NCBI GenBank assembly: GCA_028289135.1
Contig: JAQGGW010000002.1
Coordinates: forward strand, 36,255 to 100,254
Reading direction: 5' to 3'
DNA: 64,000 nt
Origin: Candidatus Saccharimonadota bacterium
GTDB taxonomy: Bacteria > Patescibacteriota > Saccharimonadia > Saccharimonadales > JACDBH01
In this document: piece by piece, positions 1 through 64,000 of the stretch
Numbering within the stretch: the first letter of the stretch is position 1
How the letters are laid out: every line of letters starts with the position of its first letter
Translations under genes and position numbers: made by a program
Notes under the pieces: model-generated
Seen by the model: only the letters and a program-made list of their open reading frames with translations
Databases searched by the model: none
Told to the model about the DNA's origin: nothing

Positions 1-1197
1 CAGCTAATTTTTAGAATTTTTGAACCAGCGGGCTACAGCTATCACAGTTCGCTGATCATGCTTGGCTGGCTCGTATTTATCTATCCGTTTATGCAGTTTA
101 TCGCGACGCCTATTTTGGGGCAGCTCAGCGACCGCTACGGCCGCAAGCCAATTTTGGCTTTTAGTTTGTTTGGGACCGCCGTTGGATATGTATTGTTTGC
201 AATCGCGATTATTACCAAAAATATTCCGTTGCTCTTTTTTGCCCGCGCCCTAGACGGCATTACCGGCGGTAACATTAGTGTTGCCCGCGCCGTTATTGCC
301 GATGTTAGCCCGCCAGAACACCGTACAAAAAACTTTGCCAAAATTGGTGCAGCCTTCGGCGCAGGCTTTGTTTTCGGTCCATATATTGGCGCCCGTCTTG
401 CGAGCCCTGGTGTAAGCTTTTTTGGCTTGTTTAACACGCCGCATTGGTTTAGCCCGGCAGTTCCGTTTTGGTTTGCTGCCATTTTAAGCGCCATTAACGC
501 CTACCTTGTAATTACTATCTTGCCAGAAACCCACCAGCACATTAACGACAAACTTCGCCTTACCTGGAACAAGTCACTCGATAACATCAAGCGTGCGGCC
601 CTTCACCCAGCCCTTAGGATAATCCTTAGCGCGGAGTTCGCGTTTTGGGGCGGCTTTACGTTCTTTACGTCATTCTTCCAAATTTTGCTTATCCAAAAAC
701 TTGGATTTAAGGTCAATAACGTTGGCGACTATTACGCCTACATTGGTATCTGGGTTGTTTTGGCGCAGGCGATCATTACGCCGTTTATTGCTAAAAAGGT
801 GAAAAATGCTAATGTCCTGCGCTTTAGTTTGCTTGGAAATGGTATTACATTGTTCGCGCTTATTCTGCCGCACAACACCGCCCAGCTTTTGCTCGTCACG
901 CCTTTCTTCGCTATATTTAACGGCTTGACGATTGCCAATCTTTCGACCTTGGTGAGCTTGAATGCCGATAAAAAGATCCAGGGTGAAGTGCTCGGGATTG
1001 AAGCAAGTGTGCAGGCATTGGCGCAGTCCATCCCAGCCGCAATTGCCGGCTATATAGCGGTACTTGGTGTGAACATTCCAGTAATTGTTGGCGGCAGCGT
1101 GGTAGTTTTTGGCGGACTGATATTCAACATTTTCTACCATCAGCCAAAAGGTTCAATGCACGACAGCGATGCGGCACCTCTTGGCGCTGGCCATTAG
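1..1197 (+). CDS. MFS transporter (drug/H+ antiporter-like), 5' end cut by the window edge
   Basis: Frame 1 is open from nt 1. The ORF-track protein starts in the MFS TM2-TM3 loop motif GQLSDRYGRKPIL, so TM1 lies upstream. About 11 hydrophobic helices follow. Confidence 0.8.
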   Translation, partial: QLIFRIFEPAGYSYHSSLIMLGWLVFIYPFMQFIATPILGQLSDRYGRKPILAFSLFGTAVGYVLFAIAIITKNIPLLFFARALDGITGGNISVARAVIADVSPPEHRTKNFAKIGAAFGAGFVFGPYIGARLASPGVSFFGLFNTPHWFSPAVPFWFAAILSAINAYLVITILPETHQHINDKLRLTWNKSLDNIKRAALHPALRIILSAEFAFWGGFTFFTSFFQILLIQKLGFKVNNVGDYYAYIGIWVVLAQAIITPFIAKKVKNANVLRFSLLGNGITLFALILPHNTAQLLLVTPFFAIFNGLTIANLSTLVSLNADKKIQGEVLGIEASVQALAQSIPAAIAGYIAVLGVNIPVIVGGSVVVFGGLIFNIFYHQPKGSMHDSDAAPLGAGH

Positions 1198-1233
1198 GTC
1201 TACCCTTAAGCTTATGTTTTAGATAGTAGATTA

Positions 1234-1252
1234 TTGACATAAGTGGTATAAT
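1234..1252 (+). promoter_or_regulatory. Putative ssrA promoter with extended -10 (TGgTATAAT)
   Basis: TTGACA at 1234-1239 and TGgTATAAT at 1244-1252, about 40 nt upstream of the mature tmRNA 5' end. The -35/-10 spacing is too short, so the extended -10 is the supported part. Confidence 0.45.
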
Positions 1253-1293
1253 ATAGGTCACTCATCTGTTAAATATAATGGATGAGCGCATAT

Positions 1294-1689
1294 GGGACTG
1301 TTTTTTGACAGTTGGATTTACAAGTTGGACCGTGCAGGTCGCTTGCTCAGCGTTATAGGGCAAAACTGAATAAATGCAAAAAACATTTCTTCTCGCGTAT
1401 CTGAATTTAGCGCAGCTTTTGCAGCTTCGTTTAACTCTCAGTTCGCACTAGCAGCTTAATTTATTTTCGCTGCGGCCACTCGTTTGACGTCAGATAAAAC
1501 GTTTTTGGTCTTATATCATCTGGTCGCCTACATGCCTTTACCCTAAGTATGTACTAAGACTTTGGGTCGCTGTATTACGTCATTTTGGTTATTTCGAGAC
1601 GAAATACCTAAGATTTTAAAATAGCCTAAACCTGTAGATCGCCGACGAGTAACTGATTGGACGCGGGCTCAACCCCGCCAGTTCCACCA
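1294..1689 (+). ncRNA. ssrA: tmRNA (transfer-messenger RNA)
   Basis: The 5' GGGACTG pairs with the 3' CAGTTCC followed by ACCA. The T-arm GGACGCGGGCTCAACCCCGCCAGTTCCACCA nearly matches the E. coli tmRNA 3' end. An internal tag reading frame from GCA at 1376 ends in ...FALAA then TAA (1457-1459). Confidence 0.95.
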
Positions 1690-1693
1690 AAAA

Positions 1694-1722
1694 AGCTTGA
1701 ACTTTACTGTTCGAGCTTTTTT
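1694..1722 (+). terminator. Rho-independent terminator after ssrA
   Basis: A 9-bp stem (AGCTTGAAC 1694-1702 with GTTCGAGCT 1709-1717, one G-U pair), a 6-nt loop, then TTTTT. Confidence 0.7.
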
Positions 1723-1771
1723 ATTACCGTTGTATTTATAAGGCATTTAGCTTACGCTTAATCCTATAAAG

Positions 1772-2338
1772 ATGGAAAATAAGAGGATGGCAAAAATACA
1801 AAAGAATCAATCAGGCTTCAGCGTTGTTGAGCTGTTATTGGCACTTATTTTTGTAGCAATTATAGCGTTTATAGGTGTATATGTTGCGCACAACCATAGA
1901 AGCAAAACCGCTAGCACTACTACAGCGTCTTCAGTAACAATTAAAAAGACGCCGGTGAGTACTGCTACGACCTCGCCAGTAACTACAGCAACTCCAACCC
2001 CAACTCAGGGCTACCTAACGGTTACACAATGGGGTATCAAGCTTCCGGTATCGGGCGCACTAGCGAATGCACAGTACACAGACGTAAGTAGTGCTTATAG
2101 CTCTACTTATCCTACTATGGAGGTCACTGTTTCTGACGCATTGGCGACTGACACGTGTAAAGGCGGCATAGTTGGCTGGATTACGCGCGTTCCTGATAGT
2201 GTTCAAGGTGCAACGGAGGTTTATTATTCTCATATCGGAACGTATAACTATATATATGAACGAGGGCAAGACTGCACGGCATCATCTAGCTTAATAGACC
2301 AGTTCAAACAAGCTGTTGCTACAATGGTTGCGATCTAA
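1772..2338 (+). CDS. Type IV pilin-like protein (prepilin-type N-terminal signal)
   Basis: KNQSG|FSVVELLLALIFVAIIAFIGV has G at -1, F at +1 and E at +5, followed by a hydrophobic helix, a Thr/Ser-rich linker and a globular domain. Confidence 0.8.
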   Translation: MENKRMAKIQKNQSGFSVVELLLALIFVAIIAFIGVYVAHNHRSKTASTTTASSVTIKKTPVSTATTSPVTTATPTPTQGYLTVTQWGIKLPVSGALANAQYTDVSSAYSSTYPTMEVTVSDALATDTCKGGIVGWITRVPDSVQGATEVYYSHIGTYNYIYERGQDCTASSSLIDQFKQAVATMVAI

Positions 2339-2537
2339 CAATCATCGTAGGGCAAATCTCATTGACTACTTTATCTAAAATTAAGTTGAACTTTTTAAGG
2401 TATTCACTAGTATGTCCCTGCTGTTCAGTTGATTAGACTAGCCCAGTTACTACGGCATAGGATGGTGTCCAAATCCTTATAGAGGATATTAAACTAAGTT
2501 AGCTTCGGAGCTGTCTTTTATTTGCTATCATTGTTTT

Positions 2538-3374
2538 ATGAAAGAAGCGCTTATATCTGTCGTTACTCCCACGTACAACCGTGCTCATACTATTTTGAAT
2601 GCCATCAAAACAGTACAGGCGCAGACTTATAAAAACTGGGAAATGATTATAGTTGATGATGGTTCAACTGATAATACCGAAGAAGTAATAAAAAGTCTTA
2701 ACGATCCAAGCATTCGTTATTATAAAAAACAAAACGGTGGTCCAAGCCGCGCACGCAACTATGGCGTTGAACATGCAAAGGGTGAGTGGATTATGTACTT
2801 GGACAGCGATGACGAACTGCTTCCAGAATGCATGAGCATCAGCATGGAGTGGCTAAACAAATACCCGCAGGCAGTTTTTGCGTTTCCGCGCTCAACCAGA
2901 ACTTTGGAGTTATACGAAAACGGCAAGCTGACAAAAGTAGTAGATGATTCTGGCGACACTCCTGAAAAATTTACGATCCAAGACATTTTTAACCGCAATG
3001 CTGGATTTTCACCAAACGGCTTTATGCACCTGAGACGGCTGTTTGAGGAAGGAATAAAATGGGACGACGACCTAGCGTGCATGGAAGATTGGGAACTTAT
3101 GATGAGCATTGGTGAAAAGAACCCAGAAGGCTTTTTGTATGTGCCGGTAGTCTTGCAAAAATATACACAGCGCTACGGTAGTGATAATCTGGTTTCACAG
3201 GCAAACTACGGAACTTGGGCGGATGGCTTTGAGTATATTTATAACAAACATAAAAATGACAAAATGCTAAAAGGCCAGACTTGGTATCCTGAAAAAGTTA
3301 ATAAGTGGCGGCAGCGGCAAAAAGAGTTCGAGGCCGGAACTCGGCCAGCTTATAAATATCACCCTTTTCAGTAA
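2538..3374 (+). CDS. Family 2 glycosyltransferase
   Basis: ISVVTPTYNR...MIIVDDGSTDNT and the YLDSDD (DXD) motif. Confidence 0.85.
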   Translation: MKEALISVVTPTYNRAHTILNAIKTVQAQTYKNWEMIIVDDGSTDNTEEVIKSLNDPSIRYYKKQNGGPSRARNYGVEHAKGEWIMYLDSDDELLPECMSISMEWLNKYPQAVFAFPRSTRTLELYENGKLTKVVDDSGDTPEKFTIQDIFNRNAGFSPNGFMHLRRLFEEGIKWDDDLACMEDWELMMSIGEKNPEGFLYVPVVLQKYTQRYGSDNLVSQANYGTWADGFEYIYNKHKNDKMLKGQTWYPEKVNKWRQRQKEFEAGTRPAYKYHPFQ

Positions 3375-3375
3375 T

Positions 3376-4641
3376 TTAGCGGGTATTTTTTAGATTTAAT
3401 GATTTACGTAAATACACTAATGCTGCGGCTACGGAGAAAAGCGTAAAAAAGTGCAGGCGGACGAACTGGTCCAGATAAACCAAATTACAAAAGGCCGCAA
3501 AAATAACTACAACTTTTAAACCGTAGTTTCTATACATCAAAAGCAGCGCTGGCAGCAGGAGCAGAACAACTATCACGTCCTGGGCATACAAATGCGGATC
3601 TATTGCCAGGCTGACAAGCAGGGCTGCGCAAAACATTTGAGCCTGTTGTGCCAGGGTCCACTTTTTGCCAAGCTTCCAAGCTACCCTTAAAAGCCAGGCA
3701 ACCAGCGTAATCGATGTTAGGACAAACAGAGCGTTAACCAGTCCTGTATGGTTTTGCCCAACGATTGATTCATAAAAGCCGTTAAGCCCAGATGATGTAT
3801 TCAGTGACCCGCGCCAATCCAATCTGGCGGATGTGTTCATGTTAATAAAATGGTTGGACGTCGTTTTGGCCAGGAACCTTATGTACTTAAAATAAATCCC
3901 AACACCAGTTACGGGCAGCGTAATAGTCAAAACAGCTAATGTCGAAAGCGCCCAGCCTTTTAGCATTTTCCATTCGCGTTTTACTACAAGGCCGATTAAC
4001 GCGAAAACGCCAAACTGCGGGAGAATCCAAAGCGTCACAAGACTTGCCCCGCTGTAGATCTTTTTATTTTGTTTAAAGAATAGGTACGAACCGGCCGCGC
4101 CAAGCAGAACCAAAATCGACACCTGCCCCTCTATAAATGTTTGAAAAAGCGGAAAGGTAAAAAGCAGCAGCGCAACGGCTAGGAGCCTTTGCTTTTGGGG
4201 CAGAGCCTTTGTTAGTTTGCAAAGTATTAACACAGCAAGGACCAGGCTTATGGCAAGCCACAATAACCGGGCGGCCGTGATGTTAAGAAGTGCCAAAGGG
4301 GCCAAGAAAACAGCCATAAACGGTGGGTTCAAAAAAGGCATATAGCCAGTAGCGCCAATTGGGTGAGGTATGATTTGGCGCTGCATCGCGGTAAAACTCG
4401 CGGAGTCGTACAAATGAGCAACGTTATGATCAAGAACGGTTTTGCCGGCGCTGTAAAAGGCCAAAAAGTCGTAGTGGGTGCCGTGGTAGCCGTAGTTTTT
4501 GGTGGTAAGTTCGCGGATCAAACTTATTAAGAAAAATACACTGCAGGCAACAATCAATCCGCCAAGAAGATATAAAACCGGACGGCTAAAAAATAGCAGT
4601 TTTAGTTTTTTAACAATATTTTTAAGCGGATTGTGCTGCAT
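3376..4641 (-). CDS. Polytopic membrane glycosyltransferase, DUF2029/GT87-like
   Basis: More than 10 predicted TM helices. The N-terminal loop YDFLAFYSAGKTVLDHNVAHLYD resembles DUF2029-type lipid-linked-sugar transferases. It is convergent with, and 1 nt from, the GT2 gene. Confidence 0.55.
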   Translation of the reverse strand: MQHNPLKNIVKKLKLLFFSRPVLYLLGGLIVACSVFFLISLIRELTTKNYGYHGTHYDFLAFYSAGKTVLDHNVAHLYDSASFTAMQRQIIPHPIGATGYMPFLNPPFMAVFLAPLALLNITAARLLWLAISLVLAVLILCKLTKALPQKQRLLAVALLLFTFPLFQTFIEGQVSILVLLGAAGSYLFFKQNKKIYSGASLVTLWILPQFGVFALIGLVVKREWKMLKGWALSTLAVLTITLPVTGVGIYFKYIRFLAKTTSNHFINMNTSARLDWRGSLNTSSGLNGFYESIVGQNHTGLVNALFVLTSITLVAWLLRVAWKLGKKWTLAQQAQMFCAALLVSLAIDPHLYAQDVIVVLLLLPALLLMYRNYGLKVVVIFAAFCNLVYLDQFVRLHFFTLFSVAAALVYLRKSLNLKNTR

Positions 4642-4684
4642 ATACCAAAACAGTATATACGAGCGTCCATGAGTTAGTGCACAA

Positions 4685-5335
4685 ATGTTCTGCTATGATT
4701 ATCTTATGAATACCTCGAAAAAGCTGGAACTAGGTGCATGGGGATTGACGGTGGTGGCGGTTCTGCTGGCATTTTTGGCTTGGGGCCAGGGGCAAAAGTG
4801 GCATATTTTTAACTTGTCCAGCTATAACCTTTTTCCCATCTTTGGGCTGACGGCTTTTAGTATTATGTGGGCGCATTATATTGTGGCGGCGCTACGGACG
4901 CGGCTTAAGGCAGACAAAGAAGTCACTAAAAGTTATTTTGAGCTGACGAGCCTGGTTGTGCTGGGCTGCATATTGCTGCACCCTGGAATTTTGATCGTCC
5001 AGCTGTTCCGTGATGGCGCTGGCTTGCCGCCGGAGAGTTATTTGCATTATGTCCAGCCGGGCCTAAAGTGGGCGGTCCTGCTGGGTTCCTTAAGCCTCAC
5101 GGTTTTTATTGGTTATGAGTTTTACCGGATTTACGATAAAAAACCTTGGTGGAAATATGTCCAGTACGCGTCCGATGTAGCGATGTTTTTGATAGTAATC
5201 CACGCCTTGGCGCTTGGCGACCAGCTTGGCCCAGGATGGTATAGGATTGTGTGGGTATTTTATGCGGCAAGTCTGCTTGCGGCGGTAAAGTATATGTATA
5301 GTAAAAAACTAAAAAATTTGCTTAAAAAAACGTAA
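4685..5335 (+). CDS. Hypothetical polytopic membrane protein with His-containing helices
   Basis: A 216-aa ORF with 5-6 hydrophobic segments. The start may instead be the internal Met at 4706. Confidence 0.5.
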   Translation: MFCYDYLMNTSKKLELGAWGLTVVAVLLAFLAWGQGQKWHIFNLSSYNLFPIFGLTAFSIMWAHYIVAALRTRLKADKEVTKSYFELTSLVVLGCILLHPGILIVQLFRDGAGLPPESYLHYVQPGLKWAVLLGSLSLTVFIGYEFYRIYDKKPWWKYVQYASDVAMFLIVIHALALGDQLGPGWYRIVWVFYAASLLAAVKYMYSKKLKNLLKKT

Positions 5336-5666
5336 GCAATGTGAGTTTCCTTACAGCTTTGTCCCAGCAGTCCGTATTATTATCTAATCACCAACTTACG
5401 TAGTAGGTTGGAACTTATCCTAACATAGGCAGCTATCGACGTTTTTGGCACTGTGGTTTAAATATTTTACCCAGTTTTCGTAAGCCAATAAAACATCTAG
5501 CTGCTTTTCTGATTCCCCACAAAGCAGGCTTTGCGGGGACCCCGGGTGAAAGTTTGTTTATTTCTAATGTTTTTAAGGACGGTTACAGTCTCTTTCGTTT
5601 CGGCAAAAAGACCGGGATGAACCCGGATCTTTTTGGTAGACCATCTAGGAAATTGCTTTAAGGGGT

Positions 5667-5909
5667 TTATTTCTTTTTGGCTTCGATGTCTTGTTTTACT
5701 TCTACGCGGGCGGCTTGCCAGGCGGACCAATGTCCTGAAACTAGCGCCCAGAGGGACAAAGCCGAAACGTAGGTGACGCTGCTCAGCCAATGAAGGCTAA
5801 ATGAAACAGGGATCATACAGATCCAAAACACCGTGAACCAGCCGTTTACCTTACGCATAAATATCGGGTCGCCCTGCACCATTGCCCACAGCGATTTAAC
5901 TCCATTCAT
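5667..5909 (-). CDS. Small hypothetical membrane protein (2-3 TM)
   Basis: An 80-aa ORF with hydrophobic segments and a charged C-terminal tail; no recognisable family. Confidence 0.45.
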   Translation of the reverse strand: MNGVKSLWAMVQGDPIFMRKVNGWFTVFWICMIPVSFSLHWLSSVTYVSALSLWALVSGHWSAWQAARVEVKQDIEAKKK

Positions 5910-5986
5910 AAAAACTCCTCTTTAAATTCAGATTGATTTTAACATTTAGTTAGCCACTACTCTAGCGATTTTGTTATAGTAATTGT

Positions 5987-6559
5987 ATGGATGAAACAAC
6001 GAGCACACAGAAATTATTTATTTTAGTTTTGGCGGGAACAACGCGGGTGCAGCGCAAGTCTTTTAAGGCCGCGCAGTTTGTGGCCGAAATTGGCAAGACA
6101 TATGATGAGCTTGAAATTGAGCTGGTTGACCCTGGGAGCTTTAACTTTCCGGGGGATGGCAATGACCTAGAGGGTAAGGATCCAAAATACACGGCGCTTA
6201 CAGAACGGGCAGATGGATTTTTTATAGTGACCCCAGAATATAACCATAGTTTTCCAGGGAGCCTAAAGCGGATGCTGGATAGCGAGCTAGAGAACTACAT
6301 TCACAAACCGGTGGCGATTGCAGGAGCAAGCAGTGGCGGTTGGGGCGGTGTGCGGGCAGTTGAATCTTTGGTGCCGAGCGTTCGCGAAATGGGGCTGATC
6401 GTAACATTTACCAGTACCTACTTCCCAAGGGTACAGGACGCTTTTGACGAAAACGGCAAACCAGTTGACGAACGGACCGAAGCCGGAGTACGCAAAGCTT
6501 TTGAGGAATTAATCTGGATGACTAAAACGCTTAAATATGGACGTGATAATTTGAAATAA
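5987..6559 (+). CDS. NAD(P)H-dependent FMN reductase (flavodoxin-like fold)
   Basis: LVLAGTTR... and FIVTPEYNHSFPGSLKRMLD match the family pattern. TGtTATAGT lies 6 nt upstream of the ATG, giving a leaderless layout. Confidence 0.75.
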   Translation: MDETTSTQKLFILVLAGTTRVQRKSFKAAQFVAEIGKTYDELEIELVDPGSFNFPGDGNDLEGKDPKYTALTERADGFFIVTPEYNHSFPGSLKRMLDSELENYIHKPVAIAGASSGGWGGVRAVESLVPSVREMGLIVTFTSTYFPRVQDAFDENGKPVDERTEAGVRKAFEELIWMTKTLKYGRDNLK

Positions 6560-6608
6560 ACGGCCTGGCAGTGCATACTTAAGACCTATAGAAGCATAAG
6601 GAGTTTAT

Positions 6609-6668
6609 ATGAGCGGAAAAGACAAAGGACGAAAAGAAGTCAAAAAGCCTAAGAAGGCAAAAATTTAA
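6609..6668 (+). CDS. Possible 19-aa lysine-rich peptide (MSGKDKGRKEVKKPKKAKI)
   Basis: A strong AAGGAG (6598-6603) lies 5 nt upstream of the ATG and a terminator hairpin follows directly. The ORF is too short for the ORF track. Confidence 0.4.
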   Translation: MSGKDKGRKEVKKPKKAKI

Positions 6669-6674
6669 TAACTA

Positions 6675-6700
6675 AAAGAGACCCACTAGGGTCTCTTTTA
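6675..6700. terminator. Bidirectional terminator hairpin
   Basis: AAAGAGACCC-ACTA-GGGTCTCTTT has A/T runs on both sides. It sits between the convergent mini-ORF/FMN reductase genes and the glutaredoxin-like gene. Confidence 0.7.
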
Positions 6701-6707
6701 ATAGTGG

Positions 6708-6956
6708 CTACAAATTTAAAGCTTGTTTAAATTCCTTGATATCATATCCGGCAATCTTAACTTGTTTGCCATCGTCCATCTCGATGACTGTAAACGGCAC
6801 GCCGATAGCGCCGTCGCTAACGTCCAGCAATGTTTGCATGCCGCCTGGTTCTTCGTCGACCACGTGGTGGTCGTAGGCAATGTTTTGTTTGTCGAACCAC
6901 TGCATTAGGCCTTTGCACGTAGTGCAGGTAGTAGTCGAATAAATTGTTACGTTCAT
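6708..6956 (-). CDS. Glutaredoxin/NrdH-like thioredoxin-fold protein
   Basis: 82 aa, with an N-terminal beta-strand followed by a CTTC (CxxC) motif, and GVPFTVIE in the C-terminal half. Confidence 0.75.
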   Translation of the reverse strand: MNVTIYSTTTCTTCKGLMQWFDKQNIAYDHHVVDEEPGGMQTLLDVSDGAIGVPFTVIEMDDGKQVKIAGYDIKEFKQALNL

Positions 6957-6971
6957 ATTTTTCTCCTTTAA

Positions 6972-8675
6972 TTAGCTTCCAAAAGTGAATGCATTTAGAC
7001 TAACTCCGTTAGGAACAGTAAGAGTTACAGTGCCGCCGGTAAATCCAGGGTGCGTAACAATCCTGTAAAGCCGCGAAGTGCTGACGGTGAAGGCGCTGTC
7101 AACAATATCCTCACCAGGGCTGTCGGTGGTGCTGACTGGTTTTCCGTCCAGCATAACGCCAACCTTTTGCGGCGTGTCGGATCCGGCCACCAAATAAACT
7201 TCCTTAGCATTCGTAACAATTGTCAGTGTGCTGTTGCCGCGAGCCGTAATGTTTAGATTTGCAACATCCCACGTGCCGCCCAGTGTCCAGCCGTTGGCCG
7301 GCAGTTTGGCCTGAGGCGTAAATGTGGAAGTAGGGGCGTCGCCTAGGTAAGGCGTGCCGTAATAGTTGCTAGCGCGCTGGATGCCCAAATAAGTTTCGGG
7401 GGTTTGCTGCGCGGTAATCGGCACGTAGACTTCACCGCTTACCGTTGGAGCGGCCGAAATCGTCGCGCCTTTTTCTTTGAGTAGCGCACGTATTGCTTCT
7501 TCGGATTTTTGATAGTCGCCTTCGCCAAATTCGGTGCGGCGGACTTTGCCGTTGGCGTCAATCAGATATCCGGCTGGCCAATACTGGTTGTTGTAGGCAT
7601 TCCAGGTGTCTAAGTCGTTGTCGAGCGCAACCGGGTAGGTAATTTTTTGATCCTTAACGCCCTGTTTTACATTGGCTAATACTTTTTCAAAAGAGAATTC
7701 TGGCGCGTGTACGCCTACGATCACGAAGCCCTGGTCTTTGTAGGTCTCATACCATTTTTCAAGATATGGGTTGTTGCGGATACAGTTGATGCAGCTATAG
7801 GTCCAAAAGTCGACCAAAACCACCTTGCCCTTAAGCTGCTGCATGGTTAGCGGGTCGCTGTTTATCCAGGCATTAATTCCCTTAAAATCAGGTGCGTCAT
7901 AAGGAGTTTTAACATTTAGGTTATCGTCGGTTGTCTCGTGCTTTTCTTTGCCCGGAATTAATTTGGCGCTGAGTTTGTCGAAGTTAAATGGCGTGTGGGC
8001 CGATACATATGTCTGGACTTTTTTGTCATAGCCCGTAAATATCAAAAGCCCGACGATAATAAACAAAATCGCCACGACGCGCTGGAACCAGCCTTTTGGA
8101 TTGCTTGCAAACTTAATTTTGCCGACCACACGCTGGCCATAATAACCAATGCCGAGCAGGATAATGCTCAGGCCCAAAACATAGGCAATGATGTAGCTGA
8201 AGGCCAGGGCAAAGCCAGCCGGCAAAACGGTTGCTAAAATATAGGCATAAACGGGGCTGCAAGAACTAAAGACCGGGCCGAGCGCCGCGCCGGTAATAAT
8301 CGGCCCAACGACGCTGTTTTTATTCTTAAAGCCTTGGCCCAAAAGTTTTTGGCTGCGCTTTTCAAAACCAATACGCGCCATTACCTTGGCGTAATACAGC
8401 GGGAACAGCGTAAGAATGCCGAGCAAAATAATAACCGTGCCAGAAAAATAAGTAATCGCGTGCGGCGGAATGTTAATAAGAAGGGTCGTAACTTTAAGCA
8501 AAAGTGTGAACAAAATTAAAGAAACGGCCAACGAACCGGCAATAATAAATGGGCGTCGTTTGTCCTCGGTGTCGCCGCTTACTGAACCGCCAATGATAAT
8601 GGGCAGCAGCGGCAAAACGCACGGCGCGACGACCGTCAAAAGTCCCGCGATGAAAGCTCCGAAAAGTAATAACAT
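6972..8675 (-). CDS. DipZ-like fusion: CcdA/DsbD-type transmembrane electron transporter, thioredoxin-like (TlpA/ResA) domain and C-terminal beta domain
   Basis: The N-terminal TM core has VAPCVLPLLP and ...FSSCSP. The redoxin domain has FWTYSCINCIRNNP. The domain order matches mycobacterial DipZ. Confidence 0.75.
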   Translation of the reverse strand: MLLLFGAFIAGLLTVVAPCVLPLLPIIIGGSVSGDTEDKRRPFIIAGSLAVSLILFTLLLKVTTLLINIPPHAITYFSGTVIILLGILTLFPLYYAKVMARIGFEKRSQKLLGQGFKNKNSVVGPIITGAALGPVFSSCSPVYAYILATVLPAGFALAFSYIIAYVLGLSIILLGIGYYGQRVVGKIKFASNPKGWFQRVVAILFIIVGLLIFTGYDKKVQTYVSAHTPFNFDKLSAKLIPGKEKHETTDDNLNVKTPYDAPDFKGINAWINSDPLTMQQLKGKVVLVDFWTYSCINCIRNNPYLEKWYETYKDQGFVIVGVHAPEFSFEKVLANVKQGVKDQKITYPVALDNDLDTWNAYNNQYWPAGYLIDANGKVRRTEFGEGDYQKSEEAIRALLKEKGATISAAPTVSGEVYVPITAQQTPETYLGIQRASNYYGTPYLGDAPTSTFTPQAKLPANGWTLGGTWDVANLNITARGNSTLTIVTNAKEVYLVAGSDTPQKVGVMLDGKPVSTTDSPGEDIVDSAFTVSTSRLYRIVTHPGFTGGTVTLTVPNGVSLNAFTFGS

Positions 8676-8733
8676 AATTCCTTAAGTCCTTTTGCTTATA
8701 TTCTAAATATAAGTGTACATCGTTTTAGTGAGG

Positions 8734-8768
8734 CACGGGCAGGCCGATCAACGACCAACCTGCCCGTG
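8734..8768 (-). terminator. GC-rich hairpin downstream of the fasciclin gene (possible terminator without a U-tract)
   Basis: A perfect 10-bp stem, CACGGGCAGG (8734-8743) with CCTGCCCGTG (8759-8768). No clear T-run follows on the minus strand. Confidence 0.35.
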
Positions 8769-8779
8769 TGCGGTTTCTG

Positions 8780-9415
8780 CTAGCTGGCTGGAGAAAAAAC
8801 GGTATCTATCACGTGCGTCACACCGTTGCTAGAAATGATGTCAGCAGTCTGGATGCCGACTTCAACGCCTTTAGCGTCTTTCATTTTTAGCTCGTTGTTT
8901 ACAACAACAGGTGTCAGCATTTCGCCTTCAACAGTTGTTAAGCTTTCGCCCTTAGATGCCATTACACGAAGGTCGGCGGAAGTATAAGTTCCGGCTACAA
9001 CGTGGTAGGAAAGGATCTTCTTAAGGGTAGGGAGGTTTTCGGTCTTAAGCAACGTGTCTACAGTTCCTGCGGGCAATTTGGCAAAAGCGTCGTTGTTTGG
9101 CGCAAAGACCGTGAATGGGCCAGGGCTCTTTAGTGTATCAACCAGGCCGGCAGCTTTTACAGCCGCAACCACAGTTGTTACGTTGCTTGCGTGCACAGCG
9201 TTGTCGACAATGTCGAGGCTGCTGACCATCTTGGCGCCGCCAACGGTAACGCCATCTTTGGCGTCTGATGTTGTCATGGCTGTTGATGAGGCACTTTTGG
9301 TGTCTGACTTCATGCCGTGGCCAATAGCGTAGCCGCCGCCCATGCCAATAATTAATGCTGCAATTGCAATAACTGCACCCATCATTGGCTTATTAGTATT
9401 ATTTGTTGGTTCCAT
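8780..9415 (-). CDS. Fasciclin (FAS1) domain protein, membrane-anchored or secreted
   Basis: FTVFAPNNDAFAKLPAGTVDTLL, LSYHVV and THVIDTV are FAS1 signatures; there is an N-terminal hydrophobic anchor. Confidence 0.8.
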   Translation of the reverse strand: MEPTNNTNKPMMGAVIAIAALIIGMGGGYAIGHGMKSDTKSASSTAMTTSDAKDGVTVGGAKMVSSLDIVDNAVHASNVTTVVAAVKAAGLVDTLKSPGPFTVFAPNNDAFAKLPAGTVDTLLKTENLPTLKKILSYHVVAGTYTSADLRVMASKGESLTTVEGEMLTPVVVNNELKMKDAKGVEVGIQTADIISSNGVTHVIDTVFSPAS

Positions 9416-9458
9416 AATGGATCCTCCTGATTTATTAATGATAATTATACTATTTACT

Positions 9459-9474
9459 TTACTTTACAAAGTAA
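9459..9474. promoter_or_regulatory. Palindromic candidate MarR operator
   Basis: TTACTTT-AC-AAAGTAA has 7-bp arms. It lies in the divergent fasciclin/marR intergenic region, just upstream of TATAGT (9484-9489). Confidence 0.4.
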
Positions 9475-9500
9475 ACTATAAGGTATAGTATACTGGGTAT

Positions 9501-9974
9501 ATGGACAAGTCAAGAAATTTGCAAAATATAACTATCGATCTAAGTAAGATCACAACCTACGAGTCTGGCGTCGTACAATCTACGGCTTACCGGGTTTTAA
9601 GCAAGCACGTGACAGAGATACTAAAAAAGCATGATGTGACCATGATGCAGTGGTTCGTTTTGGGTACGATATATAGCTCTGGAACAGGGGGGATCCGCCT
9701 GACTGACCTAGCCAAAAAAGTTGACACAGGCCTACCGTTTTTGACTAACCTGATTAACCTGCTTGAGCGTAAAAACATGGTCCACCGGGTGAGTAACCTC
9801 GAAGACAGCCGGTCAAAGTTTGTTGTCGTAACGCCGGACTTCTCCCGCAAATGTCGGACGATTGAGGCCGACCTTCGCGACGGAATGCGCAAAAGTTTGT
9901 ACAAAAACATTACACCCGAAGATCTAAAGACCTATATTAAGGTGCTGTACCAAATTGCCGCGATGAAATCCTAG
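9501..9974 (+). CDS. MarR-family transcriptional regulator
   Basis: 157 aa. The winged-helix segment LTDLAKKVDTGLPFLTNLINLLERKNMVHRV...DSRSKFVVVT is typical of MarR. Confidence 0.75.
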   Translation: MDKSRNLQNITIDLSKITTYESGVVQSTAYRVLSKHVTEILKKHDVTMMQWFVLGTIYSSGTGGIRLTDLAKKVDTGLPFLTNLINLLERKNMVHRVSNLEDSRSKFVVVTPDFSRKCRTIEADLRDGMRKSLYKNITPEDLKTYIKVLYQIAAMKS

Positions 9975-9982
9975 CCCTTATT

Positions 9983-10147
9983 ATGGAAAACGAAGAAAAA
10001 GTTTTACCGTGCGCCGACAAGCTAGCGCTTGATACCAAAAAACAAGCCGAAGCCGCCGCAACCGTGGCTGACTACCAGCGCAACGTTAAACTTGCGCCGT
10101 ACAAATGCCAGCACTGCGGGCTGTGGCATTTAAAGTCGGTTTATTAA
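9983..10147 (+). CDS. Possible 54-aa Cys-containing small protein (zinc-ribbon-like C-terminus YKCQHCGLWH)
   Basis: The ATG ORF lies 9 nt after the marR stop. It has a single N-terminal Cys plus a CxxC. It is below the ORF-track size cutoff. Confidence 0.35.
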   Translation: MENEEKVLPCADKLALDTKKQAEAAATVADYQRNVKLAPYKCQHCGLWHLKSVY

Positions 10148-10208
10148 TTTTCAACAGGTGCTTAAGAGGGACTACTTGCTGGATGTACTACGCGACTTTT
10201 CGGATAAT

Positions 10209-10484
10209 TTAGCGCGGCAACGTAATTCCTGCTTGTTTTGCAGCGATTATGAGTTTTGAATTTAGAGTTAATATTTTATTTTCTAGTGAGAGTTTAGAAA
10301 ATTTGCTATCAGTAGTATTTTTCTCTAATTCAGAAATCATTTCATATATATCTTTAATATCATTTCTAAGCGCTTGAATTTCACTAAGAATAGATTTTAT
10401 ATTCTCGTCGTTTTGTCTCGTAAAAGCAGATTCAAAGATAGAGCGAATTTCTTGTAGGTCAGATGTGGTTAGGCTCATGATCAC
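10209..10484 (-). CDS. Hypothetical coiled-coil protein in an AT-rich segment
   Basis: 91-aa ORF with heptad-like charged/hydrophobic periodicity; the surrounding DNA is visibly AT-rich. Confidence 0.4.
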   Translation of the reverse strand: MIMSLTTSDLQEIRSIFESAFTRQNDENIKSILSEIQALRNDIKDIYEMISELEKNTTDSKFSKLSLENKILTLNSKLIIAAKQAGITLPR

Positions 10485-10588
10485 ATTTTATCACGATATT
10501 AAAAGCGCTTACATCTTAATAATCAGTCTTCCCGAATTTATTAAATTTAGCACAAGCATCACCACGAGAGACGTGCTAAAGTTTAGGC

Positions 10589-11857
10589 ATGGCTTTACCA
10601 AAAATTCCTCTTGCCCAGACATTAATAGACAAATTTACTCCAAACCAAGTGCATATTGGGCACGGCGTCCGTGACCGCGCGCTGAAATATATTGATGCTT
10701 ACTGGGACCAACTAGGCCGCCAGCATGCGGAAGACCATGGGACACTGGTCGGTCTGCCGTATCCGTACATCGTGCCTTCGTCCAATCCGGACGCTAGGTT
10801 TCATTTTGAAGAGCAGTATTATTGGGACAGCTATTTTACCGCACTTGGCCTTAATGACATCAAGCATCAAAGCCTAGTCGAGGGCATGCTCGAGAATTTG
10901 CTGTATTTGTTTAAGCGCTTTGGGGTGGTGCCAAACGCCAGCCGCATGTACTTTACAGGCCGGTCGCAGCCGCCGCTTTTGACTAGTTTTATTTTTCACG
11001 TTTTTGATACATACGGCAAAGACAAGCCGTGGCTTGAAGAGCGTATGACGGTCGCGATGCGCGAATACGAAGAAGTTTGGATGAGTGACGCCCACCCAAA
11101 ATGGCACAAAGTCTATAGCGGCCTGAGCCGTTATTATGACGTAAATGTTTTGCATGACCTGGCCGAAGCCGAAAGCGGCTGGGACATGACGCCGCGTTTT
11201 GAGCGCAAATGCCTCGATTTTTTGCCGGTGGATCTTAACGCGCTATTGTACAAATATGAAACCGACTTCGCCCGGGCAGCGGCAATTTTGGGAAGAGAAA
11301 ACGAAGTAAAACTATGGGAAAAACAAGCAGCTCACCGCAAGACCGCCATGGATAAGCTGATGTGGGCCAAAATACGCGGCTTTTATTTTGACTATAATTT
11401 TGAGCGGAAGGTCTTAGGCGACATTTGGTCGCTGGCTGGCTTTTACACGATGTGGGCGGGGATGGCGAGTGAAGAGCAGGCCAGGCGGCTGGTGGACAAC
11501 CTGGCCAGGTTCGAAAAATCCGGCGGGCTAACAACGACCAGCCGGCCGTTTATTGATACTAACGCGCTGTTTGGCTCGCTAAAAGCGCAATGGGCGTATC
11601 CAAACGGCTGGGCGCCGCTGCATTATATTGTGGTTGAAGGCCTGCGGCGATATGGCTACCACGACGAGGCCAAGCGGATTGCCGCGAAATGGGTTAAGAA
11701 TAACTTAATGTGGTTTGATTCGCACGGCGTTTTTTTGGAAAAATATAACGTTGTTAACACGCGTAAAAAACCGGTGGAGGGGCTTTATCCTTCGCAGACA
11801 GGGTTTGGGTGGACGAACGCGGTACTAGTCCGCTTTATAACAGACTTCAATCTCTAG
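10589..11857 (+). CDS. Alpha,alpha-trehalase (glycoside hydrolase family 37)
   Basis: EEQYYWDSYF, GRSQPPLLT and WAYPNGWAPL correspond to the two GH37 signature regions. There is no signal peptide, so it is probably cytoplasmic. Confidence 0.85.
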   Translation: MALPKIPLAQTLIDKFTPNQVHIGHGVRDRALKYIDAYWDQLGRQHAEDHGTLVGLPYPYIVPSSNPDARFHFEEQYYWDSYFTALGLNDIKHQSLVEGMLENLLYLFKRFGVVPNASRMYFTGRSQPPLLTSFIFHVFDTYGKDKPWLEERMTVAMREYEEVWMSDAHPKWHKVYSGLSRYYDVNVLHDLAEAESGWDMTPRFERKCLDFLPVDLNALLYKYETDFARAAAILGRENEVKLWEKQAAHRKTAMDKLMWAKIRGFYFDYNFERKVLGDIWSLAGFYTMWAGMASEEQARRLVDNLARFEKSGGLTTTSRPFIDTNALFGSLKAQWAYPNGWAPLHYIVVEGLRRYGYHDEAKRIAAKWVKNNLMWFDSHGVFLEKYNVVNTRKKPVEGLYPSQTGFGWTNAVLVRFITDFNL

Positions 11858-11905
11858 TAAACCTATTAACACCAACAAAATGTGACAATTATTTTATAGC
11901 TAAAA

Positions 11906-12262
11906 TTATAACTGACCTTTTAACGACTTTATAAAAAATAAGCTGAAGATTATAAAAATAAATAAACCCACTACTAATCCAATACTTAACCCAGATATCG
12001 CGATGACCTTACCGGTAGTAGATAAACTTTTTTTACGGCTCGTTATCATTTTAGCCAATAATGAGATTATGAAAACTATAAAATCAACGAGAAGAACTGA
12101 ATTTCCTGTAATTTTGTACAATATAGTATTAAAACCCGTAGCTCCAGTCAGTGGCTCAGAAATAGCTGTATGTACGTAAAAATGAAACAGTAGATATATT
12201 GTACTAATAGCTATTAAACTATTAACTATTACGCGAGTTGCTTTCAGATTATTATTCTGCAT
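11906..12262 (-). CDS. Hypothetical membrane protein in an AT-rich segment
   Basis: 118 aa with 3-4 Ile/Phe-rich hydrophobic helices; no recognisable family. Confidence 0.4.
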   Translation of the reverse strand: MQNNNLKATRVIVNSLIAISTIYLLFHFYVHTAISEPLTGATGFNTILYKITGNSVLLVDFIVFIISLLAKMITSRKKSLSTTGKVIAISGLSIGLVVGLFIFIIFSLFFIKSLKGQL

Positions 12263-12418
12263 TTAGGTTAATATTAGCATAAGTAAAATGTAGAAATGCA
12301 GCTATAGAATTCAGATACGTTTAATTATGTCATACCTGAACTATTTAAAGTCTAAGCCAGTTTTACACATTTGAATAAATAGTTAGGAATAACAGATACA
12401 AAATGCTATTATTTTTAT

Positions 12419-12466
12419 ATGACAAAAGCACGACTTACATTTGTAATGATGTATATGCCCCGCTAG
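12419..12466 (+). promoter_or_regulatory. Candidate Met-rich leader mini-ORF (MTKARLTFVMMYMPR) upstream of metG
   Basis: TGcTATTAT (12404-12412) lies 6 nt before the ATG. Three Met codons fall within four positions near the end. The stop overlaps a short GC hairpin (12457-12469) followed by TGCTTTTTA. Confidence 0.3.
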
Positions 12467-12529
12467 GGCTGCTTTTTATTTCTCTATTTTCTTTATATCA
12501 ACCTCCTAAACAAGTAAACTAGGACTATC

Positions 12530-13993
12530 ATGACCAATTTTTATCTGACCACATCCATTCCATACATTAACGGCGAACCGCACATTGGCTTTGGCCTTGA
12601 GGTAACTCTCGCCGATGTTATAGCCCGCTATGCCCGCCAGCAAGGCAACAATGTAATTTTTACGACCGGAACCGACGAACACGGCGGCAAGATCGAAGAA
12701 AAAGCTAAAGAACTCAAAATTACTCCGCAAGCTTTGGCTGACCAAAATTCCGCCAAATTCCGCGAACTAGCAACCGTGCTAGACATTACCAACGACCGTT
12801 TTATCCGTACCACAGACAAGGGCCACGAACAGCGCGCACAGATTATCTGGAAAAATTTAAGCAAAGATATCTATAAAGCCAAATACACCGGCTGGTATTG
12901 CGTGGGCGACGAAGCTTTCTTTACCGAAACTGTGGTCAAAGAAAACAACGGAATTTGCCCGGCTCACAACCGCCCATATGACAAAATCGAAGAAGAAAAC
13001 TACTTTTTTAGGCTCTCTGCCTATAACGACCAAATCCTAAAGGCTCTTACGGACGGCAGCTTTAGGGTTGTGCCAGAAACTAAGAAAAACGAAGTTTTGG
13101 GGCTGCTAAAAGAGGGCCTTGAGGACATTAGCATATCGCGTCCAAAAGAAAAGATCAGCTGGGGGATCCCGGTGCCCGGGGACAAAACCCAGGTAATGTA
13201 TGTCTGGTTTGAAGCGCTTTTAAACTATATTACTGTGCTTGGCTACCCGGAACACGAAGATTTTAAGAAGTTTTGGCCGGCCAATGTGCAGGTTGTTGGC
13301 AAAGACATTACCCGTTTTCACGCAGCCATTTGGCCCGGCATTTTGCTTGGTCTTGGCATTGCGCTGCCAAAAGCCCTGTATGTGCACGGTTTTGTTAACG
13401 TATCGGGCCAGAAAATCAGCAAGAGCCTAGGCAATGTTATTAATCCCGCAGAAATTGTAAAAACCTACGGAGTTGACGCTTTCCGCTACTTTTTCCTGAG
13501 GCACATTCCAAGCTATGGCGATGGCGACTTTAGCTACGAAGAATTTGAGCGCGCCTACAACAACGAGCTTGGCAACGAGCTTGGCAACGCCGTTCAGCGA
13601 ACAGTGGTAATGATCGAAAAGTTCCAAGATGGTGTGGTGGGCAACATTCCGCCGGCCGAACACGACAACGCGGTATACCATCAAGCCATTGCCGACTTTA
13701 AGTTCGACCGGGCTTTGGACAGCGTCTGGGAGCAAGTCCGCGGGCTGAACCAGTTTATTGACGAGCAAAAACCGTGGACCATTGCCAAAGAAGGCGACAC
13801 GGAACATCTGCGCGAAGTTCTGGCCAGCATGGTCAGCGATTTGTTGGAAATTGCCGAATCTTTGGTGCCTTTTTTGCCAAACACTGCCGCGTCTATTAAG
13901 TCTATCTTTGCGGAAGGTTTGCTGCACGCGCAAAAAACTGTCCTGTTCCCCAAGATCGAAAACTACAAAACCGACAAGGTCGAAAAGGGCTAG
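12530..13993 (+). CDS. metG: Methionine--tRNA ligase (short form, no C-terminal tRNA-binding domain)
   Basis: Class I motifs PYINGEPHIGFG (HIGH region) and KISKSLGN (KMSKS), with a MetRS-type anticodon-binding region. Confidence 0.93.
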   Translation: MTNFYLTTSIPYINGEPHIGFGLEVTLADVIARYARQQGNNVIFTTGTDEHGGKIEEKAKELKITPQALADQNSAKFRELATVLDITNDRFIRTTDKGHEQRAQIIWKNLSKDIYKAKYTGWYCVGDEAFFTETVVKENNGICPAHNRPYDKIEEENYFFRLSAYNDQILKALTDGSFRVVPETKKNEVLGLLKEGLEDISISRPKEKISWGIPVPGDKTQVMYVWFEALLNYITVLGYPEHEDFKKFWPANVQVVGKDITRFHAAIWPGILLGLGIALPKALYVHGFVNVSGQKISKSLGNVINPAEIVKTYGVDAFRYFFLRHIPSYGDGDFSYEEFERAYNNELGNELGNAVQRTVVMIEKFQDGVVGNIPPAEHDNAVYHQAIADFKFDRALDSVWEQVRGLNQFIDEQKPWTIAKEGDTEHLREVLASMVSDLLEIAESLVPFLPNTAASIKSIFAEGLLHAQKTVLFPKIENYKTDKVEKG

Positions 13994-13998
13994 CCGCG

Positions 13999-14769
13999 GT
14001 GATTGAGCTGATTGATACGCATTGCCACCTGCAGTTTGCGGACTACCCGCTTGACCCAGAGCAGACGCTGGTTGACGCCCAAAAAGATGGTGTTGTGGCT
14101 GTGATTGCCGTGGGCTGCACGCTAGAAGACAGCAAAGAAGCCGTTAAATTTGCGGCTAAATACGACAATGTGTGGGCGGCAATTGGTCTGCATCCGCACG
14201 AAGCCAAGGTCTATGTACACAATCATAAGGCCCTGCAGGAGTTCCATGAGCTTGCTAAAGCGCCCAAAGTGGTGGCAATTGGCGAAACTGGCCTGGATTT
14301 TTACTATAATCACTCAGATAGGGACCAGCAGGAACAGATGCTGCGTTTCCAGCTTGACATGGCCGTGGAGCACAATTTGCCTGTTATTTTCCATGTCCGC
14401 GAGGCATTTGATGAGTTTTGGCCGATTTTTGACCAATATAGCGGGCTTACAGGGGTCATCCACAGTTTTAGCAGTAATATTGCAGATTTGGAGCAAATAT
14501 TGTCTAGAGAGCTCTATGTGGGCCTAAATGGCATAATGACCTTTACAAAACGCTCTGAACAGCTGGAGGCGGCAAAATGCGTGCCTCTGGACAAATTACT
14601 CCTTGAAACAGATGCGCCGTTCTTGACTCCAGCCCCGTTCCGTGGTAAAATGGGTGAGTCGAAGTATGTTCGAGTAACAGGAGAGTTCTTGAGCAAACTT
14701 CGAGGCGAAACTTTAGAGACGCTGGCAAATGCAACTACCGCCAACGCACGAAAATTATTCAAACTATAG
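13999..14769 (+). CDS. tatD: TatD-family metal-dependent hydrolase/DNase
   Basis: IDTHCHL at the N-terminus, GETGLDFYY, HSFS and ETDAPFL motifs; GTG start. Confidence 0.88.
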   Translation: MIELIDTHCHLQFADYPLDPEQTLVDAQKDGVVAVIAVGCTLEDSKEAVKFAAKYDNVWAAIGLHPHEAKVYVHNHKALQEFHELAKAPKVVAIGETGLDFYYNHSDRDQQEQMLRFQLDMAVEHNLPVIFHVREAFDEFWPIFDQYSGLTGVIHSFSSNIADLEQILSRELYVGLNGIMTFTKRSEQLEAAKCVPLDKLLLETDAPFLTPAPFRGKMGESKYVRVTGEFLSKLRGETLETLANATTANARKLFKL

Positions 14770-14775
14770 AACATC

Positions 14776-15345
14776 ATGTATATACCATTCCTAGGCGACA
14801 TATCACCCGAAGCATCATACGAAGGCTTAAGTACTCCGCAATCTATGATTATCAAGCACCTTATTGACGTGCACGCTGCAATTAATACAATAGAACAGCA
14901 CAATGCACCTGCCGAGCCGGTATATATGGGCCATAACTACGAAAACCAATACGCCGCTCTGACAACACCTCAGCAGCCATACCAGAGTGATTTTTCTAAA
15001 GACATGACTATCCACATGAGAAGCACTGCAGTACAGCCGGAAACACTTGAGCACCCAGAACTTATTAGTTCTGCGCCAGTTTTACGCATTGTAGGTGACG
15101 TCGCAAATGCCGGCACAATTATGAACAAAGAAGCCCGCCCGCTTGACGCTGAACAGACTGACCGGATGCCCGATTATACTGCGATTTCTAACACCGCATT
15201 TACCGATAATGTTTCTGTAAATCCAGTTGTTGTTGATCTGAGCGCTTACCGTTCCGGACTTAATGTTCCTCTTATCACCCAAGCCGCAATTGAATTAGCT
15301 ATTCCAGGAGACAAAGCTCGTGCCGATCTTGCCCAAGCTGCTTAG
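14776..15345 (+). CDS. Hypothetical protein
   Basis: 189-aa ORF directly after tatD; no recognisable motifs. Confidence 0.45.
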   Translation: MYIPFLGDISPEASYEGLSTPQSMIIKHLIDVHAAINTIEQHNAPAEPVYMGHNYENQYAALTTPQQPYQSDFSKDMTIHMRSTAVQPETLEHPELISSAPVLRIVGDVANAGTIMNKEARPLDAEQTDRMPDYTAISNTAFTDNVSVNPVVVDLSAYRSGLNVPLITQAAIELAIPGDKARADLAQAA

Positions 15346-15694
15346 TACTAAAGCCCAGCGCCAAGATGACCGCGAAGCTGAGCTATACCGTTCTTTGCTG
15401 CGCCGCGAAGCCAAAATTGGCGGTGAGATTTTTGGGGCTGTCCCAGAAGGCGGCAAACGCGAATTTTTCTGCCTGGATGAACACACTTGGATTTGGCATG
15501 AAGAATGGCTGGACGCAAACCGTCAGCGCCAGATAAAAACTACCCGCTACGACATCCGCCCAACCGGGATTCTAAAAGCCCAGGACGGCCAGACTTATCA
15601 GCACGTTAGCATCGAAGAGGCCGAGCGCTTGCTCCAGGCTGCCAAATTATACGAAAAAAGAATCAAGACCGAGCTTTACGCCGCCTATATCTAA
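15320..15694 (+). CDS. Hypothetical protein
   Basis: 124-aa ORF with a GTG start overlapping the previous gene by 26 nt; no recognisable family. Confidence 0.45.
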   Translation: MPILPKLLSTKAQRQDDREAELYRSLLRREAKIGGEIFGAVPEGGKREFFCLDEHTWIWHEEWLDANRQRQIKTTRYDIRPTGILKAQDGQTYQHVSIEEAERLLQAAKLYEKRIKTELYAAYI

Positions 15695-15711
15695 GGCGGA
15701 CAGGGTAAATT

Positions 15712-16848
15712 ATGAATTATTTTGACTACGCGGCCGCGACGCCGATGAGCCCGACCGTACTGGCAGCAATGCAGCCGTATTTTACGGATGCTTTTTATAA
15801 TCCTTCGGCGCAGTACCTTGCCGCGCAGGACGTACGGAAGGCAATTGAAAAGGCGCGAAGTGATGTTGCCGTGATTTTGGGCGCACGGACACCAGAAATT
15901 ATTTTTACAGCCGGTGGCACCGAGGCTAACAACCTGGCCATTCATGGGGTTATGGCGCGCTATCCTGAGGCAAACTGCGTCGTGAGCGCTGTGGAGCATG
16001 ACGCGGTTTTGGAGCCAGCCGGGCAATATGACTGCCGGTTTTGCCCAGTTAAGCCAGATGGCCGGATTGATCTGGATGCTTTAAAAAATTTGATAGATGA
16101 CAAAACAGTGCTCGTGAGCGTGATGTATGCCAACAACGAGATCGGTACAGTGCAGCCGCTGGCCCAGGTTGCCAAAATTTTGCGTGAAATGCAGGCAAAT
16201 CGGACCAAAAACGGCAACACTTTGCCGCTATATTTCCACACCGATGCCTGCCAGGCGCCCAACTATTTGCAGATCCTCCCAAACACTCTGGGCGTTGATA
16301 TGATGACTCTAAACGGTGGCAAGATTTACGGGCCAAAACAGTCGGGAGTACTGTTTGTTAAGTCCGGGATTGAGCTGGAGCCTTTGGTGCGAGGCGGCGG
16401 CCAAGAGCGTAATTTGCGCAGCGGCACCGAAAATGTGGCCGGTATCGTTGGCTTTGCCGCGGCACTAAAAGAGGCGCACGCTATTCGGGAAACCGAATCC
16501 GCCCGCCTTTCTGAGCTGCTACACACGGCTGTTAATTTTATTACCAAAGAAATGCCCAGCGCTGTTTTAAACGGGGCATTTGGCTACCGTTTGCCCAACA
16601 ACCTGCACATTACTTTTCCGGGCGCCGACAACGAACGCTTGATGATGTGCTTGGACGAACAAGGCTTTCAGGTGGCAGTTGGATCCGCCTGCAGCGCCAG
16701 CAGCGACGAACCATCGCACGTCTTAAAAGCCATCGGCATGAGCGACGCGGATGCACAATCCTCGCTCCGCATAACAATGGGCCGCCAAACCACCCGCGAA
16801 GAAATATTAGAACTCCTCAAAGCCTGCAAAGACCTCATCTCAAAATAG
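15712..16848 (+). CDS. Cysteine desulfurase (class V aminotransferase, NifS/IscS-like)
   Basis: The PLP-lysine region is NGGKIYGPKQSG, the active-site Cys loop is GSACSASS, and TGGTEANN lies near the N-terminus. Confidence 0.85.
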   Translation: MNYFDYAAATPMSPTVLAAMQPYFTDAFYNPSAQYLAAQDVRKAIEKARSDVAVILGARTPEIIFTAGGTEANNLAIHGVMARYPEANCVVSAVEHDAVLEPAGQYDCRFCPVKPDGRIDLDALKNLIDDKTVLVSVMYANNEIGTVQPLAQVAKILREMQANRTKNGNTLPLYFHTDACQAPNYLQILPNTLGVDMMTLNGGKIYGPKQSGVLFVKSGIELEPLVRGGGQERNLRSGTENVAGIVGFAAALKEAHAIRETESARLSELLHTAVNFITKEMPSAVLNGAFGYRLPNNLHITFPGADNERLMMCLDEQGFQVAVGSACSASSDEPSHVLKAIGMSDADAQSSLRITMGRQTTREEILELLKACKDLISK

Positions 16849-16882
16849 CCATTTGCTCTCAGCGTCAACTAGTTAAGGACTA

Positions 16883-17022
16883 TTGAGCAAATACCCATGA
16901 AGGTACCGTTCACGCGCGGTGAAGTTGCTGCCGAGCCTATATACAGTAATAGCCTGGTCTCGGCAGACAACTTCCCGGCTCCTCTCAGGGTCCTTTAGTA
17001 CCTTCCTAGGTATTTGCTCAAA
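16883..17022 (+). repeat. Long imperfect hairpin element 'D' (about 140 nt) downstream of the cysteine desulfurase gene
   Basis: Nested complementary arms: GAGCAAATACC/GGTATTTGCTC, GAAGGTAC/GTACCTTC, GAAGTTG/CAACTTC and CTGCCGAG/CTCGGCAG. Only one copy was seen in the window. Confidence 0.6.
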
Positions 17023-17065
17023 GTCCCACGGGAGCTATTTTTGCCGGTCTAAGGCTTATTGACAC

Positions 17066-17305
17066 AAAAGTTCTAAATAAGTGACAACCGTCCGCAAGCT
17101 AAATCCCCTTCCGGCCTGGCTTGCTCATACACTCTTGCGGCTAAGGCTCGCCAAAGCTACAACAAAATCCAGCCGAGGACTGTTTGACGGAGCGTATAGC
17201 TCCTAGTTCCGCAGGCTTGTTGTAGTCTTTGGCAAGAGGCTTACCGAAGTGGGTATGTGGCATGTCAGGCTGGAAGGGGATTTAGCTAAGAAAGTAAAGC
17301 TTGAG
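17066..17305 (-). repeat. Structured element 'A', copy 1 (about 190-nt hairpin plus conserved tails; candidate ncRNA or MITE-like repeat)
   Basis: The reverse complement aligns with 41843-42075. Base and apex are conserved (AGCTAAAyCCCCTTCC...; CAAGCCTGCrGAACT...TCAAACAG.C.TCGGCTGGATTTT). The mid-stems differ in sequence but stay complementary. Confidence 0.7.
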
Positions 17306-17340
17306 TGGGAGCAAACTTTTATCTGTTGTGAGGTGGGGTG

Positions 17341-17368
17341 TTGCGCCAATAGACATAAGGGGTATAAT
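17341..17368 (+). promoter_or_regulatory. Putative promoter of the ATPase operon (leaderless layout)
   Basis: TTGCGC, a 16-nt spacer, then TATAAT (17363-17368). The ATG at 17380 lies 11 nt after the -10 and has no Shine-Dalgarno. Confidence 0.45.
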
Positions 17369-17379
17369 TGTAAACAAGT

Positions 17380-18225
17380 ATGTTCGAAACAAAAATAAAA
17401 AGTTTGATATCACTAAAAAAACTGGCCGCCTTGATGGCTCTGGGCCTGCTTATTACCATAAAGCTAACAGGGGTCCTGAGCGCCCAAAGCGTAACGCGCG
17501 CTTATGGCAGCGACCAGGTTTTGCAGCGCGGCATGATTGTAGGAGTCAATAAAAAAGATTCGTCCAAAGTTGAAGCAATTGATGTAAACCGCCTGTCAAC
17601 GATTTTGGGCGTGGTTGTTAACCCTAATGATTCGCCGATTACTATTTCTAACGACACAAACCACATTTTTGTTACAACCAGCGGCCTGTATGATGTGCTT
17701 GTCAGTGACCAAAACGGCCAAATTTCTAACTCGGATTATATTACCCTTTCATCTGTTGCGGGCGTGGGTATGAAAGCTAGCGGCGAACAAAGCAGTGTGC
17801 TTGGGCGCGCCGCTGGAAGTTTTGACGGGTCGAGCAACGTGCTAAGTACGGCCAGCCTCAAGGACGCTAAAGGAATTGAAAAAAAGGTGCATATTGGGCG
17901 GGTGCGGGTTGATATTAGTATTGCTAAGAATCCGCTTGCCAAAAACACCGACGGCACACCGGCCATCTTAAGCCAAGCCGGTAAGGCAATTGCTGGCCGC
18001 TCAGTCAGCGCGGTCCGGCTTTATATGGGGGCGATTGTATTTATTGTCGGGACAATTATTGCCGGTTCGATCATGTACGCCGGCGTTAAAAGCAGCATTA
18101 TTTCCATCGGCCGCAACCCGCTTACCAGGCGTAGTATTTTGAAGAGCATGCTTGGGGTGGCGGTTACTAGTTTATTGGTATTACTTGTCAGCGTTATCGG
18201 CGTGTATTTACTGCTTAGACTATAG
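17380..18225 (+). CDS. Signal peptide plus a ~190-aa extracytoplasmic domain fused to an ATP-synthase c-subunit-like helical hairpin with no membrane carboxylate
   Basis: Signal peptide ...LTGVLSA|QS. The C-terminal 70 aa form TM - IGRNPL loop - TM, which aligns by eye to the c-subunit (A/G)R(Q/N)PE loop. The position of the conserved Glu/Asp is Ser (GVAVTSLL). The gene occupies the atpE position of the operon. Confidence 0.6.
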   Translation: MFETKIKSLISLKKLAALMALGLLITIKLTGVLSAQSVTRAYGSDQVLQRGMIVGVNKKDSSKVEAIDVNRLSTILGVVVNPNDSPITISNDTNHIFVTTSGLYDVLVSDQNGQISNSDYITLSSVAGVGMKASGEQSSVLGRAAGSFDGSSNVLSTASLKDAKGIEKKVHIGRVRVDISIAKNPLAKNTDGTPAILSQAGKAIAGRSVSAVRLYMGAIVFIVGTIIAGSIMYAGVKSSIISIGRNPLTRRSILKSMLGVAVTSLLVLLVSVIGVYLLLRL

Positions 18226-18295
18226 AGTAGTTTCTTCTTGTGCTTATCCGCTAACGTCTATATTATATAAGGTAATAAGGTGGGAAAAATATAGT

Positions 18296-18919
18296 ATGAA
18301 CGTATGGGGGTTGGGACTGGTCGTAGGAGCATTGCTCGCAGCTGCTCTTGCTTTCGTGTGGGTTGCCTATACCCTCGGTGGCGGGAACAAAGCCCGCGGC
18401 AAGGCGCAGAACGATGCTTTTACAGAGCTAGCCGAAAAAGACGTTGAAAGTATTTTTAATGACGACTTTAGGGAAGAGCTTCGTAACCGCGCGCGGCTTC
18501 ATTTTGAAAAAATCATCGGTGAAAACGCCATGTTTTTGCAGCAAGACCTCCGTTTGACCACATCGCAGTTAAACGAGTATATGAAGGCCGAGATTACCAA
18601 AACGCTCCAAGAAGAGTTTAGTAAATATGAGCAGTCGATCGACGACGCCAAGCAGCTGGCAGTTGATTCGCTGGCTAAAACCCAGATTATTATCGAAGAA
18701 GAGCGCCGGGTCCTAAACGCCAACCTCCAAAAGGAGTTTGAGGGCGAGCGTGAGAGGCTTATTAAGAAGTTTGAAGATAATTTGGCCGAGATTGTTAACC
18801 ACTATGTATTAGACGCCGTTGGCAATGAGATTGACCTGAGCGACCAGCTCGAATTTATCCTCAATGAGTTAGAGGCTAACAAGGCGGCTATTGTGGAGGA
18901 TATCCGCAGTGGCGCTTAA
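18296..18919 (+). CDS. ATP synthase b-subunit-like protein (single N-terminal TM plus long coiled coil)
   Basis: MNVWGLGLVVGALLAAALAFVWVAY is followed by about 180 aa of charged heptad-rich helix. AGGTGGG lies upstream of the ATG at 18296. The 18152 start in the ORF track overlaps the previous gene and is unlikely. Confidence 0.6.
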   Translation: MNVWGLGLVVGALLAAALAFVWVAYTLGGGNKARGKAQNDAFTELAEKDVESIFNDDFREELRNRARLHFEKIIGENAMFLQQDLRLTTSQLNEYMKAEITKTLQEEFSKYEQSIDDAKQLAVDSLAKTQIIIEEERRVLNANLQKEFEGERERLIKKFEDNLAEIVNHYVLDAVGNEIDLSDQLEFILNELEANKAAIVEDIRSGA

Positions 18920-19427
18920 AGAAACTCCCAAAGCCGTACATGCTTCACAGCCCGCTGTCCTAGCGCTGCCGGTGCAAATTTTGACCTCTGGTGATATTTC
19001 ACGATTGGTGCGCGAAATTGAAGAAATCGAGGAATTTTTTGACAAGGCCGCGCTGCAGAGCACAACGACTAAGGCAATGCCTCAGGCCAGCCAGCAGCTT
19101 ACGGTGTTAATTGGTGACAACAAGCTAAACATTTTGCATAAAAAAGACCGCGAGTCGATTGATGGCTTTTTGAAAGACGTCCGCCAAAAGGCGCCGGTTA
19201 TCCACCTGAGCTTTGCCACAGACCCAAAGCCGGATTTTTTGATGAAGCTTATCGTGTGGTTTAGGAGCAACGCGCACCCCTATGTTCTGATCAAAATAGG
19301 GCTCCAGCCAAACATCGCTGCCGGCTGCGTACTGCGTACCACCAACAAATATTTTGACTTTAGCTTTAAAGAGCATTTTGAGGAAAGCAAGGCCAAGCTA
19401 TCAGTGGCCATGAGGGCTTCAACGTGA
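18891..19427 (+). CDS. atpH: ATP synthase delta/OSCP-like subunit
   Basis: The C-terminal pattern [10 protein letters not shown]...[31 protein letters not shown] parallels the delta consensus (...VDPSLIGG..VRVGD...D.S...). TTG (18891) or GTG (18909) start overlaps the previous stop. It occupies the atpH position. Confidence 0.6.
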
Positions 19428-20850
19428 GCGTTAGCGCCAATGTTCACTTTCAGCGCTTAGTCGAAAAGGGCAACCCAATCGGCGAGGTTATTGCCGTTAA
19501 TAAGTTTTTGATCACAATCCGCGGTTTAAGCCCGATTAACGTCCATTCGCTGGTATTGTTCGAAGACGGCTCCAAAGGCTACGTCCACCAGATTTATGAA
19601 GAAGAAGTGATTGTATTGCAGCTTAGTCCGGCCCAGATCACCATTGGAATGGTTGTGGTTTTGCAGCACCCAGAGCTGGTTACCAAAGTTGGCAAAGATT
19701 TTATCGGCCGCGTCATATCCGTAACGGGTGAGCCTTTGGACGGCCTTGGGCCGATTGCGGCCGATGCCGTTTGGCCGGTTTTTCACAAAGCCCCTGCCAT
19801 GTACCAGCGCGAGCAGCTTAAAGAGCAGCTGGTTAGCGGTGTGACTCTGATTGATTCATTACTGCCGCTTGCCAAGGGCCAGCGCATTGCCATTTTGGGC
19901 GACAGCAAGTCGGGCAAAACAACGCTTGGCACGCAGCTGGTTATTAACCAAAAAGATACCGATGTTTTGGTGGTGTATGTGCTAATTGCCAAGCGCCGGA
20001 GCGACGTCGAGACACTGCTTGAGCGCTTGCGCGACAATGACGCATTAAAAAACTCCATCGTGATTGTATCAACCATGTTTGAGTCACTAATTATGAGTTA
20101 TCTGGCACCATATGTTGCGTGTTCTATGGCAGAATATTTGTGGCAAAAATGCGACCGTGATGTGGTGATTGTCTATGACGACCTAACTTCCCACGCCCAG
20201 GCCTACCGTGAAATCGCACTCTTAAGCGGCACTAGTCCGGGCCGTGACTCATATCCTGGTGACATGTTCTATGTGCACTCGAGCCTGCTGGAGCGGGCCG
20301 GCAAGCTTAAAACAAACCATAAAACTTTGACTGTTTTACCTTTGGTGCTGGCCTCTGGCGGCGACATTACGGCATTTTTGCCAACCAACATTATGTCCAT
20401 TACCGACGGCCAATGGATCTTGGACATGGATATATTCCGCGACGGTCTGCGTCCGGCGGTGAGCGTGGGGCTGAGTGTTACGCGTGTCGGCGGACGTGGG
20501 CATAACGACCGTCAAAAACAGTTAGCTGGGCAAGCAATGCAGGTTCTGGCGGCCTATCGTTTGGCCCAGGAATTTTCGCACTTTGGATCCGAAATGGCGC
20601 TGACGACCAAAAATGACCTGGAAACCGGCAAACGGCTGATTGAAATCTTAAAACAGGTACCGGGCGACAGTTTTACGGTTTATAACCAACAGCTTATGCT
20701 CGACATTGCATTGAACGCCAAAGAAGGCGAATTAATTGATGTCCGCGCCATGAAAACAGCGGTTCACGGCATTAAAGAAGTTATTACTGAAGCAAATTAC
20801 GAAAAGATTAAAGCCGAACTGCGCATCAAGAGCCTGGTAGAGGTTAAGAA

Positions 20851-20854
<4 letters not shown>
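19424..20854 (+). CDS. atpA: F1 ATPase alpha subunit (divergent, 476 aa)
   Basis: The P-loop is GDSKSGKT (canonical GDRQTGKT). [35 protein letters not shown] and [11 protein letters not shown] align to alpha. GTGA start/stop overlap with the upstream gene. Confidence 0.85.
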
Positions 20855-23026
<2,172 letters not shown>

Positions 23027-23027
<1 letters not shown>

Positions 23028-23332
23028 TGGCTGATGTAATTACGGAGGGTAGCGTTGTTTCTCAAACTCCGATTGAGGATAAAGAGAAGCGGACGATTCA
23101 TATAAAAGTCTATTCGCCGTTTAAAACTTATTTTAATGAGGACGCCTACAGCATTTCGGCCGTAAACAGCACAGGCCCATTCGACATTTTGCCCAAACAT
23201 CATAACTTTATGACTCTTTTAAGCCCATGCGAATTGGTCATAAACCGTGATAGCGGGCAGATCAAAATCCGTATTGCCCGCGGTGTTATGCACGTCAAAG
23301 CCAACAACGTCGTTGTTTTCTTGGACGTTTAG
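23027..23332 (+). CDS. atpC: F1 ATPase epsilon subunit, beta-sandwich only (101 aa)
   Basis: FDILPKHHNFMTLL and RIARGVMHV match the epsilon N-terminal domain. There is no room for the C-terminal two-helix hairpin. Its ATG shares one nt with the atpD stop. Confidence 0.75.
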
Positions 23333-23352
23333 AAATTTGCTCCCAAAGCCTC

Positions 23353-23485
23353 ACTCCTTGGAAGTTTCGGCACATTGATTTAGCCGCTGGAGACGTGTTT
23401 ACGCTATTAAATCAACGTGCCTAAACTTCCCGTAAAGCTCACCATGTATTTGAAAGCTTTGTGAAGCCCCCGGATGGGGCTTAAC
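23353..23485 (+). repeat. Structured element 'B', copy 1 (23-bp-arm hairpin plus small GC hairpin)
   Basis: GGAAGTTTCGGCACATTGATTTA...TAAATCAACGTGCCTAAACTTCC plus GTGAAGCCCCCGGATGGGGCTTAAC. It is near-identical in the hairpins to the reverse complement of 42083-42215. It lies between convergent atpC and the 333-aa gene. Confidence 0.75.
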
Positions 23486-23486
23486 T

Positions 23487-24488
23487 TTAGCCAACGACAA
23501 TGTAGTCGAAAGCCATGCCAGAGGTGTTGTCTGGTGCGTCGGCTGAGGTGCAGATGCTAAATCCACTTGTTGTGCGGTTGACATAATATGCGACGCCGCC
23601 GGCAGTTGAGCTGGCGGGCGAAACAATAACGCGTGGGATGTTTGCGTAGGCGCGTACAAAGGTAAGCGTTATAAAACAGCCAGCAGGAGCACTGTTGCCG
23701 GTGTTGATTGTAACTGTGCCGGAAGTATCGTTGCCGTTGTTGCTGGCGGTGCCGCCGCCGCCAAGCGCGCTGCCGTTGGTATGGCCTGGTGTGCCGCCGC
23801 TGGTTACGATGTGGCTGGAAAGCTGGAGTTCTTTGCCAAGCAGAAGCGAGTCGGCGCTAATCTGGCCGGCTGTTAGTGTGCCGCTAAATGAGCCGCCGCC
23901 AGTTACACTAATGCCGTTCTGGATGGTAACTTTACCCTGGAAAGATGCGTCTCCAGAGTCGGTTAAGGACTTTACGGCTGCTTTGTCTAAGCTGGTGGTG
24001 CCGCCAACTGTCAGGCCGGGCAAAGATAGTGGCCCGCCGACCTTAAGCGTGCCTGCCAGGTCAACGTTTCCGTGGATGATAACGCCGCCCGCGAAGATTG
24101 CGTTGGATTCGACATTAAGGGTCTGCTTGGCATCACCAACGGTTGTGTCGGTGCTGGCAAGCTTGTCCAACGAATCTTGTGTTAGCTTCTGGGTAGTCAG
24201 GGTGCCGTCTTGGACGGCTTTACGGTTCTGCAGCACGGCATAATAAGATATGCCGCCCAAGATAAACAAAACTAAAATCAAAAGAAAGGTATAAAGGTTT
24301 AGTTTGCCTAGCAGCTTTTTTACGCCTTTGTCTTCGGATGGCTTGTCTGATCTGGGCAGGGGGGCTTGCGTTATGATTGTGCCAGCAGTGGAAGTTTGGG
24401 GCGCGCTAACGACACCGGTCTGATCTGGGATTTCGGCTGGAGTTTCGAGCGAATCGCTCTCTATAATCGGCTGGTTTTTATTATCCAT
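23487..24488 (-). CDS. Membrane-anchored surface protein with a Gly/Thr-rich beta-helix-like repeat region
   Basis: It has an N-terminal cytoplasmic tail and one TM (LYTFLLILVLFILGGISYYAVL). The ectodomain carries repeated G-x-hydrophobic strands (GGVIIHGNVDLAGTLKVGGPLSLPGLTVGG...). Confidence 0.55.
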   Translation of the reverse strand: MDNKNQPIIESDSLETPAEIPDQTGVVSAPQTSTAGTIITQAPLPRSDKPSEDKGVKKLLGKLNLYTFLLILVLFILGGISYYAVLQNRKAVQDGTLTTQKLTQDSLDKLASTDTTVGDAKQTLNVESNAIFAGGVIIHGNVDLAGTLKVGGPLSLPGLTVGGTTSLDKAAVKSLTDSGDASFQGKVTIQNGISVTGGGSFSGTLTAGQISADSLLLGKELQLSSHIVTSGGTPGHTNGSALGGGGTASNNGNDTSGTVTINTGNSAPAGCFITLTFVRAYANIPRVIVSPASSTAGGVAYYVNRTTSGFSICTSADAPDNTSGMAFDYIVVG

Positions 24489-24635
24489 TCAAGGTCTGCT
24501 GTTTAAGCTTATATATATGATACAGGCTAAGAGGCAAAAGCGTAAGCATAATTACACTAAGCTTTAAAAAAGCATACTAATTTGGACGTGATGTAAATGG
24601 CGTTAGAAGCAAAAGCACTATATAATGAAGCGGCT

Positions 24636-25400
24636 ATGAGGCTACGTTCAATCTCCCGTCTTATTACGCTTATCCTGAGCGCTTTGTCTATTTTATTTTT
24701 ACTGACTCCTTTTGCATACGCCCAAACAAACCCAACTTCTGGTCTGTATTCGACAAGAGAGTATTATTTTGGTACTGGCGGCGACACCAATTTAAGCAGC
24801 AGCCAGTATAGTGCCCGGACGGCAACAGGCACGCTGGGTGTTGGTGATACGGCAGGTACGGCGAATAAGGCTAACGCAGGACCTATAACACCGGATCAGC
24901 CATATATTGAAATGGTAGTTACTTCATCTACCGTTGCTTTGGGCAACCAAACCACATCTAACACCAAAGAAGGTACAGCAGCATTTTATGTAAAAGCATA
25001 TGTTGCCCAGGGTTATGTGGTACGAAACGCTTCAGCTCCTTTAAGCATTCCATCGCACACAATGGCGGCACCGTCCACGCCAACGGCATCCGCTATTGGT
25101 ACTGAACAGTTTGGTATTAACCTGGCAGGGCCAAATAGCTGTGCGCTTTGTTTGCCGCTAACTTCATTTGGCGCAAACCCCGTACAAGTGCCAGACAGTT
25201 CTTTTAGTTTTGGAACGGCAGCCACGGGCTACGATACAGCCGGAGTATATAAGTATGTTAATGGCGACGTAATTGCCCAGTCTCTAAAAAGTTCGGGTGA
25301 AACCGACTACACGATATCTTATATATTGAACATTAGTACCACGACACCAGCAGGCAGTTATTCCATGGCTCATGTGCTTGTAGCCACCGCAACATATTAA
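24636..25400 (+). CDS. Secreted protein, short member of the four-gene paralog family (C-terminal ...PAGSYSMAHVLVATATY)
   Basis: Signal peptide MRLRSISRLITLILSALSILFLLTPFAYA|Q. It shares GTEQFGINL and the terminal G.Y....h.h.a...Y motif with the next three genes. TATAAT (24621-24626) lies 9 nt before this ATG. The ORF-track start is 24597. Confidence 0.6.
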   Translation: MRLRSISRLITLILSALSILFLLTPFAYAQTNPTSGLYSTREYYFGTGGDTNLSSSQYSARTATGTLGVGDTAGTANKANAGPITPDQPYIEMVVTSSTVALGNQTTSNTKEGTAAFYVKAYVAQGYVVRNASAPLSIPSHTMAAPSTPTASAIGTEQFGINLAGPNSCALCLPLTSFGANPVQVPDSSFSFGTAATGYDTAGVYKYVNGDVIAQSLKSSGETDYTISYILNISTTTPAGSYSMAHVLVATATY

Positions 25401-25551
25401 AAGTTTTATATATTCATATGATATAAATGTAAATAAATAATGAAAAATATTTGAAAATAAAACTGAGAAAATTAAATTTGATTACCTAAAAAGCTTATGC
25501 TATTATTTTCTGGAACAGGCAGTTATTTTAAAATAAAAATGAGAGAGTGTT

Positions 25552-26757
25552 GTGGGAAAAAGTAAATATATTACTTATGGTTTTTTTGATTTTATAAAAA
25601 AAGCTTTTTATATAGCCGGTGCAGCTATGATTACTATAAGTACGTTATTATTAATGGCTCCACAAAGCGCATCGGCTGCCGCAGGCACGCCGCGTATGAT
25701 AATAATGAGTACCTCGTCAAATGCAGTAGCAGCGACAACGACATATCAGGTGCAGTTTAAAACTATGTCAACTTACACCGGCCAAGCCATAGTAATTGAC
25801 TTCTGTACTTCACCTATCCTGGGCAGTACATGTACCATTCCTACTGGTTTTACTGTAGGCGGTACGCCATCTGTCACAACCAACACCGCGCCAATGACCT
25901 CGCAAGTATGGACATCAACATCAGCAAACTCTGGCAGAACGCTTAAGATGACCCAAGCGACTGGTGTTTCATTTACAAGCGCCACAACTGCTGACTTTAC
26001 AATCAATGCCGTACAAAACCCAACAGCATTGGGTACCTTTTACGCACGCATTTATACCTACGCTGCCACAGCAGGTGCGACAAGTTATACGGATACAGCT
26101 CCTGATACAGGTGCAACCCATGTAGATGACGGCGGTGTCGCTCTTTCTACAGATAATATAGTTACAGTGACCGCGAAAATTCAAGAAACTCTTACCTTCT
26201 GTGTCTTTACGAGTGTTTTAACAACCGGTGTAAGCTGCCCTGGAACTGTTTCTGGTATCAAGCTTGGTGATACCAACGGTGTGCTCGCAAGCCCTACAAC
26301 TGCATATTTGTCCTCAACAAATGCCTCAACACCACTCTATGCCCAGCTTGGTCTTGCGAGCAACGCCACGGCTGGCGTTATAGTGCGGGCAAAATCTACG
26401 GGACCATTACAGTCTGGAGCGAATTCCATACTGGGTACAAACGGTGGAACGGGTTCCTGCCTGACAGATCCTGTAACAACTTCTTCAGAATATGTTGGCT
26501 TTAGAGTTACCGCCGGTACTGGCGGTACCGGTACTCAAACAGCGGATCCAGCATACGCTTGCGGCGCAAGCAATAGTCATAGCTGGGATTCAACGCAGCT
26601 AGCACTTGCTATTGGTGACCCAATACTATCAACTGCTGGCCCATCTACTGAGCCAACGACAGAAGCTTTAGTGGACTTTGTGGGTAAATCGTCAACTACG
26701 ACCAAGCCAGGCACATACGCACTGACAATGACTTTTATTGCGACCGGTTCTTATTAG
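25552..26757 (+). CDS. Secreted beta-rich surface protein, paralog 1 (401 aa)
   Basis: Signal peptide ends SASA|AAGTPRMIIMS. Motifs include FCTSPILGSTCTIPTGF, QETLTFCVFTSV and the C-terminal KPGTYALTMTFIATGSY. It is a tandem paralog of 26898-28088. Confidence 0.65.
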   Translation: MGKSKYITYGFFDFIKKAFYIAGAAMITISTLLLMAPQSASAAAGTPRMIIMSTSSNAVAATTTYQVQFKTMSTYTGQAIVIDFCTSPILGSTCTIPTGFTVGGTPSVTTNTAPMTSQVWTSTSANSGRTLKMTQATGVSFTSATTADFTINAVQNPTALGTFYARIYTYAATAGATSYTDTAPDTGATHVDDGGVALSTDNIVTVTAKIQETLTFCVFTSVLTTGVSCPGTVSGIKLGDTNGVLASPTTAYLSSTNASTPLYAQLGLASNATAGVIVRAKSTGPLQSGANSILGTNGGTGSCLTDPVTTSSEYVGFRVTAGTGGTGTQTADPAYACGASNSHSWDSTQLALAIGDPILSTAGPSTEPTTEALVDFVGKSSTTTKPGTYALTMTFIATGSY

Positions 26758-26897
26758 TATAGTACGTATATTAAATTGAAGCCGGCATAAGAGTAAGGGT
26801 GTGGATAAGTGCATCAATAATCTAATTGTGGCGCTAAACTGTTTATGTTACATTTCTTCTTGTAGGAAAACCAAATAAAAATTAAAAGGAAAATATA

Positions 26898-28088
26898 ATG
26901 TCAAAAATATCTCGCTTAATGAAGCGAATTTCATATATCACCGCTGCGACGGTGATCAGTCTGGGCTCCCTGCTTGGATTTGTGTCGCAAAGCGCATCAG
27001 CTGCTGCAGGCACGCCGCGTCTAATAATGATGAGTAACTCATCGAATGCTGCCGCAACCGCGACAACCGGTTATCAAGTGCAGTTTAAAACGATGTCAAC
27101 ATATACAGGCCAGGCTATTATTGTTGATTTCTGTACATCACCTATTCTAAGTACAACGTGTACAGCTCCAACAGGTTTCAGCGCCGCTGCCGTAACCATA
27201 ACGACTAACACTGCTCCGATGAACACCCAGACATGGACTGCAGCTGCTATAAACTCAAACAGAACAGTCAAACTTACTCAGGCTACTGGCGTGTCGTTTA
27301 CATCAGCTACTACCGCAGACTTTACGCTGAACTTCATCCAGAACCCTACGGCATTAGGTACATTCTACGCTCGTATTTATACTTACTCCGCTGTAGCCGG
27401 TGGAACGAGTTATGTAGACACCGCTCCTGATACAGGCGCAACACATGTTGACGATGGTGGTGTAGCACTTTCTACAGATAACACTGTTACTGTGACAGCC
27501 AAAGTCCAAGAAACTCTTACCTTCTGTGTTTTCACTAGTGTCTCAACAACAGGTGTAAGCTGCCCTGGAACAATTTCCGGTGTGGTCTTAGGTGATACTA
27601 ACGGCGTTCTATCAAGCACTACTACTAACTACCTCTCCAACACTGCTGGTGTAACACCGTTCTACGCACAGCTTGGTCTGGCGAGTAACGCTACAGGTGG
27701 TGTAATAGTGCGAGCAAAATCCACAGGTACATTAACTTCAGGCGCTAATACACTTGCTACGTCAGGTACTGGCTCGGGCTCATGTACTGCCGACTCAGCT
27801 GCCGCAGGAACAGAACAGTTTGGCTTTAACGTCACTGCTGGTACTGGTGGTACTGGAACGCAAACGGCTGACGCAGGTTATGCTTGTGGTGCTGGTAGTC
27901 ATAGCTTTGACACAACCAACACGCCAAACCTAACAAGTGCAACAGGTGACCCAGTACTAAGTACTGCTGGCCCATCTACCGAGCCAACAACCGAAGCATT
28001 GGTACAGTTTATGGCTAAGGCATCGACAACAACCAAATCTGGTGTCTATACCTCAACATTTACCTTCATTGCAACAGGTTCTTACTAA
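26898..28088 (+). CDS. Secreted beta-rich surface protein, paralog 2 (396 aa)
   Basis: It has the same signal-peptide end (SASA|AAGTPRLIMMS). Long identical blocks are shared with paralog 1 (TALGTFYARIYTY, TAPDTGATHVDDGGVALSTDN, LSTAGPSTEPTTEALV). The C-terminus is KSGVYTSTFTFIATGSY. Confidence 0.65.
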   Translation: MSKISRLMKRISYITAATVISLGSLLGFVSQSASAAAGTPRLIMMSNSSNAAATATTGYQVQFKTMSTYTGQAIIVDFCTSPILSTTCTAPTGFSAAAVTITTNTAPMNTQTWTAAAINSNRTVKLTQATGVSFTSATTADFTLNFIQNPTALGTFYARIYTYSAVAGGTSYVDTAPDTGATHVDDGGVALSTDNTVTVTAKVQETLTFCVFTSVSTTGVSCPGTISGVVLGDTNGVLSSTTTNYLSNTAGVTPFYAQLGLASNATGGVIVRAKSTGTLTSGANTLATSGTGSGSCTADSAAAGTEQFGFNVTAGTGGTGTQTADAGYACGAGSHSFDTTNTPNLTSATGDPVLSTAGPSTEPTTEALVQFMAKASTTTKSGVYTSTFTFIATGSY

Positions 28089-28112
28089 ACCTATAAAGGA
28101 ATAGAAAATCGA

Positions 28113-29171
28113 ATGCGCCTAACAGTAGGACAAAAAACTTTTGGACTACTGGCGGGGATAACGGCCTTGCTACTGATAGCAAGGCCGTTTGCTATTACCC
28201 ATGCAATTGTTAGCACGCTCCCCAACAGGTATGTAAAAATCTCTGATAGTACAGCAGGCACCTCAGGGGTTGAGTATGAATTAGGCTTTGACGCTACAAT
28301 TCCCGGCACACTGGGTTCAATAGAGGCTGAATTTTGTGAGAACGACCCTTTCCCGGGCACGCCTTGTACAGTCCCTGCAGGGTTTGATATTTCTGCAGCA
28401 ACGCTTGTATCACAATCTGGAACTAATGATTTTACTATAGACGCCCTTGGCACCAACGCGCACAGAATGGTACTTTCACGCGTGCCCTCGGCCGTTGGAG
28501 CCGTTACGTTCAAGTTTTTATTTAATGGTGTTACTAACCCTTCCGCAACTGGCACGCAGTATGTGCGTTTGACAACCTACTCTGGCGCTAACAGGGGCGG
28601 AAGTGTAACGGATAAAGCCGGCATAGCCTTCTCAATAAATGGCGATCTGAGCATTAGTACAGAAGTACCTCCGCATTTAGATATGTGTGTTGGCGTAACG
28701 ATTCCAAGCATAGATTGCACTAGTGTAGTTGGCGATACTATTAATATGGGTACTTTAAAAACTTCCACGCCAGCAGTTGCTAGTTCGCAGTTTGTTGTAG
28801 GCACCAATGCGGACAACGGCTACACCGTGACAGTTTCAGGCGCTCCTTTAACATCCGGTAACAATGTGCTGCAGGCGCTTACGAGCCTTACAACATCGAC
28901 ACCTGGTGTAAACCAATTTGGGATGAATCTGCGCCAAAACGTTGCGCCTGTAGTGGGCAATGAGCCTGCAGGTGTTGGTAGTGCTTTGCCAGTGGGGAAT
29001 TACAATATACCGGACAACTTTATATTTAAAAGCGGGGACGTGATCGTCTCTGCATCAGCTCCAGATAACTACCGAAGGTTTACGGCTAGTTATATTGCTA
29101 ATATTGATAACAAACAGCCTATAGGCTTTTACGCAACAACTATAAGTTTTATTGCTCTTGGCAGCTTTTAG
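28113..29171 (+). CDS. Secreted beta-rich surface protein, distant paralog (352 aa)
   Basis: It has a signal/anchor and shares the FC...PCTVPAGF disulfide-type motif, GVNQFGMNL, and the C-terminal PIGFYATTISFIALGSF. Confidence 0.6.
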   Translation: MRLTVGQKTFGLLAGITALLLIARPFAITHAIVSTLPNRYVKISDSTAGTSGVEYELGFDATIPGTLGSIEAEFCENDPFPGTPCTVPAGFDISAATLVSQSGTNDFTIDALGTNAHRMVLSRVPSAVGAVTFKFLFNGVTNPSATGTQYVRLTTYSGANRGGSVTDKAGIAFSINGDLSISTEVPPHLDMCVGVTIPSIDCTSVVGDTINMGTLKTSTPAVASSQFVVGTNADNGYTVTVSGAPLTSGNNVLQALTSLTTSTPGVNQFGMNLRQNVAPVVGNEPAGVGSALPVGNYNIPDNFIFKSGDVIVSASAPDNYRRFTASYIANIDNKQPIGFYATTISFIALGSF

Positions 29172-29174
29172 CAG

Positions 29175-29852
29175 TTATTTAGGTAACAAAGTTTTAATTG
29201 CTGTTATGATTGGAGACTCATCTTCTGGGATTCCGCGGTCCGTATAGACAAACATATAGGTATGTAGACCTTTTTTAGGTCCAGTGAAGTGCAGGGCAGT
29301 ACCGGTGGCTTTATCAGAAACACCAATTACATTGTCGGTAGCATTACTAAGGTCGCACAAAAAGTTTGCCCCTTGCCACCTGGATGGGACTTTAAGGTTT
29401 GCATCACTAACTTTTGGCGTAAAGCCTGAGCAGTTATCGGATACTGTTTCTAATGACGGTACATTATCTATTATATTTACCGTGATTATCCTGTTGAACG
29501 CTGTATCTGTTGGTAATCTATCCGTATACAGCTCTAGCCAACGATTTTTAGCCCCGCTTTGCATCTCCCACTTTATGCTGTTGTATCTGGTGTCTTCGTT
29601 TGTGGCTATTTGTTTCCAATCCGACGGCAGTTGCATGGTATATAAATCTGTATCGATTTTTAGAGGCTTATTATCGTTACCGGGATTAAATAACTGTTTA
29701 CTACCGGTGGTCTGTTTAATAGAGGTTGAAGCCGTACGGTAATATACAAACCAAAAAAGTGCAATACTACCTATTATAGAAAGCAAAACAAATGCGCTTA
29801 GCACGTAAATATGATGCTTGGTATTTCGTTTTTTATGCCCAATCCTGTACAT
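29175..29852 (-). CDS. Hypothetical N-terminally anchored extracytoplasmic protein
   Basis: 225 aa with a basic N-terminus plus one TM (IYVLSAFVLLSIIGSIALFWFVYY). It is embedded antiparallel within the surface-protein cluster. Confidence 0.5.
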   Translation of the reverse strand: MYRIGHKKRNTKHHIYVLSAFVLLSIIGSIALFWFVYYRTASTSIKQTTGSKQLFNPGNDNKPLKIDTDLYTMQLPSDWKQIATNEDTRYNSIKWEMQSGAKNRWLELYTDRLPTDTAFNRIITVNIIDNVPSLETVSDNCSGFTPKVSDANLKVPSRWQGANFLCDLSNATDNVIGVSDKATGTALHFTGPKKGLHTYMFVYTDRGIPEDESPIITAIKTLLPK

Positions 29853-29994
29853 TATCTCTTATTCTAAAAGGTTGTGCTTATAAATACTAATAATTTTTTA
29901 CTACACCTTTGTATAGACAGCACCACAAGCAGTTTGCTACCATAGGTGAGTTAGCTACTAAAAAATAAACCGATGTATTTTGATTAGGGGTGTT

Positions 29995-30963
29995 ATGTCT
30001 TATACCAAACGTGTTGCCAATGTTCTATTAACCGCAATTATGGTGTTTTCTACGGCTGGGACTGCTTATGCACAAGCTACTACGCCAAAAGCTAACGGCT
30101 ACAGGATCTCTCCGCTTAGGACAGAATTAACTATTGAAAAAGGAACTTCGCAGACAGCAACGGTTAGTATAGAAAACCCGTCGAAAGTGCCGTTTAAAGT
30201 GAAGGGTGTTATAAATGACTTTGAGGCAAGCGACTCAGAAAACGGCCAGCCGGGGTTACTATTAGACGGTAGCTATGCTCCAAGCCATAGCCTAAAGAGG
30301 TTTGTCTCTGATCCAGCCGAAGTTGACTTGGCACCAAACGAGCGCAAAGAGGTTAAGGTTGTAATATCCATACCTTCAAATGCAGCAGCTGGTGGCTATT
30401 ACGGCGCTATTCGCTTCTTGCCAGTTGAAACCGTTGCTGGTGCTAATGTCTCGCTTGCAGCAAGCGTTGGTTCATTATTTTTAGTAAACGTCCCTGGAAA
30501 TATTAATGAGCACCTTCAGCTGTTGCAATTTGGAGCCGCATCTAATGGTTCTATTAAAAAAGTTATTACTGGGGGGCCAGTAAGTATAATTACCCGCTTC
30601 AAGAATGACGGTGATACTCACGAAAAACCATTTGGCAAAATCCAGGTCAAAGACAGCAAGGGCAAAGTAGTGGCTGAAGAAGAAATTAACAATGTCGAGC
30701 CGAAATCTAATGTCCTGCCAGCAAGTATCCGAAAATTTGAAACAAAGCTTAAAAATAGCAAGTGGTTTGGATACTACACGGTTACTGCCGGTTATGGCTA
30801 CAATCCATCCAATGGTGAACTTATTACCGCAAAGGCTAGCTTTTGGTATGTTCCTTTCTGGGTATTAGCACTAGTGATAATTTTTATCCTTGCAGTGCTA
30901 GGCGCTATCTATATGATTTACCGAAAAATTCAAAAAAGCCGCACAAAGCGCACACGCAGCTAA
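29995..30963 (+). CDS. DUF916/DUF3324-like (CscA-like) cell-surface protein with a C-terminal TM anchor
   Basis: Signal peptide, then YRISPLRTELTIEKGTSQTATVSIENPS...GGYYGAIRF, a second Ig-like half, and a terminal TM plus basic tail (YRKIQKSRTKRTRS). This is the architecture of DUF916 proteins in Firmicutes WxL/Csc clusters. The ORF-track start is TTG at 29980. Confidence 0.55.
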   Translation: MSYTKRVANVLLTAIMVFSTAGTAYAQATTPKANGYRISPLRTELTIEKGTSQTATVSIENPSKVPFKVKGVINDFEASDSENGQPGLLLDGSYAPSHSLKRFVSDPAEVDLAPNERKEVKVVISIPSNAAAGGYYGAIRFLPVETVAGANVSLAASVGSLFLVNVPGNINEHLQLLQFGAASNGSIKKVITGGPVSIITRFKNDGDTHEKPFGKIQVKDSKGKVVAEEEINNVEPKSNVLPASIRKFETKLKNSKWFGYYTVTAGYGYNPSNGELITAKASFWYVPFWVLALVIIFILAVLGAIYMIYRKIQKSRTKRTRS

Positions 30964-31027
30964 GTACTAAAATGTAATATTGGCGGTAAGTGTGGGTAAG
31001 CATAAAAGGTTTGCTATAATCAATCAT

Positions 31028-31936
31028 ATGGCAAACAAAAACAAACGTATTTTTAGTTTACGTTTTACATTCCTGGGCTTTCTGTCTGTTCTGTCGCTAT
31101 CTGCTGGCATAATGCTTATGACGCACAAACTACCTGTTTATGCCGTCACGAACCCACAATCTGGTTCCACGGGCCTAAACGCCGAGATTCCTGGCCCGCC
31201 GCCTAAAAACGCGGCTCATATAGCTTTTCCAAACAGCGGCCAGAGCTTTGATACGCTGCCGGTTAAAGTTGGGGGTACCTGTGACGGCACTTTGCTGATT
31301 AAACTTTTCAAAAATGGGATTTTTGCCGGTTCTACACAGTGTGCCAATGGTACATTTTCTATTTCTACCGACCTGTTTAACGGCTCGAACGAGCTTATTG
31401 CCCGTGTTTATGACGCTCTGGACCAAACAGGTCCCGATTCTAATACCGTTACCGTCAACTTTACGCCAACCGGCTTCAATAACTCCGGTCCGCGCGTGGC
31501 GTTAACGAGCGACTTTGCCAAGCGCGGCGCAAACCCAGGCGACACGCTAAACTGGCCTATTATCTTAAGCGGCGGGGTTGGCCCATACGCGATAAGTGTG
31601 GATTGGGGTGATGGAACCACGGAGCTAATTAGTAAAAGCTTTACCGGGGAAATTGATATTAGTCACAAATACGCTAAACCGGGTGTCTATACGGTAATTA
31701 TTAAGGTAACTGACGCCAACGGCGAATCTTCGTTTTTGCAGCTGGTGGCGGTGGCCAACGGCGCTTTAAGCCAAGTTGACCAGCTTAGCAAAACCAACAC
31801 GCCGACTACAAAAAACGTTATTTTGTGGTGGCCGACAATCGCGGCTTTTGCTTTGGTAGTATTGAGTTTTTGGCTTGGGTCTATGAGCAGACTGATTTCT
31901 CTTAGGAAACAAGCCGAAAAACGCATTAATTATTAA
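31028..31936 (+). CDS. PKD-domain surface protein with N-terminal signal/anchor and C-terminal TM
   Basis: VDWGDGTTE...SHKYAKPGVYTVIIKVTDANGES is a PKD-domain signature, and the C-terminal TM is ILWWPTIAAFALVVLSFWLG. The ORF-track start is 30980. Confidence 0.65.
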   Translation: MANKNKRIFSLRFTFLGFLSVLSLSAGIMLMTHKLPVYAVTNPQSGSTGLNAEIPGPPPKNAAHIAFPNSGQSFDTLPVKVGGTCDGTLLIKLFKNGIFAGSTQCANGTFSISTDLFNGSNELIARVYDALDQTGPDSNTVTVNFTPTGFNNSGPRVALTSDFAKRGANPGDTLNWPIILSGGVGPYAISVDWGDGTTELISKSFTGEIDISHKYAKPGVYTVIIKVTDANGESSFLQLVAVANGALSQVDQLSKTNTPTTKNVILWWPTIAAFALVVLSFWLGSMSRLISLRKQAEKRINY

Positions 31937-31968
31937 GTTTTACTCTCTTTTGATATAATTAATACAAC

Positions 31969-33012
31969 ATGTCAAAGAAAGTTTATGTTGGCCTCTCTGG
32001 AGGCGTAGATAGTTCTGTCACGGCAGCTTTGCTCAAAGAGCAGGGCTATGACGTTGTGGGCGTTTATATGAAAAACTGGAGCAAGGATCTGCCCGGTTTT
32101 ACTTGCCCGTGGAAAGAGGATTTTACAGATGCCAAGCGGGTTGCGGTGCAGCTTGGTATCCCGTTTAAAATGTATGATTTTGAGACCGAATACCGCCAAA
32201 AGGTTGTGGACTACATGGTGGCCGAATACCAGGCCGGCCGGACGCCAAACCCCGACATTATGTGCAACCAAGAGGTAAAGTTTAAGCTGTTTTTGGAAAC
32301 AGCGCTTGAGGATGGCGCAGACTATATCGCAACAGGCCACTATGCCGCTACCAAAGACGGCCAACTGCTGCGAGCCAAGGACGACAACAAAGACCAGACC
32401 TATTTTCTCTACCGGGTGACTGAATCAGCCTTGCAGAAAACGCTCTTCCCGCTGGGGGTTTATTCAAAGCCCGAGGTGCGTGAGCTTGCTAAAAAGTTCG
32501 GCCTGGTAACGGCCGCAAAAAAAGAAAGCATGGGCATTTGCTTTGTTGGTAAAGTGGGGATTAAGGACTTTTTGCTTAACGAACTTGGCCCGCAAAAACA
32601 CGGTGACATTTTGGACCAAAACGGGGTCAGGATTGGCGAGCACGACGGCGCGATTTTTTATACCATTGGGCAGCGCCACGGGCTGGACGTTGGCGGCGGC
32701 TTGCCGTATTACGTTACATCTAAGGATATGAAAAAGAACGAGGTTTACGTTACGACTGACATTTCCGACGAGCGCCTATGGCACAAAGAGCTAAAATTGG
32801 GAGACATGCATTGGATAAACCAACCGCCAAAAGAAGGTGCCAAACTGCAGGTCCGCACCCGGCACCGCGCAGCATTGGTGAACTGTGATATTTATCACAC
32901 TTCTGAGGGCGCAACCCTTAAACTTGGCGATGATATCCGAGCCCTAACGCCTGGCCAATCGGCGGTGCTATATAGTGGCAACCACGTGCTCGGCGGCGGC
33001 ATAATTATCTAA
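31969..33012 (+). CDS. mnmA: tRNA-specific 2-thiouridylase
   Basis: The PP-loop is GLSGGVDSSV, with NPDIMCN, KDQTYFL and MGICFVG motifs. TGaTATAAT lies 9 nt upstream of the ATG. Confidence 0.9.
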   Translation: MSKKVYVGLSGGVDSSVTAALLKEQGYDVVGVYMKNWSKDLPGFTCPWKEDFTDAKRVAVQLGIPFKMYDFETEYRQKVVDYMVAEYQAGRTPNPDIMCNQEVKFKLFLETALEDGADYIATGHYAATKDGQLLRAKDDNKDQTYFLYRVTESALQKTLFPLGVYSKPEVRELAKKFGLVTAAKKESMGICFVGKVGIKDFLLNELGPQKHGDILDQNGVRIGEHDGAIFYTIGQRHGLDVGGGLPYYVTSKDMKKNEVYVTTDISDERLWHKELKLGDMHWINQPPKEGAKLQVRTRHRAALVNCDIYHTSEGATLKLGDDIRALTPGQSAVLYSGNHVLGGGIII

Positions 33013-33082
33013 AATACCTCTGTTCGGTACCTCCAAAGTGCTGTATGCTGAGAATAAGCATAACCCCACAAAGGAATTAATC

Positions 33083-34882
33083 ATGGAACCCGAAGTAAAC
33101 AAGCCCGAAGAAACTAAAGCTCCGGATGAATTAGCACCCGTGACTTCTGCAGAAACTCCCGTAGCAGCCACTGTTGGCATTATGGATGATAAAAAACCAA
33201 GCAAAAAGAAGATGCTTATTATTCTGGCCGTAATTTTGGTCATTGCTGCCGTCATAATCCCATATTTGGTATTTTCAAAAGACAAACCAGCATCATCAAG
33301 CACCGCACCAGCCCAAAAAGTAGCCGCTACAAAGACCGCAGCTCCCGTGCCCACTGAGGCCGAAAAGCAGCTAGCCCGCCTAACCACTCCAACGACTGGC
33401 GAAACATGGAACACCGAACCTAAAACACTGCCATTGCAAGGGTTTTTGAACAAAAGTGACTATACCGAAAGCAGCGACGAAGTTTCTTATTACGAAGTGG
33501 GCAAGCATGGTGCCAACACTATCATTATGGGCATCTACTACGGTGGTGGAGAAATTGTAGAACTGTACGAAAAAGCGCCAGACGGTAAAGTAACTGTCAT
33601 CACACACCCGGATGGGAACGCTACTTATTCGGCCCAGGACGATAGCTACACAAAAGACCGCTACCGCACCGATGTTATAGTGGATACAATACAGCATTAC
33701 GATTCTTTGAGCATTCCTTCGCAGTTTTCACTTGGAAATAATGAAGTTGCCACAAAGTTTCAGTATCCGTCGCTTGGCGAATATTTCCCGGACCAAAAAG
33801 CAGACGCATCGGTAAAAGAAACCGCCATTAAAACTTATGGTGCTACAACGCTCTTAAAAATCGAACGTAAATATGCCGACACTGGACTAACGGCAATATC
33901 GTATAAACTTAAACTCGCGATCGGCACAGACTATTCGTTGACCTACACGCCAATCAAGCAAGATTTTAGCAGCATAACATGGGACGACAGCTCAATCTTG
34001 ACGGGAAAGTTCGGTGGGATTGTACGCGGTTGCGGCGCTGGCATATCTGTTAGCCGTGGCGATAATGTCACTGATGCGGACTTTGTTAAATCTGGCATTG
34101 CGTCCAACGGCAACGTATACAATTTTAAAGACACCAGCAACGTCACAGTACAAAAGGCGTGGCAAGAAACCAAAGATTTTTATGCTGGCAATGATGATCC
34201 TGCTAACAAGGCCAAGGCTACGATTACTTTGGATGCTTTTCTGGCCAAACACGGAATCTTTGCCTACAAAGACAAAAACAACGGTTGGCTAATCTATACC
34301 AACGACGATTATGCGCCAATCGGCGGCTGTGCCAAACCGGTTGTGTACCTCTATCCAATTGTTGCCGAGAATGTTTCGGTCAAAGTGGGCGCTGATGTAA
34401 AGATCTCTGATCCTCTATATAATCCTTCCATTGGCTGGCAGGCTTTTGCCCAGCCAAACGGCCAGCTGACTGTTGGCGGCAAGACTTACGGTTCGCTATT
34501 CTGGGAGGGCCCAGGCCACGGCGACTATCCTGGCATTACCGCCGGGACTGTCGTGAAGCACGCCGATGTGGTGTCTACGATGCGCACTCAGCTTGCCCAG
34601 CAGGGGTTGAACCAGAATGAAATTAACGACTTTGTGGACTATTGGCAGACCCGCATCCCCAACAAACCATACGTCCGCCTCGCGTGGTTTAATACAGATC
34701 AAATGAATAAACTTGCGCCGCTAACAATTTCTCCAAAGCCAACCACCACCATCCGCGTATTCTTAGATATGGCCGGATCAGACAGCAACTTCTCTATGGT
34801 TAAGCCGCAGTTTAGCGCGCCAGCACGCAACGGCTTTACGGCTGTTGAGTGGGGCGGACTTTCGCTCAGTAAATTATATTAG
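33083..34882 (+). CDS. Hypothetical membrane-anchored extracytoplasmic protein (about 599 aa)
   Basis: It has an acidic/Pro-rich N-terminus, one TM (MLIILAVILVIAAVIIPYLVF) and a large ectodomain. AAGGA lies 7 nt before the ATG at 33083. The ORF-track start is 33038. Confidence 0.55.
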   Translation: MEPEVNKPEETKAPDELAPVTSAETPVAATVGIMDDKKPSKKKMLIILAVILVIAAVIIPYLVFSKDKPASSSTAPAQKVAATKTAAPVPTEAEKQLARLTTPTTGETWNTEPKTLPLQGFLNKSDYTESSDEVSYYEVGKHGANTIIMGIYYGGGEIVELYEKAPDGKVTVITHPDGNATYSAQDDSYTKDRYRTDVIVDTIQHYDSLSIPSQFSLGNNEVATKFQYPSLGEYFPDQKADASVKETAIKTYGATTLLKIERKYADTGLTAISYKLKLAIGTDYSLTYTPIKQDFSSITWDDSSILTGKFGGIVRGCGAGISVSRGDNVTDADFVKSGIASNGNVYNFKDTSNVTVQKAWQETKDFYAGNDDPANKAKATITLDAFLAKHGIFAYKDKNNGWLIYTNDDYAPIGGCAKPVVYLYPIVAENVSVKVGADVKISDPLYNPSIGWQAFAQPNGQLTVGGKTYGSLFWEGPGHGDYPGITAGTVVKHADVVSTMRTQLAQQGLNQNEINDFVDYWQTRIPNKPYVRLAWFNTDQMNKLAPLTISPKPTTTIRVFLDMAGSDSNFSMVKPQFSAPARNGFTAVEWGGLSLSKLY

Positions 34883-34920
34883 TTTTGTCTTCGATATGAC
34901 CTCTGTTAAAATAGTATGCA

Positions 34921-34986
34921 ATGAAGACATATCATCATGGAGCTGCTACGGCATGCGCGGAAAGCTATCACTTAATTTCATTTTAA
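34921..34986 (+). promoter_or_regulatory. Candidate Ala-rich leader mini-ORF (MKTYHHGAATACAESYHLISF) upstream of alaS
   Basis: TGtTAAAAT (34904-34912) lies 8 nt before the ATG. Four Ala codons fall within six positions. A 10-nt segment at 34899-34908 is complementary to the alaS SD region at 35008-35017. Confidence 0.25.
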
Positions 34987-35024
34987 GTCCGCTTTAAATT
35001 TGTAAAATAACAGAGGTAGAAATC

Positions 35025-36923
35025 ATGATGAACGCTCAAGACATTAGAAACAAGTATCTAAAATTTATGGAAGCCCAAGGCCACGTGGTAATACCGCGCG
35101 CGCTGGTTGTCCCGCAAAACGACCCTTCGACACTTTTCACCGGATCTGGTATGCAGCCGCTGATCCCGTACTTGCTCGGCGAAAAGCACCAAAACGGCAC
35201 ACGGCTGGTCGACAGCCAAACATGCCTTCGCGCCCAGGACATTGATGAAGTTGGCGACAATCGCCATACGACGTTTTTTGAAATGCTCGGCAACTGGTCT
35301 CTGGGCGACTATTTTAAAAAGGAACAGCTTCGATGGTTTTTTGAATTTTTGGTAGGCGAAGTTGGCTTGGATCCTGAACGCTTGTACGTAACTTGCTGCA
35401 GCGGATTTCCGGAGTTTAATGTGCCAAAAGATGAAGAGTCGGCAGAGCTTTGGACGGATTTGTTTAAAGAACAAGGTGTGGACGCTAAAAAAATTGATAT
35501 TGGCAGCGAGGAAAATGGTTACCAAGTAGGTGAGCAAGGCGGCCGTATATTCTTTTATGACAAAAAGAACTGGTGGAATAGAGGTACTGCAGGACCAGGA
35601 ACTACTGCCATCGGTGACCCATGCGGCCCCGACAGTGAAGTGTTTTATTTGTTTGACCAGCCGCACGATACCAAATGGGGGCCAAAATGCCATCCCAACT
35701 GCGACTGCGGTAGATTTATGGAAATCGGCAACTCAGTCTTTATGGAATATCTGCGAACCGATAAAGGTTTTGAAAAACTGCCAGCTAAAAACGTAGACTT
35801 TGGCGGTGGGCTTGAGCGCATTGCCGCAGCCCAGATCAACAGCTCCGACGTCTTTAAGATTAGTATTTTGTGGCCAATTATCGAAGCATTAGAAAAACTC
35901 AGCGGCAAAAATTACGACAGCCACACTGAAAGTATGCGTGTAATTGCCGATCACCTCCGGGCCGCAACGTTTTTGGCCGTGGATGGTATTACGCCAAGCA
36001 ACAAAGAGCAGGGCTACGTTATGCGCCGCCTTGTCCGCCGTGCAATCCGCAAGGCTTTTGACCTTGGTATTGAGCAAAACTTTTTAGAGGAGATCGTACC
36101 CGTAATTACAAACCTTTATAAAGATGACTATCCAGAAGTTGATGCTGGAGTGCAAAAAGTTGTTGAAGTGTTGGCGCGCGAGGAAAAAGTTTTCCGCCAG
36201 ACCCTCCGCAGTGGCCAAAAACTTTTGGAAAGAATGCACAAAGATGAAAAAGCGCTTACAGGTATAGATTTGTTCCGTTTGTATGATACCTATGGCTATC
36301 CTAAGGAGCTTGCTTTAGAAGAAGCTCAGATTTTAGGAATGAAGACACATAGTATAGAAAATCTTATGATGGTGTTTGACCAAGAAATGCAAAAACAGCG
36401 AGAAATGAGTCAAACGGCAGCAAAAGGCACATTCAAGGGTGGCCTTGGCGGCCAGACTGAAATGCATAAAAAGTATCACACCGCGACGCACCTTATGTAC
36501 CAGGCATTACGCCAAGTTTTGGGCGACCATGTGGTCCAAAACGGCAGCAACATTACCGAAGAGCGCCTGCGTTTTGACTTTAGCCACCCCGAAAAAGTAA
36601 CCCCAGAACAGATTGCCGAAGTAGAAAAAATCGTCAACGAACAGATCGGCAAAGACCTAAAAGTCAGCTTTGCCGAATACCCAACCAAGGTAGCCCGCGA
36701 AGAAATGGGTGCGCTTGGACAGTTTGGCGACCGCTACGGCGAAACAGTAAAGGTCTACAAAATGATAGCAGATGGTGCCGAAAAGCCATTTAGCTTTGAA
36801 ATCTGTGGCGGCCCGCACGTTGACCACACTTTGCAGTTGTATGAAGATGGCAAAAAGTTTAAGATAATTAAAGAAGAAGCAAGCTCGGCCGGCATCCGCC
36901 GTATCAAGGCCGTTTTAGTTTAA
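35025..36923 (+). CDS. alaS: Alanine--tRNA ligase, short form (632 aa; catalytic, tRNA-recognition and editing domains, no C-Ala domain)
   Basis: The N-terminus is IRNKYLKFMEAQGHVVIPRALVVPQNDPSTLFTGSGMQ. Editing-domain motifs are HTATHLMYQALRQVLG and CGGPHV. The protein ends shortly after the editing core. Confidence 0.9.
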   Translation: MMNAQDIRNKYLKFMEAQGHVVIPRALVVPQNDPSTLFTGSGMQPLIPYLLGEKHQNGTRLVDSQTCLRAQDIDEVGDNRHTTFFEMLGNWSLGDYFKKEQLRWFFEFLVGEVGLDPERLYVTCCSGFPEFNVPKDEESAELWTDLFKEQGVDAKKIDIGSEENGYQVGEQGGRIFFYDKKNWWNRGTAGPGTTAIGDPCGPDSEVFYLFDQPHDTKWGPKCHPNCDCGRFMEIGNSVFMEYLRTDKGFEKLPAKNVDFGGGLERIAAAQINSSDVFKISILWPIIEALEKLSGKNYDSHTESMRVIADHLRAATFLAVDGITPSNKEQGYVMRRLVRRAIRKAFDLGIEQNFLEEIVPVITNLYKDDYPEVDAGVQKVVEVLAREEKVFRQTLRSGQKLLERMHKDEKALTGIDLFRLYDTYGYPKELALEEAQILGMKTHSIENLMMVFDQEMQKQREMSQTAAKGTFKGGLGGQTEMHKKYHTATHLMYQALRQVLGDHVVQNGSNITEERLRFDFSHPEKVTPEQIAEVEKIVNEQIGKDLKVSFAEYPTKVAREEMGALGQFGDRYGETVKVYKMIADGAEKPFSFEICGGPHVDHTLQLYEDGKKFKIIKEEASSAGIRRIKAVLV

Positions 36924-36924
36924 A

Positions 36925-37314
36925 ATGGTTAGTGACGGAACAGAAACATATGGCCGGGGCGGACTTGACCCTTTTTATGGAATGTCTCTCGAAAGATTGC
37001 CTTCCATGCATGTTGATGAATGCCAGTTGGTAGCATGTGCTAGTAACGTAAAACAAGAACAACCAGAATATTTTGGTGGCCCGATTACGGTTAAACTTCA
37101 TTACAGGTTTGACGAGCCGCTTGAAGCCATTGCAAGCAAATGCCTAAGCTGCGGAGTTACTGACCGCCTCGTTTTTAGCGAGATAGACGACTTTAATGAA
37201 ATGGCAGTTGAAGGCATGAAGCGTGCTATGACACGTTGCGAACGCAAAAAAACTGCTGAAACTGAAGCAGACACCGGGCTTATGGTTACTGAACGTTCAG
37301 AAACTGATTTTTAA
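36925..37314 (+). CDS. Hypothetical protein
   Basis: 129-aa ORF starting 2 nt after the alaS stop; scattered Cys residues; no recognisable family. Confidence 0.4.
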   Translation: MVSDGTETYGRGGLDPFYGMSLERLPSMHVDECQLVACASNVKQEQPEYFGGPITVKLHYRFDEPLEAIASKCLSCGVTDRLVFSEIDDFNEMAVEGMKRAMTRCERKKTAETEADTGLMVTERSETDF

Positions 37315-37355
37315 AGAGATTTTCCTATCTGTAACGTGGTACAATTAACGCGTAT

Positions 37356-38639
37356 ATGCTTAATAAAATAAAAGGCCTACGGTCTGGTTCTAAAAAGGGT
37401 AATTCTGCACCGCAGCACATCGTGGCGCTTGATATTGGTACCGAAAACGTCAAGGCGTTGATTGGCCGGGTTAAAGACGACATTATAGAGATAATAGGCG
37501 TTGGCCGGGCCCACCAAGAATTGGCCGACATGCAGGCGGGCGCAATTGCCGATATCGCTGGTGTAGTTAAAAACTGCGATACAGCGCTTGGTATTGCAGA
37601 AAAAATGGCTGGTGTTAGTGTCCGCGGCACGGTTATTGGCATTGCTGGCGAGCTGGTTAAAGGCACCACAACTACTGTTAAATTTACCCGCAAAAACGCA
37701 TCGAGCCCGCTTGATATGCCGGAAGTTGAGCGGATTATTAAACTTGTCCAAGAACGCGCCGAACAAAAGGCCAAGCAGCAGCTGGCCTGGGAGCTGGGGG
37801 GCAAAGACGTTGAAATTCGTTTGGTTAACAGTGCGCTTGTGAGCATTACTATCGACGGCTATAACGTTAGCAACCCGGTTGGCTTCCAGGGCAAAGATGT
37901 TTTGGTCCAGCTTTATACCGCGTTTGCACCGCTGATCCACATTGGCGCTCTTGAAAGAACTGCCCACGAACTTGACCTTGACCTGCTGGCCGTTGCCGCT
38001 GAGCCGTTTGCCGTGGCTAGAAGCGTGATTGGCAACGAACAAAATGCTAGTATGAGCGCCATTTTAATGGATGTTGGCGGCGGCACAACAGACATTGCCG
38101 TTGTAAACGAAGGCGGCGTTGAAGGCACCAAAATGTTTGGCATTGGAGGCCGGGCTTATACCCGCTCGATTGAGCGCGATATGGATGTGGACTTTGAAAA
38201 GGCCGAAATGTTTAAGCTGGGAATTGAAAGCCACAAAATCCCCGAACACCGCCGCAAACATATCAGCGATGCCTTAAAAAAGACTTTGGATGTTTGGCTC
38301 AGCGGCGTGGAATTGGGACTTGGAGAATTTACCAAGCTTGACCATTTGCCGCATAAGATTTTGCTTTGCGGAGGCGGCTCAAGCCTTGAAATGCTGATGA
38401 ATGAACTTGATTCCACAGATTGGTACAAAAGTCTGCCATTTACGCGCCGGCCCGAAGTACAGCATATTGAACCAAGTGAAGTCGTGGGCATTGTTGACAA
38501 AACAGGTGCTGTGACCGACCATACCTTTATAACCGCAATGGGTTTGCTCCGCGTTGGACTTGATACCATTAACCAACAGAAGCCAGGCCCGGCCACCGGT
38601 TCTATCAAAGAAAGAATAAATAGGCTATTAAGCGTATGA
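37356..38639 (+). CDS. Actin-fold ATPase, FtsA-like (possibly PilM-like)
   Basis: Phosphate-1 is VALDIGTENVKALIG, phosphate-2 is MDVGGGTTDIAVV, and the adenosine motif is LLCGGGS. At 427 aa it is FtsA-sized. Confidence 0.65.
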   Translation: MLNKIKGLRSGSKKGNSAPQHIVALDIGTENVKALIGRVKDDIIEIIGVGRAHQELADMQAGAIADIAGVVKNCDTALGIAEKMAGVSVRGTVIGIAGELVKGTTTTVKFTRKNASSPLDMPEVERIIKLVQERAEQKAKQQLAWELGGKDVEIRLVNSALVSITIDGYNVSNPVGFQGKDVLVQLYTAFAPLIHIGALERTAHELDLDLLAVAAEPFAVARSVIGNEQNASMSAILMDVGGGTTDIAVVNEGGVEGTKMFGIGGRAYTRSIERDMDVDFEKAEMFKLGIESHKIPEHRRKHISDALKKTLDVWLSGVELGLGEFTKLDHLPHKILLCGGGSSLEMLMNELDSTDWYKSLPFTRRPEVQHIEPSEVVGIVDKTGAVTDHTFITAMGLLRVGLDTINQQKPGPATGSIKERINRLLSV

Positions 38640-40351
38640 GTGAGAACGGCAAGCACACAGTATATATAGACCTCGACGACGAAATTACGGCGATTATCGA
38701 GAAGGTTAAAGCCGCTCCAGAGAAGATCGTAGCTTTGGTGCTGCCAAAGCGCGCCACCGTGCTCCAGAGTGTAGTCAACATGAAGCTGCTTAAAAAGTCC
38801 GCCCTTGCCGCAAAAAAAAGCTTAGTGCTAATTACCTCGGAGGCAGGACTTTTACCGCTTGCCGGAGTAGTTGGCATCCATGTGGCAAAAAGCCTGCAGA
38901 GTAAGCCAGAAATCCCGCTTTTGCCGCGCCGTGATGACGATATGGACTCCGAAATTAGCGAAGCGCTAGATGATGAACCAGAAGTAGACAAAACCAAATC
39001 TGTTGGAGCGCTTGCCGCTGCCGCCAAACCGCTGGATGACGACGAAACCGAAACTATTGAGCTGGACGACGTAGATACGGCCGAAGAACCAGATGCCGAA
39101 GCGCCTAAAGGCAAAAAGAAGCTTGCCAAAGTCTTTAAGGTGCCAAATTTTGACCGTTTCCGTTTGAGCTTTTTCTTGGTTATTTTGGCGGTTATTCTGT
39201 TGGTTGGAGGCTGGGTATTCGCGGCCGTCGTGCTGCCAAAAGCGACAGTACTAATCGATACCGACACCAGCACCAGCGTGTCGGACATTACTTTTACCGC
39301 TAATACTGCTTTGAATGACCTCGATCTTAGCAAGTCATTGGTCCCAGCCGTGCAAAAAGAAGTTAAGAAAACCGACACCGAAAAAGCTACTCCAACAGGC
39401 AAGAAAGACAATGGCACAAAGGCCACAGGCACAATGACGCTTACTAACTGTATTAACGACGCCAACTCACACACCGTCCCGGCCGGAACAGGCTTTAGTA
39501 ATGGAAGCCTTACTTTTACAACGAACGAAGCAGTAACGCTTGAGCCAGCACTCTTCAGTGGTCCAAACTGTAAGAGTTCTACTTTTGGGCTAAACAAAGA
39601 CGTGGGCGTAACTGCAATTGCTGGCGGCACAAACTACAATGTTCCAGCCCATGCCTACACTTCATCAATTAGCGGAATTAATGCTTATGGCAGTGACATG
39701 GCTGGCGGTACTACAAGTGTTGTTACTGTTGTGGCACAGTCCGATATCGACGCCGCTGTTGCCAAAATGAAAGGCCGCCAAGACACTTCAGCTACAACCG
39801 ACCTGGCAAACGCGCTTCAAGCGGGTGGCCTAAAGGGATTGGACGAGACCAAAACAATCAGCGACCCTGTCATTACTGCAACTCCGGCCGTTGGCACCGA
39901 AGGCACCGCCGACATTACCATTACATCTGTTACAACTTATGACATCTTGGGCGTAAAGACAGACTTTCTAAACCAATTGATCAAAAAGGACGTTTCCACA
40001 AAAGCCACTGCCAGCAAAGAAGGCATCCTGGACAATGGGCTCGGCTCGGCATTGATCCATATTGTTAATAAAAAGAGCCCAACCGAGGTCCAGATGTCAC
40101 TGCACGCGATTGTCATATCCGGTCCAACCCTGGACGCGGGCGCAATCAAGGACGAAATCCGCGGCAAGAAAAAAGGTGATGCCGAGCAGATTATTTCTTC
40201 CAAGCCAGGCGTAAAAAGTGTGACAATTACCTACAAACCGTTCTGGGTGCTGTCAACGCCAAAAGCCGTTAAAAAGATTACCGTTACCATCAAGAAACCG
40301 GTCGTAACACCGTCTACAGGAAAAGATACATCAAATGGCTACAACCCGTAA
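38636..40351 (+). CDS. Hypothetical bitopic membrane protein coupled to the ftsA-like gene
   Basis: ATGA overlap with the upstream gene. It has a ~170-aa cytoplasmic N-domain, an acidic linker, one TM (FFLVILAVILLVGGWVFAAVVL) and a ~370-aa Thr/Gly-rich ectodomain. Confidence 0.55.
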   Translation: MSENGKHTVYIDLDDEITAIIEKVKAAPEKIVALVLPKRATVLQSVVNMKLLKKSALAAKKSLVLITSEAGLLPLAGVVGIHVAKSLQSKPEIPLLPRRDDDMDSEISEALDDEPEVDKTKSVGALAAAAKPLDDDETETIELDDVDTAEEPDAEAPKGKKKLAKVFKVPNFDRFRLSFFLVILAVILLVGGWVFAAVVLPKATVLIDTDTSTSVSDITFTANTALNDLDLSKSLVPAVQKEVKKTDTEKATPTGKKDNGTKATGTMTLTNCINDANSHTVPAGTGFSNGSLTFTTNEAVTLEPALFSGPNCKSSTFGLNKDVGVTAIAGGTNYNVPAHAYTSSISGINAYGSDMAGGTTSVVTVVAQSDIDAAVAKMKGRQDTSATTDLANALQAGGLKGLDETKTISDPVITATPAVGTEGTADITITSVTTYDILGVKTDFLNQLIKKDVSTKATASKEGILDNGLGSALIHIVNKKSPTEVQMSLHAIVISGPTLDAGAIKDEIRGKKKGDAEQIISSKPGVKSVTITYKPFWVLSTPKAVKKITVTIKKPVVTPSTGKDTSNGYNP

Positions 40352-40766
40352 TGTAATTGGCTTGGATGTGGGCGACAGGCGGGTCGGCGTTGCCATTGCA
40401 AGTTTGGAAGCCCGCATGGCCAGCCCGCTGCTTACAATCGACCGCCAAGTTTCGGATGACATTTTTCTAGAAATTTCGGAATTATTAAAAAAGCACGACG
40501 CCGAAGTGGTAGTGGTGGGATTGCCGCGTGATATGGAAGGGCGTGAGACTGCCCAAACTCGTTCTGCCCGTGACTTTGCTGCAACTCTGGAAAAGTCCTG
40601 CGGATTGCCGGTGCACATGCAGGACGAAGCGGCCACATCGATTGCTGCCGAGGAAACGCTAAAAGAGCTGGGCAAACCTTACCAAAAAGGTGACATCGAC
40701 AAATACGCGGCGGCGATTATTTTAGATGACTGGCTGGCAAACGCTGTACAAACGGAGTCAAAATAA
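40335..40766 (+). CDS. ruvX: Holliday-junction resolvase-like pre-16S rRNA nuclease (YqgF/RuvX)
   Basis: IGLDVGDRRVGVAIAS at the N-terminus, VVVGLP, and DEAATSIAAEE. Confidence 0.85.
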   Translation: MATTRNVIGLDVGDRRVGVAIASLEARMASPLLTIDRQVSDDIFLEISELLKKHDAEVVVVGLPRDMEGRETAQTRSARDFAATLEKSCGLPVHMQDEAATSIAAEETLKELGKPYQKGDIDKYAAAIILDDWLANAVQTESK

Positions 40767-41833
40767 TGGCATACAAAGTCAAAAAAAATTCACATCGTTT
40801 GCGCAAAGCTCTTATCATTTTTGTAATTATTGTAGCGGTTGTTGGCGTAGGCGCTTTGCTTGTGGTCCGCCGCATCTACACCGAAAACCTGCGGGCTGTA
40901 ACTCCAGACGTTCACACCCAAGTGGTTGTCGCTATTCCGGCTGGGTCTTCGCTAAATCAAATTGCCCAGATTTTAAAGACAAAACAGGTCATCAGGGCCG
41001 ACTGGGCGTTTAAACAATACGTCCGTAGTCACGAGCTGGGTGACAAACTAAAAGCTGGCACTTACAGGCTTTACAGCGACGAAAACGTGGGCACAATTGC
41101 GAACTTTTTGGTAGCTGGAAAAGTGGCGGTTGATCTGTTTACCATCTTGCCGGGCCAGCGGATTGACCAAATCCGTAAGACGTTTATTGACGCCGGCTTT
41201 ACGGCTGCCGATGTCGACAAAGCATTGGACGCAAACAACTACGCCGGCCACGCGGCTCTAGTGGACAAACCAGCGGCTGCCAGCCTAGAGGGCTATTTAT
41301 ATCCTGATTCTTTCCAGCGCACCGCCGACACCAGCCCAACGACCATTGTTGTACAGTCGCTCGACGAAATGGCAAGTTACTTAACCGCCGACCTTCGTAG
41401 TGCCTATGCCGCCGAAAACCTTACCACCTACCAAGCCATTACATTGGCAAGTATTGTCGAGCGCGAAGTTGCCAGCCAGGAAGACCGGGCCACAGCTGCC
41501 CAGGTATTTTTAACGCGGATCAAGCAGGGTATGCGTTTGCAGTCCGACGTTACTGTTATTTATGGCATGGCGCTTGCGGGCAAAGATACCTCCATTGTCG
41601 ACACCAGCTTTGCCTCCCCATATAACACATTTTTGCATGACGGCCTGCCTGTTGGTCCAATATCCAACGTTACCAAAAGCGGCCTTCAAGCTGTAGCCCA
41701 CCCCTCTTCCACCGACTATCTATATTTTGTAGCTGGTGACGGCTCCGACTATGGCAAGACCTATTTCTCCAAAACAATTGCCGAACACCAAGCCGCTGTA
41801 GCCGCCCACTGCAAAACCTGCGCCCAGCAGTAA
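40766..41833 (+). CDS. mltG: Endolytic murein transglycosylase (YceG-like)
   Basis: It has an N-terminal TM, ASLEGYLYPDSF, ASIVEREV, and YNTFLHDGLPVGPISN. Confidence 0.85.
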   Translation: MAYKVKKNSHRLRKALIIFVIIVAVVGVGALLVVRRIYTENLRAVTPDVHTQVVVAIPAGSSLNQIAQILKTKQVIRADWAFKQYVRSHELGDKLKAGTYRLYSDENVGTIANFLVAGKVAVDLFTILPGQRIDQIRKTFIDAGFTAADVDKALDANNYAGHAALVDKPAAASLEGYLYPDSFQRTADTSPTTIVVQSLDEMASYLTADLRSAYAAENLTTYQAITLASIVEREVASQEDRATAAQVFLTRIKQGMRLQSDVTVIYGMALAGKDTSIVDTSFASPYNTFLHDGLPVGPISNVTKSGLQAVAHPSSTDYLYFVAGDGSDYGKTYFSKTIAEHQAAVAAHCKTCAQQ

Positions 41834-41842
41834 CCCACTATT

Positions 41843-42075
41843 TAAGTTTTCTCCTCTTAGCTAAACCCCTTCCAGCCTGACATGACTGATCCGCACAACG
41901 GTAAGCTCCCAGTCAAAATAACAGCAAGCCTGCAGAACTCGGCACTTAACGTGCCTTCAAACAGCTTCGGCTGGATTTTGCTGTTATTTTGACGGAGCTT
42001 AGCCGTAAGTGCGGATAGCATGCTCAGGCTGCAAGGGGGTTTAGCTTGCGGACGTTTATCCCTTATTCGTAACTT
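41843..42075 (+). repeat. Structured element 'A', copy 2
   Basis: A hairpin spans 41859-42046 and includes a perfect 16-bp stem (41912-41927 with 41978-41993). The apical mini-hairpin is GGCAC-TTAAC-GTGCC. The element begins 10 nt after the mltG stop. Confidence 0.7.
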
Positions 42076-42082
42076 ACTCCCC

Positions 42083-42215
42083 GTGAAGCCCCATCCGGGG
42101 GCTTCACATGACTTTAAGCTACACAGTTAGTGTTGCGGGAAGTTTCGGCACGTTGATTTAATAGCGTAAAACTGTCTCCAGCGGCTAAATCAATGTGCCG
42201 AAACTTCCAAGGAGT
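42083..42215 (-). repeat. Structured element 'B', copy 2 (inverted relative to copy 1)
   Basis: Its reverse complement matches 23353-23485 almost base for base in both hairpins, while the linker between them differs. It abuts element A copy 2 with a ~7-nt gap. Confidence 0.75.
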
Positions 42216-42500
42216 AAAACGAAGAGAGCATAAAAAACAGACTTTTATGGTTGTAATGTAGAGAAAAAGGTGTTTTTTGAGGGTTTTTGAATAACAGGGG
42301 TGGAATTTGTGGATAACAGGGGTTAAAAACCTTTTGCAAGGGTTGACCATAATGTGGGTAGTTGATACACTTTTAGATACGGCTTTAAGAGGTGTTCAAT
42401 CTGTTTAACAGATAAGACACAGGAAGCCGTTGAATACGCATTTAATAAGATAGAACTTTTACACAATAGTGCAGTCCAGGATGAAAGCCGAGCACAAAAG

Positions 42501-43736
42501 TTGAGATGTATACAGAAATACATTGAGACTTTTTGTCGCAGGCTTTCGCCTGGAATGTGCATTGTGTATAAGTTATATAAGGAGAAAGCTATTCGTAGCC
42601 TAACCCGTTTGACTGAATTACCTAAAGATGCGACAAATTCAGCCATATCACTCAAGACGAAATTATCCCGCACAGTAACGGTCAAGCGTTACCGCAAACG
42701 CTTTATTCGTTATGGTTTATTAGTTGGTAACTTGGCAATTGTTGCTGTGGCTGCCATGCTTGTGCTGCATAATCCAAGCGATAAAATGCCACACAGCAGC
42801 GCCGCGGTTGCTGACTCGCAGGCAACTAACCCTCTAGATACACTATCTGCCGCCGACATTGCTGTAACGGCTGCTCGTATGACTAACTTGGTAGAGACAA
42901 CGGCTGTTACAAACCAGGCTGATTCGGTGGCTGCCGACCTTAATACGCACGTCGTGGACTATGCTGTTGTGCCTAAACCGCAGATCCTACCCTCTGTAAC
43001 CAAGACAAAGGCCGATATCAAAGACTACACAGTCCAGAACGGCGATAGCTTGGGCGACCTGGCTACAAAGTTTGGTGTTACAAGCGACAGTATTAAGTGG
43101 TCTAACGGACTCACTTCCGCGACATTAACTCCTGGCAACGTTTTGGCTATTCCGCCAATTGACGGGATTGTTTATACCGTAAAAACTGGAGATACGGCTG
43201 AAACACTGGCTTCCAAATACTCTGCAAACAAAGACCAGATTACGGTTTTTAACGACGCCGAGGTAACGGGTCTTAAGGCCAACGATCGTATTGTCGTGCC
43301 CGGTGGCAGCATCGCTCCACCGCCGCCAGTGACAACAACTTATTATGGGGGCAATTATGGAGGCGGTGTCGTAACGGCAATCTATAGCGGCAACGGCTAT
43401 GACTATGGATGGTGTACCTGGTATGTTTCAAACCGCCGTGCCGAGATTGGCCGCCCAGTGCCAAATAACCTTGGCAACGCTTATAGCTGGTACGTAATTG
43501 CCCAGCGCGCTGGTTTGCCCACTGGCGGCAGTCCAGAGGTAGGCGCGGTCGCAGTAAACCAAGGCGGCAACCATGTATCTGTTGTGGAACAAGTTAATGA
43601 TGATGGCAGTTTTTGGATTTCGGAAATGAATGCCAGCGGGCAGGTTAGCATGACGGACTCGCGCGGTGCTGGTGGCTGGGGTCGTATAGACTATAGATTA
43701 GTTCCTTCAGTTGGTTCTCTTAAATTCATTTATTAG
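42501..43736 (+). CDS. Peptidoglycan hydrolase: N-terminal TM, 2 x LysM, C-terminal CHAP amidase/peptidase
   Basis: LysM repeats are YTVQNGDSLGDLATKFGV and YTVKTGDTAETLASKYS. CHAP motifs are GWCTWYV, NAYSWY and GNHVSVVE. The start is uncertain: AAGGAG (42579-42584) lies 6 nt before an in-frame ATT at 42591. Confidence 0.8.
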   Translation: MRCIQKYIETFCRRLSPGMCIVYKLYKEKAIRSLTRLTELPKDATNSAISLKTKLSRTVTVKRYRKRFIRYGLLVGNLAIVAVAAMLVLHNPSDKMPHSSAAVADSQATNPLDTLSAADIAVTAARMTNLVETTAVTNQADSVAADLNTHVVDYAVVPKPQILPSVTKTKADIKDYTVQNGDSLGDLATKFGVTSDSIKWSNGLTSATLTPGNVLAIPPIDGIVYTVKTGDTAETLASKYSANKDQITVFNDAEVTGLKANDRIVVPGGSIAPPPPVTTTYYGGNYGGGVVTAIYSGNGYDYGWCTWYVSNRRAEIGRPVPNNLGNAYSWYVIAQRAGLPTGGSPEVGAVAVNQGGNHVSVVEQVNDDGSFWISEMNASGQVSMTDSRGAGGWGRIDYRLVPSVGSLKFIY

Positions 43737-43739
43737 TCC

Positions 43740-43997
43740 ATGAAAAGTATTGAAGAGCGGCTTTTGGCTATTGAGGCGCGTAATAGGCAGGTCGAGGACA
43801 ATAAGGCTTGGGAAACTAGCTGGACGCGGCGGCTTAGTATAATGGTGCTGACTTATTTGGTCGTGGCTTTTTATCTTCACTTTGTTGTGCATATAAGCCC
43901 ATGGATCAACGCGCTGGTTCCGGTAATTGGATTTTTGCTATCTACCTTAACAGTTTCTTTTTTAAAGAAACGCTGGCTTCTTCGGCGGGGAAAATAG
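43740..43997 (+). CDS. Small hypothetical membrane protein (2 TM)
   Basis: 85 aa with an amphipathic N-terminus followed by two hydrophobic helices. Confidence 0.5.
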   Translation: MKSIEERLLAIEARNRQVEDNKAWETSWTRRLSIMVLTYLVVAFYLHFVVHISPWINALVPVIGFLLSTLTVSFLKKRWLLRRGK

Positions 43998-44086
43998 CAT
44001 CAAAACAGATCTGGTTGTAGTACTTTTGACATTTTTGTAGTATAATTACATAAGAATTTTGTTGAAGTTAATAAAAGGCCGTAAAA

Positions 44087-45361
44087 ATGTTTGTAGACAG
44101 AGTAAACGTTGGTATAGAAGCAGGCGATGGCGGCAATGGCTATGTTAGTTTCAGGCAAGAAAAATTTATCGACCGCGGCGGCCCAGATGGTGGTGACGGC
44201 GGCAAGGGCGGTAGTATCGTTTTGGTGGCTTCTCGTAATCAAAACACTCTGGCAAACTTCCGTTTCCAGCGCGCGTTAAAAGCACCAGACGGCGAACCGG
44301 GCTTTAAGCAGCGTATGCACGGCCGCAGCGGTATTGATTTAAAAGTTCCCGTCCCAGTTGGAACGGTTGTCTTAACCGAGGACGGTATTGAGCTAGCCGA
44401 TCTAAATGAAGACGGCCAAGAATTTGTTGTGGCCGCAGGTGGCAAAGGCGGCTTTGGAAATGCTCACTTTGTAAGCTCTGTACGCCAAGCGCCAAAAGTC
44501 GCCGAACGCGGTGAAGCCGGTGACCGACTAAACGCCGTGTTTGAGCTGCGTATGATTGCCGATGTTGGTTTGGTTGGCCTTCCAAACGCTGGCAAATCTA
44601 CGCTCCTGAGCGTTATCAGTAACGCCAAGCCAGAGATTGCTAATTATCCTTTTACAACCCTAACACCAAACCTTGGCGTTGTTGACGTCGACAAAGGCAG
44701 CTCGTTACTTATTGCCGACATTCCAGGACTTATCGAAGGAGCATCCGAAGGCAAAGGCCTTGGCGACGAATTCTTGCGCCACGTGGAGCGCACTAAGGTG
44801 CTAATCCATCTAATTGACGCCTACCAAGACGACATCCCAGCCGCCTATAAAACTATCCAAAAAGAACTGCACGACTATAAAAACGACCTCAGTACCAAGC
44901 CCCAAGTCGTGGTTATAACTAAAATTGAAGGCCTGGATGATGAAATTGTCGCTGATCTTCTAAAGCAGCTTAAAAAGTTAGTCCCTGCCAAAACCCCGCT
45001 GATGGCAATCTCAGCCCAAAGCGGACAAGGCGTTAAAGAGCTACTATACGCGGTTAAGAAACAAGTTACTGCTATCGAAAAGCTTGAAAAAGCCGCCAAG
45101 GACGAAGAAGACGCCACGCCCGTCTACCGACTGCAGCCAACCGAAACCAGCTTTAGGGTTACCAACCACGGTGATTACTTTACCGTAACTGGCCACCGTA
45201 TTGAAAAATTTGCATCACGTACGCACTTCGACGACGAAGAAGGCGAGCGCCGGCTTAAAGACATTATGAAAAAGATGGGTATTATGCGCGAACTTGAGCG
45301 CCAAGGCATAATACCTGGCCAAAAAGTCATCGTCGGATCCTATGGGGATATTGAGTATTAG
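44087..45361 (+). CDS. obg: GTPase Obg/CgtA
   Basis: The Obg fold has Gly-rich repeats (GDGGNG, GGPDGGDGGKGG). G1 is GLPNAGKST and G3 is DIPGLIEGA. An OCT-like C-terminal domain is present. Confidence 0.93.
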   Translation: MFVDRVNVGIEAGDGGNGYVSFRQEKFIDRGGPDGGDGGKGGSIVLVASRNQNTLANFRFQRALKAPDGEPGFKQRMHGRSGIDLKVPVPVGTVVLTEDGIELADLNEDGQEFVVAAGGKGGFGNAHFVSSVRQAPKVAERGEAGDRLNAVFELRMIADVGLVGLPNAGKSTLLSVISNAKPEIANYPFTTLTPNLGVVDVDKGSSLLIADIPGLIEGASEGKGLGDEFLRHVERTKVLIHLIDAYQDDIPAAYKTIQKELHDYKNDLSTKPQVVVITKIEGLDDEIVADLLKQLKKLVPAKTPLMAISAQSGQGVKELLYAVKKQVTAIEKLEKAAKDEEDATPVYRLQPTETSFRVTNHGDYFTVTGHRIEKFASRTHFDDEEGERRLKDIMKKMGIMRELERQGIIPGQKVIVGSYGDIEY

Positions 45362-45364
45362 CAC

Positions 45365-45487
45365 GGGGGCTTTCGTACGTTGCACATTTTGAACGAATAG
45401 CTCCGCTCCGTTTCTCCATGTATTTCTGTATACACTCCGAATCCGGTGCTCGCTATTCGTCCAAACTGCACTAGCGTACGAAACCCC
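45365..45487 (+). repeat. Structured element 'C', copy 1 (candidate 3'-UTR RNA motif)
   Basis: The conserved core is CCGTTTCTCCATGTAyTTCT.TGTACACTCCGAATmCGGTkCTC. Internal-loop strands TTGCACAT.TT and AA.CTGCACTA are flanked by two stems that differ from copy 2 yet remain complementary. It starts 4 nt after the obg stop. Confidence 0.7.
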
Positions 45488-45505
45488 TTTCCGTAGGGTC
45501 CATCG

Positions 45506-46081
45506 CTATTCGTTCAAACTTTTCTTAATGTAAGTACCGGCGCCATTTAATGTACCTTCCAGGGTCGCGGTCAAAGTATAACTTTGGCACTGCGTTTTAA
45601 CATTGTCGCAACCCGATGGCAAAACTTCATAAGAATAAGCATTTTCTTTTGGCGAGTTGACAATTTTACTGTCATTTCCAAGCGGATCTTGCAATGCGCC
45701 CAAATCCAATCCTTTGAGGTTGGTGTTTAAAAAATTAAAGTCGTTTAAGTTTGCGAGCGTTGGATAATAGCCGTTCTGTGCCCAGTAGGCTTCAATCTGA
45801 CCGTGCATAGCTTTAATGTCTGTTTCGCGTTCGGTATCGCGCGACTTGAGGTTAATACTGTCCGCGCCAGGTATAAGGCTAACAGGCGCGTGTTTTTTGC
45901 CATTATTTTGGACTATCCCCAAGACGATGCTTACCAAAACAATCAGCGCCAAAACACCAAAACTAATTCCAATAATGAGCTTCTTTTGCTTTGTCATAGG
46001 CTGATGCGCCGGCGGCATTGGCGACTGCTGCTGATAAGAAGGCATTTGTGGCGGCAATGGTTGCGGGCTCTGAGGATTCAT
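45506..46081 (-). CDS. Membrane-anchored protein with a pilin/GspG-like ectodomain and a Pro/Gln-rich N-terminus
   Basis: There is one TM (LIIGISFGVLALIVLVSIVLGIV). RDTERETDIKAMHGQIEAYWAQNGYYP resembles the helix-to-globular transition of type IV pilin/pseudopilin domains. There is no G|F...E prepilin site. Confidence 0.5.
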   Translation of the reverse strand: MNPQSPQPLPPQMPSYQQQSPMPPAHQPMTKQKKLIIGISFGVLALIVLVSIVLGIVQNNGKKHAPVSLIPGADSINLKSRDTERETDIKAMHGQIEAYWAQNGYYPTLANLNDFNFLNTNLKGLDLGALQDPLGNDSKIVNSPKENAYSYEVLPSGCDNVKTQCQSYTLTATLEGTLNGAGTYIKKSLNE

Positions 46082-46218
46082 TTTTGTTACTCGTTTATGT
46101 TACAGCCTAATAATAACAGATTATTTTTAATAAAATGCCAGCGCTTAAAAAAACGCTTGTGTTTGCATCTACCCAGGAATATACTTCACTTAAAGTTAGC
46201 AAAAACAAAAAGGAAAAT

Positions 46219-46632
46219 ATGACGAGTATTAACAAAAACCAAGGTGGTATTATTCATCATTTGCTGCTGCTAGTTATTTTCGTAGGAGTGGTTGGGGCTA
46301 TTGGTTTTACTGGGATGAAAGTATGGCGTAGCCACCAGGCAGGTGCCAGGACGTACAATTGGTCATATCTTTATCCAAATAACGACTGGAATGTCTATGC
46401 CTGCAAGACCTCAAGTACTACAGGAAAAGTCTATATAAAAAATCAAACTGGCTATAAACTGCAAACTACAATCAGTAACTTAGGTACTATTGATGCCGCC
46501 GCGCACAATGCAAGCAATGTCTACGATGTGACTGCGATAGATGGTACGCTTACTGGAAATAGCCGGTCATTACAGTCAGGCTCGGGCACAAGTTCTTATA
46601 GTAAGCAGTTTGCCAGCCTAAACCCTTGTTAG
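46219..46632 (+). CDS. Hypothetical secreted/anchored protein with a degenerate prepilin-like N-terminus
   Basis: MTSINKNQGG|IIHHLLLLVIFVGVVGAIGF parallels the KNQSG|F..E pilin signal at 1772 but lacks Glu at +5. AAGGAAA lies upstream of the ATG at 46219. The ORF-track start is 46135. Confidence 0.45.
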   Translation: MTSINKNQGGIIHHLLLLVIFVGVVGAIGFTGMKVWRSHQAGARTYNWSYLYPNNDWNVYACKTSSTTGKVYIKNQTGYKLQTTISNLGTIDAAAHNASNVYDVTAIDGTLTGNSRSLQSGSGTSSYSKQFASLNPC

Positions 46633-46683
46633 CTACTGTTAAAATAGATTCGTTTTATATTGTCGTGGTAAACTGGCACTACT

Positions 46684-48132
46684 ATGAGTGCCAGTTTTTA
46701 TTTTTATGACCTTGAGACAACTGGGATAAATTCGCGCAGCGGGCGGATTATGCAGTTTGGCGGCCAGCGCACGGATATGAACCTCAAACCCACTGGTGAG
46801 CCGGACAATATTTTGGTCAAGCTTAGTGACGATACATTGCCAGAACCCGATGCCATCATGATTACAGGCATTACCCCGCAGGCAACGCAGACGGAAGGCA
46901 TTACCGAAGCTGAATTTTTAAAGTATTTCCAGTCGCACATTTGTGCCCAGGACACCATTTTTGTTGGTTTTAACAATGTCCGCTTTGACGACGAGTTTAT
47001 CCGCCACACGCTCTACCGCAACTTTTATGACGCTTATGAATGGTGCTGGCAGGATAAACGCGGGCGCTGGGATTTGCTTGACGTGGTGCGTATGATGCGC
47101 GCGCTTCGTCCAGATGGTATCACATGGCCTGTTGGCCCGGACGGTAAAGCAAGCAACCGTTTGGAGCTCTTAACCAGCGCTAATAACCTGGACCACACTG
47201 CTGCGCACGATGCTTTGAGCGACGTTAATGCAACCATTGCCGTGGCACGCCTGCTGCGCAACAAACAAACCAAAATGTTTGACTACCTGCTTTCGATGCG
47301 CGATAAGAAAAAGGTGCAGGAGTTAGTAAACGGCGGCCAGCCGTTCGTCTATACTAGCGGCAAATATCCTAGCGCCTATGAAAAAACTACCGTGGTGCAG
47401 ACTTTGGGCGATCATCCGGGCAAGCAGGGAGTTTTGGTTTATGATCTGCGCCGTGACCCAGGCTTTCTCGAAAATATGTCCCCGGAAGAAATTGCAACTT
47501 TGTGGCAATTACGCGAAGAAGACGAAACAAAGCGTTTTCCGATTAAAACCCTGCAGTTTAACCGTTGCCCCGCCGTTGCGCCGCTCGGAGTTTTAAACGA
47601 CGAAAATAAAGAGCGGCTTAAGATTGATATGGATGCCATTAGCGCCAACAGGGCTGCATTAAACAAAATTAAAGATCTGCGTGAGCGGCTTTTAAAAGCC
47701 ATTGCAATTATGGACAAACTTCGCCAGGCAACGTTTTTGACGGATATTAAAGACGTTGATAACCAACTTTACGATGGATTTTTTAATGACGGCGACAAAA
47801 CTGCGATGGCCGTGGTGCGCGCGGCTGAAAAAAGTGAGATCAGCAGCTTGCACCTTACGTTTAAAGACGGCCGTCTCAATACGCTTTTCCCGCTTTATAA
47901 AGCACGAAATTATCCGCAAAGTTTAAGCCAGGAAGAGCGTGAAATTTGGGAAAAGTTCCGATTTAATAAGCTGGTTGGCGGCGGGGATAAGAGTGCTCTT
48001 AGCAAATATTTTATGCGTATTAGTGAAATTGCCAAGCGTCCCGGCCTGACTAGCGCCCAGCAATATCTTTTAGAAGAATTACAGCTGTACGGTGAAAGCA
48101 TTATGCCTGAACCATTAGATATGGACGAGTGA
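46684..48132 (+). CDS. sbcB: Exodeoxyribonuclease I
   Basis: The DEDDh exonuclease motifs are FYDLETTG (Exo I), FNNVRFDDEF (Exo II) and HDALSDV (Exo III). At 482 aa it has the size and SH3-like/helical C-domain layout of ExoI. Confidence 0.85.
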   Translation: MSASFYFYDLETTGINSRSGRIMQFGGQRTDMNLKPTGEPDNILVKLSDDTLPEPDAIMITGITPQATQTEGITEAEFLKYFQSHICAQDTIFVGFNNVRFDDEFIRHTLYRNFYDAYEWCWQDKRGRWDLLDVVRMMRALRPDGITWPVGPDGKASNRLELLTSANNLDHTAAHDALSDVNATIAVARLLRNKQTKMFDYLLSMRDKKKVQELVNGGQPFVYTSGKYPSAYEKTTVVQTLGDHPGKQGVLVYDLRRDPGFLENMSPEEIATLWQLREEDETKRFPIKTLQFNRCPAVAPLGVLNDENKERLKIDMDAISANRAALNKIKDLRERLLKAIAIMDKLRQATFLTDIKDVDNQLYDGFFNDGDKTAMAVVRAAEKSEISSLHLTFKDGRLNTLFPLYKARNYPQSLSQEEREIWEKFRFNKLVGGGDKSALSKYFMRISEIAKRPGLTSAQQYLLEELQLYGESIMPEPLDMDE

Positions 48133-48158
48133 CCTCACAGCTGGTGTGGGATCTGTGA

Positions 48159-48335
48159 CTAGATAGAGACGATGTCTAGAAATAACTGGTGAGTGCGGTG
48201 ATGAAATGCAATAAAGTGCGCAAGCTTAACAATAATAAACGGAGCCATAAAAGCAGTGACTACTAAGAGAAGCATATTAAAGGTCAGTTGCGCGTGAGTA
48301 CCGGGGATATATCCCAAGACGATGAAAGTTAACAT
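48159..48335 (-). CDS. Possible 58-aa membrane peptide
   Basis: AGGTGG lies 9 nt upstream of the ATG at 48335 on the minus strand. Sequence is MLTFIVLGYIPGTHAQLTFNMLLLVVTAFMAPFIIVKLAHF.... It is below the ORF-track cutoff. Confidence 0.4.
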   Translation of the reverse strand: MLTFIVLGYIPGTHAQLTFNMLLLVVTAFMAPFIIVKLAHFIAFHHRTHQLFLDIVSI

Positions 48336-48411
48336 TTAGAAGAACCACCTGATTAATTAACAGGAGTATACAACTAAATAGCATATAAAGCAACTAGATT
48401 ATTAAATATGC

Positions 48412-48828
48412 TTATGCTTTTGTTTTTAACTTGGTAAGGATTTTGTCGAGGCGCTGCCTGTTAACCAAAAAAACAAAAGCGCTAAAGCATATTACCGCGA
48501 TGCTAGCCGCCGCTAAAAAGTGGTTTTTGGTAGTAAAAAACAGATACGAAGCGCCTAAAAACAAAAAGACAGAAGCAAAATCATAAAGGTGGCGGATCCA
48601 AGGAATATCAGGGAATAAAATTGATTTAAAGCTCTTGCCCTTATGCCTAGCGGTTTCCAGCCAACGCTCGGCCCAGTCGTGATTAACGGCCAAAAGTGCT
48701 AATCCGGCCAAAAAAAGCGGTATGCCACCAGGGCCTGGCAGCCAGCCAAACAAAATAACGCCCACAAAGCATAAAACCGCCAAACCATCGAGCGCGGCAA
48801 TTTTTAAGATGTTTCTGGACTTGGCCAT
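48412..48828 (-). CDS. PGPGW-motif transmembrane protein
   Basis: WLPGPGGIPLFLAGLALLAVNHDWAERW matches the PGPGW-family pattern; 4 TM helices. Confidence 0.6.
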   Translation of the reverse strand: MAKSRNILKIAALDGLAVLCFVGVILFGWLPGPGGIPLFLAGLALLAVNHDWAERWLETARHKGKSFKSILFPDIPWIRHLYDFASVFLFLGASYLFFTTKNHFLAAASIAVICFSAFVFLVNRQRLDKILTKLKTKA

Positions 48829-48908
48829 GGCTTAAGTATAGCAACTTAACCATTAAGGGCTCTTAGGGACTAGAAAAAGTTATGAAATTATGCTAGCATT
48901 AATGTCCT

Positions 48909-51719
48909 ATGAGTGAAGTCATTACCATCAAGGGGGCGAGGGAACATAACCTTAAAAACGTGGATCTTGAGATTCCGCGCAATAAACTTGTAGTTATTAC
49001 CGGGCTCTCTGGTTCGGGCAAGTCTTCTTTGGCTTTTGACACCATTTATGCCGAAGGCCAGCGCCGTTATGTTGAGTCGCTCAGCAGCTATGCCCGTCAA
49101 TTCTTAGGGATTATGGAAAAGCCGGACGTCGACCAGATCGACGGCCTTTCACCGGCAATTTCAATTGACCAAAAATCGACAAGCCGGAACCCCCGCAGTA
49201 CTGTCGCGACTGTCACGGAAATTTATGACTATTTGCGCCTGTTGTTTGCGCGCATTGGCATTCCGCATTGTCCTGTGTGCGGCAAGCCGGTAACGCGCCA
49301 GACAACCCAGGCCATTATTGACCAGATTACCCGCCTGCCCGAATCCGCTAAGCTTATGGTCTTGGCGCCGGTTGTACTAGACAAAAAAGGCGCCTTTGAA
49401 CACATCCCAGAGCAGTTTATGCGCCTTGGTTTTGCCCGCGCCCGTGTGGACGGAGTTGTTTACAGTTTGGATGAATTTCCGGATCTTGATAAAAAATATA
49501 AGCACACGATTGAAATTGTGGTTGACCGGTTGGTAAATGACGAAGCCAGCCGCAGCCGTTTGGCCCAAAGTGTTGAGTCGGCGCTGGATCTGGCCGAAGG
49601 CAAACTAAAAGTACATAATGCCGACACTCAGGAAGACTCGATCTACTCGCTGCAATATGCCTGTATTGACCACCCTGATGTTTCGATCCCGGATCTTGAG
49701 CCGCGGACTTTTAGCTTTAACTCGCCGCACGGTGCCTGCCCGGTTTGTACTGGTCTTGGAAACCGCCTGGAAGTCGACCCTGAGCTGGTTATCCCAAACG
49801 GCCGGCTTTCTATAGCCGAGGGCGCAATCCGTCCGTTTAACCGCATTAATGTTGACGCGTGGTATATGCGCAAACTCCAGGCCGTGGCTGATGCCTACGG
49901 TTTTTCGCTGCAAGCACCGACGGCTGATCTAAAACCAGAGCATATGCAGATTTTAATGTACGGCACGGGTGAGCAAACCTACCGTGTAAGCTTGGGGATG
50001 GGCCGCAGTTTTTCGACAACTTATGAAGGCGTAATTCCAAACCTTGAGCGCCGCCACAAAGAAACCGAGAGTGATTTTATTAGGCGTGACATTGAGCGCT
50101 TTATGCAAGAACGCCCATGCGCTGTCTGCAAAGGCCGCCGCTTAAAGCCCGAAGTTTTGGCCGTTACCGTGGCGAAGCATTCGATTATGGATATTTGTGA
50201 ATTTTCGATTGACGACGCGATTGAATTTTTTAAACATGTCAAACTAAATGACAAAGAAATGCACATTGCCGAGCAGATCTGCAAAGAAATTAATGCCCGG
50301 CTAAAGTTTATGCAGGACGTTGGTTTAAACTACCTAAACCTCGCTCGCAGTGCTGTCAGTCTAAGCGGCGGTGAGGCCCAGCGTATCCGTTTGGCAACCC
50401 AAATTGGATCAGGCTTGATGGGCGTTTTGTATGTGCTGGACGAACCTTCAATTGGCCTGCACCAGCGCGACAACGAACGGCTTATTAAGACTCTTAAGCA
50501 TCTGCGTGACCTTGGAAACAGCGTGATTGTGGTCGAACACGACGAAGAAACCATTCGTACTGCCGACTTTTTGGTAGACATTGGTCCGGGCGCCGGCGTA
50601 CACGGAGGCCATGTAGTTGCACATGGCTTGCCAGAAGAAGTCGCTAAAGTAAAAGGCAGCATTACCGGGCAGTATTTGCGCGGCGAAGAGTCGATTGCGG
50701 TGCCAAAAAACAGGCGTAAGGGCAACGGTAAAAACATTGTTATTAAAGGCGCGCGCGAAAATAACCTCAAAAACGTTGATGTCGAGATTCCGCTTGGTGA
50801 AATGGTGGTTGTGAGCGGCGTCAGCGGTTCTGGCAAGTCCAGCCTTATCAATGACATTTTGGCCAAAGAACTCCAGGCACGTTTAATGCGAGCCAACTTA
50901 GTCCCGGGCCGCCACGACGATATTGAAGGCATTGAGCACCTCGACAAAGCAATTGTCATTAACCAGTCGCCAATTGGCCGGACGCCGCGCAGCAACCCTG
51001 CAACCTATATAGGTTTGTTTACGCCAATCCGTGAACTTTTTGCCACAACGCCAGAAGCTAAAATCCGCGGCTACAAAGCCGGACGTTTTAGTTTTAACGT
51101 AAAAGGCGGCCGCTGCGAAAACTGTGCAGGTGACGGTATTATCAAGATCGAAATGCATTTTTTGCCGGATGTTTATGTGCCATGCGAAGTCTGCCATGGC
51201 AAGCGCTACAACCGTGAAGCTTTGGAAATTCATTACAAGGGCAAGACAATCAGCGATGTCTTGGAAATGACGGTAGAACAAGCTTTGGAATTTTTTGAAA
51301 ACCTGCCAGCCATTGCCCGCAAACTGCAGACTATGACCGATGTGGGTCTTGGCTACATTGGCCTTGGACAGCCTGCCACAACGCTTAGCGGCGGTGAGGC
51401 GCAGCGCATTAAGCTTGCGAGCGAACTTAGCCGCCGGCCGACTGGGCGCACGCTCTATATTTTGGACGAACCAACAACTGGGCTGCACATGGCGGACGTT
51501 AAAAAGCTATTGGAAGTGCTGCACGCGCTTGTTGACGCTGGCAACTCAATGGTTATTATTGAACATAACTTGGACGTAATTAAATCAGCCGATTGGTTGA
51601 TTGATATGGGCCCCGAAGGCGGCGAAAAGGGCGGTAATGTGTTGGCCACTGGCACACCAGAGCACGTTGCTAAGCAAGAAAATTCATATACAGGGCAGTT
51701 TCTCAAGCGTATGCTGTAG
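48909..51719 (+). CDS. uvrA: Excinuclease ABC subunit A
   Basis: It has two ABC modules ([10 protein letters not shown]; [10 protein letters not shown]), LSGGEAQR twice, and zinc modules CPVCG...C..C.G. Confidence 0.97.
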
Positions 51720-51721
51720 GC

Positions 51722-51976
51722 ATGAGTCGGAGTGCGCTAAAGAAGACTTATATTGATAACCCAGGGATGTTAGCAGCGGCAGAAAAAGGTTTGGGTTTTG
51801 TTAACGAGTGCGAAAAATATTGGGATTTTTTACCTACGGAAACACAATTAGCAGCTTTTGTACTTGAACAACCCCCAGATCCGCGTGATTTAAGACAGTT
51901 TCGTGTTGGTGAATGTATATATTTTATCGTCGGTGAACTATTACAAAAGATTGAAAAAGAGGGCGGTTTAAATTAG
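51722..51976 (+). CDS. Hypothetical protein
   Basis: 84-aa ORF starting 2 nt after the uvrA stop; no recognisable family. Confidence 0.4.
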   Translation: MSRSALKKTYIDNPGMLAAAEKGLGFVNECEKYWDFLPTETQLAAFVLEQPPDPRDLRQFRVGECIYFIVGELLQKIEKEGGLN

Positions 51977-52641
51977 GAGTTTTTGCGTTTGTGGACTTGG
52001 GCTTTTATGAGGTGATAGGCGGCTGGGCCGATAGTGATGGCCATTACTAGCAGAATGACGACTAGGATGTATTTGTCGATGTTTTGGACCTTTGCGCCGA
52101 TTATTCTGCCTAAGACATAACCAAGCATTGTGACACCAGTGCCCCAGGCGATCACACCGACTGCGTTATAAAGGGCAAATTTTTTGCGGTCCATGTTGGT
52201 AGTTCCGGATACGACCGGCACAAATGTGCGGATTACAGGGACGAACCGGGCAAGCAAAACTGTCTTAACGCCGTGTCTTTCATAAAAATCTTCTGCTTTT
52301 TTAAGCTGGTCCGGGTGAAAAAAGGTGCTTTCTTCTTTTCTAAAAAGTTTGCGGCCGGCTCTCTTGCCAATTTCGTATCCTGTGTTGTCGCCAATGATCC
52401 CAGATACAATGACTACAAACAACAGCCAGCCAAGGGGTAATTTGCCAACAGATGCAAAGTAGCCGGCACTCAAAAGTAGGGTGTCTCCGGGCAAGAAAAA
52501 GCCAGCCAGGAGGCCGCCTTCGGCAAAAATAATGGCGCCAACGGCTAGTAAACCACCACTTTGAAGCAAACTTTCTATTGAGATTCCAAACATTACCTCA
52601 ATGATACCATGAGGTCTCATCAAAACGATCTCTAAATTCAT
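51973..52641 (-). CDS. DedA-family membrane protein
   Basis: FFLPGDTLLLSAGYFA and LLARFVPVIRTFVPVVSG are DedA/SNARE-associated signatures. The true start may be the internal Met at 52590. Confidence 0.8.
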   Translation of the reverse strand: MNLEIVLMRPHGIIEVMFGISIESLLQSGGLLAVGAIIFAEGGLLAGFFLPGDTLLLSAGYFASVGKLPLGWLLFVVIVSGIIGDNTGYEIGKRAGRKLFRKEESTFFHPDQLKKAEDFYERHGVKTVLLARFVPVIRTFVPVVSGTTNMDRKKFALYNAVGVIAWGTGVTMLGYVLGRIIGAKVQNIDKYILVVILLVMAITIGPAAYHLIKAQVHKRKNS

Positions 52642-52709
52642 AAGCGAAAAGATGGAAAATCTGGTATAATGAGTACTAGTAATTAAATAAGTTTAAAGAG
52701 GTTATAACA

Positions 52710-53381
52710 ATGAGCAGCGACAAAATTACGCTGAAACTTACAGAACGTACCGAAATGGGCAAAGCCGTTAAAGCTCTTCGCCGCAGCGGTATGGTTCCTG
52801 CAAACGTATACGAACGTGGACATGATTCGGTTGCGGTCAGCGCGTCTTTTACCGAACTAACTAAAGTTTACCGCCAAGCCGGTAAGCACCACCCGGTAGA
52901 ATTATCTCTTGGCAGCAAGAACTATCTTGCCATGATCAAAGACGTTGACATCGACCCGACCAAGGGTTGGGTGCGCCACGTTGGCTTCCACGCCATCAAC
53001 AAGAACGAAACCGTTGTTGCTGAAATTCCAGTTCATATTGAAGGCGAAATTCCTGCTGAGCGCGTTAGCTTGCTTGTACTCCGCCCAATGGATACTGTTG
53101 AAGTTGAAGCTCTTCCAGCCAACCTTCCTGACGCTCTCACAATCGACGGCGCCAAGCTGGCCGAAATTGGCGATAAGCTTTCTGTAGCTGATATTATTGC
53201 GCCAACCGGCGTTAAGATTTTGACCGATCCAGATCAGACTTTGGCTGTTGTCGAAGAACCAAAAGACCAGATGGCTGAAGCCGCTGCCGAAGAAGCTGAA
53301 AACGCTGAATCTGCTGCTCAAGTTCCATCAGAAAATGGCTTAGCGGACGCTGACGAACCCGCCGCCGAACAGGCTGAATAG
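52710..53381 (+). CDS. rplY: 50S ribosomal protein L25/general stress protein Ctc (long form with acidic tail)
   Basis: LRRSGMVPANVYE...V is followed by a beta-barrel and a Ctc-type second domain. TGgTATAAT and AAAGAGG lie upstream. Confidence 0.85.
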   Translation: MSSDKITLKLTERTEMGKAVKALRRSGMVPANVYERGHDSVAVSASFTELTKVYRQAGKHHPVELSLGSKNYLAMIKDVDIDPTKGWVRHVGFHAINKNETVVAEIPVHIEGEIPAERVSLLVLRPMDTVEVEALPANLPDALTIDGAKLAEIGDKLSVADIIAPTGVKILTDPDQTLAVVEEPKDQMAEAAAEEAENAESAAQVPSENGLADADEPAAEQAE

Positions 53382-53390
53382 CGCTCTGGC

Positions 53391-53503
53391 CTCACTGGCT
53401 TGCACATCTTGCACGTAAGCCTGCGATCCGTTTCTCCATGTACTTCTCTGTACACTCCGAATACGGTTCTCGGCTATACGCACAAGCTGCACTAAGCCAG
53501 TGA
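53391..53503 (+). repeat. Structured element 'C', copy 2
   Basis: It has the same conserved core and internal-loop strands as 45365-45487. The outer stem is TCACTGGCT (53392-53400) with AGCCAGTGA (53495-53503). It starts 10 nt after the rplY stop. Confidence 0.7.
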
Positions 53504-53512
53504 ACCCTAGTC

Positions 53513-53776
53513 TTACATAGGCTGGCGGAGGTATTCGTGGCCTTCGATGTCGCGTGTCATAAGGCCTGCATCTATCATGCCGCGCCGCAGTAATGGCCAA
53601 TCTTGGAAGGTGTGCCACTGGTTTATTATCTCGTTAACTTCTTTTTCTGTGTAGGGTTTTTCAAGTTCGAATTTTTCGACGATATATTCCATTACAAGCT
53701 TTTTGTCGGCATGCTTTTTAGGCCAAGTAACAACTTGCCCTTCTTCGTTTAAAAAACGCGAGACATCTTTTTGCAT
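53513..53776 (-). CDS. DUF2087-like small protein, last gene of the ABC operon
   Basis: 87 aa. ...EKEVNEIINQWHTFQDWPLLRRGMIDAGLMTRD..G.EY resembles the DUF2087 pattern. Its start lies 1 nt after the upstream ABC stop. Confidence 0.5.
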   Translation of the reverse strand: MQKDVSRFLNEEGQVVTWPKKHADKKLVMEYIVEKFELEKPYTEKEVNEIINQWHTFQDWPLLRRGMIDAGLMTRDIEGHEYLRQPM

Positions 53777-53777
53777 T

Positions 53778-55523
53778 TTAATCCTCTAAGAAGCCGCCGG
53801 ATTGGTGCGCCCAGAGCCGTGCGTAGGTGGCTTTATTCTTAAGCAAATCTGTATGCGAGCCCTCTTCAACTATTGTGCCTTTGTCTAACACCACGATCCT
53901 ATCCATGCGCTGGATGGTGCTGAGGCGGTGGGCAATGACAATGGTAGTTTTATCCATCATGAGTTCTTTTAGTGCTGCTTGGATAAGGACTTCGCTTTCA
54001 GAATCCAATGAGCTTGTTGCCTCGTCTAAAATCAAAATCGGCGCGTCCTTTAATATTGCCCGGGCAATCGCCACCCGCTGTCTTTGACCACCAGAAAGTT
54101 TTATCCCGCGTTCACCAACAAGAGTGTCGTAGCCATGCGGCAGTGTTTCAATAAAATCATGGGCGTTAGCTTTTTTGGCGGCTGCAACGACTTCTTCATC
54201 GCTGGAGCCTGGTTTGCTGTAGCGGATATTTTCCCTGATCGAGCGGTGAAACATCAGTGTATCTTGAGGGACATAGGCAATCGCGCTTCGTAAATCGTCC
54301 TGGCGGACATCAGCAATAGCCTGCCCATCAATCAAAATCTCACCAGACCTTAGGTCCATAAAACGCAGCAACAGTTTTGTAATCGTGGTTTTGCCGCCTC
54401 CGCTGGGACCTACCAGACCAACTTTTTCACCAGGAGTAATCATAAGGTTTAGTGAATTAAACAAGGTGTTGCTTTGGCCGCCGTAGTCAAAACAAACATC
54501 TTTAAATTCAACAGAGCCTTTTGTTACTTTTAGCGCCACTGGATGATCAGGATCTTTAACTTTTGCTTCACGCATTAGAAGCTCAGTCATCTCATGAGCG
54601 TCACCAAGCAGGCCTTCAAACTGCCTAACAAACAGGCTGGTCTTTGCGATACTGTCGACAATGCGGAGAACATAGACTTCAAACAAAAGGAAGATAGGCA
54701 GGCTCACGCTGCCCGACTGCACGGCGCGAATTCCGCCAACAACGACGATAACTTGCAACAGGCCGCACAAAAGCTGCACAGCATAATGGTTTCGGACGCC
54801 AACGGTCCAGCTTCTGTCAAAAAGTTTCATCCTGGCAGTGTTGGTAAGGCTATATCTTTTAGCCTCATATTTTTTGCCAGAAAAGGTTTTTACAGTCACG
54901 GCGTTGGTGACGGAATCGGCCAATTCACCCGTTTGCCTGGTTTCTTCGGCCACAGCGCGCCTTCGGACTGGCATGCGCCTGATGGCGAGGTAGATAACAA
55001 TGCCTACGGAGCCCAGCCAACACACCAAAACGGCCAGTCCAATCGGCACGCTGTAATAAAACATGATTGCCAGCGCAATAACCACCGACCATAGCTGTCC
55101 AATCATATCCAAGAAAAGGGTGTTATGAAACAGCTCAAAAGCTTTCGCGAACCGGTTTGCCTGGGAAACTAATGAGCCGCCAAAGTTGTCGTTAAAAAAG
55201 TCGTATTCTTGGTTAAGCAACACATCAAAGCTTTTGGTATGAATATCGCGAATTATCTGAAGCGCCGTTGGCTTTGAACCGTAAGTATCCGCTAAGTACC
55301 ACATGGTTGCGCCAAAAAATAGCGACAAAGCCGTTAGCCATATATAACTTGTACTAACTTGATGGTGCGCTACTAATTGACCCAAAATTTTGGCTACAAA
55401 AAACGGGGCCACAATAGTCTGGAGCATATAGGCTGGTCCGAGTAACGAGCTTATAAACACGATCAGTTTGTGCCTTCGCATATGCGACCCAAATATTTGA
55501 AGTGTTTTTATACCTGTAGACAT
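53778..55523 (-). CDS. ABC exporter, fused permease and ATPase (type I exporter half-transporter), third of three
   Basis: It has six N-terminal TM helices, Walker A GPSGGGKTT, signature LSGGQRQR and Walker B ILILDEATS. Confidence 0.9.
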   Translation of the reverse strand: MSTGIKTLQIFGSHMRRHKLIVFISSLLGPAYMLQTIVAPFFVAKILGQLVAHHQVSTSYIWLTALSLFFGATMWYLADTYGSKPTALQIIRDIHTKSFDVLLNQEYDFFNDNFGGSLVSQANRFAKAFELFHNTLFLDMIGQLWSVVIALAIMFYYSVPIGLAVLVCWLGSVGIVIYLAIRRMPVRRRAVAEETRQTGELADSVTNAVTVKTFSGKKYEAKRYSLTNTARMKLFDRSWTVGVRNHYAVQLLCGLLQVIVVVGGIRAVQSGSVSLPIFLLFEVYVLRIVDSIAKTSLFVRQFEGLLGDAHEMTELLMREAKVKDPDHPVALKVTKGSVEFKDVCFDYGGQSNTLFNSLNLMITPGEKVGLVGPSGGGKTTITKLLLRFMDLRSGEILIDGQAIADVRQDDLRSAIAYVPQDTLMFHRSIRENIRYSKPGSSDEEVVAAAKKANAHDFIETLPHGYDTLVGERGIKLSGGQRQRVAIARAILKDAPILILDEATSSLDSESEVLIQAALKELMMDKTTIVIAHRLSTIQRMDRIVVLDKGTIVEEGSHTDLLKNKATYARLWAHQSGGFLED

Positions 55524-55539
55524 AACGTTATTGTACCAG

Positions 55540-57315
55540 TTACTCTTCTATAAAACCGCCGGATTGGTGGTTCCATAGCTTTGCGTAAGTGCCCTTAGCT
55601 TTTAGAAGTTCCTCGTGCGTGCCTTGTTCGACAATCTGCCCTTTGTCCATAACAATAATCTTGTCCATGTGCCGCAGTGTAGAAAGCCGGTGGGCTATGG
55701 CAATGACCGTTTTGTGTTCCCATAAAGCTTCCAAGCCCTGCTGTACTAAGACTTCACTCTCAGAGTCGAGCGCACTTGTCGCCTCGTCTAAAATTAACAA
55801 TGGCTTGTTGTCCAAGAGCGCGCGTGCGATGGCAATCCTTTGGCGTTGTCCTGCCGAAAGTTTTACGCCGCGCTCCCCAACCAGTGCGTCATAACCATCG
55901 CTAATCTGCGAAATAAACTCGTGGGCATGGGCTTTTTTAGCGGCTTCAATAATATCCGCACGGGTAACCTCCTGGTCCGTCGCATAGGCGATATTTTCTG
56001 CCACACTGCGATGAAACAAGCTTGTGTCTTGTGGTACGTATGAAATTAATTTCGCAAGGTCATGTCCGCTAATATTACTGCCATCAAGCAAAATCTGATC
56101 TCCAGATATTTCGTAGTAACCCAGCAAAAGTTTGGTAAGCGTCGTTTTGCCGCTACCGCTTCGCCCTACAATACCGAGTTTTTCGCCTTTTTTAAGGCTC
56201 AGATTAATATTATTAAGCACATTGGTATCGAGCTTATCTGGGTAGGCAAAGTATAGATTATTAAGCTTTAATTCATGCTCAAAAACCAGTGTTTTAGAAA
56301 TTACAGCGTGGTTTTCTTTATTGTTTACGACAGCATGTTCATCACCAAATAAATAACGGTGTGCCTCTTCAATCCGTGAAAGCCGCAAATTAAACTGCGA
56401 AAGATGCCAAACCAGTTGCCATACGGAGCTTGAGAATATAAGTATTGTTGAAAGCAATGTCGCAAGCTGGGAAATAGAGATTTGGTGGTGTAAAAACAGG
56501 TAAACATTCAGGCCAATAGTTGCTGGCCACATAATATCCCGCACAAAAAAGCCCATTGAACCCCAGAAGATTATTGACCAAACATAGGACTTATTGGCAG
56601 CTTTAATGGTTTTCTTTTGTTCTCCCACAATCATTGAGAGTTCAGCCGATTCTTTTTGGAATGACTTAATGTTTACAAAATTTGCTATGGCATCGATAAG
56701 CTTACCGTTTTTAGTAGATTGGACATCTGCAGAGATTTTTTCGTATTTTGTAGTGTTACGGATAGTACGCCGCCCCACTAGGAACATACATAGTATTCCA
56801 ACCAGGAATATAGCGCCGGTTTGCCAGTTAATTGAGGTCAAAATTATGGCAATTACAATCATCCCAACAAACTGGCTAGTGTATTCGTAAAAAAGATTAT
56901 CGACCAACCCGCGTATTTCTGTGGATATTGTGGTGATATAAGAAGAAATCTTGCCGGTAAATTTGTCGACAAAGTATGGATAGGGTTTTTCTATAACCTG
57001 TTTAAATAACACGTTTTCATACTCATAGCCAAGCGGTAAAATCAGCTTCATATGTACAAATTCACCCAAACGCCAGGTAAGGTTGTGGCCGCTGCTGCAG
57101 ATAATTAGCAGCCATACATATATCACTGCTTGGTGTCCGTTTACAGGGTTAGCTGCCAATACTCCAACAAGTTTTCCAATAAATAACGGCATTAGTGCAA
57201 GCAATATATTTGAACAAACAAAAACAATAAAAACAGTTGCGAAGCGCCGCTTGTAGTTGCGCACGTAACGGTAAAACGTCTGGATTGAGTAATAGGTTTT
57301 CTTATTTTTGCTCAT
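55540..57315 (-). CDS. ABC exporter half-transporter, second of three
   Basis: Walker A GRSGSGKTT, variant signature LSAGQRQR, and Walker B LLILDEATS. Confidence 0.9.
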   Translation of the reverse strand: MSKNKKTYYSIQTFYRYVRNYKRRFATVFIVFVCSNILLALMPLFIGKLVGVLAANPVNGHQAVIYVWLLIICSSGHNLTWRLGEFVHMKLILPLGYEYENVLFKQVIEKPYPYFVDKFTGKISSYITTISTEIRGLVDNLFYEYTSQFVGMIVIAIILTSINWQTGAIFLVGILCMFLVGRRTIRNTTKYEKISADVQSTKNGKLIDAIANFVNIKSFQKESAELSMIVGEQKKTIKAANKSYVWSIIFWGSMGFFVRDIMWPATIGLNVYLFLHHQISISQLATLLSTILIFSSSVWQLVWHLSQFNLRLSRIEEAHRYLFGDEHAVVNNKENHAVISKTLVFEHELKLNNLYFAYPDKLDTNVLNNINLSLKKGEKLGIVGRSGSGKTTLTKLLLGYYEISGDQILLDGSNISGHDLAKLISYVPQDTSLFHRSVAENIAYATDQEVTRADIIEAAKKAHAHEFISQISDGYDALVGERGVKLSAGQRQRIAIARALLDNKPLLILDEATSALDSESEVLVQQGLEALWEHKTVIAIAHRLSTLRHMDKIIVMDKGQIVEQGTHEELLKAKGTYAKLWNHQSGGFIEE

Positions 57316-57316
57316 A

Positions 57317-59104
57317 TTAATCCTCTAAGAAGCCGCCTGATTGGCGCTCCCATAACTTGGCGTAAACGCCTTTTTTATTTAACAAATCTTTGTGGCTGCC
57401 TTCTTCAACAATTTGTCCGTCGCCCAGCACAATAATCCGGTCCATTTTTTGGATGGTGCTCAGGCGGTGGGCAATGACGATGGCGGTGCGGCCTTCCATG
57501 AGCTTCCACAGTGCGTCCTGAATCAGCGCCTCACTTTCACTGTCTAGCGCGCTGGTGGCTTCGTCCAACACCAATATTGGGGCGTTTTTAATCATCGCCC
57601 GGGCAATGGCAATCCGCTGTCGCTGCCCGCCAGAAAGTTTGACACCGCGTTCGCCAACCACGGTGTCGTAGCCGTGCTGCAGGGTTTTAATAAACTCATG
57701 CGCGTGCGCCTTTTTGGAAATAGCGATAATTTCTTCTGGGTTGGCGTCGGGCTGGCCGTAGGCAATGTTTTCGGAAATAGTGCGGTGGAACAAAATCGGT
57801 TCCTGCGGCACATATGAAATGTTGCGGCGCAGGTCGGATTGTTTAACATTGGCAATATTTTGTCCGTCAATCAAGATCGCGCCGCCGTTAATGTCAGAAA
57901 AGCGTAACAAAATCCGGGTAAGCGAAGTTTTACCAGAGCCCGAATGCCCAACCAGCCCAACCTTTTCACCAGGGCTAATGCTAATATTAAGACCGTCAAA
58001 AATAGCTGAGGCTGCTCCCTTGTGCCTGAAAGTGACGTCATTAAAACTAATCGCCCCCTCATTCATGCGTGAAGTCTCGGGCTCTACTGGGTCTTTTATT
58101 TCAGCAGGACTGTTTAAAATCTGAACCATTGCACTGGCGTCGCCTATCGAGCGGTTGTAGTTGCGAAGAGCAGAGTTGCTAAAGCTAAAAAGTTGCTCGG
58201 TAATGCTGGATGCGTAGCTTAGGATCAAAAACACGGTGGCTAGGTCAGCCTTAAAGCTCACAATACTTACGATCGCGAGCGCTAAAGCCATTGTCTGCGT
58301 GGTGCGCGACACAGCACCAAAATAAAACATTTGTTTCATGTGGGCTCGCGTTAGCGCTTTTAATTTGCTACGAGTAAATTCGGTACGTTTTTCGAATTCT
58401 GTTTCCTCAAAATCTTCACCAGCAAAACTTTTTACGGCCATAACGTTTCCGACGACGTCTGCAAGGTAGCCAGATTGCTGGCTTTCGGCATCTGCGTGCA
58501 TAGCGCCGGATTCACGGATAGATTTTGAAAGTAAAAAAGCAACGGTAAGATAGATAGAGGCAAACAAAATAATAAACGCAACAAATAATGGAGCCCGTGG
58601 CAGCATAATTACGGCTACTAAGACGATAAATGAAATTAACCCAATGGTCGTATAGGCGGTAGTGTCGGCAATTCGGACATAGGCGCTCAAAAGCTTGTTG
58701 GTCTGCGACACCATTGAACCGCTAAAGTGGTTGGCATGAAAATCTGCGCTTTCGTTGGCAATATGGTTAAAGACTTCCTTGGCGATGTCTTTTTCTACTT
58801 TTGCTTCAAGCCCAAACACAAATATGTCAACTATCCGCCAGCTTACAAAACCCGTAAATAAAATTAGTCCTGCGTAGAGAAGAATAGAATGGCCAAAACT
58901 CTGCCATGGTTGATGCGCGACAAAGTCATGGGTTGAAAGCCGACGTATAACGTTAGCAACAATGAGCGGTGGCAAAATTTGGCCGCACAAAATAGTAACT
59001 GGAATCATAATCAGCGCGCCAAAAAAGCTTACTGGATATTTTTTAACGTGTCGCCAGTAGTAGCGGGCAACTTGTCTTGATTTAGTTTTGGAAGATGTGG
59101 GCAT
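57317..59104 (-). CDS. ABC exporter half-transporter, first of three
   Basis: Walker A GHSGSGKTS, signature LSGGQRQR, and Walker B ILVLDEATS. There is a 1-nt gap to the next gene. Confidence 0.9.
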   Translation of the reverse strand: MPTSSKTKSRQVARYYWRHVKKYPVSFFGALIMIPVTILCGQILPPLIVANVIRRLSTHDFVAHQPWQSFGHSILLYAGLILFTGFVSWRIVDIFVFGLEAKVEKDIAKEVFNHIANESADFHANHFSGSMVSQTNKLLSAYVRIADTTAYTTIGLISFIVLVAVIMLPRAPLFVAFIILFASIYLTVAFLLSKSIRESGAMHADAESQQSGYLADVVGNVMAVKSFAGEDFEETEFEKRTEFTRSKLKALTRAHMKQMFYFGAVSRTTQTMALALAIVSIVSFKADLATVFLILSYASSITEQLFSFSNSALRNYNRSIGDASAMVQILNSPAEIKDPVEPETSRMNEGAISFNDVTFRHKGAASAIFDGLNISISPGEKVGLVGHSGSGKTSLTRILLRFSDINGGAILIDGQNIANVKQSDLRRNISYVPQEPILFHRTISENIAYGQPDANPEEIIAISKKAHAHEFIKTLQHGYDTVVGERGVKLSGGQRQRIAIARAMIKNAPILVLDEATSALDSESEALIQDALWKLMEGRTAIVIAHRLSTIQKMDRIIVLGDGQIVEEGSHKDLLNKKGVYAKLWERQSGGFLED

Positions 59105-59283
59105 GGCGCTGGCCCTCCTAGGGTGCCGCGCTTAAATAAAATGAAATAACAAAAGAACTTTTATTTTAAATTTTTGTTTCCAAACAGGGTTTTTTGCCGC
59201 CTCGTTAATACTATTGATCTATCACTATACGCTTATGTAAACGGGCTGGCAAGTATTTTATTTTGAGGTTATAATAAGTGTAA

Positions 59284-60132
59284 ATGGAAAAAATCATCCT
59301 CTACTATAAATTTGTGCCCATTCCAGATACGGAGTCTGTCTTATTTTGGCAAAAAGCCTTATGCGAAAAATTAGGGTTAAAAGGCCGAATTTTGATTAGC
59401 GGCAAGGGGTTAAATGGGACTCTTGGCGGAGATATTAAGGCCCTAAAAGCCTACAAAAAGGCCATGAACGAGCACTCTCTCTTCGGTGAGATCGAATATA
59501 AGTGGAGCGACGGCAGTGCCGACGATTTTCCGAAACTCAGCATCAAGGTGCGCTCTGAGACCGTCACGCTCGGCTGGGAGCCCAATGTGGGTCAAAATGG
59601 TGTAATTGGGGGTGGCAAGCATCTAAAGCCCTCACAGGTCCATAAATTAGTCCAGGACAGGGGCGACGACGTTGTTTTCTTTGATGGCCGCAATAAATAC
59701 GAGGCCAGCATAGGCAAGTTTAAAAATGCCGTAGTACCAGATGTAAATACCTTCAAAGAGTACATGACCGAGCTAGACAAGCCAGAATACGACGAAATCA
59801 AGAAAAAGCCGGTTGTGACCTACTGCACCGGCGGTATCAGATGCGAAACTTTGAGCGCGCTTATGATCGAAAAAGGTTTTGAAGAGGTCTATCAGATGGA
59901 CGGCGGCATTGTAAAGTACGGCGAAGCATATAAGGATGAAGGATATTGGGAAGGGAAGCTGTTTGTGTTTGATAAACGCATGAAACTGGGCTTTTCTGGA
60001 GATTCTAAAGACATTGCCATGTGCGAAAAATGCGGCAAAAAAACTAGCAACCAAATCAATAGTACCAACATCCGCCGCCGCCTGCACATTGTGTGCGAAG
60101 CCTGCGCATTAACCTCGTTGATTAGAAAATAG
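59284..60132 (+). CDS. trhO: Rhodanese-domain tRNA uridine(34) hydroxylase (YceA/UPF0176 family)
   Basis: The N-terminus is ILYYKF..I.D, the rhodanese active-site loop is YCTGGIRCE, and there is a C-terminal Cys cluster (CEKCGKK...CEAC). Confidence 0.8.
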   Translation: MEKIILYYKFVPIPDTESVLFWQKALCEKLGLKGRILISGKGLNGTLGGDIKALKAYKKAMNEHSLFGEIEYKWSDGSADDFPKLSIKVRSETVTLGWEPNVGQNGVIGGGKHLKPSQVHKLVQDRGDDVVFFDGRNKYEASIGKFKNAVVPDVNTFKEYMTELDKPEYDEIKKKPVVTYCTGGIRCETLSALMIEKGFEEVYQMDGGIVKYGEAYKDEGYWEGKLFVFDKRMKLGFSGDSKDIAMCEKCGKKTSNQINSTNIRRRLHIVCEACALTSLIRK

Positions 60133-60174
60133 ATACTTGTAATTATATCGTAATTATGCTATAATTATACTGTT

Positions 60175-61161
60175 ATGTCAAACAATGGCTTTAATCTGTT
60201 ATACCTAAAGTCTCCATACAGGGATAGCGATGCTTCTACGCAAAAAACACAGGAAGCATATGGGTTTAAATTCGACCCTGTCGAAAAAGGTCAAATTGCC
60301 TTGGAAGCCACAACTCTTTTAGGAATTGTAAAGGATAGAGATCAGGCGCAGGAATGGCTTGTACGGGAGTTTACGGAACTTCGTGATGATTTAAACAAGA
60401 AAAAGGTAGTGTCTGAGGACCCTAAAACACGTAGGGTTGAACGATCACCGCTAGATGTTGCGCTAGAATTTGTCCGTAATCCTGAACATACTGCACGGTA
60501 TGTTAACCCTACATATGATTTGCCCAGCGTGACTACGCTTGAGCCCTTTCCGTCACTAAGTGGCTCAGGGTTTGCTGCCGCTGATCTCATGCGGAACGCA
60601 AGCGCAATGCGGTTTTTCGGCCGACGAGGACCACAGTACAGGGGGCTTTTGCATACAGACGGACGGACAAGTACATGGACTTATGAAAATCGTTTTAAGT
60701 TTAATACTTTTGGCGGTGAAAACTGGCTTAAGAGCAATGGCTACCCAAATCACGAAGGCGAGGTAATGGTAGTTCGGGCACTTATAGGGAAGGGCCATGT
60801 AACTCCAAACGAGTCTGACGCGCGCAAGAACGAGCGTCATGAAGTTGGGCTGTTACCTCAAAAATCGGGCAGAGAAATGGCGGAAGCATTAGACGGGTTA
60901 CAGGATAAGCTATCTATTCATGACATTGGAGTTTCGCGTCTCACATTATCTGACTATATTATTTTGAACGCAATGCGTGTTGTCGAAGGTGTACCGTTAG
61001 CGAGCGGCTTGGAGTTGCCTGGCTGGGGAAGCCGCAATATTTCTGTCAGCGCCCATCAAAATACGGTCTTTCTACAAGAGTCTGATAATCCTAGTCTAAG
61101 AAACACATATGGAACTGGAGTTGTGCTGACTCGTACCGCGCCGCAGCAAACAATATCTTAA
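60175..61161 (+). CDS. Hypothetical protein (328 aa, soluble)
   Basis: TGcTATAAT lies 9 nt upstream of the ATG; no recognisable motifs. Confidence 0.45.
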   Translation: MSNNGFNLLYLKSPYRDSDASTQKTQEAYGFKFDPVEKGQIALEATTLLGIVKDRDQAQEWLVREFTELRDDLNKKKVVSEDPKTRRVERSPLDVALEFVRNPEHTARYVNPTYDLPSVTTLEPFPSLSGSGFAAADLMRNASAMRFFGRRGPQYRGLLHTDGRTSTWTYENRFKFNTFGGENWLKSNGYPNHEGEVMVVRALIGKGHVTPNESDARKNERHEVGLLPQKSGREMAEALDGLQDKLSIHDIGVSRLTLSDYIILNAMRVVEGVPLASGLELPGWGSRNISVSAHQNTVFLQESDNPSLRNTYGTGVVLTRTAPQQTIS

Positions 61162-61249
61162 ATCTGTTAAAAGTGGTTCACATAATTGACCAAAATACCA
61201 TATTAGGTTACAATTAACAGATTGAATAAACCTGTAAGGATACTTTTTT

Positions 61250-62053
61250 GTGGCAAATAGATTAAGAAATAGACGTGAAAGCCACGACCAAAATTTATCT
61301 CCTGATAACCGGTCTCGCGAAATTCCATTAGGCAAAGCGGCAGGCGCGACCGGTCTTGGTGTCGCTGCGTTTGTGGGCGTTTTTTGGGGTATTAGACCTC
61401 TTGTGGAGAGAAACTACACACCCGACACGCTCATGAATTTGGGTGCAGTATTGATCTCTGCCTCGTCAATTTATGTAGGGTTTAGTAGGTATTCAGAAAA
61501 AGTAAGTGATATCCCACTAGATGAAACACAAATTAAAAACCGTCATAAGAGGCGTAGAATTGCGACTGGGGCGCTTGGTTTAGGCGTAATACTGGGTGCT
61601 GTTGGTTGGGGGGCAATTCTTGATCGTGCAGACCAGCCAAGAACTCCAGTAGCTGCATCGTCAACAAGTAGCACTTCAGGGACTTCTGAAACCTCAACTG
61701 TCACTACACTAACAATCCCGAAGGGTAAAAAAGATTTAAGTGATGGCTCAGGCTGCGAAATTTTGCATTATTTTGTTAATTCAGACACTCTCAAAACAAA
61801 TGCTGAAATGACTGAATGGCACGATAGCGTGAAGGAATTAAAACTAGAGTTGTCCGAAATGACCCCACCTCTTTATACCGGGTCAATTGATGGGAATGCA
61901 GACCACGCGCTAACACTTGGAGTTGATAAGCTGCAGGGAATGGTGGGGATACCCGTTGAACTGCCTTGGGATGATCCGACATGCAAAGCGACTGCGTTAG
62001 GTGATGGCGATCCTAACACAAATCTGGTCACAAACCCGCCTGCAGGTCATTAG
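61250..62053 (+). CDS. Hypothetical membrane protein (3 TM, Ser/Thr linker, C-terminal ectodomain)
   Basis: 267-aa ORF with a GTG start, three hydrophobic helices and an ASSTSSTSGTSETST linker. Confidence 0.45.
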   Translation: MANRLRNRRESHDQNLSPDNRSREIPLGKAAGATGLGVAAFVGVFWGIRPLVERNYTPDTLMNLGAVLISASSIYVGFSRYSEKVSDIPLDETQIKNRHKRRRIATGALGLGVILGAVGWGAILDRADQPRTPVAASSTSSTSGTSETSTVTTLTIPKGKKDLSDGSGCEILHYFVNSDTLKTNAEMTEWHDSVKELKLELSEMTPPLYTGSIDGNADHALTLGVDKLQGMVGIPVELPWDDPTCKATALGDGDPNTNLVTNPPAGH

Positions 62054-62093
62054 ACCAAAGTGGTATAATTAAACAATAAACCTTGGAGTTTGT

Positions 62094-62540
62094 ATGGGAA
62101 AAATTGGAAATACTTTAAAGAAACGTCACGCTATACCTTTATGGCTTATTGGTGGTGCGGCAATTGGCGCACTAATTGCTGCAAATAACGGTGATACTCA
62201 CGAGGCTGGCGTAAGTTTACATAATAAGATAGCTACCGCTGCACCTGTCGTAGGCAGTGTAGTTGGTGGTGGAGTTAACTTTGGCGAAGGTTTAGTTGGT
62301 GGAGATAGCGGAACTTTGCCATCAATCCGTATTAGCAACGGCAACACTTCTGAAACGACTCAAGTAACATTAGCAAATGGCAAAGAAGCGCCAACGCCAT
62401 ATAAGGGTGAAGGCTGGATTGAATTTTTGGAAGGAAGCTATGGAAAAACGTCAGAACAAGCACATGCATGTTATGGCTCGGTTATACTTCCTCACAATAT
62501 AGTTTTGCATGAAGTGCCAACCCTTGATCCTTGCGCATAA
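62094..62540 (+). CDS. Hypothetical N-terminally anchored Gly-rich protein
   Basis: 148 aa. TGgTATAAT and GGAG lie upstream. It has one TM and then a VVGSVVGGGVNFGEGLVGG segment. Confidence 0.45.
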   Translation: MGKIGNTLKKRHAIPLWLIGGAAIGALIAANNGDTHEAGVSLHNKIATAAPVVGSVVGGGVNFGEGLVGGDSGTLPSIRISNGNTSETTQVTLANGKEAPTPYKGEGWIEFLEGSYGKTSEQAHACYGSVILPHNIVLHEVPTLDPCA

Positions 62541-62568
62541 CGGGTATTGATATTGCTATAATAGATAA

Positions 62569-64000
62569 GTGAACGAAGCACTACAGAAAAAGTTATTGAC
62601 CTTGCCCAAAGGCCCCGGTGTGTATTTTCATAAAAATGCCAAGGGGGAGATTATTTATATTGGGAAAGCGGCGCGGCTCAATATGCGTGTCCGGCAGTAT
62701 TTTCAAAAATCCCGGGTTCGCGACCCAAAAACCGACGCGTTGGTGCTAGAAATTTTTGATACCACTTGGATTGAGGTCGAGACAGAACTTGATGCGTTGT
62801 TTTTGGAAGCCGAACTTATCCGCAGATATCTGCCGCCGTACAACATTTTGCTGCGAGACGATAAATCTTTAAGTTTTGTGCGGATAGATATTAAAAACGA
62901 CCATCCGACAGTTTCACTTGAGCACCGGCCGCTGGATGACGGCGCGCAGTATTTTGGGCCGTATTACAGCGCCTACAGTGTTAGAAAAGCTCTCAAGTTT
63001 TTGCGGCGGATTTTTCCGTTTGACTGGAAAAAGCCGGCCAAAGCCGCCAAGCGTGCAACACTGGATTATCACATTGGCCTTAGCCCCGGGCTGGAGCAAA
63101 ATAAAACAAGCCTGGAAGATTACCGCGCAAATCTCCGCCAGTTGGCACGCTATCTTAAGGGCGAGCGCAAAAGCATCATGAACGAAATGGAGCGGGACAT
63201 GAAAAAGGCCGCCAAAAACAAAGAGTTTGAGATGGCCGCTGTGTACCGTAATAAATTCCGCGCGCTGGAAAGCCTGCACAAACAGATCGTATTCAGCGAC
63301 CGCGAATTTATGGACATGAGCAAGGACGCGGGCCTGGCCGACCTGACTGAGCTACTAGGCCTGGACAAAATCCCGCGCCGGATCGAGGGCTACGACATCA
63401 GCCACATGGGCGGGACTGATACAGTTGCAAGCATGGTGGTTTTCCAGAGTGGGCTGCCGGACAAAGCAGCATACCGCAAGTTTAAAATGCGCATCCCCGG
63501 CAACGACGACTTTGCCCACATGCGTGAGGTAATGGAGCGGCGCTTGCACGAGCCAAATGTAAAGCAGTGGGGCATGCCAAATTTATATTTAATCGACGGT
63601 GGCAAAGGCCAGCTGAGCAGCGCGCTGGAAATTTTGGGTGCACATGAAATTAAGCTGCCGGCTATTGGCCTGGCTAAGCAGTTTGAGGAAATTGTCATTA
63701 AAAAAGACTGGCCGCATGTAAAGCTTAACGAAGCCAAGGTGCGTGAACTAAACGGTGTTATTTTGGAATCGGACGATTTTTGGATGGTGAATCTGCCTAA
63801 CAACTCGCACATTATTAAACTGCTGCAGCGCATCCGTGACGAATCACACCGATTTGCGGTGAGTTACCACACAGTGCTAAAGCGGGCGCGGAATGTTGGC
63901 AGCATGCTTGACGACATCCCAACAATTGGCCCCACAACGCGCAAAAAACTGCTGCGCGAATTTGGCAGCTATAAAGGCGTCCAGCAGGCACGGGACTTTG
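62569..64000 (+). CDS. uvrC: Excinuclease ABC subunit C, 3' end beyond the window
   Basis: It is absent from the ORF track because no stop falls in the window. The GTG at 62569 directly follows an in-frame TAA. The GIY-YIG domain is GVYFHKNAKGEIIYIGKA...R..QY, followed by a UVR domain (EFEMAAVYRNKFRALE) and the endonuclease region IEGYDISH. TATAAT lies 6 nt upstream. Confidence 0.9.
   Translation, partial: MNEALQKKLLTLPKGPGVYFHKNAKGEIIYIGKAARLNMRVRQYFQKSRVRDPKTDALVLEIFDTTWIEVETELDALFLEAELIRRYLPPYNILLRDDKSLSFVRIDIKNDHPTVSLEHRPLDDGAQYFGPYYSAYSVRKALKFLRRIFPFDWKKPAKAAKRATLDYHIGLSPGLEQNKTSLEDYRANLRQLARYLKGERKSIMNEMERDMKKAAKNKEFEMAAVYRNKFRALESLHKQIVFSDREFMDMSKDAGLADLTELLGLDKIPRRIEGYDISHMGGTDTVASMVVFQSGLPDKAAYRKFKMRIPGNDDFAHMREVMERRLHEPNVKQWGMPNLYLIDGGKGQLSSALEILGAHEIKLPAIGLAKQFEEIVIKKDWPHVKLNEAKVRELNGVILESDDFWMVNLPNNSHIIKLLQRIRDESHRFAVSYHTVLKRARNVGSMLDDIPTIGPTTRKKLLREFGSYKGVQQARDF

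Follow-up and report, generated by a model that had tools for sequence, protein, structure and literature searches.

The systems that stand closest to the element described here are small, hairpin-forming repeats of bacterial chromosomes. REPINs are REP doublets that form hairpins and are mobilised by RAYT transposases (Bertels & Rainey 2011, PMC3116915); their ends are conserved and their spacer less so, compensatory changes are common in them, and they can be inserted side by side (PMC3116915). The bcr1 and related repeats of the Bacillus cereus group are ~155 bp long, and bcr1, which is flanked by 5-bp direct repeats, combines compensatory changes with a non-conserved genomic distribution (PMC3184786). 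ERIC and MITEs (Correia, RUP, Nezha) lie in either orientation, are co-transcribed and are able to change mRNA stability; many such small repeats are found at gene 3′ ends and are co-transcribed there (PMC3184786).

Here we describe Element A, two copies of which lie in the chromosome of an uncultured Candidatus Saccharibacteria bacterium, and which we judge, at a probability of roughly 0.6, to be a lineage-specific, non-autonomous palindromic insertion element of the general kind of MITEs, REPINs, ERIC and bcr1. The copies have the look of small mobile ‘hitch-hiker’ repeats with a preserved fold, and not that of a new RNA gene. The genomes of Saccharibacteria and other Patescibacteria are very small and compact and are usually thought to be poor in repetitive DNA, and our literature search found no description of hairpin repeats in either group.

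In the window (the whole stretch of 64,000 nucleotides that was analysed) Element A is present as two diverged copies, the limits of which (Table 1) are set by the extent of their mutual homology; the flanks outside share none, so that each copy is a discrete unit of ~245 bp, made up of a ~25-nt leader, the hairpin and a ~29-nt tail. They are mutually inverted, tails outward, and bracket the 24.5-kb segment from 17.3 to 41.8 kb. A reading made from the sequence only had placed them correctly, to within the refinement of their limits given here, and had spoken of a hairpin family; both copies are real, and these two are all that the word has to support it. A covariance model of Element A (R1), run with filters off, found these two alone in the window and no more in ~10.4 kb of extra sequence from the same genome, giving two copies within ~74 kb. 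In independent Logan contigs of run SRR13312994 the whole of copy 2 and half of copy 1 recur at 100% identity, which together with conserved synteny rules out an artefact of the MAG assembly. Breaks of those contigs inside copy 1 and at the start of the neighbouring Element B copy 2 were considered as a sign of high copy number, and this was dropped, as the other ends of the same contigs break within genes.

Table 1. Positions in the window of the parts of Element A and of the hairpin repeats beside it
Feature	Position	Strand	Remarks
A copy 1, whole unit (leader, hairpin, tail)	17068..17313	-	Limits of homology with copy 2; R1 263.9 bits; orthologous gap of relative L030 without A
A copy 1, hairpin core, 191 nt	17097..17287	-	From folding; base helix AGCTAAATCCCCTTCC/GGAAGGGGATTTAGCT
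A copy 1, apex	17180..17203	-	Mini-hairpin GGAGC-TATAC-GCTCC (17189-17203) and conserved 3′-side loop TCAAACAG (17180-17187)
A copy 1, conserved 3′ tail	17068..17096	-	TGCGGACGGTTGTCACTTATTTAGAACTT; from alignment with copy 2
A copy 2, whole unit	41834..42075	+	Limits of homology; R1 251.4 bits; yceG-lysM gap longer than in relatives
A copy 2, hairpin core, 188 nt	41859..42046	+	From folding
A copy 2, apex	41941..41964	+	Mini-hairpin GGCAC-TTAAC-GTGCC (41941-41955) and conserved TCAAACAG (41957-41964)
A copy 2, conserved 3′ tail	42047..42075	+	TGCGGACGTTTATCCCTTATTCGTAACTT; from alignment with copy 1
Element B copy 1, directly after atpC stop codon	23333..23485	-	Duplicated TTTAG flanks; single TTTAG in L030
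Element B copy 2, unrelated hairpin repeat adjoining A copy 2, outside A	42083..42240	+	
Hairpin C, adjoining A copy 1	16852..17026	+	Inner hairpin conserved in L030

The two copies are 83% identical over the 291 columns of their alignment and 87% over a core of 221 columns, and the differences are unevenly spread. The arms of the base and the strands of the apex are 86-94% identical; the tail, at 72% over 25 columns (197-221 of the copy-copy alignment A2), is moderately conserved; and the middle stems fall to 55-61%, so that they are diverged but alignable and not, as had been stated, unrelated in sequence. Taken together, the middle stems and apical mini-hairpin are identical at 58 of 100 positions and the remainder at 104 of 121 (Fisher P = 3.5e-6): the rate heterogeneity along the element is real. 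Conserved in sequence are the apical internal loop and the base helix, which reads AGCTAAAyCCCCTTCC.GCCTG / CAGGC.G.AAGGGGrTTTAGCT in both copies.

Each copy folds into a nearly unbranched hairpin of 188-191 nt. As RNA the cores of copies 1 and 2 reach -100.9 and -113.7 kcal/mol (z -7.7 and -12.7, with 0/200 shuffles as good), and as single-stranded DNA -53.9 and -65.1 kcal/mol (z -8.9 and -13.0); the two strands fold about as well as each other, with no bias in G.U counts towards either. The middle stem of copy 2, GTCAAAATAACAGCAA / TTGCTGTTATTTTGAC, is 100% complementary, and its equivalent in copy 1 pairs just as the sequence-only reading had it, as do the covarying mini-hairpins of the apex. 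RNAalifold, given both copies, finds 63 common pairs, of which nine are changed on both sides, none on one side and none broken; a count over structure pairs likewise gives nine double changes, seen in none of six controls with slid partners (0 in 6/6) and matched in 2/500 shuffles. A pair-aware comparison gives 51 unchanged pairs, 11-14 double and two single changes, with ~11 positions paired in only one copy. The 9-14 compensated doubles compare with ~2.1-2.4 expected if the arms were independent (P = 6.5e-6 to 1e-7). The fold has thus been kept, its two arms having changed in concert, and the earlier view that it is the fold rather than the stem sequence that is kept holds: compensated pairs far exceed chance, and substitutions are concentrated in the stems, with base, apex and tail conserved.

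Certain irregularities are common to both hairpins, namely an extra base at CGG-TAAGC/GCTTAGCCG, a 2-nt bulge at the same place on the 5′ side and a T.G wobble. In copy 2 the 5′ arm of the base helix is one base shorter (AAACCCC vs AAATCCCC), and a G is bulged out as a result. An unbranched continuation (AGCC/GGCU and a covarying R-Y pair) is an alternative drawing of the apex, which costs copy 2 only 1 kcal/mol.

Both copies lie between + strand genes, at intergenic sites unrelated to each other, in opposite orientations on one replichore. The neighbours are genes for a cysteine desulfurase (15712-16848, +) and a 281-aa protein (17380-18225, +), to both of which copy 1 is antisense, and for a YceG/MltG-like protein (40766-41833, +) and a LysM-CHAP protein; copy 2 begins 1 nt past the stop codon of the YceG/MltG-like gene and is directly followed by Element B copy 2. 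Both sites show presence/absence polymorphism, being empty in relatives with AtpD/Obg 94% and 89-90% identical. The gap from the cysteine-desulfurase gene to the 281-aa gene is 531 nt here, 253 nt in L030 (AtpD 94%), where it holds hairpin C and no Element A, and ~70-115 nt in L032 and L035 (89%); between yceG and lysM lie 667 nt here, compared with 89 nt in L041 (Obg 94%) and 93 nt in L044 (90%). A scan of ~137 kb of sequence from relatives with R1 found nothing like Element A. Gene order across both sites is that of the relatives, so that neither a misassembly nor an inversion is involved. At the homology limits there is no consistent direct repeat, and too much divergence separates the flanks from the empty sites for a target-site duplication to be defined for Element A; short similar stretches (GGGAGC.A..TTTT at copy 1, CACTATTTA-like at A copy 2 plus B copy 2) do surround the larger inserted blocks, with the same reservation about the flanks.

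Element A is one of at least four families of hairpin-forming intergenic repeats in the window (A, B, C and D), which are inserted behind housekeeping genes and absent from sister lineages. They cluster side by side, in the arrangements [C>][<A1] and [A2>][<B2], and A2, B1, C, D1 and D2 start 1-20 nt after a stop codon. Element B copy 1 is a 153-bp insertion which, compared with the empty site in L030, has a clean 5-bp target-site duplication. The outer stem of hairpin C has, relative to L030, been replaced on both arms with pairing retained, a 14-nt block differing on both arms amid neighbouring sequence that is 92% identical; in family D, 13/32 pairs are compensated. A terminal 8-mer, TGCTCYCA, is common to the ends of A1, B1 and C.

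We propose that Element A is a passenger, spread by a protein encoded elsewhere, which would recognise the conserved base and apex of the element on a folded single strand, either as ssDNA at replication or transposition or possibly as RNA. Such recognition would explain why the fold is kept as the stem sequence drifts. An element behind a gene would have no promoter of its own and would be transcribed, if at all, by read-through only; either strand would then place an RNA hairpin of ~90 bp at the 3′ end of the upstream message, where it could block an exonuclease or serve as a target of RNase III. As in MITEs, there are terminal inverted repeats (trivially so, the whole unit being a palindrome) and presence/absence polymorphism at orthologous sites. 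With copies that differ by 13-17%, any mobility is not recent. Pfam scanning of 40 window ORFs found no transposase, RAYT (Y1_Tnp), integrase/recombinase or reverse transcriptase, the remaining ORFs being known only through Pfam marks on syntenic genes in relatives, or unscanned; no mobilising enzyme is among the gene calls of two flanking Logan contigs. Counting against the insertion-element reading are this negative result, the number of copies, with none in the extra 10.4 kb, the want of a definable target-site duplication, the lack of A-like sequence in any relative, the divergence of the copies, and the sequence-conserved apex, which is unexpected for a classical DNA-level MITE, in which nothing but the termini counts. 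Strand-specific insertion of the IS200/IS605 type is weakly disfavoured, the copies being opposite on one replichore, a point that two copies cannot make decisive.

Searches of wider collections were made for further copies. Two different conserved blocks of 21-22 bases, scanned as exact patterns against GTDB species representatives, gave 0 matches, and the 27 loci matched by CCCCTTCCNGCCTGACATG in JGI metagenomes were all rejected as chance matches of 19-28 nt, mostly within genes. Scans of viral contigs gave nothing, or chance matches lacking covariance-model support; blastn searches of phages, plasmids and E. coli genomes were likewise negative. A six-frame concatenated query, which would find spurious ORF calls on other copies, returned nothing from a set of 5.8 billion proteins, and the only match of a 73-aa translation among 1.84 billion representatives (P0241) was a tandem-repeat false positive.

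It is possible, though unlikely, that A together with B, C and D is the substrate of an undescribed hairpin-dependent system of Saccharibacteria, served by an enzyme mobilising folded single strands through base helix and apical loop, or acting as a structured RNA with a defined protein partner; the 8-mer at the ends of A1, B1 and C hints that one machinery may handle these three. Unlikely too, in our view, is the proposal that the copies are two paralogous genes for a new structured ncRNA, trans-acting or a protein scaffold, in which base helix, apical internal loop (UCAAACAG) and tail would be functional surfaces and the stems helical spacers. The compensated pairs and rate heterogeneity would suit this, as would the bulges and a G.U pair conserved in the orientation of the element, a cUUCGg-type loop that can form in copy 2, and a -10-like TACAAT on the - strand (17367-17372), which lies ~52 nt upstream of copy 1 in that copy’s own orientation and could drive it. 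However, neither copy has a promoter or terminator consensus: there is no promoter of the sigma-70 type or terminator beside either, no -10-like hexamer within or adjoining either (the window mean is 8.9 per kb), no U-tract follows the hairpin, and copy 2 starts directly behind a stop codon. Nor is the element conserved, as a gene for an independent sRNA should be, in related genomes: it is missing both from relatives 94% identical in AtpD/Obg and from every collection searched. Both strands, moreover, fold about equally without asymmetry in G.U counts, and unrelated hairpin repeats in the window covary likewise.

Rfam speaks against this proposal too. At gathering thresholds the whole window yields no family except tmRNA at 1294-1689, and with Rfam 15 at E<=10 copy 1 matches nothing and copy 2 only eukaryotic miRNA/snoRNA noise far below threshold. 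We therefore reject 6S RNA, SRP RNA, RNase P, tmRNA, riboswitches, ribozymes and HEARO/omega RNA as identities of Element A, for want of an Rfam match; a retron msr-msd was rejected too, as no reverse transcriptase gene lies immediately downstream. The sequence-only reading had found no fit to tmRNA, RNase P, SRP, 6S or riboswitches, and the search agrees; nor did it give the Rfam hit to a known family that this reading had named among the grounds for its refutation. Its further preference for a functional RNA or ssDNA hairpin over a MITE is not supported: the sites are empty in the closest relatives, the copies stand opposite between co-directional genes, both lack a -10-like hexamer and a terminator, and compensated stems occur also in families D and C, in REPINs and in bcr1. 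As other hairpin repeats have such stems too, covariation between two copies cannot tell an RNA gene from a mobile repeat that depends on its structure.

A similarly improbable account is that the concerted changes are a mutational by-product, arising when replication switches template between the arms of a quasi-palindrome, and that Element A is inert repeated DNA, its fold free of selection. Template-switch mutagenesis of quasi-palindromes is known from E. coli; all of A, C and D show concerted arm changes, the 14-nt block of hairpin C is hard to reach by point-by-point compensation, and the DNA hairpins of Element A are very stable. Arm-to-arm correction should, however, erase asymmetries, yet both copies still have the same bulges, the extra base at GCTTAGCCG and the T.G wobble. 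The ~11 positions paired in one copy only also count against this account, and it leaves unexplained the much slower evolution of base, apex and tail compared with the stems. It is partly compatible with the insertion-element reading, and template switching may have added to the concerted changes.

We think it very improbable that Element A is a site acting at the DNA level, either a folded recombination site of the integron attC type or one of an inverted pair that flips the 24.5-kb segment. The mutually inverted copies, tails outward, and the conserved extrahelical bases would agree with such a site, and the base of copy 2, GCTAAAC...GTTTAGC, is one mismatch per box from the attC R-box pattern, RYYYAAC/GTTRRRY. 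However, the base of copy 1 (GCTAAAT/ATTTAGC) has AAAT/ATTT in place of the near-invariant AAC/GTT; the hairpins exceed the 57-141 nt of attC sites; the 40 ORFs scanned hold no integrase or recombinase; the segment has the orientation and gene order of relatives without the elements; and an inverted arrangement of two copies is a coin toss. Equally remote is the reading that a 3′-end hairpin acting in cis (terminator, insulator or mRNA stabiliser) arose separately at each locus and has never moved. In its favour, the hairpins are very stable in either strand, and copy 2, B1, C, D1 and D2 all start 1-20 nt behind the stop codon of a gene oriented as they are. But loci 24.5 kb apart that share 83-87% identity over 245 nt, non-palindromic apex and tail included, must have arisen by copying and not convergence; copy 1 runs antisense to the genes beside it, the hairpin is not followed by a U-tract, and the sites are empty in relatives.

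The finding on Element A is real but fairly ordinary. Were the pattern true genome-wide, small structure-dependent mobile repeats would be active in Saccharibacteria, and the repeats would be lineage markers and possibly 3′-end RNA structures affecting the fate of mRNA. There is also a lesson of method: compensatory stem changes between copies are insufficient for calling a new RNA gene, because mobile palindromes give the same signal.

Set beside REPINs, Element A is likewise intergenic, hairpin-forming, non-autonomous, found in either orientation and clustered with unrelated hairpin repeats, and it shares their conserved ends and a less conserved interior with compensatory changes; the REPIN hairpin, too, has been proposed to act in ssDNA or mRNA. 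It differs in that its ends are not two inverted, short, GC-rich REP palindromes, its arms pairing only with each other; in being longer (a 188-191-nt hairpin), with a conserved non-palindromic apex and 3′ tail; and in being known in two copies, where REPINs number hundreds, with no RAYT among the 40 ORFs scanned. What Element A has in common with integron attC sites is that the base and the extrahelical bases of a folded single-strand hairpin are conserved while its stem varies, structure being kept rather than sequence; beyond the differences of base motif, length and integrase already given, Element A forms no cassette array and its copies are oppositely oriented. 6S and SRP RNA are also ~190 nt and mostly one irregular hairpin, whereas Element A has no large central bubble, has a closing stem of ~65 bp, matches no Rfam family at E<=10 and is absent in close relatives, its two promoterless copies lying in opposite orientation.

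The likeness to bcr1 is by description, no sequence similarity being expected in an unrelated host phylum: its distribution, too, is not conserved between related genomes, and bcr1 is transcribed with neighbouring genes, whereas the 5-bp direct repeats that flank it are not definable for Element A, though Element B has one. ERIC elements and MITEs are likewise small imperfect palindromes in intergenic DNA, often just behind genes, with insertion sites polymorphic between relatives. ERIC-type elements have TA target duplications and recognisable IS-related TIRs, neither shown for Element A, which is also without similarity to any E. coli genome, the home of ERIC; and the conserved apex of Element A is atypical of ERIC and MITEs.

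Element A, the hairpin unit of about 245 bp, is best read as a non-autonomous insertion element, small and palindromic, and we give this reading a probability of roughly 0.6. This reading follows from its being a discrete unit, present as two diverged copies in opposite orientations at sites whose orthologues are empty; from its lack of transcription signals of its own, together with a fold that is kept, a conserved base and apex and a moderately conserved tail; and from the similar behaviour of nearby hairpin repeats, one of which (B1) has a proven target duplication.

The window comes from the chromosome of an uncultured Candidatus Saccharibacteria bacterium whose genome is compact, with intergenic gaps mostly <200 nt. 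Of the three largest gaps in the ORF map, two (531 and 667 nt) hold the Element A copies; the third (665 nt) is probably an ORF-selection artefact, consisting of coding sequence. All four neighbouring genes lie on the + strand, so that the copies are oppositely oriented relative to local transcription, and since GC skew is positive over the whole window, both lie on one replichore. The copies align over ~245 nt (83% of 291 alignment columns identical; 87% in the core of 221 columns), each with a short leader, a 188-191-nt hairpin and a conserved tail (TGCGGACGkTTrTCmCTTATT..AACTT), and a repeat search of the window found no homology between the two loci beyond this unit. MAG assembly did not create these sequences: an independent assembly of run SRR13312994 (Logan contigs) reproduces copy 2 in full and half of copy 1 with 100% identity, and gene order over both sites is the same as in relatives. 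The window also holds tandem paralogous genes in two stretches, two adjoining ~400-aa ORFs with no Pfam match whose DNA blocks are 71-80% identical, and three adjoining ABC-transporter genes (65-74% identical) that form repeat-finder family D1.

Coordinates of the hairpin repeats and other features (window positions unless a locus is named)
Feature	Position	Strand	Setting
Element A copy 1 (A1)	17068-17313	-	between class-V aminotransferase/cysteine desulfurase gene (csd) and 281-aa gene heading ATP synthase cluster
Element A copy 2 (A2)	41834-42075	+	1 base past stop codon of YceG/MltG-like gene; upstream of LysM-CHAP gene
Element B, B1	23333-23485	-	directly past atpC stop codon
Element B, B2	42083-42240	+	adjoins A2
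Hairpin C	16852-17026; L030 5440-5590		directly after csd; adjoins A1
Family D	45378-45472		after obg
Family D	53398-53493		after L25 gene
Family D	42466-42562	-	upstream of/within 5' end of LysM-CHAP ORF
Family D, partial	L039 12928-12964		end of L039 (same genome, beyond window), after secG
TGCTCYCA	16854-16861	+	end of C
TGCTCYCA	17306-17313	-	end of A1
TGCTCYCA	23338-23345	+	end of B1
Candidate -10, TACAAT	17367-17372	-	~52 nt upstream of A1
TATAAT close to ATG	17363-17379; 59267-59283; 60158-60174; others
Doubled AACAGGGGT	42290-42330; L041 8580-8615; L044 8405-8440		just upstream of LysM-CHAP gene
tmRNA gene	1294-1689	+
Third large gap	18226-18890
Tandem paralogous genes	25552-28088; 53778-59104
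Helicase gene	L040 661-3927		same genome, upstream of window

Both hairpins greatly exceed shuffled sequences in stability when folded as RNA (copy 1, -100.9 kcal/mol, z -7.7; copy 2, -113.7 kcal/mol, z -12.7), and likewise as ssDNA (-53.9 kcal/mol, z -8.9; -65.1 kcal/mol, z -13.0); stability is similar for both strands and G.U counts have no consistent strand asymmetry. The pairings quoted in the sequence-only reading are all present, and the compensated changes it described are real: RNAalifold gives 63 pairs common to the two copies, 9 of them changed on both sides and 0 broken, with 0 double-changed pairs in slid-partner controls and nine or more in just 2/500 shuffles. A bulge-tolerant, pair-aware comparison gave 51 unchanged pairs, 11-14 compensated, 2 one-sided and ~11 positions paired in one copy only, where independent evolution of the arms at the observed stem divergence would give ~2.1-2.4 compensated and ~29-30 one-sided (P = 6.5e-6 to 1e-7). 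The covariation is statistically sound, with n=2 copies. The middle stems, which had been called unrelated, are only diverged: they and the apical mini-hairpin are 55-61% identical between copies, against 72-94% for leader plus base helix, the two apex strands and the tail (Fisher P = 3.5e-6). Three asymmetries are common to both copies, namely an extra 3'-arm base at CGG-TAAGC/GCTTAGCCG, a 2-nt 5'-arm bulge at the same position, made up of TT in copy 1 and of CA in copy 2, and a T.G wobble; the 5' arm of the base helix has one base missing in copy 2. The apex can be drawn unbranched (AGCC/GGCU plus a covarying R-Y pair) at a cost of just 1 kcal/mol in copy 2, and it need not be a three-way junction.

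The sequence-only reading took this covariation to favour a functional RNA or ssDNA hairpin over a recent MITE copy, a preference opposed by the missing transcription signals, the empty sites in relatives and like changes in neighbouring hairpin repeats. Its failure to match a known RNA family was borne out: with Rfam 15 at gathering thresholds a tmRNA gene (RF00023, 77.1 bits, E 3.2e-28) alone was matched in the whole window, and with permissive filters (E<=10) copy 1 had no match and copy 2 gave just the far-sub-threshold eukaryotic miRNA/snoRNA noise that any long hairpin would be expected to give. A consensus scan around both copies found no flanking promoter and no terminator; -10-like hexamers, which occur at 8.9 per kb in the window, are absent from and beside the copies apart from the downstream genes' own boxes. 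The single point favouring sense transcription of copy 1 is the nearest candidate -10, TACAAT, which mirrors the TATAAT of the 281-aa gene. Copy 2 starts directly past a stop codon and can only be a read-through 3' region. The evidence is against Element A as an independent RNA gene, its compensated stems do not point to a new one, and we consider an independent ncRNA gene family unlikely. In many genes of this organism the Shine-Dalgarno sequence is missing and a TATAAT box lies just 7-10 nt ahead of the ATG, a combination which suggests that leaderless mRNAs are widespread.

At least three other hairpin-forming repeat families (B, C and D) occur in the window. The Element B copies share 88% identity across the aligned unit (84% with the ungapped repeat finder) and combine a short GC hairpin (GAAGCCCC..GGGGCTTC) with a long hairpin of ~70 nt. 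B1 is a clean 153-bp insertion: L030, from a close relative, has ...GATGTTTAGCCAGT... where the window has ...GACGTTTAG[148 nt]TTTAGCCAAC..., which defines a 5-bp TTTAG target-site duplication. The inner hairpin of C is 92% identical to that of L030; in the outer stem of C, 14 nt (ATTGAGCAAATACC vs TTTCCTCTAAAGCC) differ completely on both arms yet pair, which resembles the swapping of a whole block more than compensation base by base. In family D, a ~95-nt hairpin, 13/32 predicted pairs have compensated changes among three copies. Thus hairpin repeats of this genome generally change both arms in concert, and Element A is not marked out by doing so. That Element A is inert DNA, its palindrome kept purely by mutation, is nevertheless improbable: template-switch correction between arms may add to the concerted changes, but it can explain neither why the bulges are conserved nor why base, apex and tail evolve slowly.

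The elements are clustered as convergent pairs, [C>][<A1] and [A2>][<B2], and 5/8 copies begin 1-20 nt past the stop codon of a co-oriented gene. The 8-mer TGCTCYCA, present 4 times in the window against 3.2 expected, lies in 3/4 cases at ends of C, A1 and B1, two of these with TTTGCTCCCA; on this post hoc observation it may be a shared terminal motif. Pfam searches found no transposase, RAYT, integrase or reverse transcriptase among 40 window ORFs or the gene calls of flanking and relatives' contigs. Upstream of the window lies a UvrD/PcrA-type helicase gene (1088 aa) with an intein-splicing domain match.

The covariance-model search proposed by the sequence-only reading recovered the family's two copies, from which the model (R1) was built, and went no further: a filters-off search of the window gave no third copy, and neither did ~10.4 kb of extra sequence from the same genome or ~137 kb from relatives. 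Two distinct 21-22-base conserved blocks had 0 exact matches among one genome per GTDB species, an 18-base block gave nothing beyond chance matches in JGI metagenomes, and no copies were found in viral contig, phage, plasmid and E. coli collections or by protein-space searches for spurious ORFs on further copies. The sole match to a 73-aa translation of A2, P0241 (1325 aa, tandem ~57-aa repeats), was rejected as a repeat-driven false positive.

Our closest relatives for comparison (94% AtpD or Obg identity) were JGI Ga0500643_000022 (L030) and NCBI GCA_043743105.1 (L041), followed at 89-90% AtpD/Obg by ENA scaffolds L032-L038 and L044; synteny is conserved in all. The 531-nt gap between csd and the 281-aa gene is 253 nt in L030, with the inner part of hairpin C and no Element A, and ~70-115 nt in the 89-90% relatives, with neither; the 667-nt gap from yceG to lysM is 89 nt in L041 and 93 nt in L044. 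Both sites being empty, Element A is an insertion or acquisition in the window's lineage at each. A DNA recombination or inversion site and a 3'-end hairpin formed in situ are both very improbable as readings of it. The flanks of the larger inserted blocks have suggestive direct similarities only, and those of Element A are so diverged from the empty sites that no target-site duplication is definable. The doubled AACAGGGGT motif is kept in relatives without inserted elements and is probably a promoter or operator feature.

For a palindromic insertion element, we infer a trans-encoded protein that would recognise a folded single strand by its conserved base helix and apical loop, a requirement that would keep the fold though stem sequence drifts. 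Once inserted, the element would ride read-through transcripts as an RNA hairpin of ~90 bp, whose effect could be to raise or lower the stability of the upstream message.

Among known systems, those that Element A most resembles in behaviour are REPINs and, in the Bacillus cereus group, the bcr1 repeats. In bcr1, compensatory changes keep a double-stranded RNA structure, 5-bp direct repeats flank the element and its genomic distribution is not conserved (PMC3184786, Delihas review); many such repeats lie at gene 3' ends, co-transcribed and able to alter mRNA stability, as ERIC does (PMC3184786). REPINs, however, combine REP palindromes with a RAYT, whereas REP palindromes are absent from Element A, and no RAYT was found among the 40 scanned window ORFs or flanking gene calls; ERIC resides in E. 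coli, to whose genomes Element A has no sequence similarity. The attC, retron and Rfam families each fail defining tests. Membership in a named family (REPIN, bcr1, ERIC) is not established, as no target duplication or cognate IS is shown. Covariation between repeat copies should not be taken as evidence for an RNA gene. This compact Saccharibacteria genome holds several structure-maintaining hairpin repeat families, and Element A fits best among the 'bacterial interspersed palindromic repeat elements', as a new family of very small size (two copies).

Follow-up and report, generated by a model that had tools for sequence, protein, structure and literature searches.

ERIC (IRU) elements, known from enterobacteria and Vibrio, are imperfect palindromes of ~125 bp that lie in transcribed spacers, conserve their sequence across species, are found in both orientations in mRNA and vary strongly in copy number between relatives. 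The Correia elements of Neisseria (CREE or NEMIS) form long RNA hairpins that are substrates for RNase III and alter mRNA stability. REP sequences protect the mRNA lying upstream of them and can influence translation when a stop codon is nearby; REPINs, which are hairpin-forming doublets, are thought to move in single-stranded form. Saccharibacteria and other CPR bacteria have small and streamlined genomes, thought to be poor in repeats, and to our knowledge very little is known about the non-coding elements of these organisms. A literature search returned no paper linking Saccharibacteria or Patescibacteria with repeats or RNA motifs of the kind considered here. The present analysis concerns Element C, three copies of which lie in a 64-kb stretch of Saccharibacteria DNA (the window). 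The Obg protein encoded there shows 100% identity to that of a Candidatus Saccharibacteria MAG. On balance, we are inclined to regard it as an undescribed family of ~120-bp palindromic repeats that is specific to Saccharibacteria, MITE-like in origin and active as hairpins in mRNA.

Two of the copies had been recognized in an initial annotation, which placed them directly behind the stop codons of obg and rplY; their coordinates and sequence features agree with that description. Copy A (45365-45487) follows obg (44087-45361, plus strand), its stem beginning 3 nt downstream from the TAG at 45359-45361, and faces a convergent 191-aa pilin-like ORF (45506-46081, minus strand). It scores 105.8 bits with the covariance model R2 (see below) and its better-folding strand is the minus strand (minimum free energy -60.3 kcal/mol, against -50.6 for the plus strand). 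Copy B, delimited by the model at 53388-53509 (53391-53503 in the initial annotation), starts a few nucleotides after the TAG (53379-53381) of rplY (52710-53381, plus strand) and scores 110 bits; here, too, the minus strand folds better (-66.6 against -48.8 kcal/mol). Its convergent neighbour is a DUF2087 gene (53513-53776, minus strand), the last in an ABC-transporter operon, where it ends a three-gene array of ABC-transporter paralogues (53778 to ~59000). Since no DUF2087 gene lies between rplY and the ABC gene in two relatives (L006 and L107), this gene seems to have arrived with copy B. Copies A and B are identical in 83% of alignment columns and have in common the apical core and two boxes, TTGCACAT and CTGCACTA, which lie on the plus strand at 45380-45387 and 45466-45473 in copy A; the boxes of copy B are at 53400-53407 and 53487-53494. 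Copy C (42452-42574; 107.5 bits), which the initial annotation had missed, was revealed by a repeat finder as an inverted pair. It is inverted relative to A and B, with the plus strand as the better-folding one and boxes UAGUGCAG at 42467-42474 and AAUGUGCA at 42554-42561, and it lies upstream of a LysM-CHAP gene (gene end 43736). Given a promoter-like site at 42343-42371, it is likely to be part of the 5' leader of that gene. A three-box pattern matches the window four times, namely at the three copies and at an unrelated stretch (32146-32266), with 0.02 matches expected by chance.

In what follows, F denotes the orientation of the initial annotation and R its reverse complement. On R, Element C folds into a single irregular hairpin of ~50 bp with purine-rich internal loops. 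The features conserved on this strand are UAGUGCAG, CGAGCAC, an apical CGUAC-loop-GUACG, GCGCAG and AAUGUGCA. The tips of the arms, as we read them in the printed sequences, are semi-conserved, (T)AGGAC...GTCCT(A); the arm consensus runs from (T)AGGAC through ~10 nt to TAGTGCAG. The fold of R is better than that of F by ~11 kcal/mol (10-18 in all three window copies), and none of 200 shuffles equals the fold of copy A or copy B (z from -7.4 to -10.7). Refolding bears out that the two stems flanking the boxes, P1 and P2, differ between copies A and B and yet stay paired. The initial annotation had called P1 completely different in the two copies: it does differ, but it is not unrelated, since the P1 stems across the family go back to one arm, now diverged, whose tip is semi-conserved. 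Likewise, the box strands had been presented as conserved and non-complementary. Their conservation holds, whereas the lack of complementarity does not: on the opposite strand they pair as a 5-bp helix, GUGCA/UGUGC, with two invariant G·U pairs. In copy A, the minus-strand readings of the two boxes, AUGUGCAA and UAGUGCAG, provide the 3' and 5' halves of this helix, respectively.

A strict version of the three-box pattern, including the apical loop, matched none of 185,579 species-representative genomes and a single metagenome contig (L001). The apical loop differs among copies and was therefore dropped from the pattern; with the apex free, 56 loci were found among GTDB species representatives. 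A covariance model built from four copies (R1) gave 56 matches in 49 of these 56 loci, from 37 assemblies. Nearly all of the assemblies confirmed in this way are labelled Saccharibacteria, Saccharimonadales or unclassified "bacterium". The exception (L028, contig CAZOIG010000434.1, 3.5 kb, labelled Gammaproteobacteria) carries a good copy (93 bits) after a YebC-like gene; it probably stems from Saccharibacteria and was misassigned in binning. Seven pattern loci from other phyla all fail model R1. The same is true of the 36 pattern hits in viral contigs, which we consider chance matches for this reason. A second model (R2), built from the 56 R1 sequences, gave 69 matches in 470 kb, diverged and decayed copies included. 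As some copies are matched on both strands, these correspond to ~64 distinct copies, in 37 Saccharibacteria species-representative genomes. The density is about one per 20 kb, based on 6 copies in ~130 kb of DNA not selected for the element (the window together with relatives anchored on Obg). One copy (L068, 3682-3875) is an expanded 194-nt variant in which an extra hairpin, GCATATACATGC...GCATGTATATGC, is inserted in the apical region; it sits between two convergent genes, 4 nt from either stop codon.

Element C matches no Rfam family. At gathering thresholds, Rfam 15 recognizes in the whole window only the tmRNA gene (1294-1689, 77 bits) and finds nothing in five copy-bearing loci; E-value searches with copy A and with 41800-42620 return nothing beyond weak matches, attributable to chance, with models of lncRNA or miRNA precursors. 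The covariation of its helices, proposed at first from two copies, is very strong across ~60 copies from at least 37 species. In the 56-sequence alignment, paired cells amount to 88.2%, compared to 65.3% in shuffles and 28-49% when the partners are slid, and double changes are seen at 39 of the 42 pairs; the alignment was fitted to the model, which favours the structure, and the margin is nonetheless very large.

Sequence comparisons indicate that the family shows signs of having transposed. In genome JBGTNV01, four copies are 91-97% identical from CAGG to CCTG, end sharply and have unrelated flanks. Direct repeats of 5-7 bp (CACTT, ATACC, GAACAT and TTTACA) lie immediately outside these young copies, all four of which share the same orientation relative to the upstream gene. 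Four loci of this genome together hold 6 copies, and the window holds 3 in 64 kb. At the other ~53 copies, which are older, no target duplication is detectable. For the young copies, the closest relative by PyrG is 84% identical, too distant for the spacers to be aligned with an empty site. Copies A and B are absent from relatives with 83-94% identity in Obg, where the space behind obg and rplY leaves no room for a copy. The spacer between yceG and the LysM gene, ~770 nt long in the window, measures 90 nt in one relative (L002). Three relatives instead have a copy elsewhere, in the spacer that separates the LysM-CHAP gene from the conserved obg promoter: L106 and L107 retain it intact, and in L005 it has decayed. 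All that L002 has at this site is a short palindrome corresponding to the outer stem found in L106. The promoter itself, TTGACA-17-TATAAT, is found upstream of obg in all six aligned relatives (L002, L005, L006, L105-L107), and a similar sequence precedes obg in the window (~44020-44060). On the other side of obg, the stretch extending to an ExoI-like gene (45488-46700 in the window) is a hot spot of gene turnover in comparison with L002, L005, L006, L106 and L107: the pilin-like ORF of the window is replaced in relatives by Pyr_excise, peptidase S26 or small ORFs. Element C resembles MITEs in being ~120 bp long and non-coding, with inverted arms that pair over their full length and have semi-conserved tips, and in occurring in several copies per genome at unrelated sites, with presence or absence varying among relatives.

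A property of Element C that is difficult to rationalize is the asymmetry between its strands. In 31 non-orthologous copies, the wobble state that reads G·U on R outnumbers the one that reads A·C by 28 to 5 in P1 (p = 7e-5) and by 30 to 5 in P2 (p = 2e-5), or about 6:1 in each. R folds better than F in 51 of 53 copies and still does so in 32 of 36 non-ssb copies when the invariant helix is neutralized. The asymmetry holds in copies of either transcriptional orientation and is also found inside the orthologous group of copies behind ssb (15 states versus 5). Together, the excess of G·U pairs and the better folding of R indicate that selection has acted on the fold of R, which in ~80% of the copies is the host-antisense strand. 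Mismatches that weaken the hairpin on whichever strand is transcribed would not account for the pattern, as reversed copies show the same asymmetry. A mutation bias can be rejected by reasoning, since deamination on the coding or the lagging-template strand would be expected to act in the opposite direction. The better-folding strand is the C-rich strand (GC skew) in 50 of 58 loci, a relation confounded with gene orientation; a tie to replication meets the same confounding with gene direction, and copy C and the L068 pair are inverted within one replichore.

One could envision that the element acts as a single strand, the one antisense to its host gene, in the form of folded ssDNA or cDNA or of an antisense RNA, and that this strand is recognized by a postulated dedicated enzyme. 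We regard this possibility as unlikely, and its DNA version as quite unlikely. In the latter, the strand would be ssDNA (the excised or replicated strand, or cDNA from a read-through transcript) and would be acted on by a recombinase, by an HUH enzyme or by a reverse transcriptase, following a logic akin to that of the folded bottom strand of integron attC sites, of REPIN/RAYT or of retron msDNA. The strand asymmetry described above, including its persistence in reversed copies, within the ssb group and against known strand-biased mutation pressures, would find an explanation, as would the common orientation of the four young copies; insertion primed at the target would go well with duplications that vary in length. 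However, neither an integrase nor a RAYT or reverse transcriptase is found near any copy, the attC boxes RYYYAAC/GTTRRRY are missing (our own reading of the alignment) and the hosts are core genes rather than cassettes. Furthermore, reactions of the IS200/IS605 and attC types leave no target duplication, and some of the asymmetry comes with the family consensus and was not independently selected. If true, this scenario would add to CPR bacteria a mobile element or recombination site of a new, structure-specific kind, combining an attC- or retron-like logic with its own boxes and a target duplication; some copies, such as those behind ssb, would have been taken over by the host.

When the copies are viewed as F, 46 of 58 have the end of an ORF (60 codons or longer) between -12 and +10 nt from the element; viewed as R, 10 of 58 do, and for random positions the figure is 5.8%. 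Stop-codon adjacency, noticed initially at obg and rplY, is therefore general across the family. The stop codon lies mostly 13-23 nt ahead of the TGCAC box, 15 nt being the commonest distance, which corresponds to the base of P1. That the tip of the element supplies the stop codon as a rule is not supported, stop-codon usage being near background. The hosts are mostly housekeeping genes: ssb, rpsR, rpsU, rpsO, rpmA, rplY, infA, atpE, atpC, secA and pnp, along with pyrG, fmt, obg, yebC, lepB, ftsX and a methyltransferase gene. The ssb hosts form a set of 14 orthologous loci, encoding proteins that end in ...DIPF. The copy behind ssb has been kept in these 14 species; the P1 common to them marks the copies as orthologous, whereas P2 has been rewritten, with compensation in place. 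In our reading of the sequences, the outer stem even follows a change from TAA to TAG at the ssb stop codon in two lineages. Identity between copies of one genome is only 45-75%, apart from the JBGTNV01 burst, and the fold is nonetheless kept. This sets the family apart from an active MITE family and brings it closer to a functional RNA family.

Such findings could be taken to support the view of the initial annotation, according to which Element C is a cis-acting RNA of the sense strand, located in 3' untranslated or intercistronic regions, whose boxes bind a protein or ligand that controls translation or ribosome genes. Conserved boxes, covarying stems, the compensated copy behind ssb and the predominance, within one genome, of old and diverged copies with an intact fold are all in its favour. 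So is the enrichment of ribosomal-protein and translation genes among the hosts: the link with translation, suggested at first by obg and rplY, is reinforced by the recurrence of genes for S18, S21, S15, L27, L25, IF-1, Obg and ssb (S6 operon), but it does not extend to all hosts, as secA, pyrG, ftsX and the methyltransferase gene are unrelated. On the sense strand, however, the boxes form tandem C·A/A·C mismatches, the loops are pyrimidine-rich and the stems contain about six times more A·C than G·U, the reverse of what is seen in functional RNAs; ~8 copies are reversed in their transcripts, and the element carries signatures of transposition. A ligand- or protein-binding RNA in the obg and rplY 3' untranslated regions thus appears doubtful: the structure is selected on the antisense strand, where the supposed internal loop is a helix with G·U pairs, both orientations occur, and there are 5-7 bp duplications and sites that are empty in relatives.

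Most copies are probably read as part of longer transcripts. The next gene is co-directional in 31 copies and its ribosome-binding site is often 15-30 nt on, so that the element must be transcribed through, in the F sense. The ~8 copies reversed relative to the transcript include copy C and one just upstream of rplY (L034). Terminator scans detected no canonical terminator adjoining A or B and no terminator-like site, of the kind made of a GC hairpin and a T-run, at A, B or C; in all but ~3 of 58 copies, the flanks lack a T-run on either strand. Since A and B lie between convergent genes that have no canonical terminator nearby, both of their strands are probably transcribed. It could be argued that Element C copies are themselves ordinary terminators, bidirectional or lacking a U-tract, without a life of their own. 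They are found at the 3' ends of highly expressed genes, and A and B are the only hairpins between their convergent genes. We find this very unlikely. Boxes conserved across 37 species (our reading of the alignment) are foreign to ordinary terminators, as are near-identical copies flanked by target duplications; many copies are located in operons that need read-through, as in the 26-49 nt spacer from ssb to rpsR, and canonical hairpin-plus-T terminators exist in the same lineage. Finally, the initial annotation had raised the alternative of an independent sRNA. It is most improbable that the copies are small-RNA genes in their own right, read from the better-folding strand and hence antisense to the end of the gene next to them: the purine-rich loops and conserved G·U pairs of that strand are typical of RNA, and the three window copies would be transcribed on it as untranslated regions of neighbouring genes, but the 58 copies show no promoter-like motif at a fixed distance upstream of it (in 31 of them this space is taken up by the next gene, with its ribosome-binding site and start), and no U-tract follows the hairpin.

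The interpretation that we modestly favour combines mobility with an effect on mRNA. From the comparisons above, Element C would be a family of MITE-like palindromic repeats that are transcribed together with their host genes and act as hairpins in mRNA, in the manner of ERIC, Correia and REP sequences; many copies would be old and held by selection for the fold. The layout would consist of two long inverted arms, each with a tip, (T)AGGAC, a variable stretch and then UAGUGCAG or AAUGUGCA, around a semi-conserved centre. New copies would arise through transposition with duplication of 5-7 bp of target, presumably catalysed by an enzyme acting in trans for which the conserved boxes may serve as binding sites. 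In a compact genome, the survivors would be mainly those inserted in short spacers just behind stop codons. Transcribed through as part of the host mRNA, the element would end the cistron with an irregular hairpin of ~50 bp. Its likeliest consequence would be that mRNA 3' ends are generated or shielded there, or that operon transcripts are divided into segments, either because 3'-to-5' exonucleases are blocked or because a double-strand RNase cuts the hairpin. Several findings run against this model. A search of 0.55 Mb of Saccharibacteria DNA brought to light neither an autonomous partner nor a transposase whose ends match; in this sample there are no isolated half-sites flanking an ORF and recurrent ORF clusters include no transposase. 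Target duplications are seen at four young copies only and vary in length from 5 to 7 bp. Lastly, a simple function as a 3' hairpin in mRNA does not predict a fold on the host-antisense strand in ~80% of the copies.

Other repeats are found in the window. A second family, with inverted copies at 41855-42080 and 17068-17291, is ~225 nt long, self-complementary and 77% identical; one copy shares the expanded spacer between yceG and the LysM gene with copy C. It gives weak miRNA-like hairpin hits in Rfam and is absent from the other Saccharibacteria loci examined. The copy at 17068-17291 adjoins a separate inverted repeat of 24 bp (16883-17021), 92% complementary and with a 91-nt spacer. A third family (42076-42235 and, inverted, 23353-23485), ~135-150 nt long and 84-87% identical, is seen in the window only. 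It comprises a small GC hairpin, followed by a near-perfect hairpin of 23 bp (GGAAGTTTCGGCACGTTGATTTA...) and by AAGGAG; the start of its arm resembles the P1 consensus of Element C. In addition, 25543-28036 is occupied by tandem paralogous genes (repeat families D2, D4, D7 and D8, 71-80% identical) for secreted-looking proteins.

With about one site per 20 kb, at gene 3' ends and at spots where close relatives differ in gene content, Element C is likely to shape the fate of mRNA and the plasticity of the genome in Saccharibacteria. The 3' ends concerned include those of ribosomal-protein, ATP-synthase, ssb, secA and pnp genes. The family also offers an unusually clean case of a fold selected on the host-antisense strand, which could reveal how palindromic repeats move. 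On the practical side, a covariance model for the family would spare annotators from mistaking these hairpins for riboswitch-like RNAs or terminators.

How does Element C compare with known systems? Its inverted arms extend over its full length and young copies have 5-7 bp duplications, which separates it from IS200/IS605 derivatives. Many copies per genome, housekeeping neighbours and the lack of any visible reverse transcriptase distinguish it from retron msr-msd loci. The resemblance to attC sites is closer. These are also imperfect palindromes (60-140 nt) found at the 3' end of ORFs, with a fold conserved over sequence, conserved boxes, unpaired features and a folded strand that is antisense to the host. 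In contrast to attC, Element C has UAGUGCAG and AAUGUGCA as boxes and no AAC/GTT at its ends, occurs in single copies and not in arrays, next to genes that are not integrase genes, and is associated with core hosts and target duplications. Like REP, BIME and REPIN sequences, it is an extragenic palindrome located just 3' of genes or between cistrons. However, REP units measure 20-40 nt, carry a conserved GTAG on the 5' side, resemble one another closely within a genome and are linked to a RAYT gene, whereas Element C is a single 120-nt hairpin devoid of a GTAG-type motif, its copies within a genome mostly falling in the 45-75% identity range; no RAYT-like cluster is present among recurrent ORF clusters in the limited sample of 0.55 Mb.

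Correia elements share with Element C small size, inverted arms, the absence of autonomy, insertion beside genes and co-transcription. They are set apart by duplication of TA, by well-conserved terminal repeats of 26 bp and by the presence of hundreds of similar copies, as opposed to the 5-7 bp duplication, the variable mid-arm and the mostly old copies of Element C. ERIC is similar to Element C in size, in palindromy, in its transcribed intergenic sites, in its sequence conservation across species, in its occurrence in either orientation and in the swings of its copy number between relatives. The two families inhabit different phyla and show no sequence relation, as far as the absence of Rfam hits can tell. 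Unlike ERIC, Element C combines stems that have strongly diverged and yet compensate with a 5-7 bp duplication and with one clearly structured strand.
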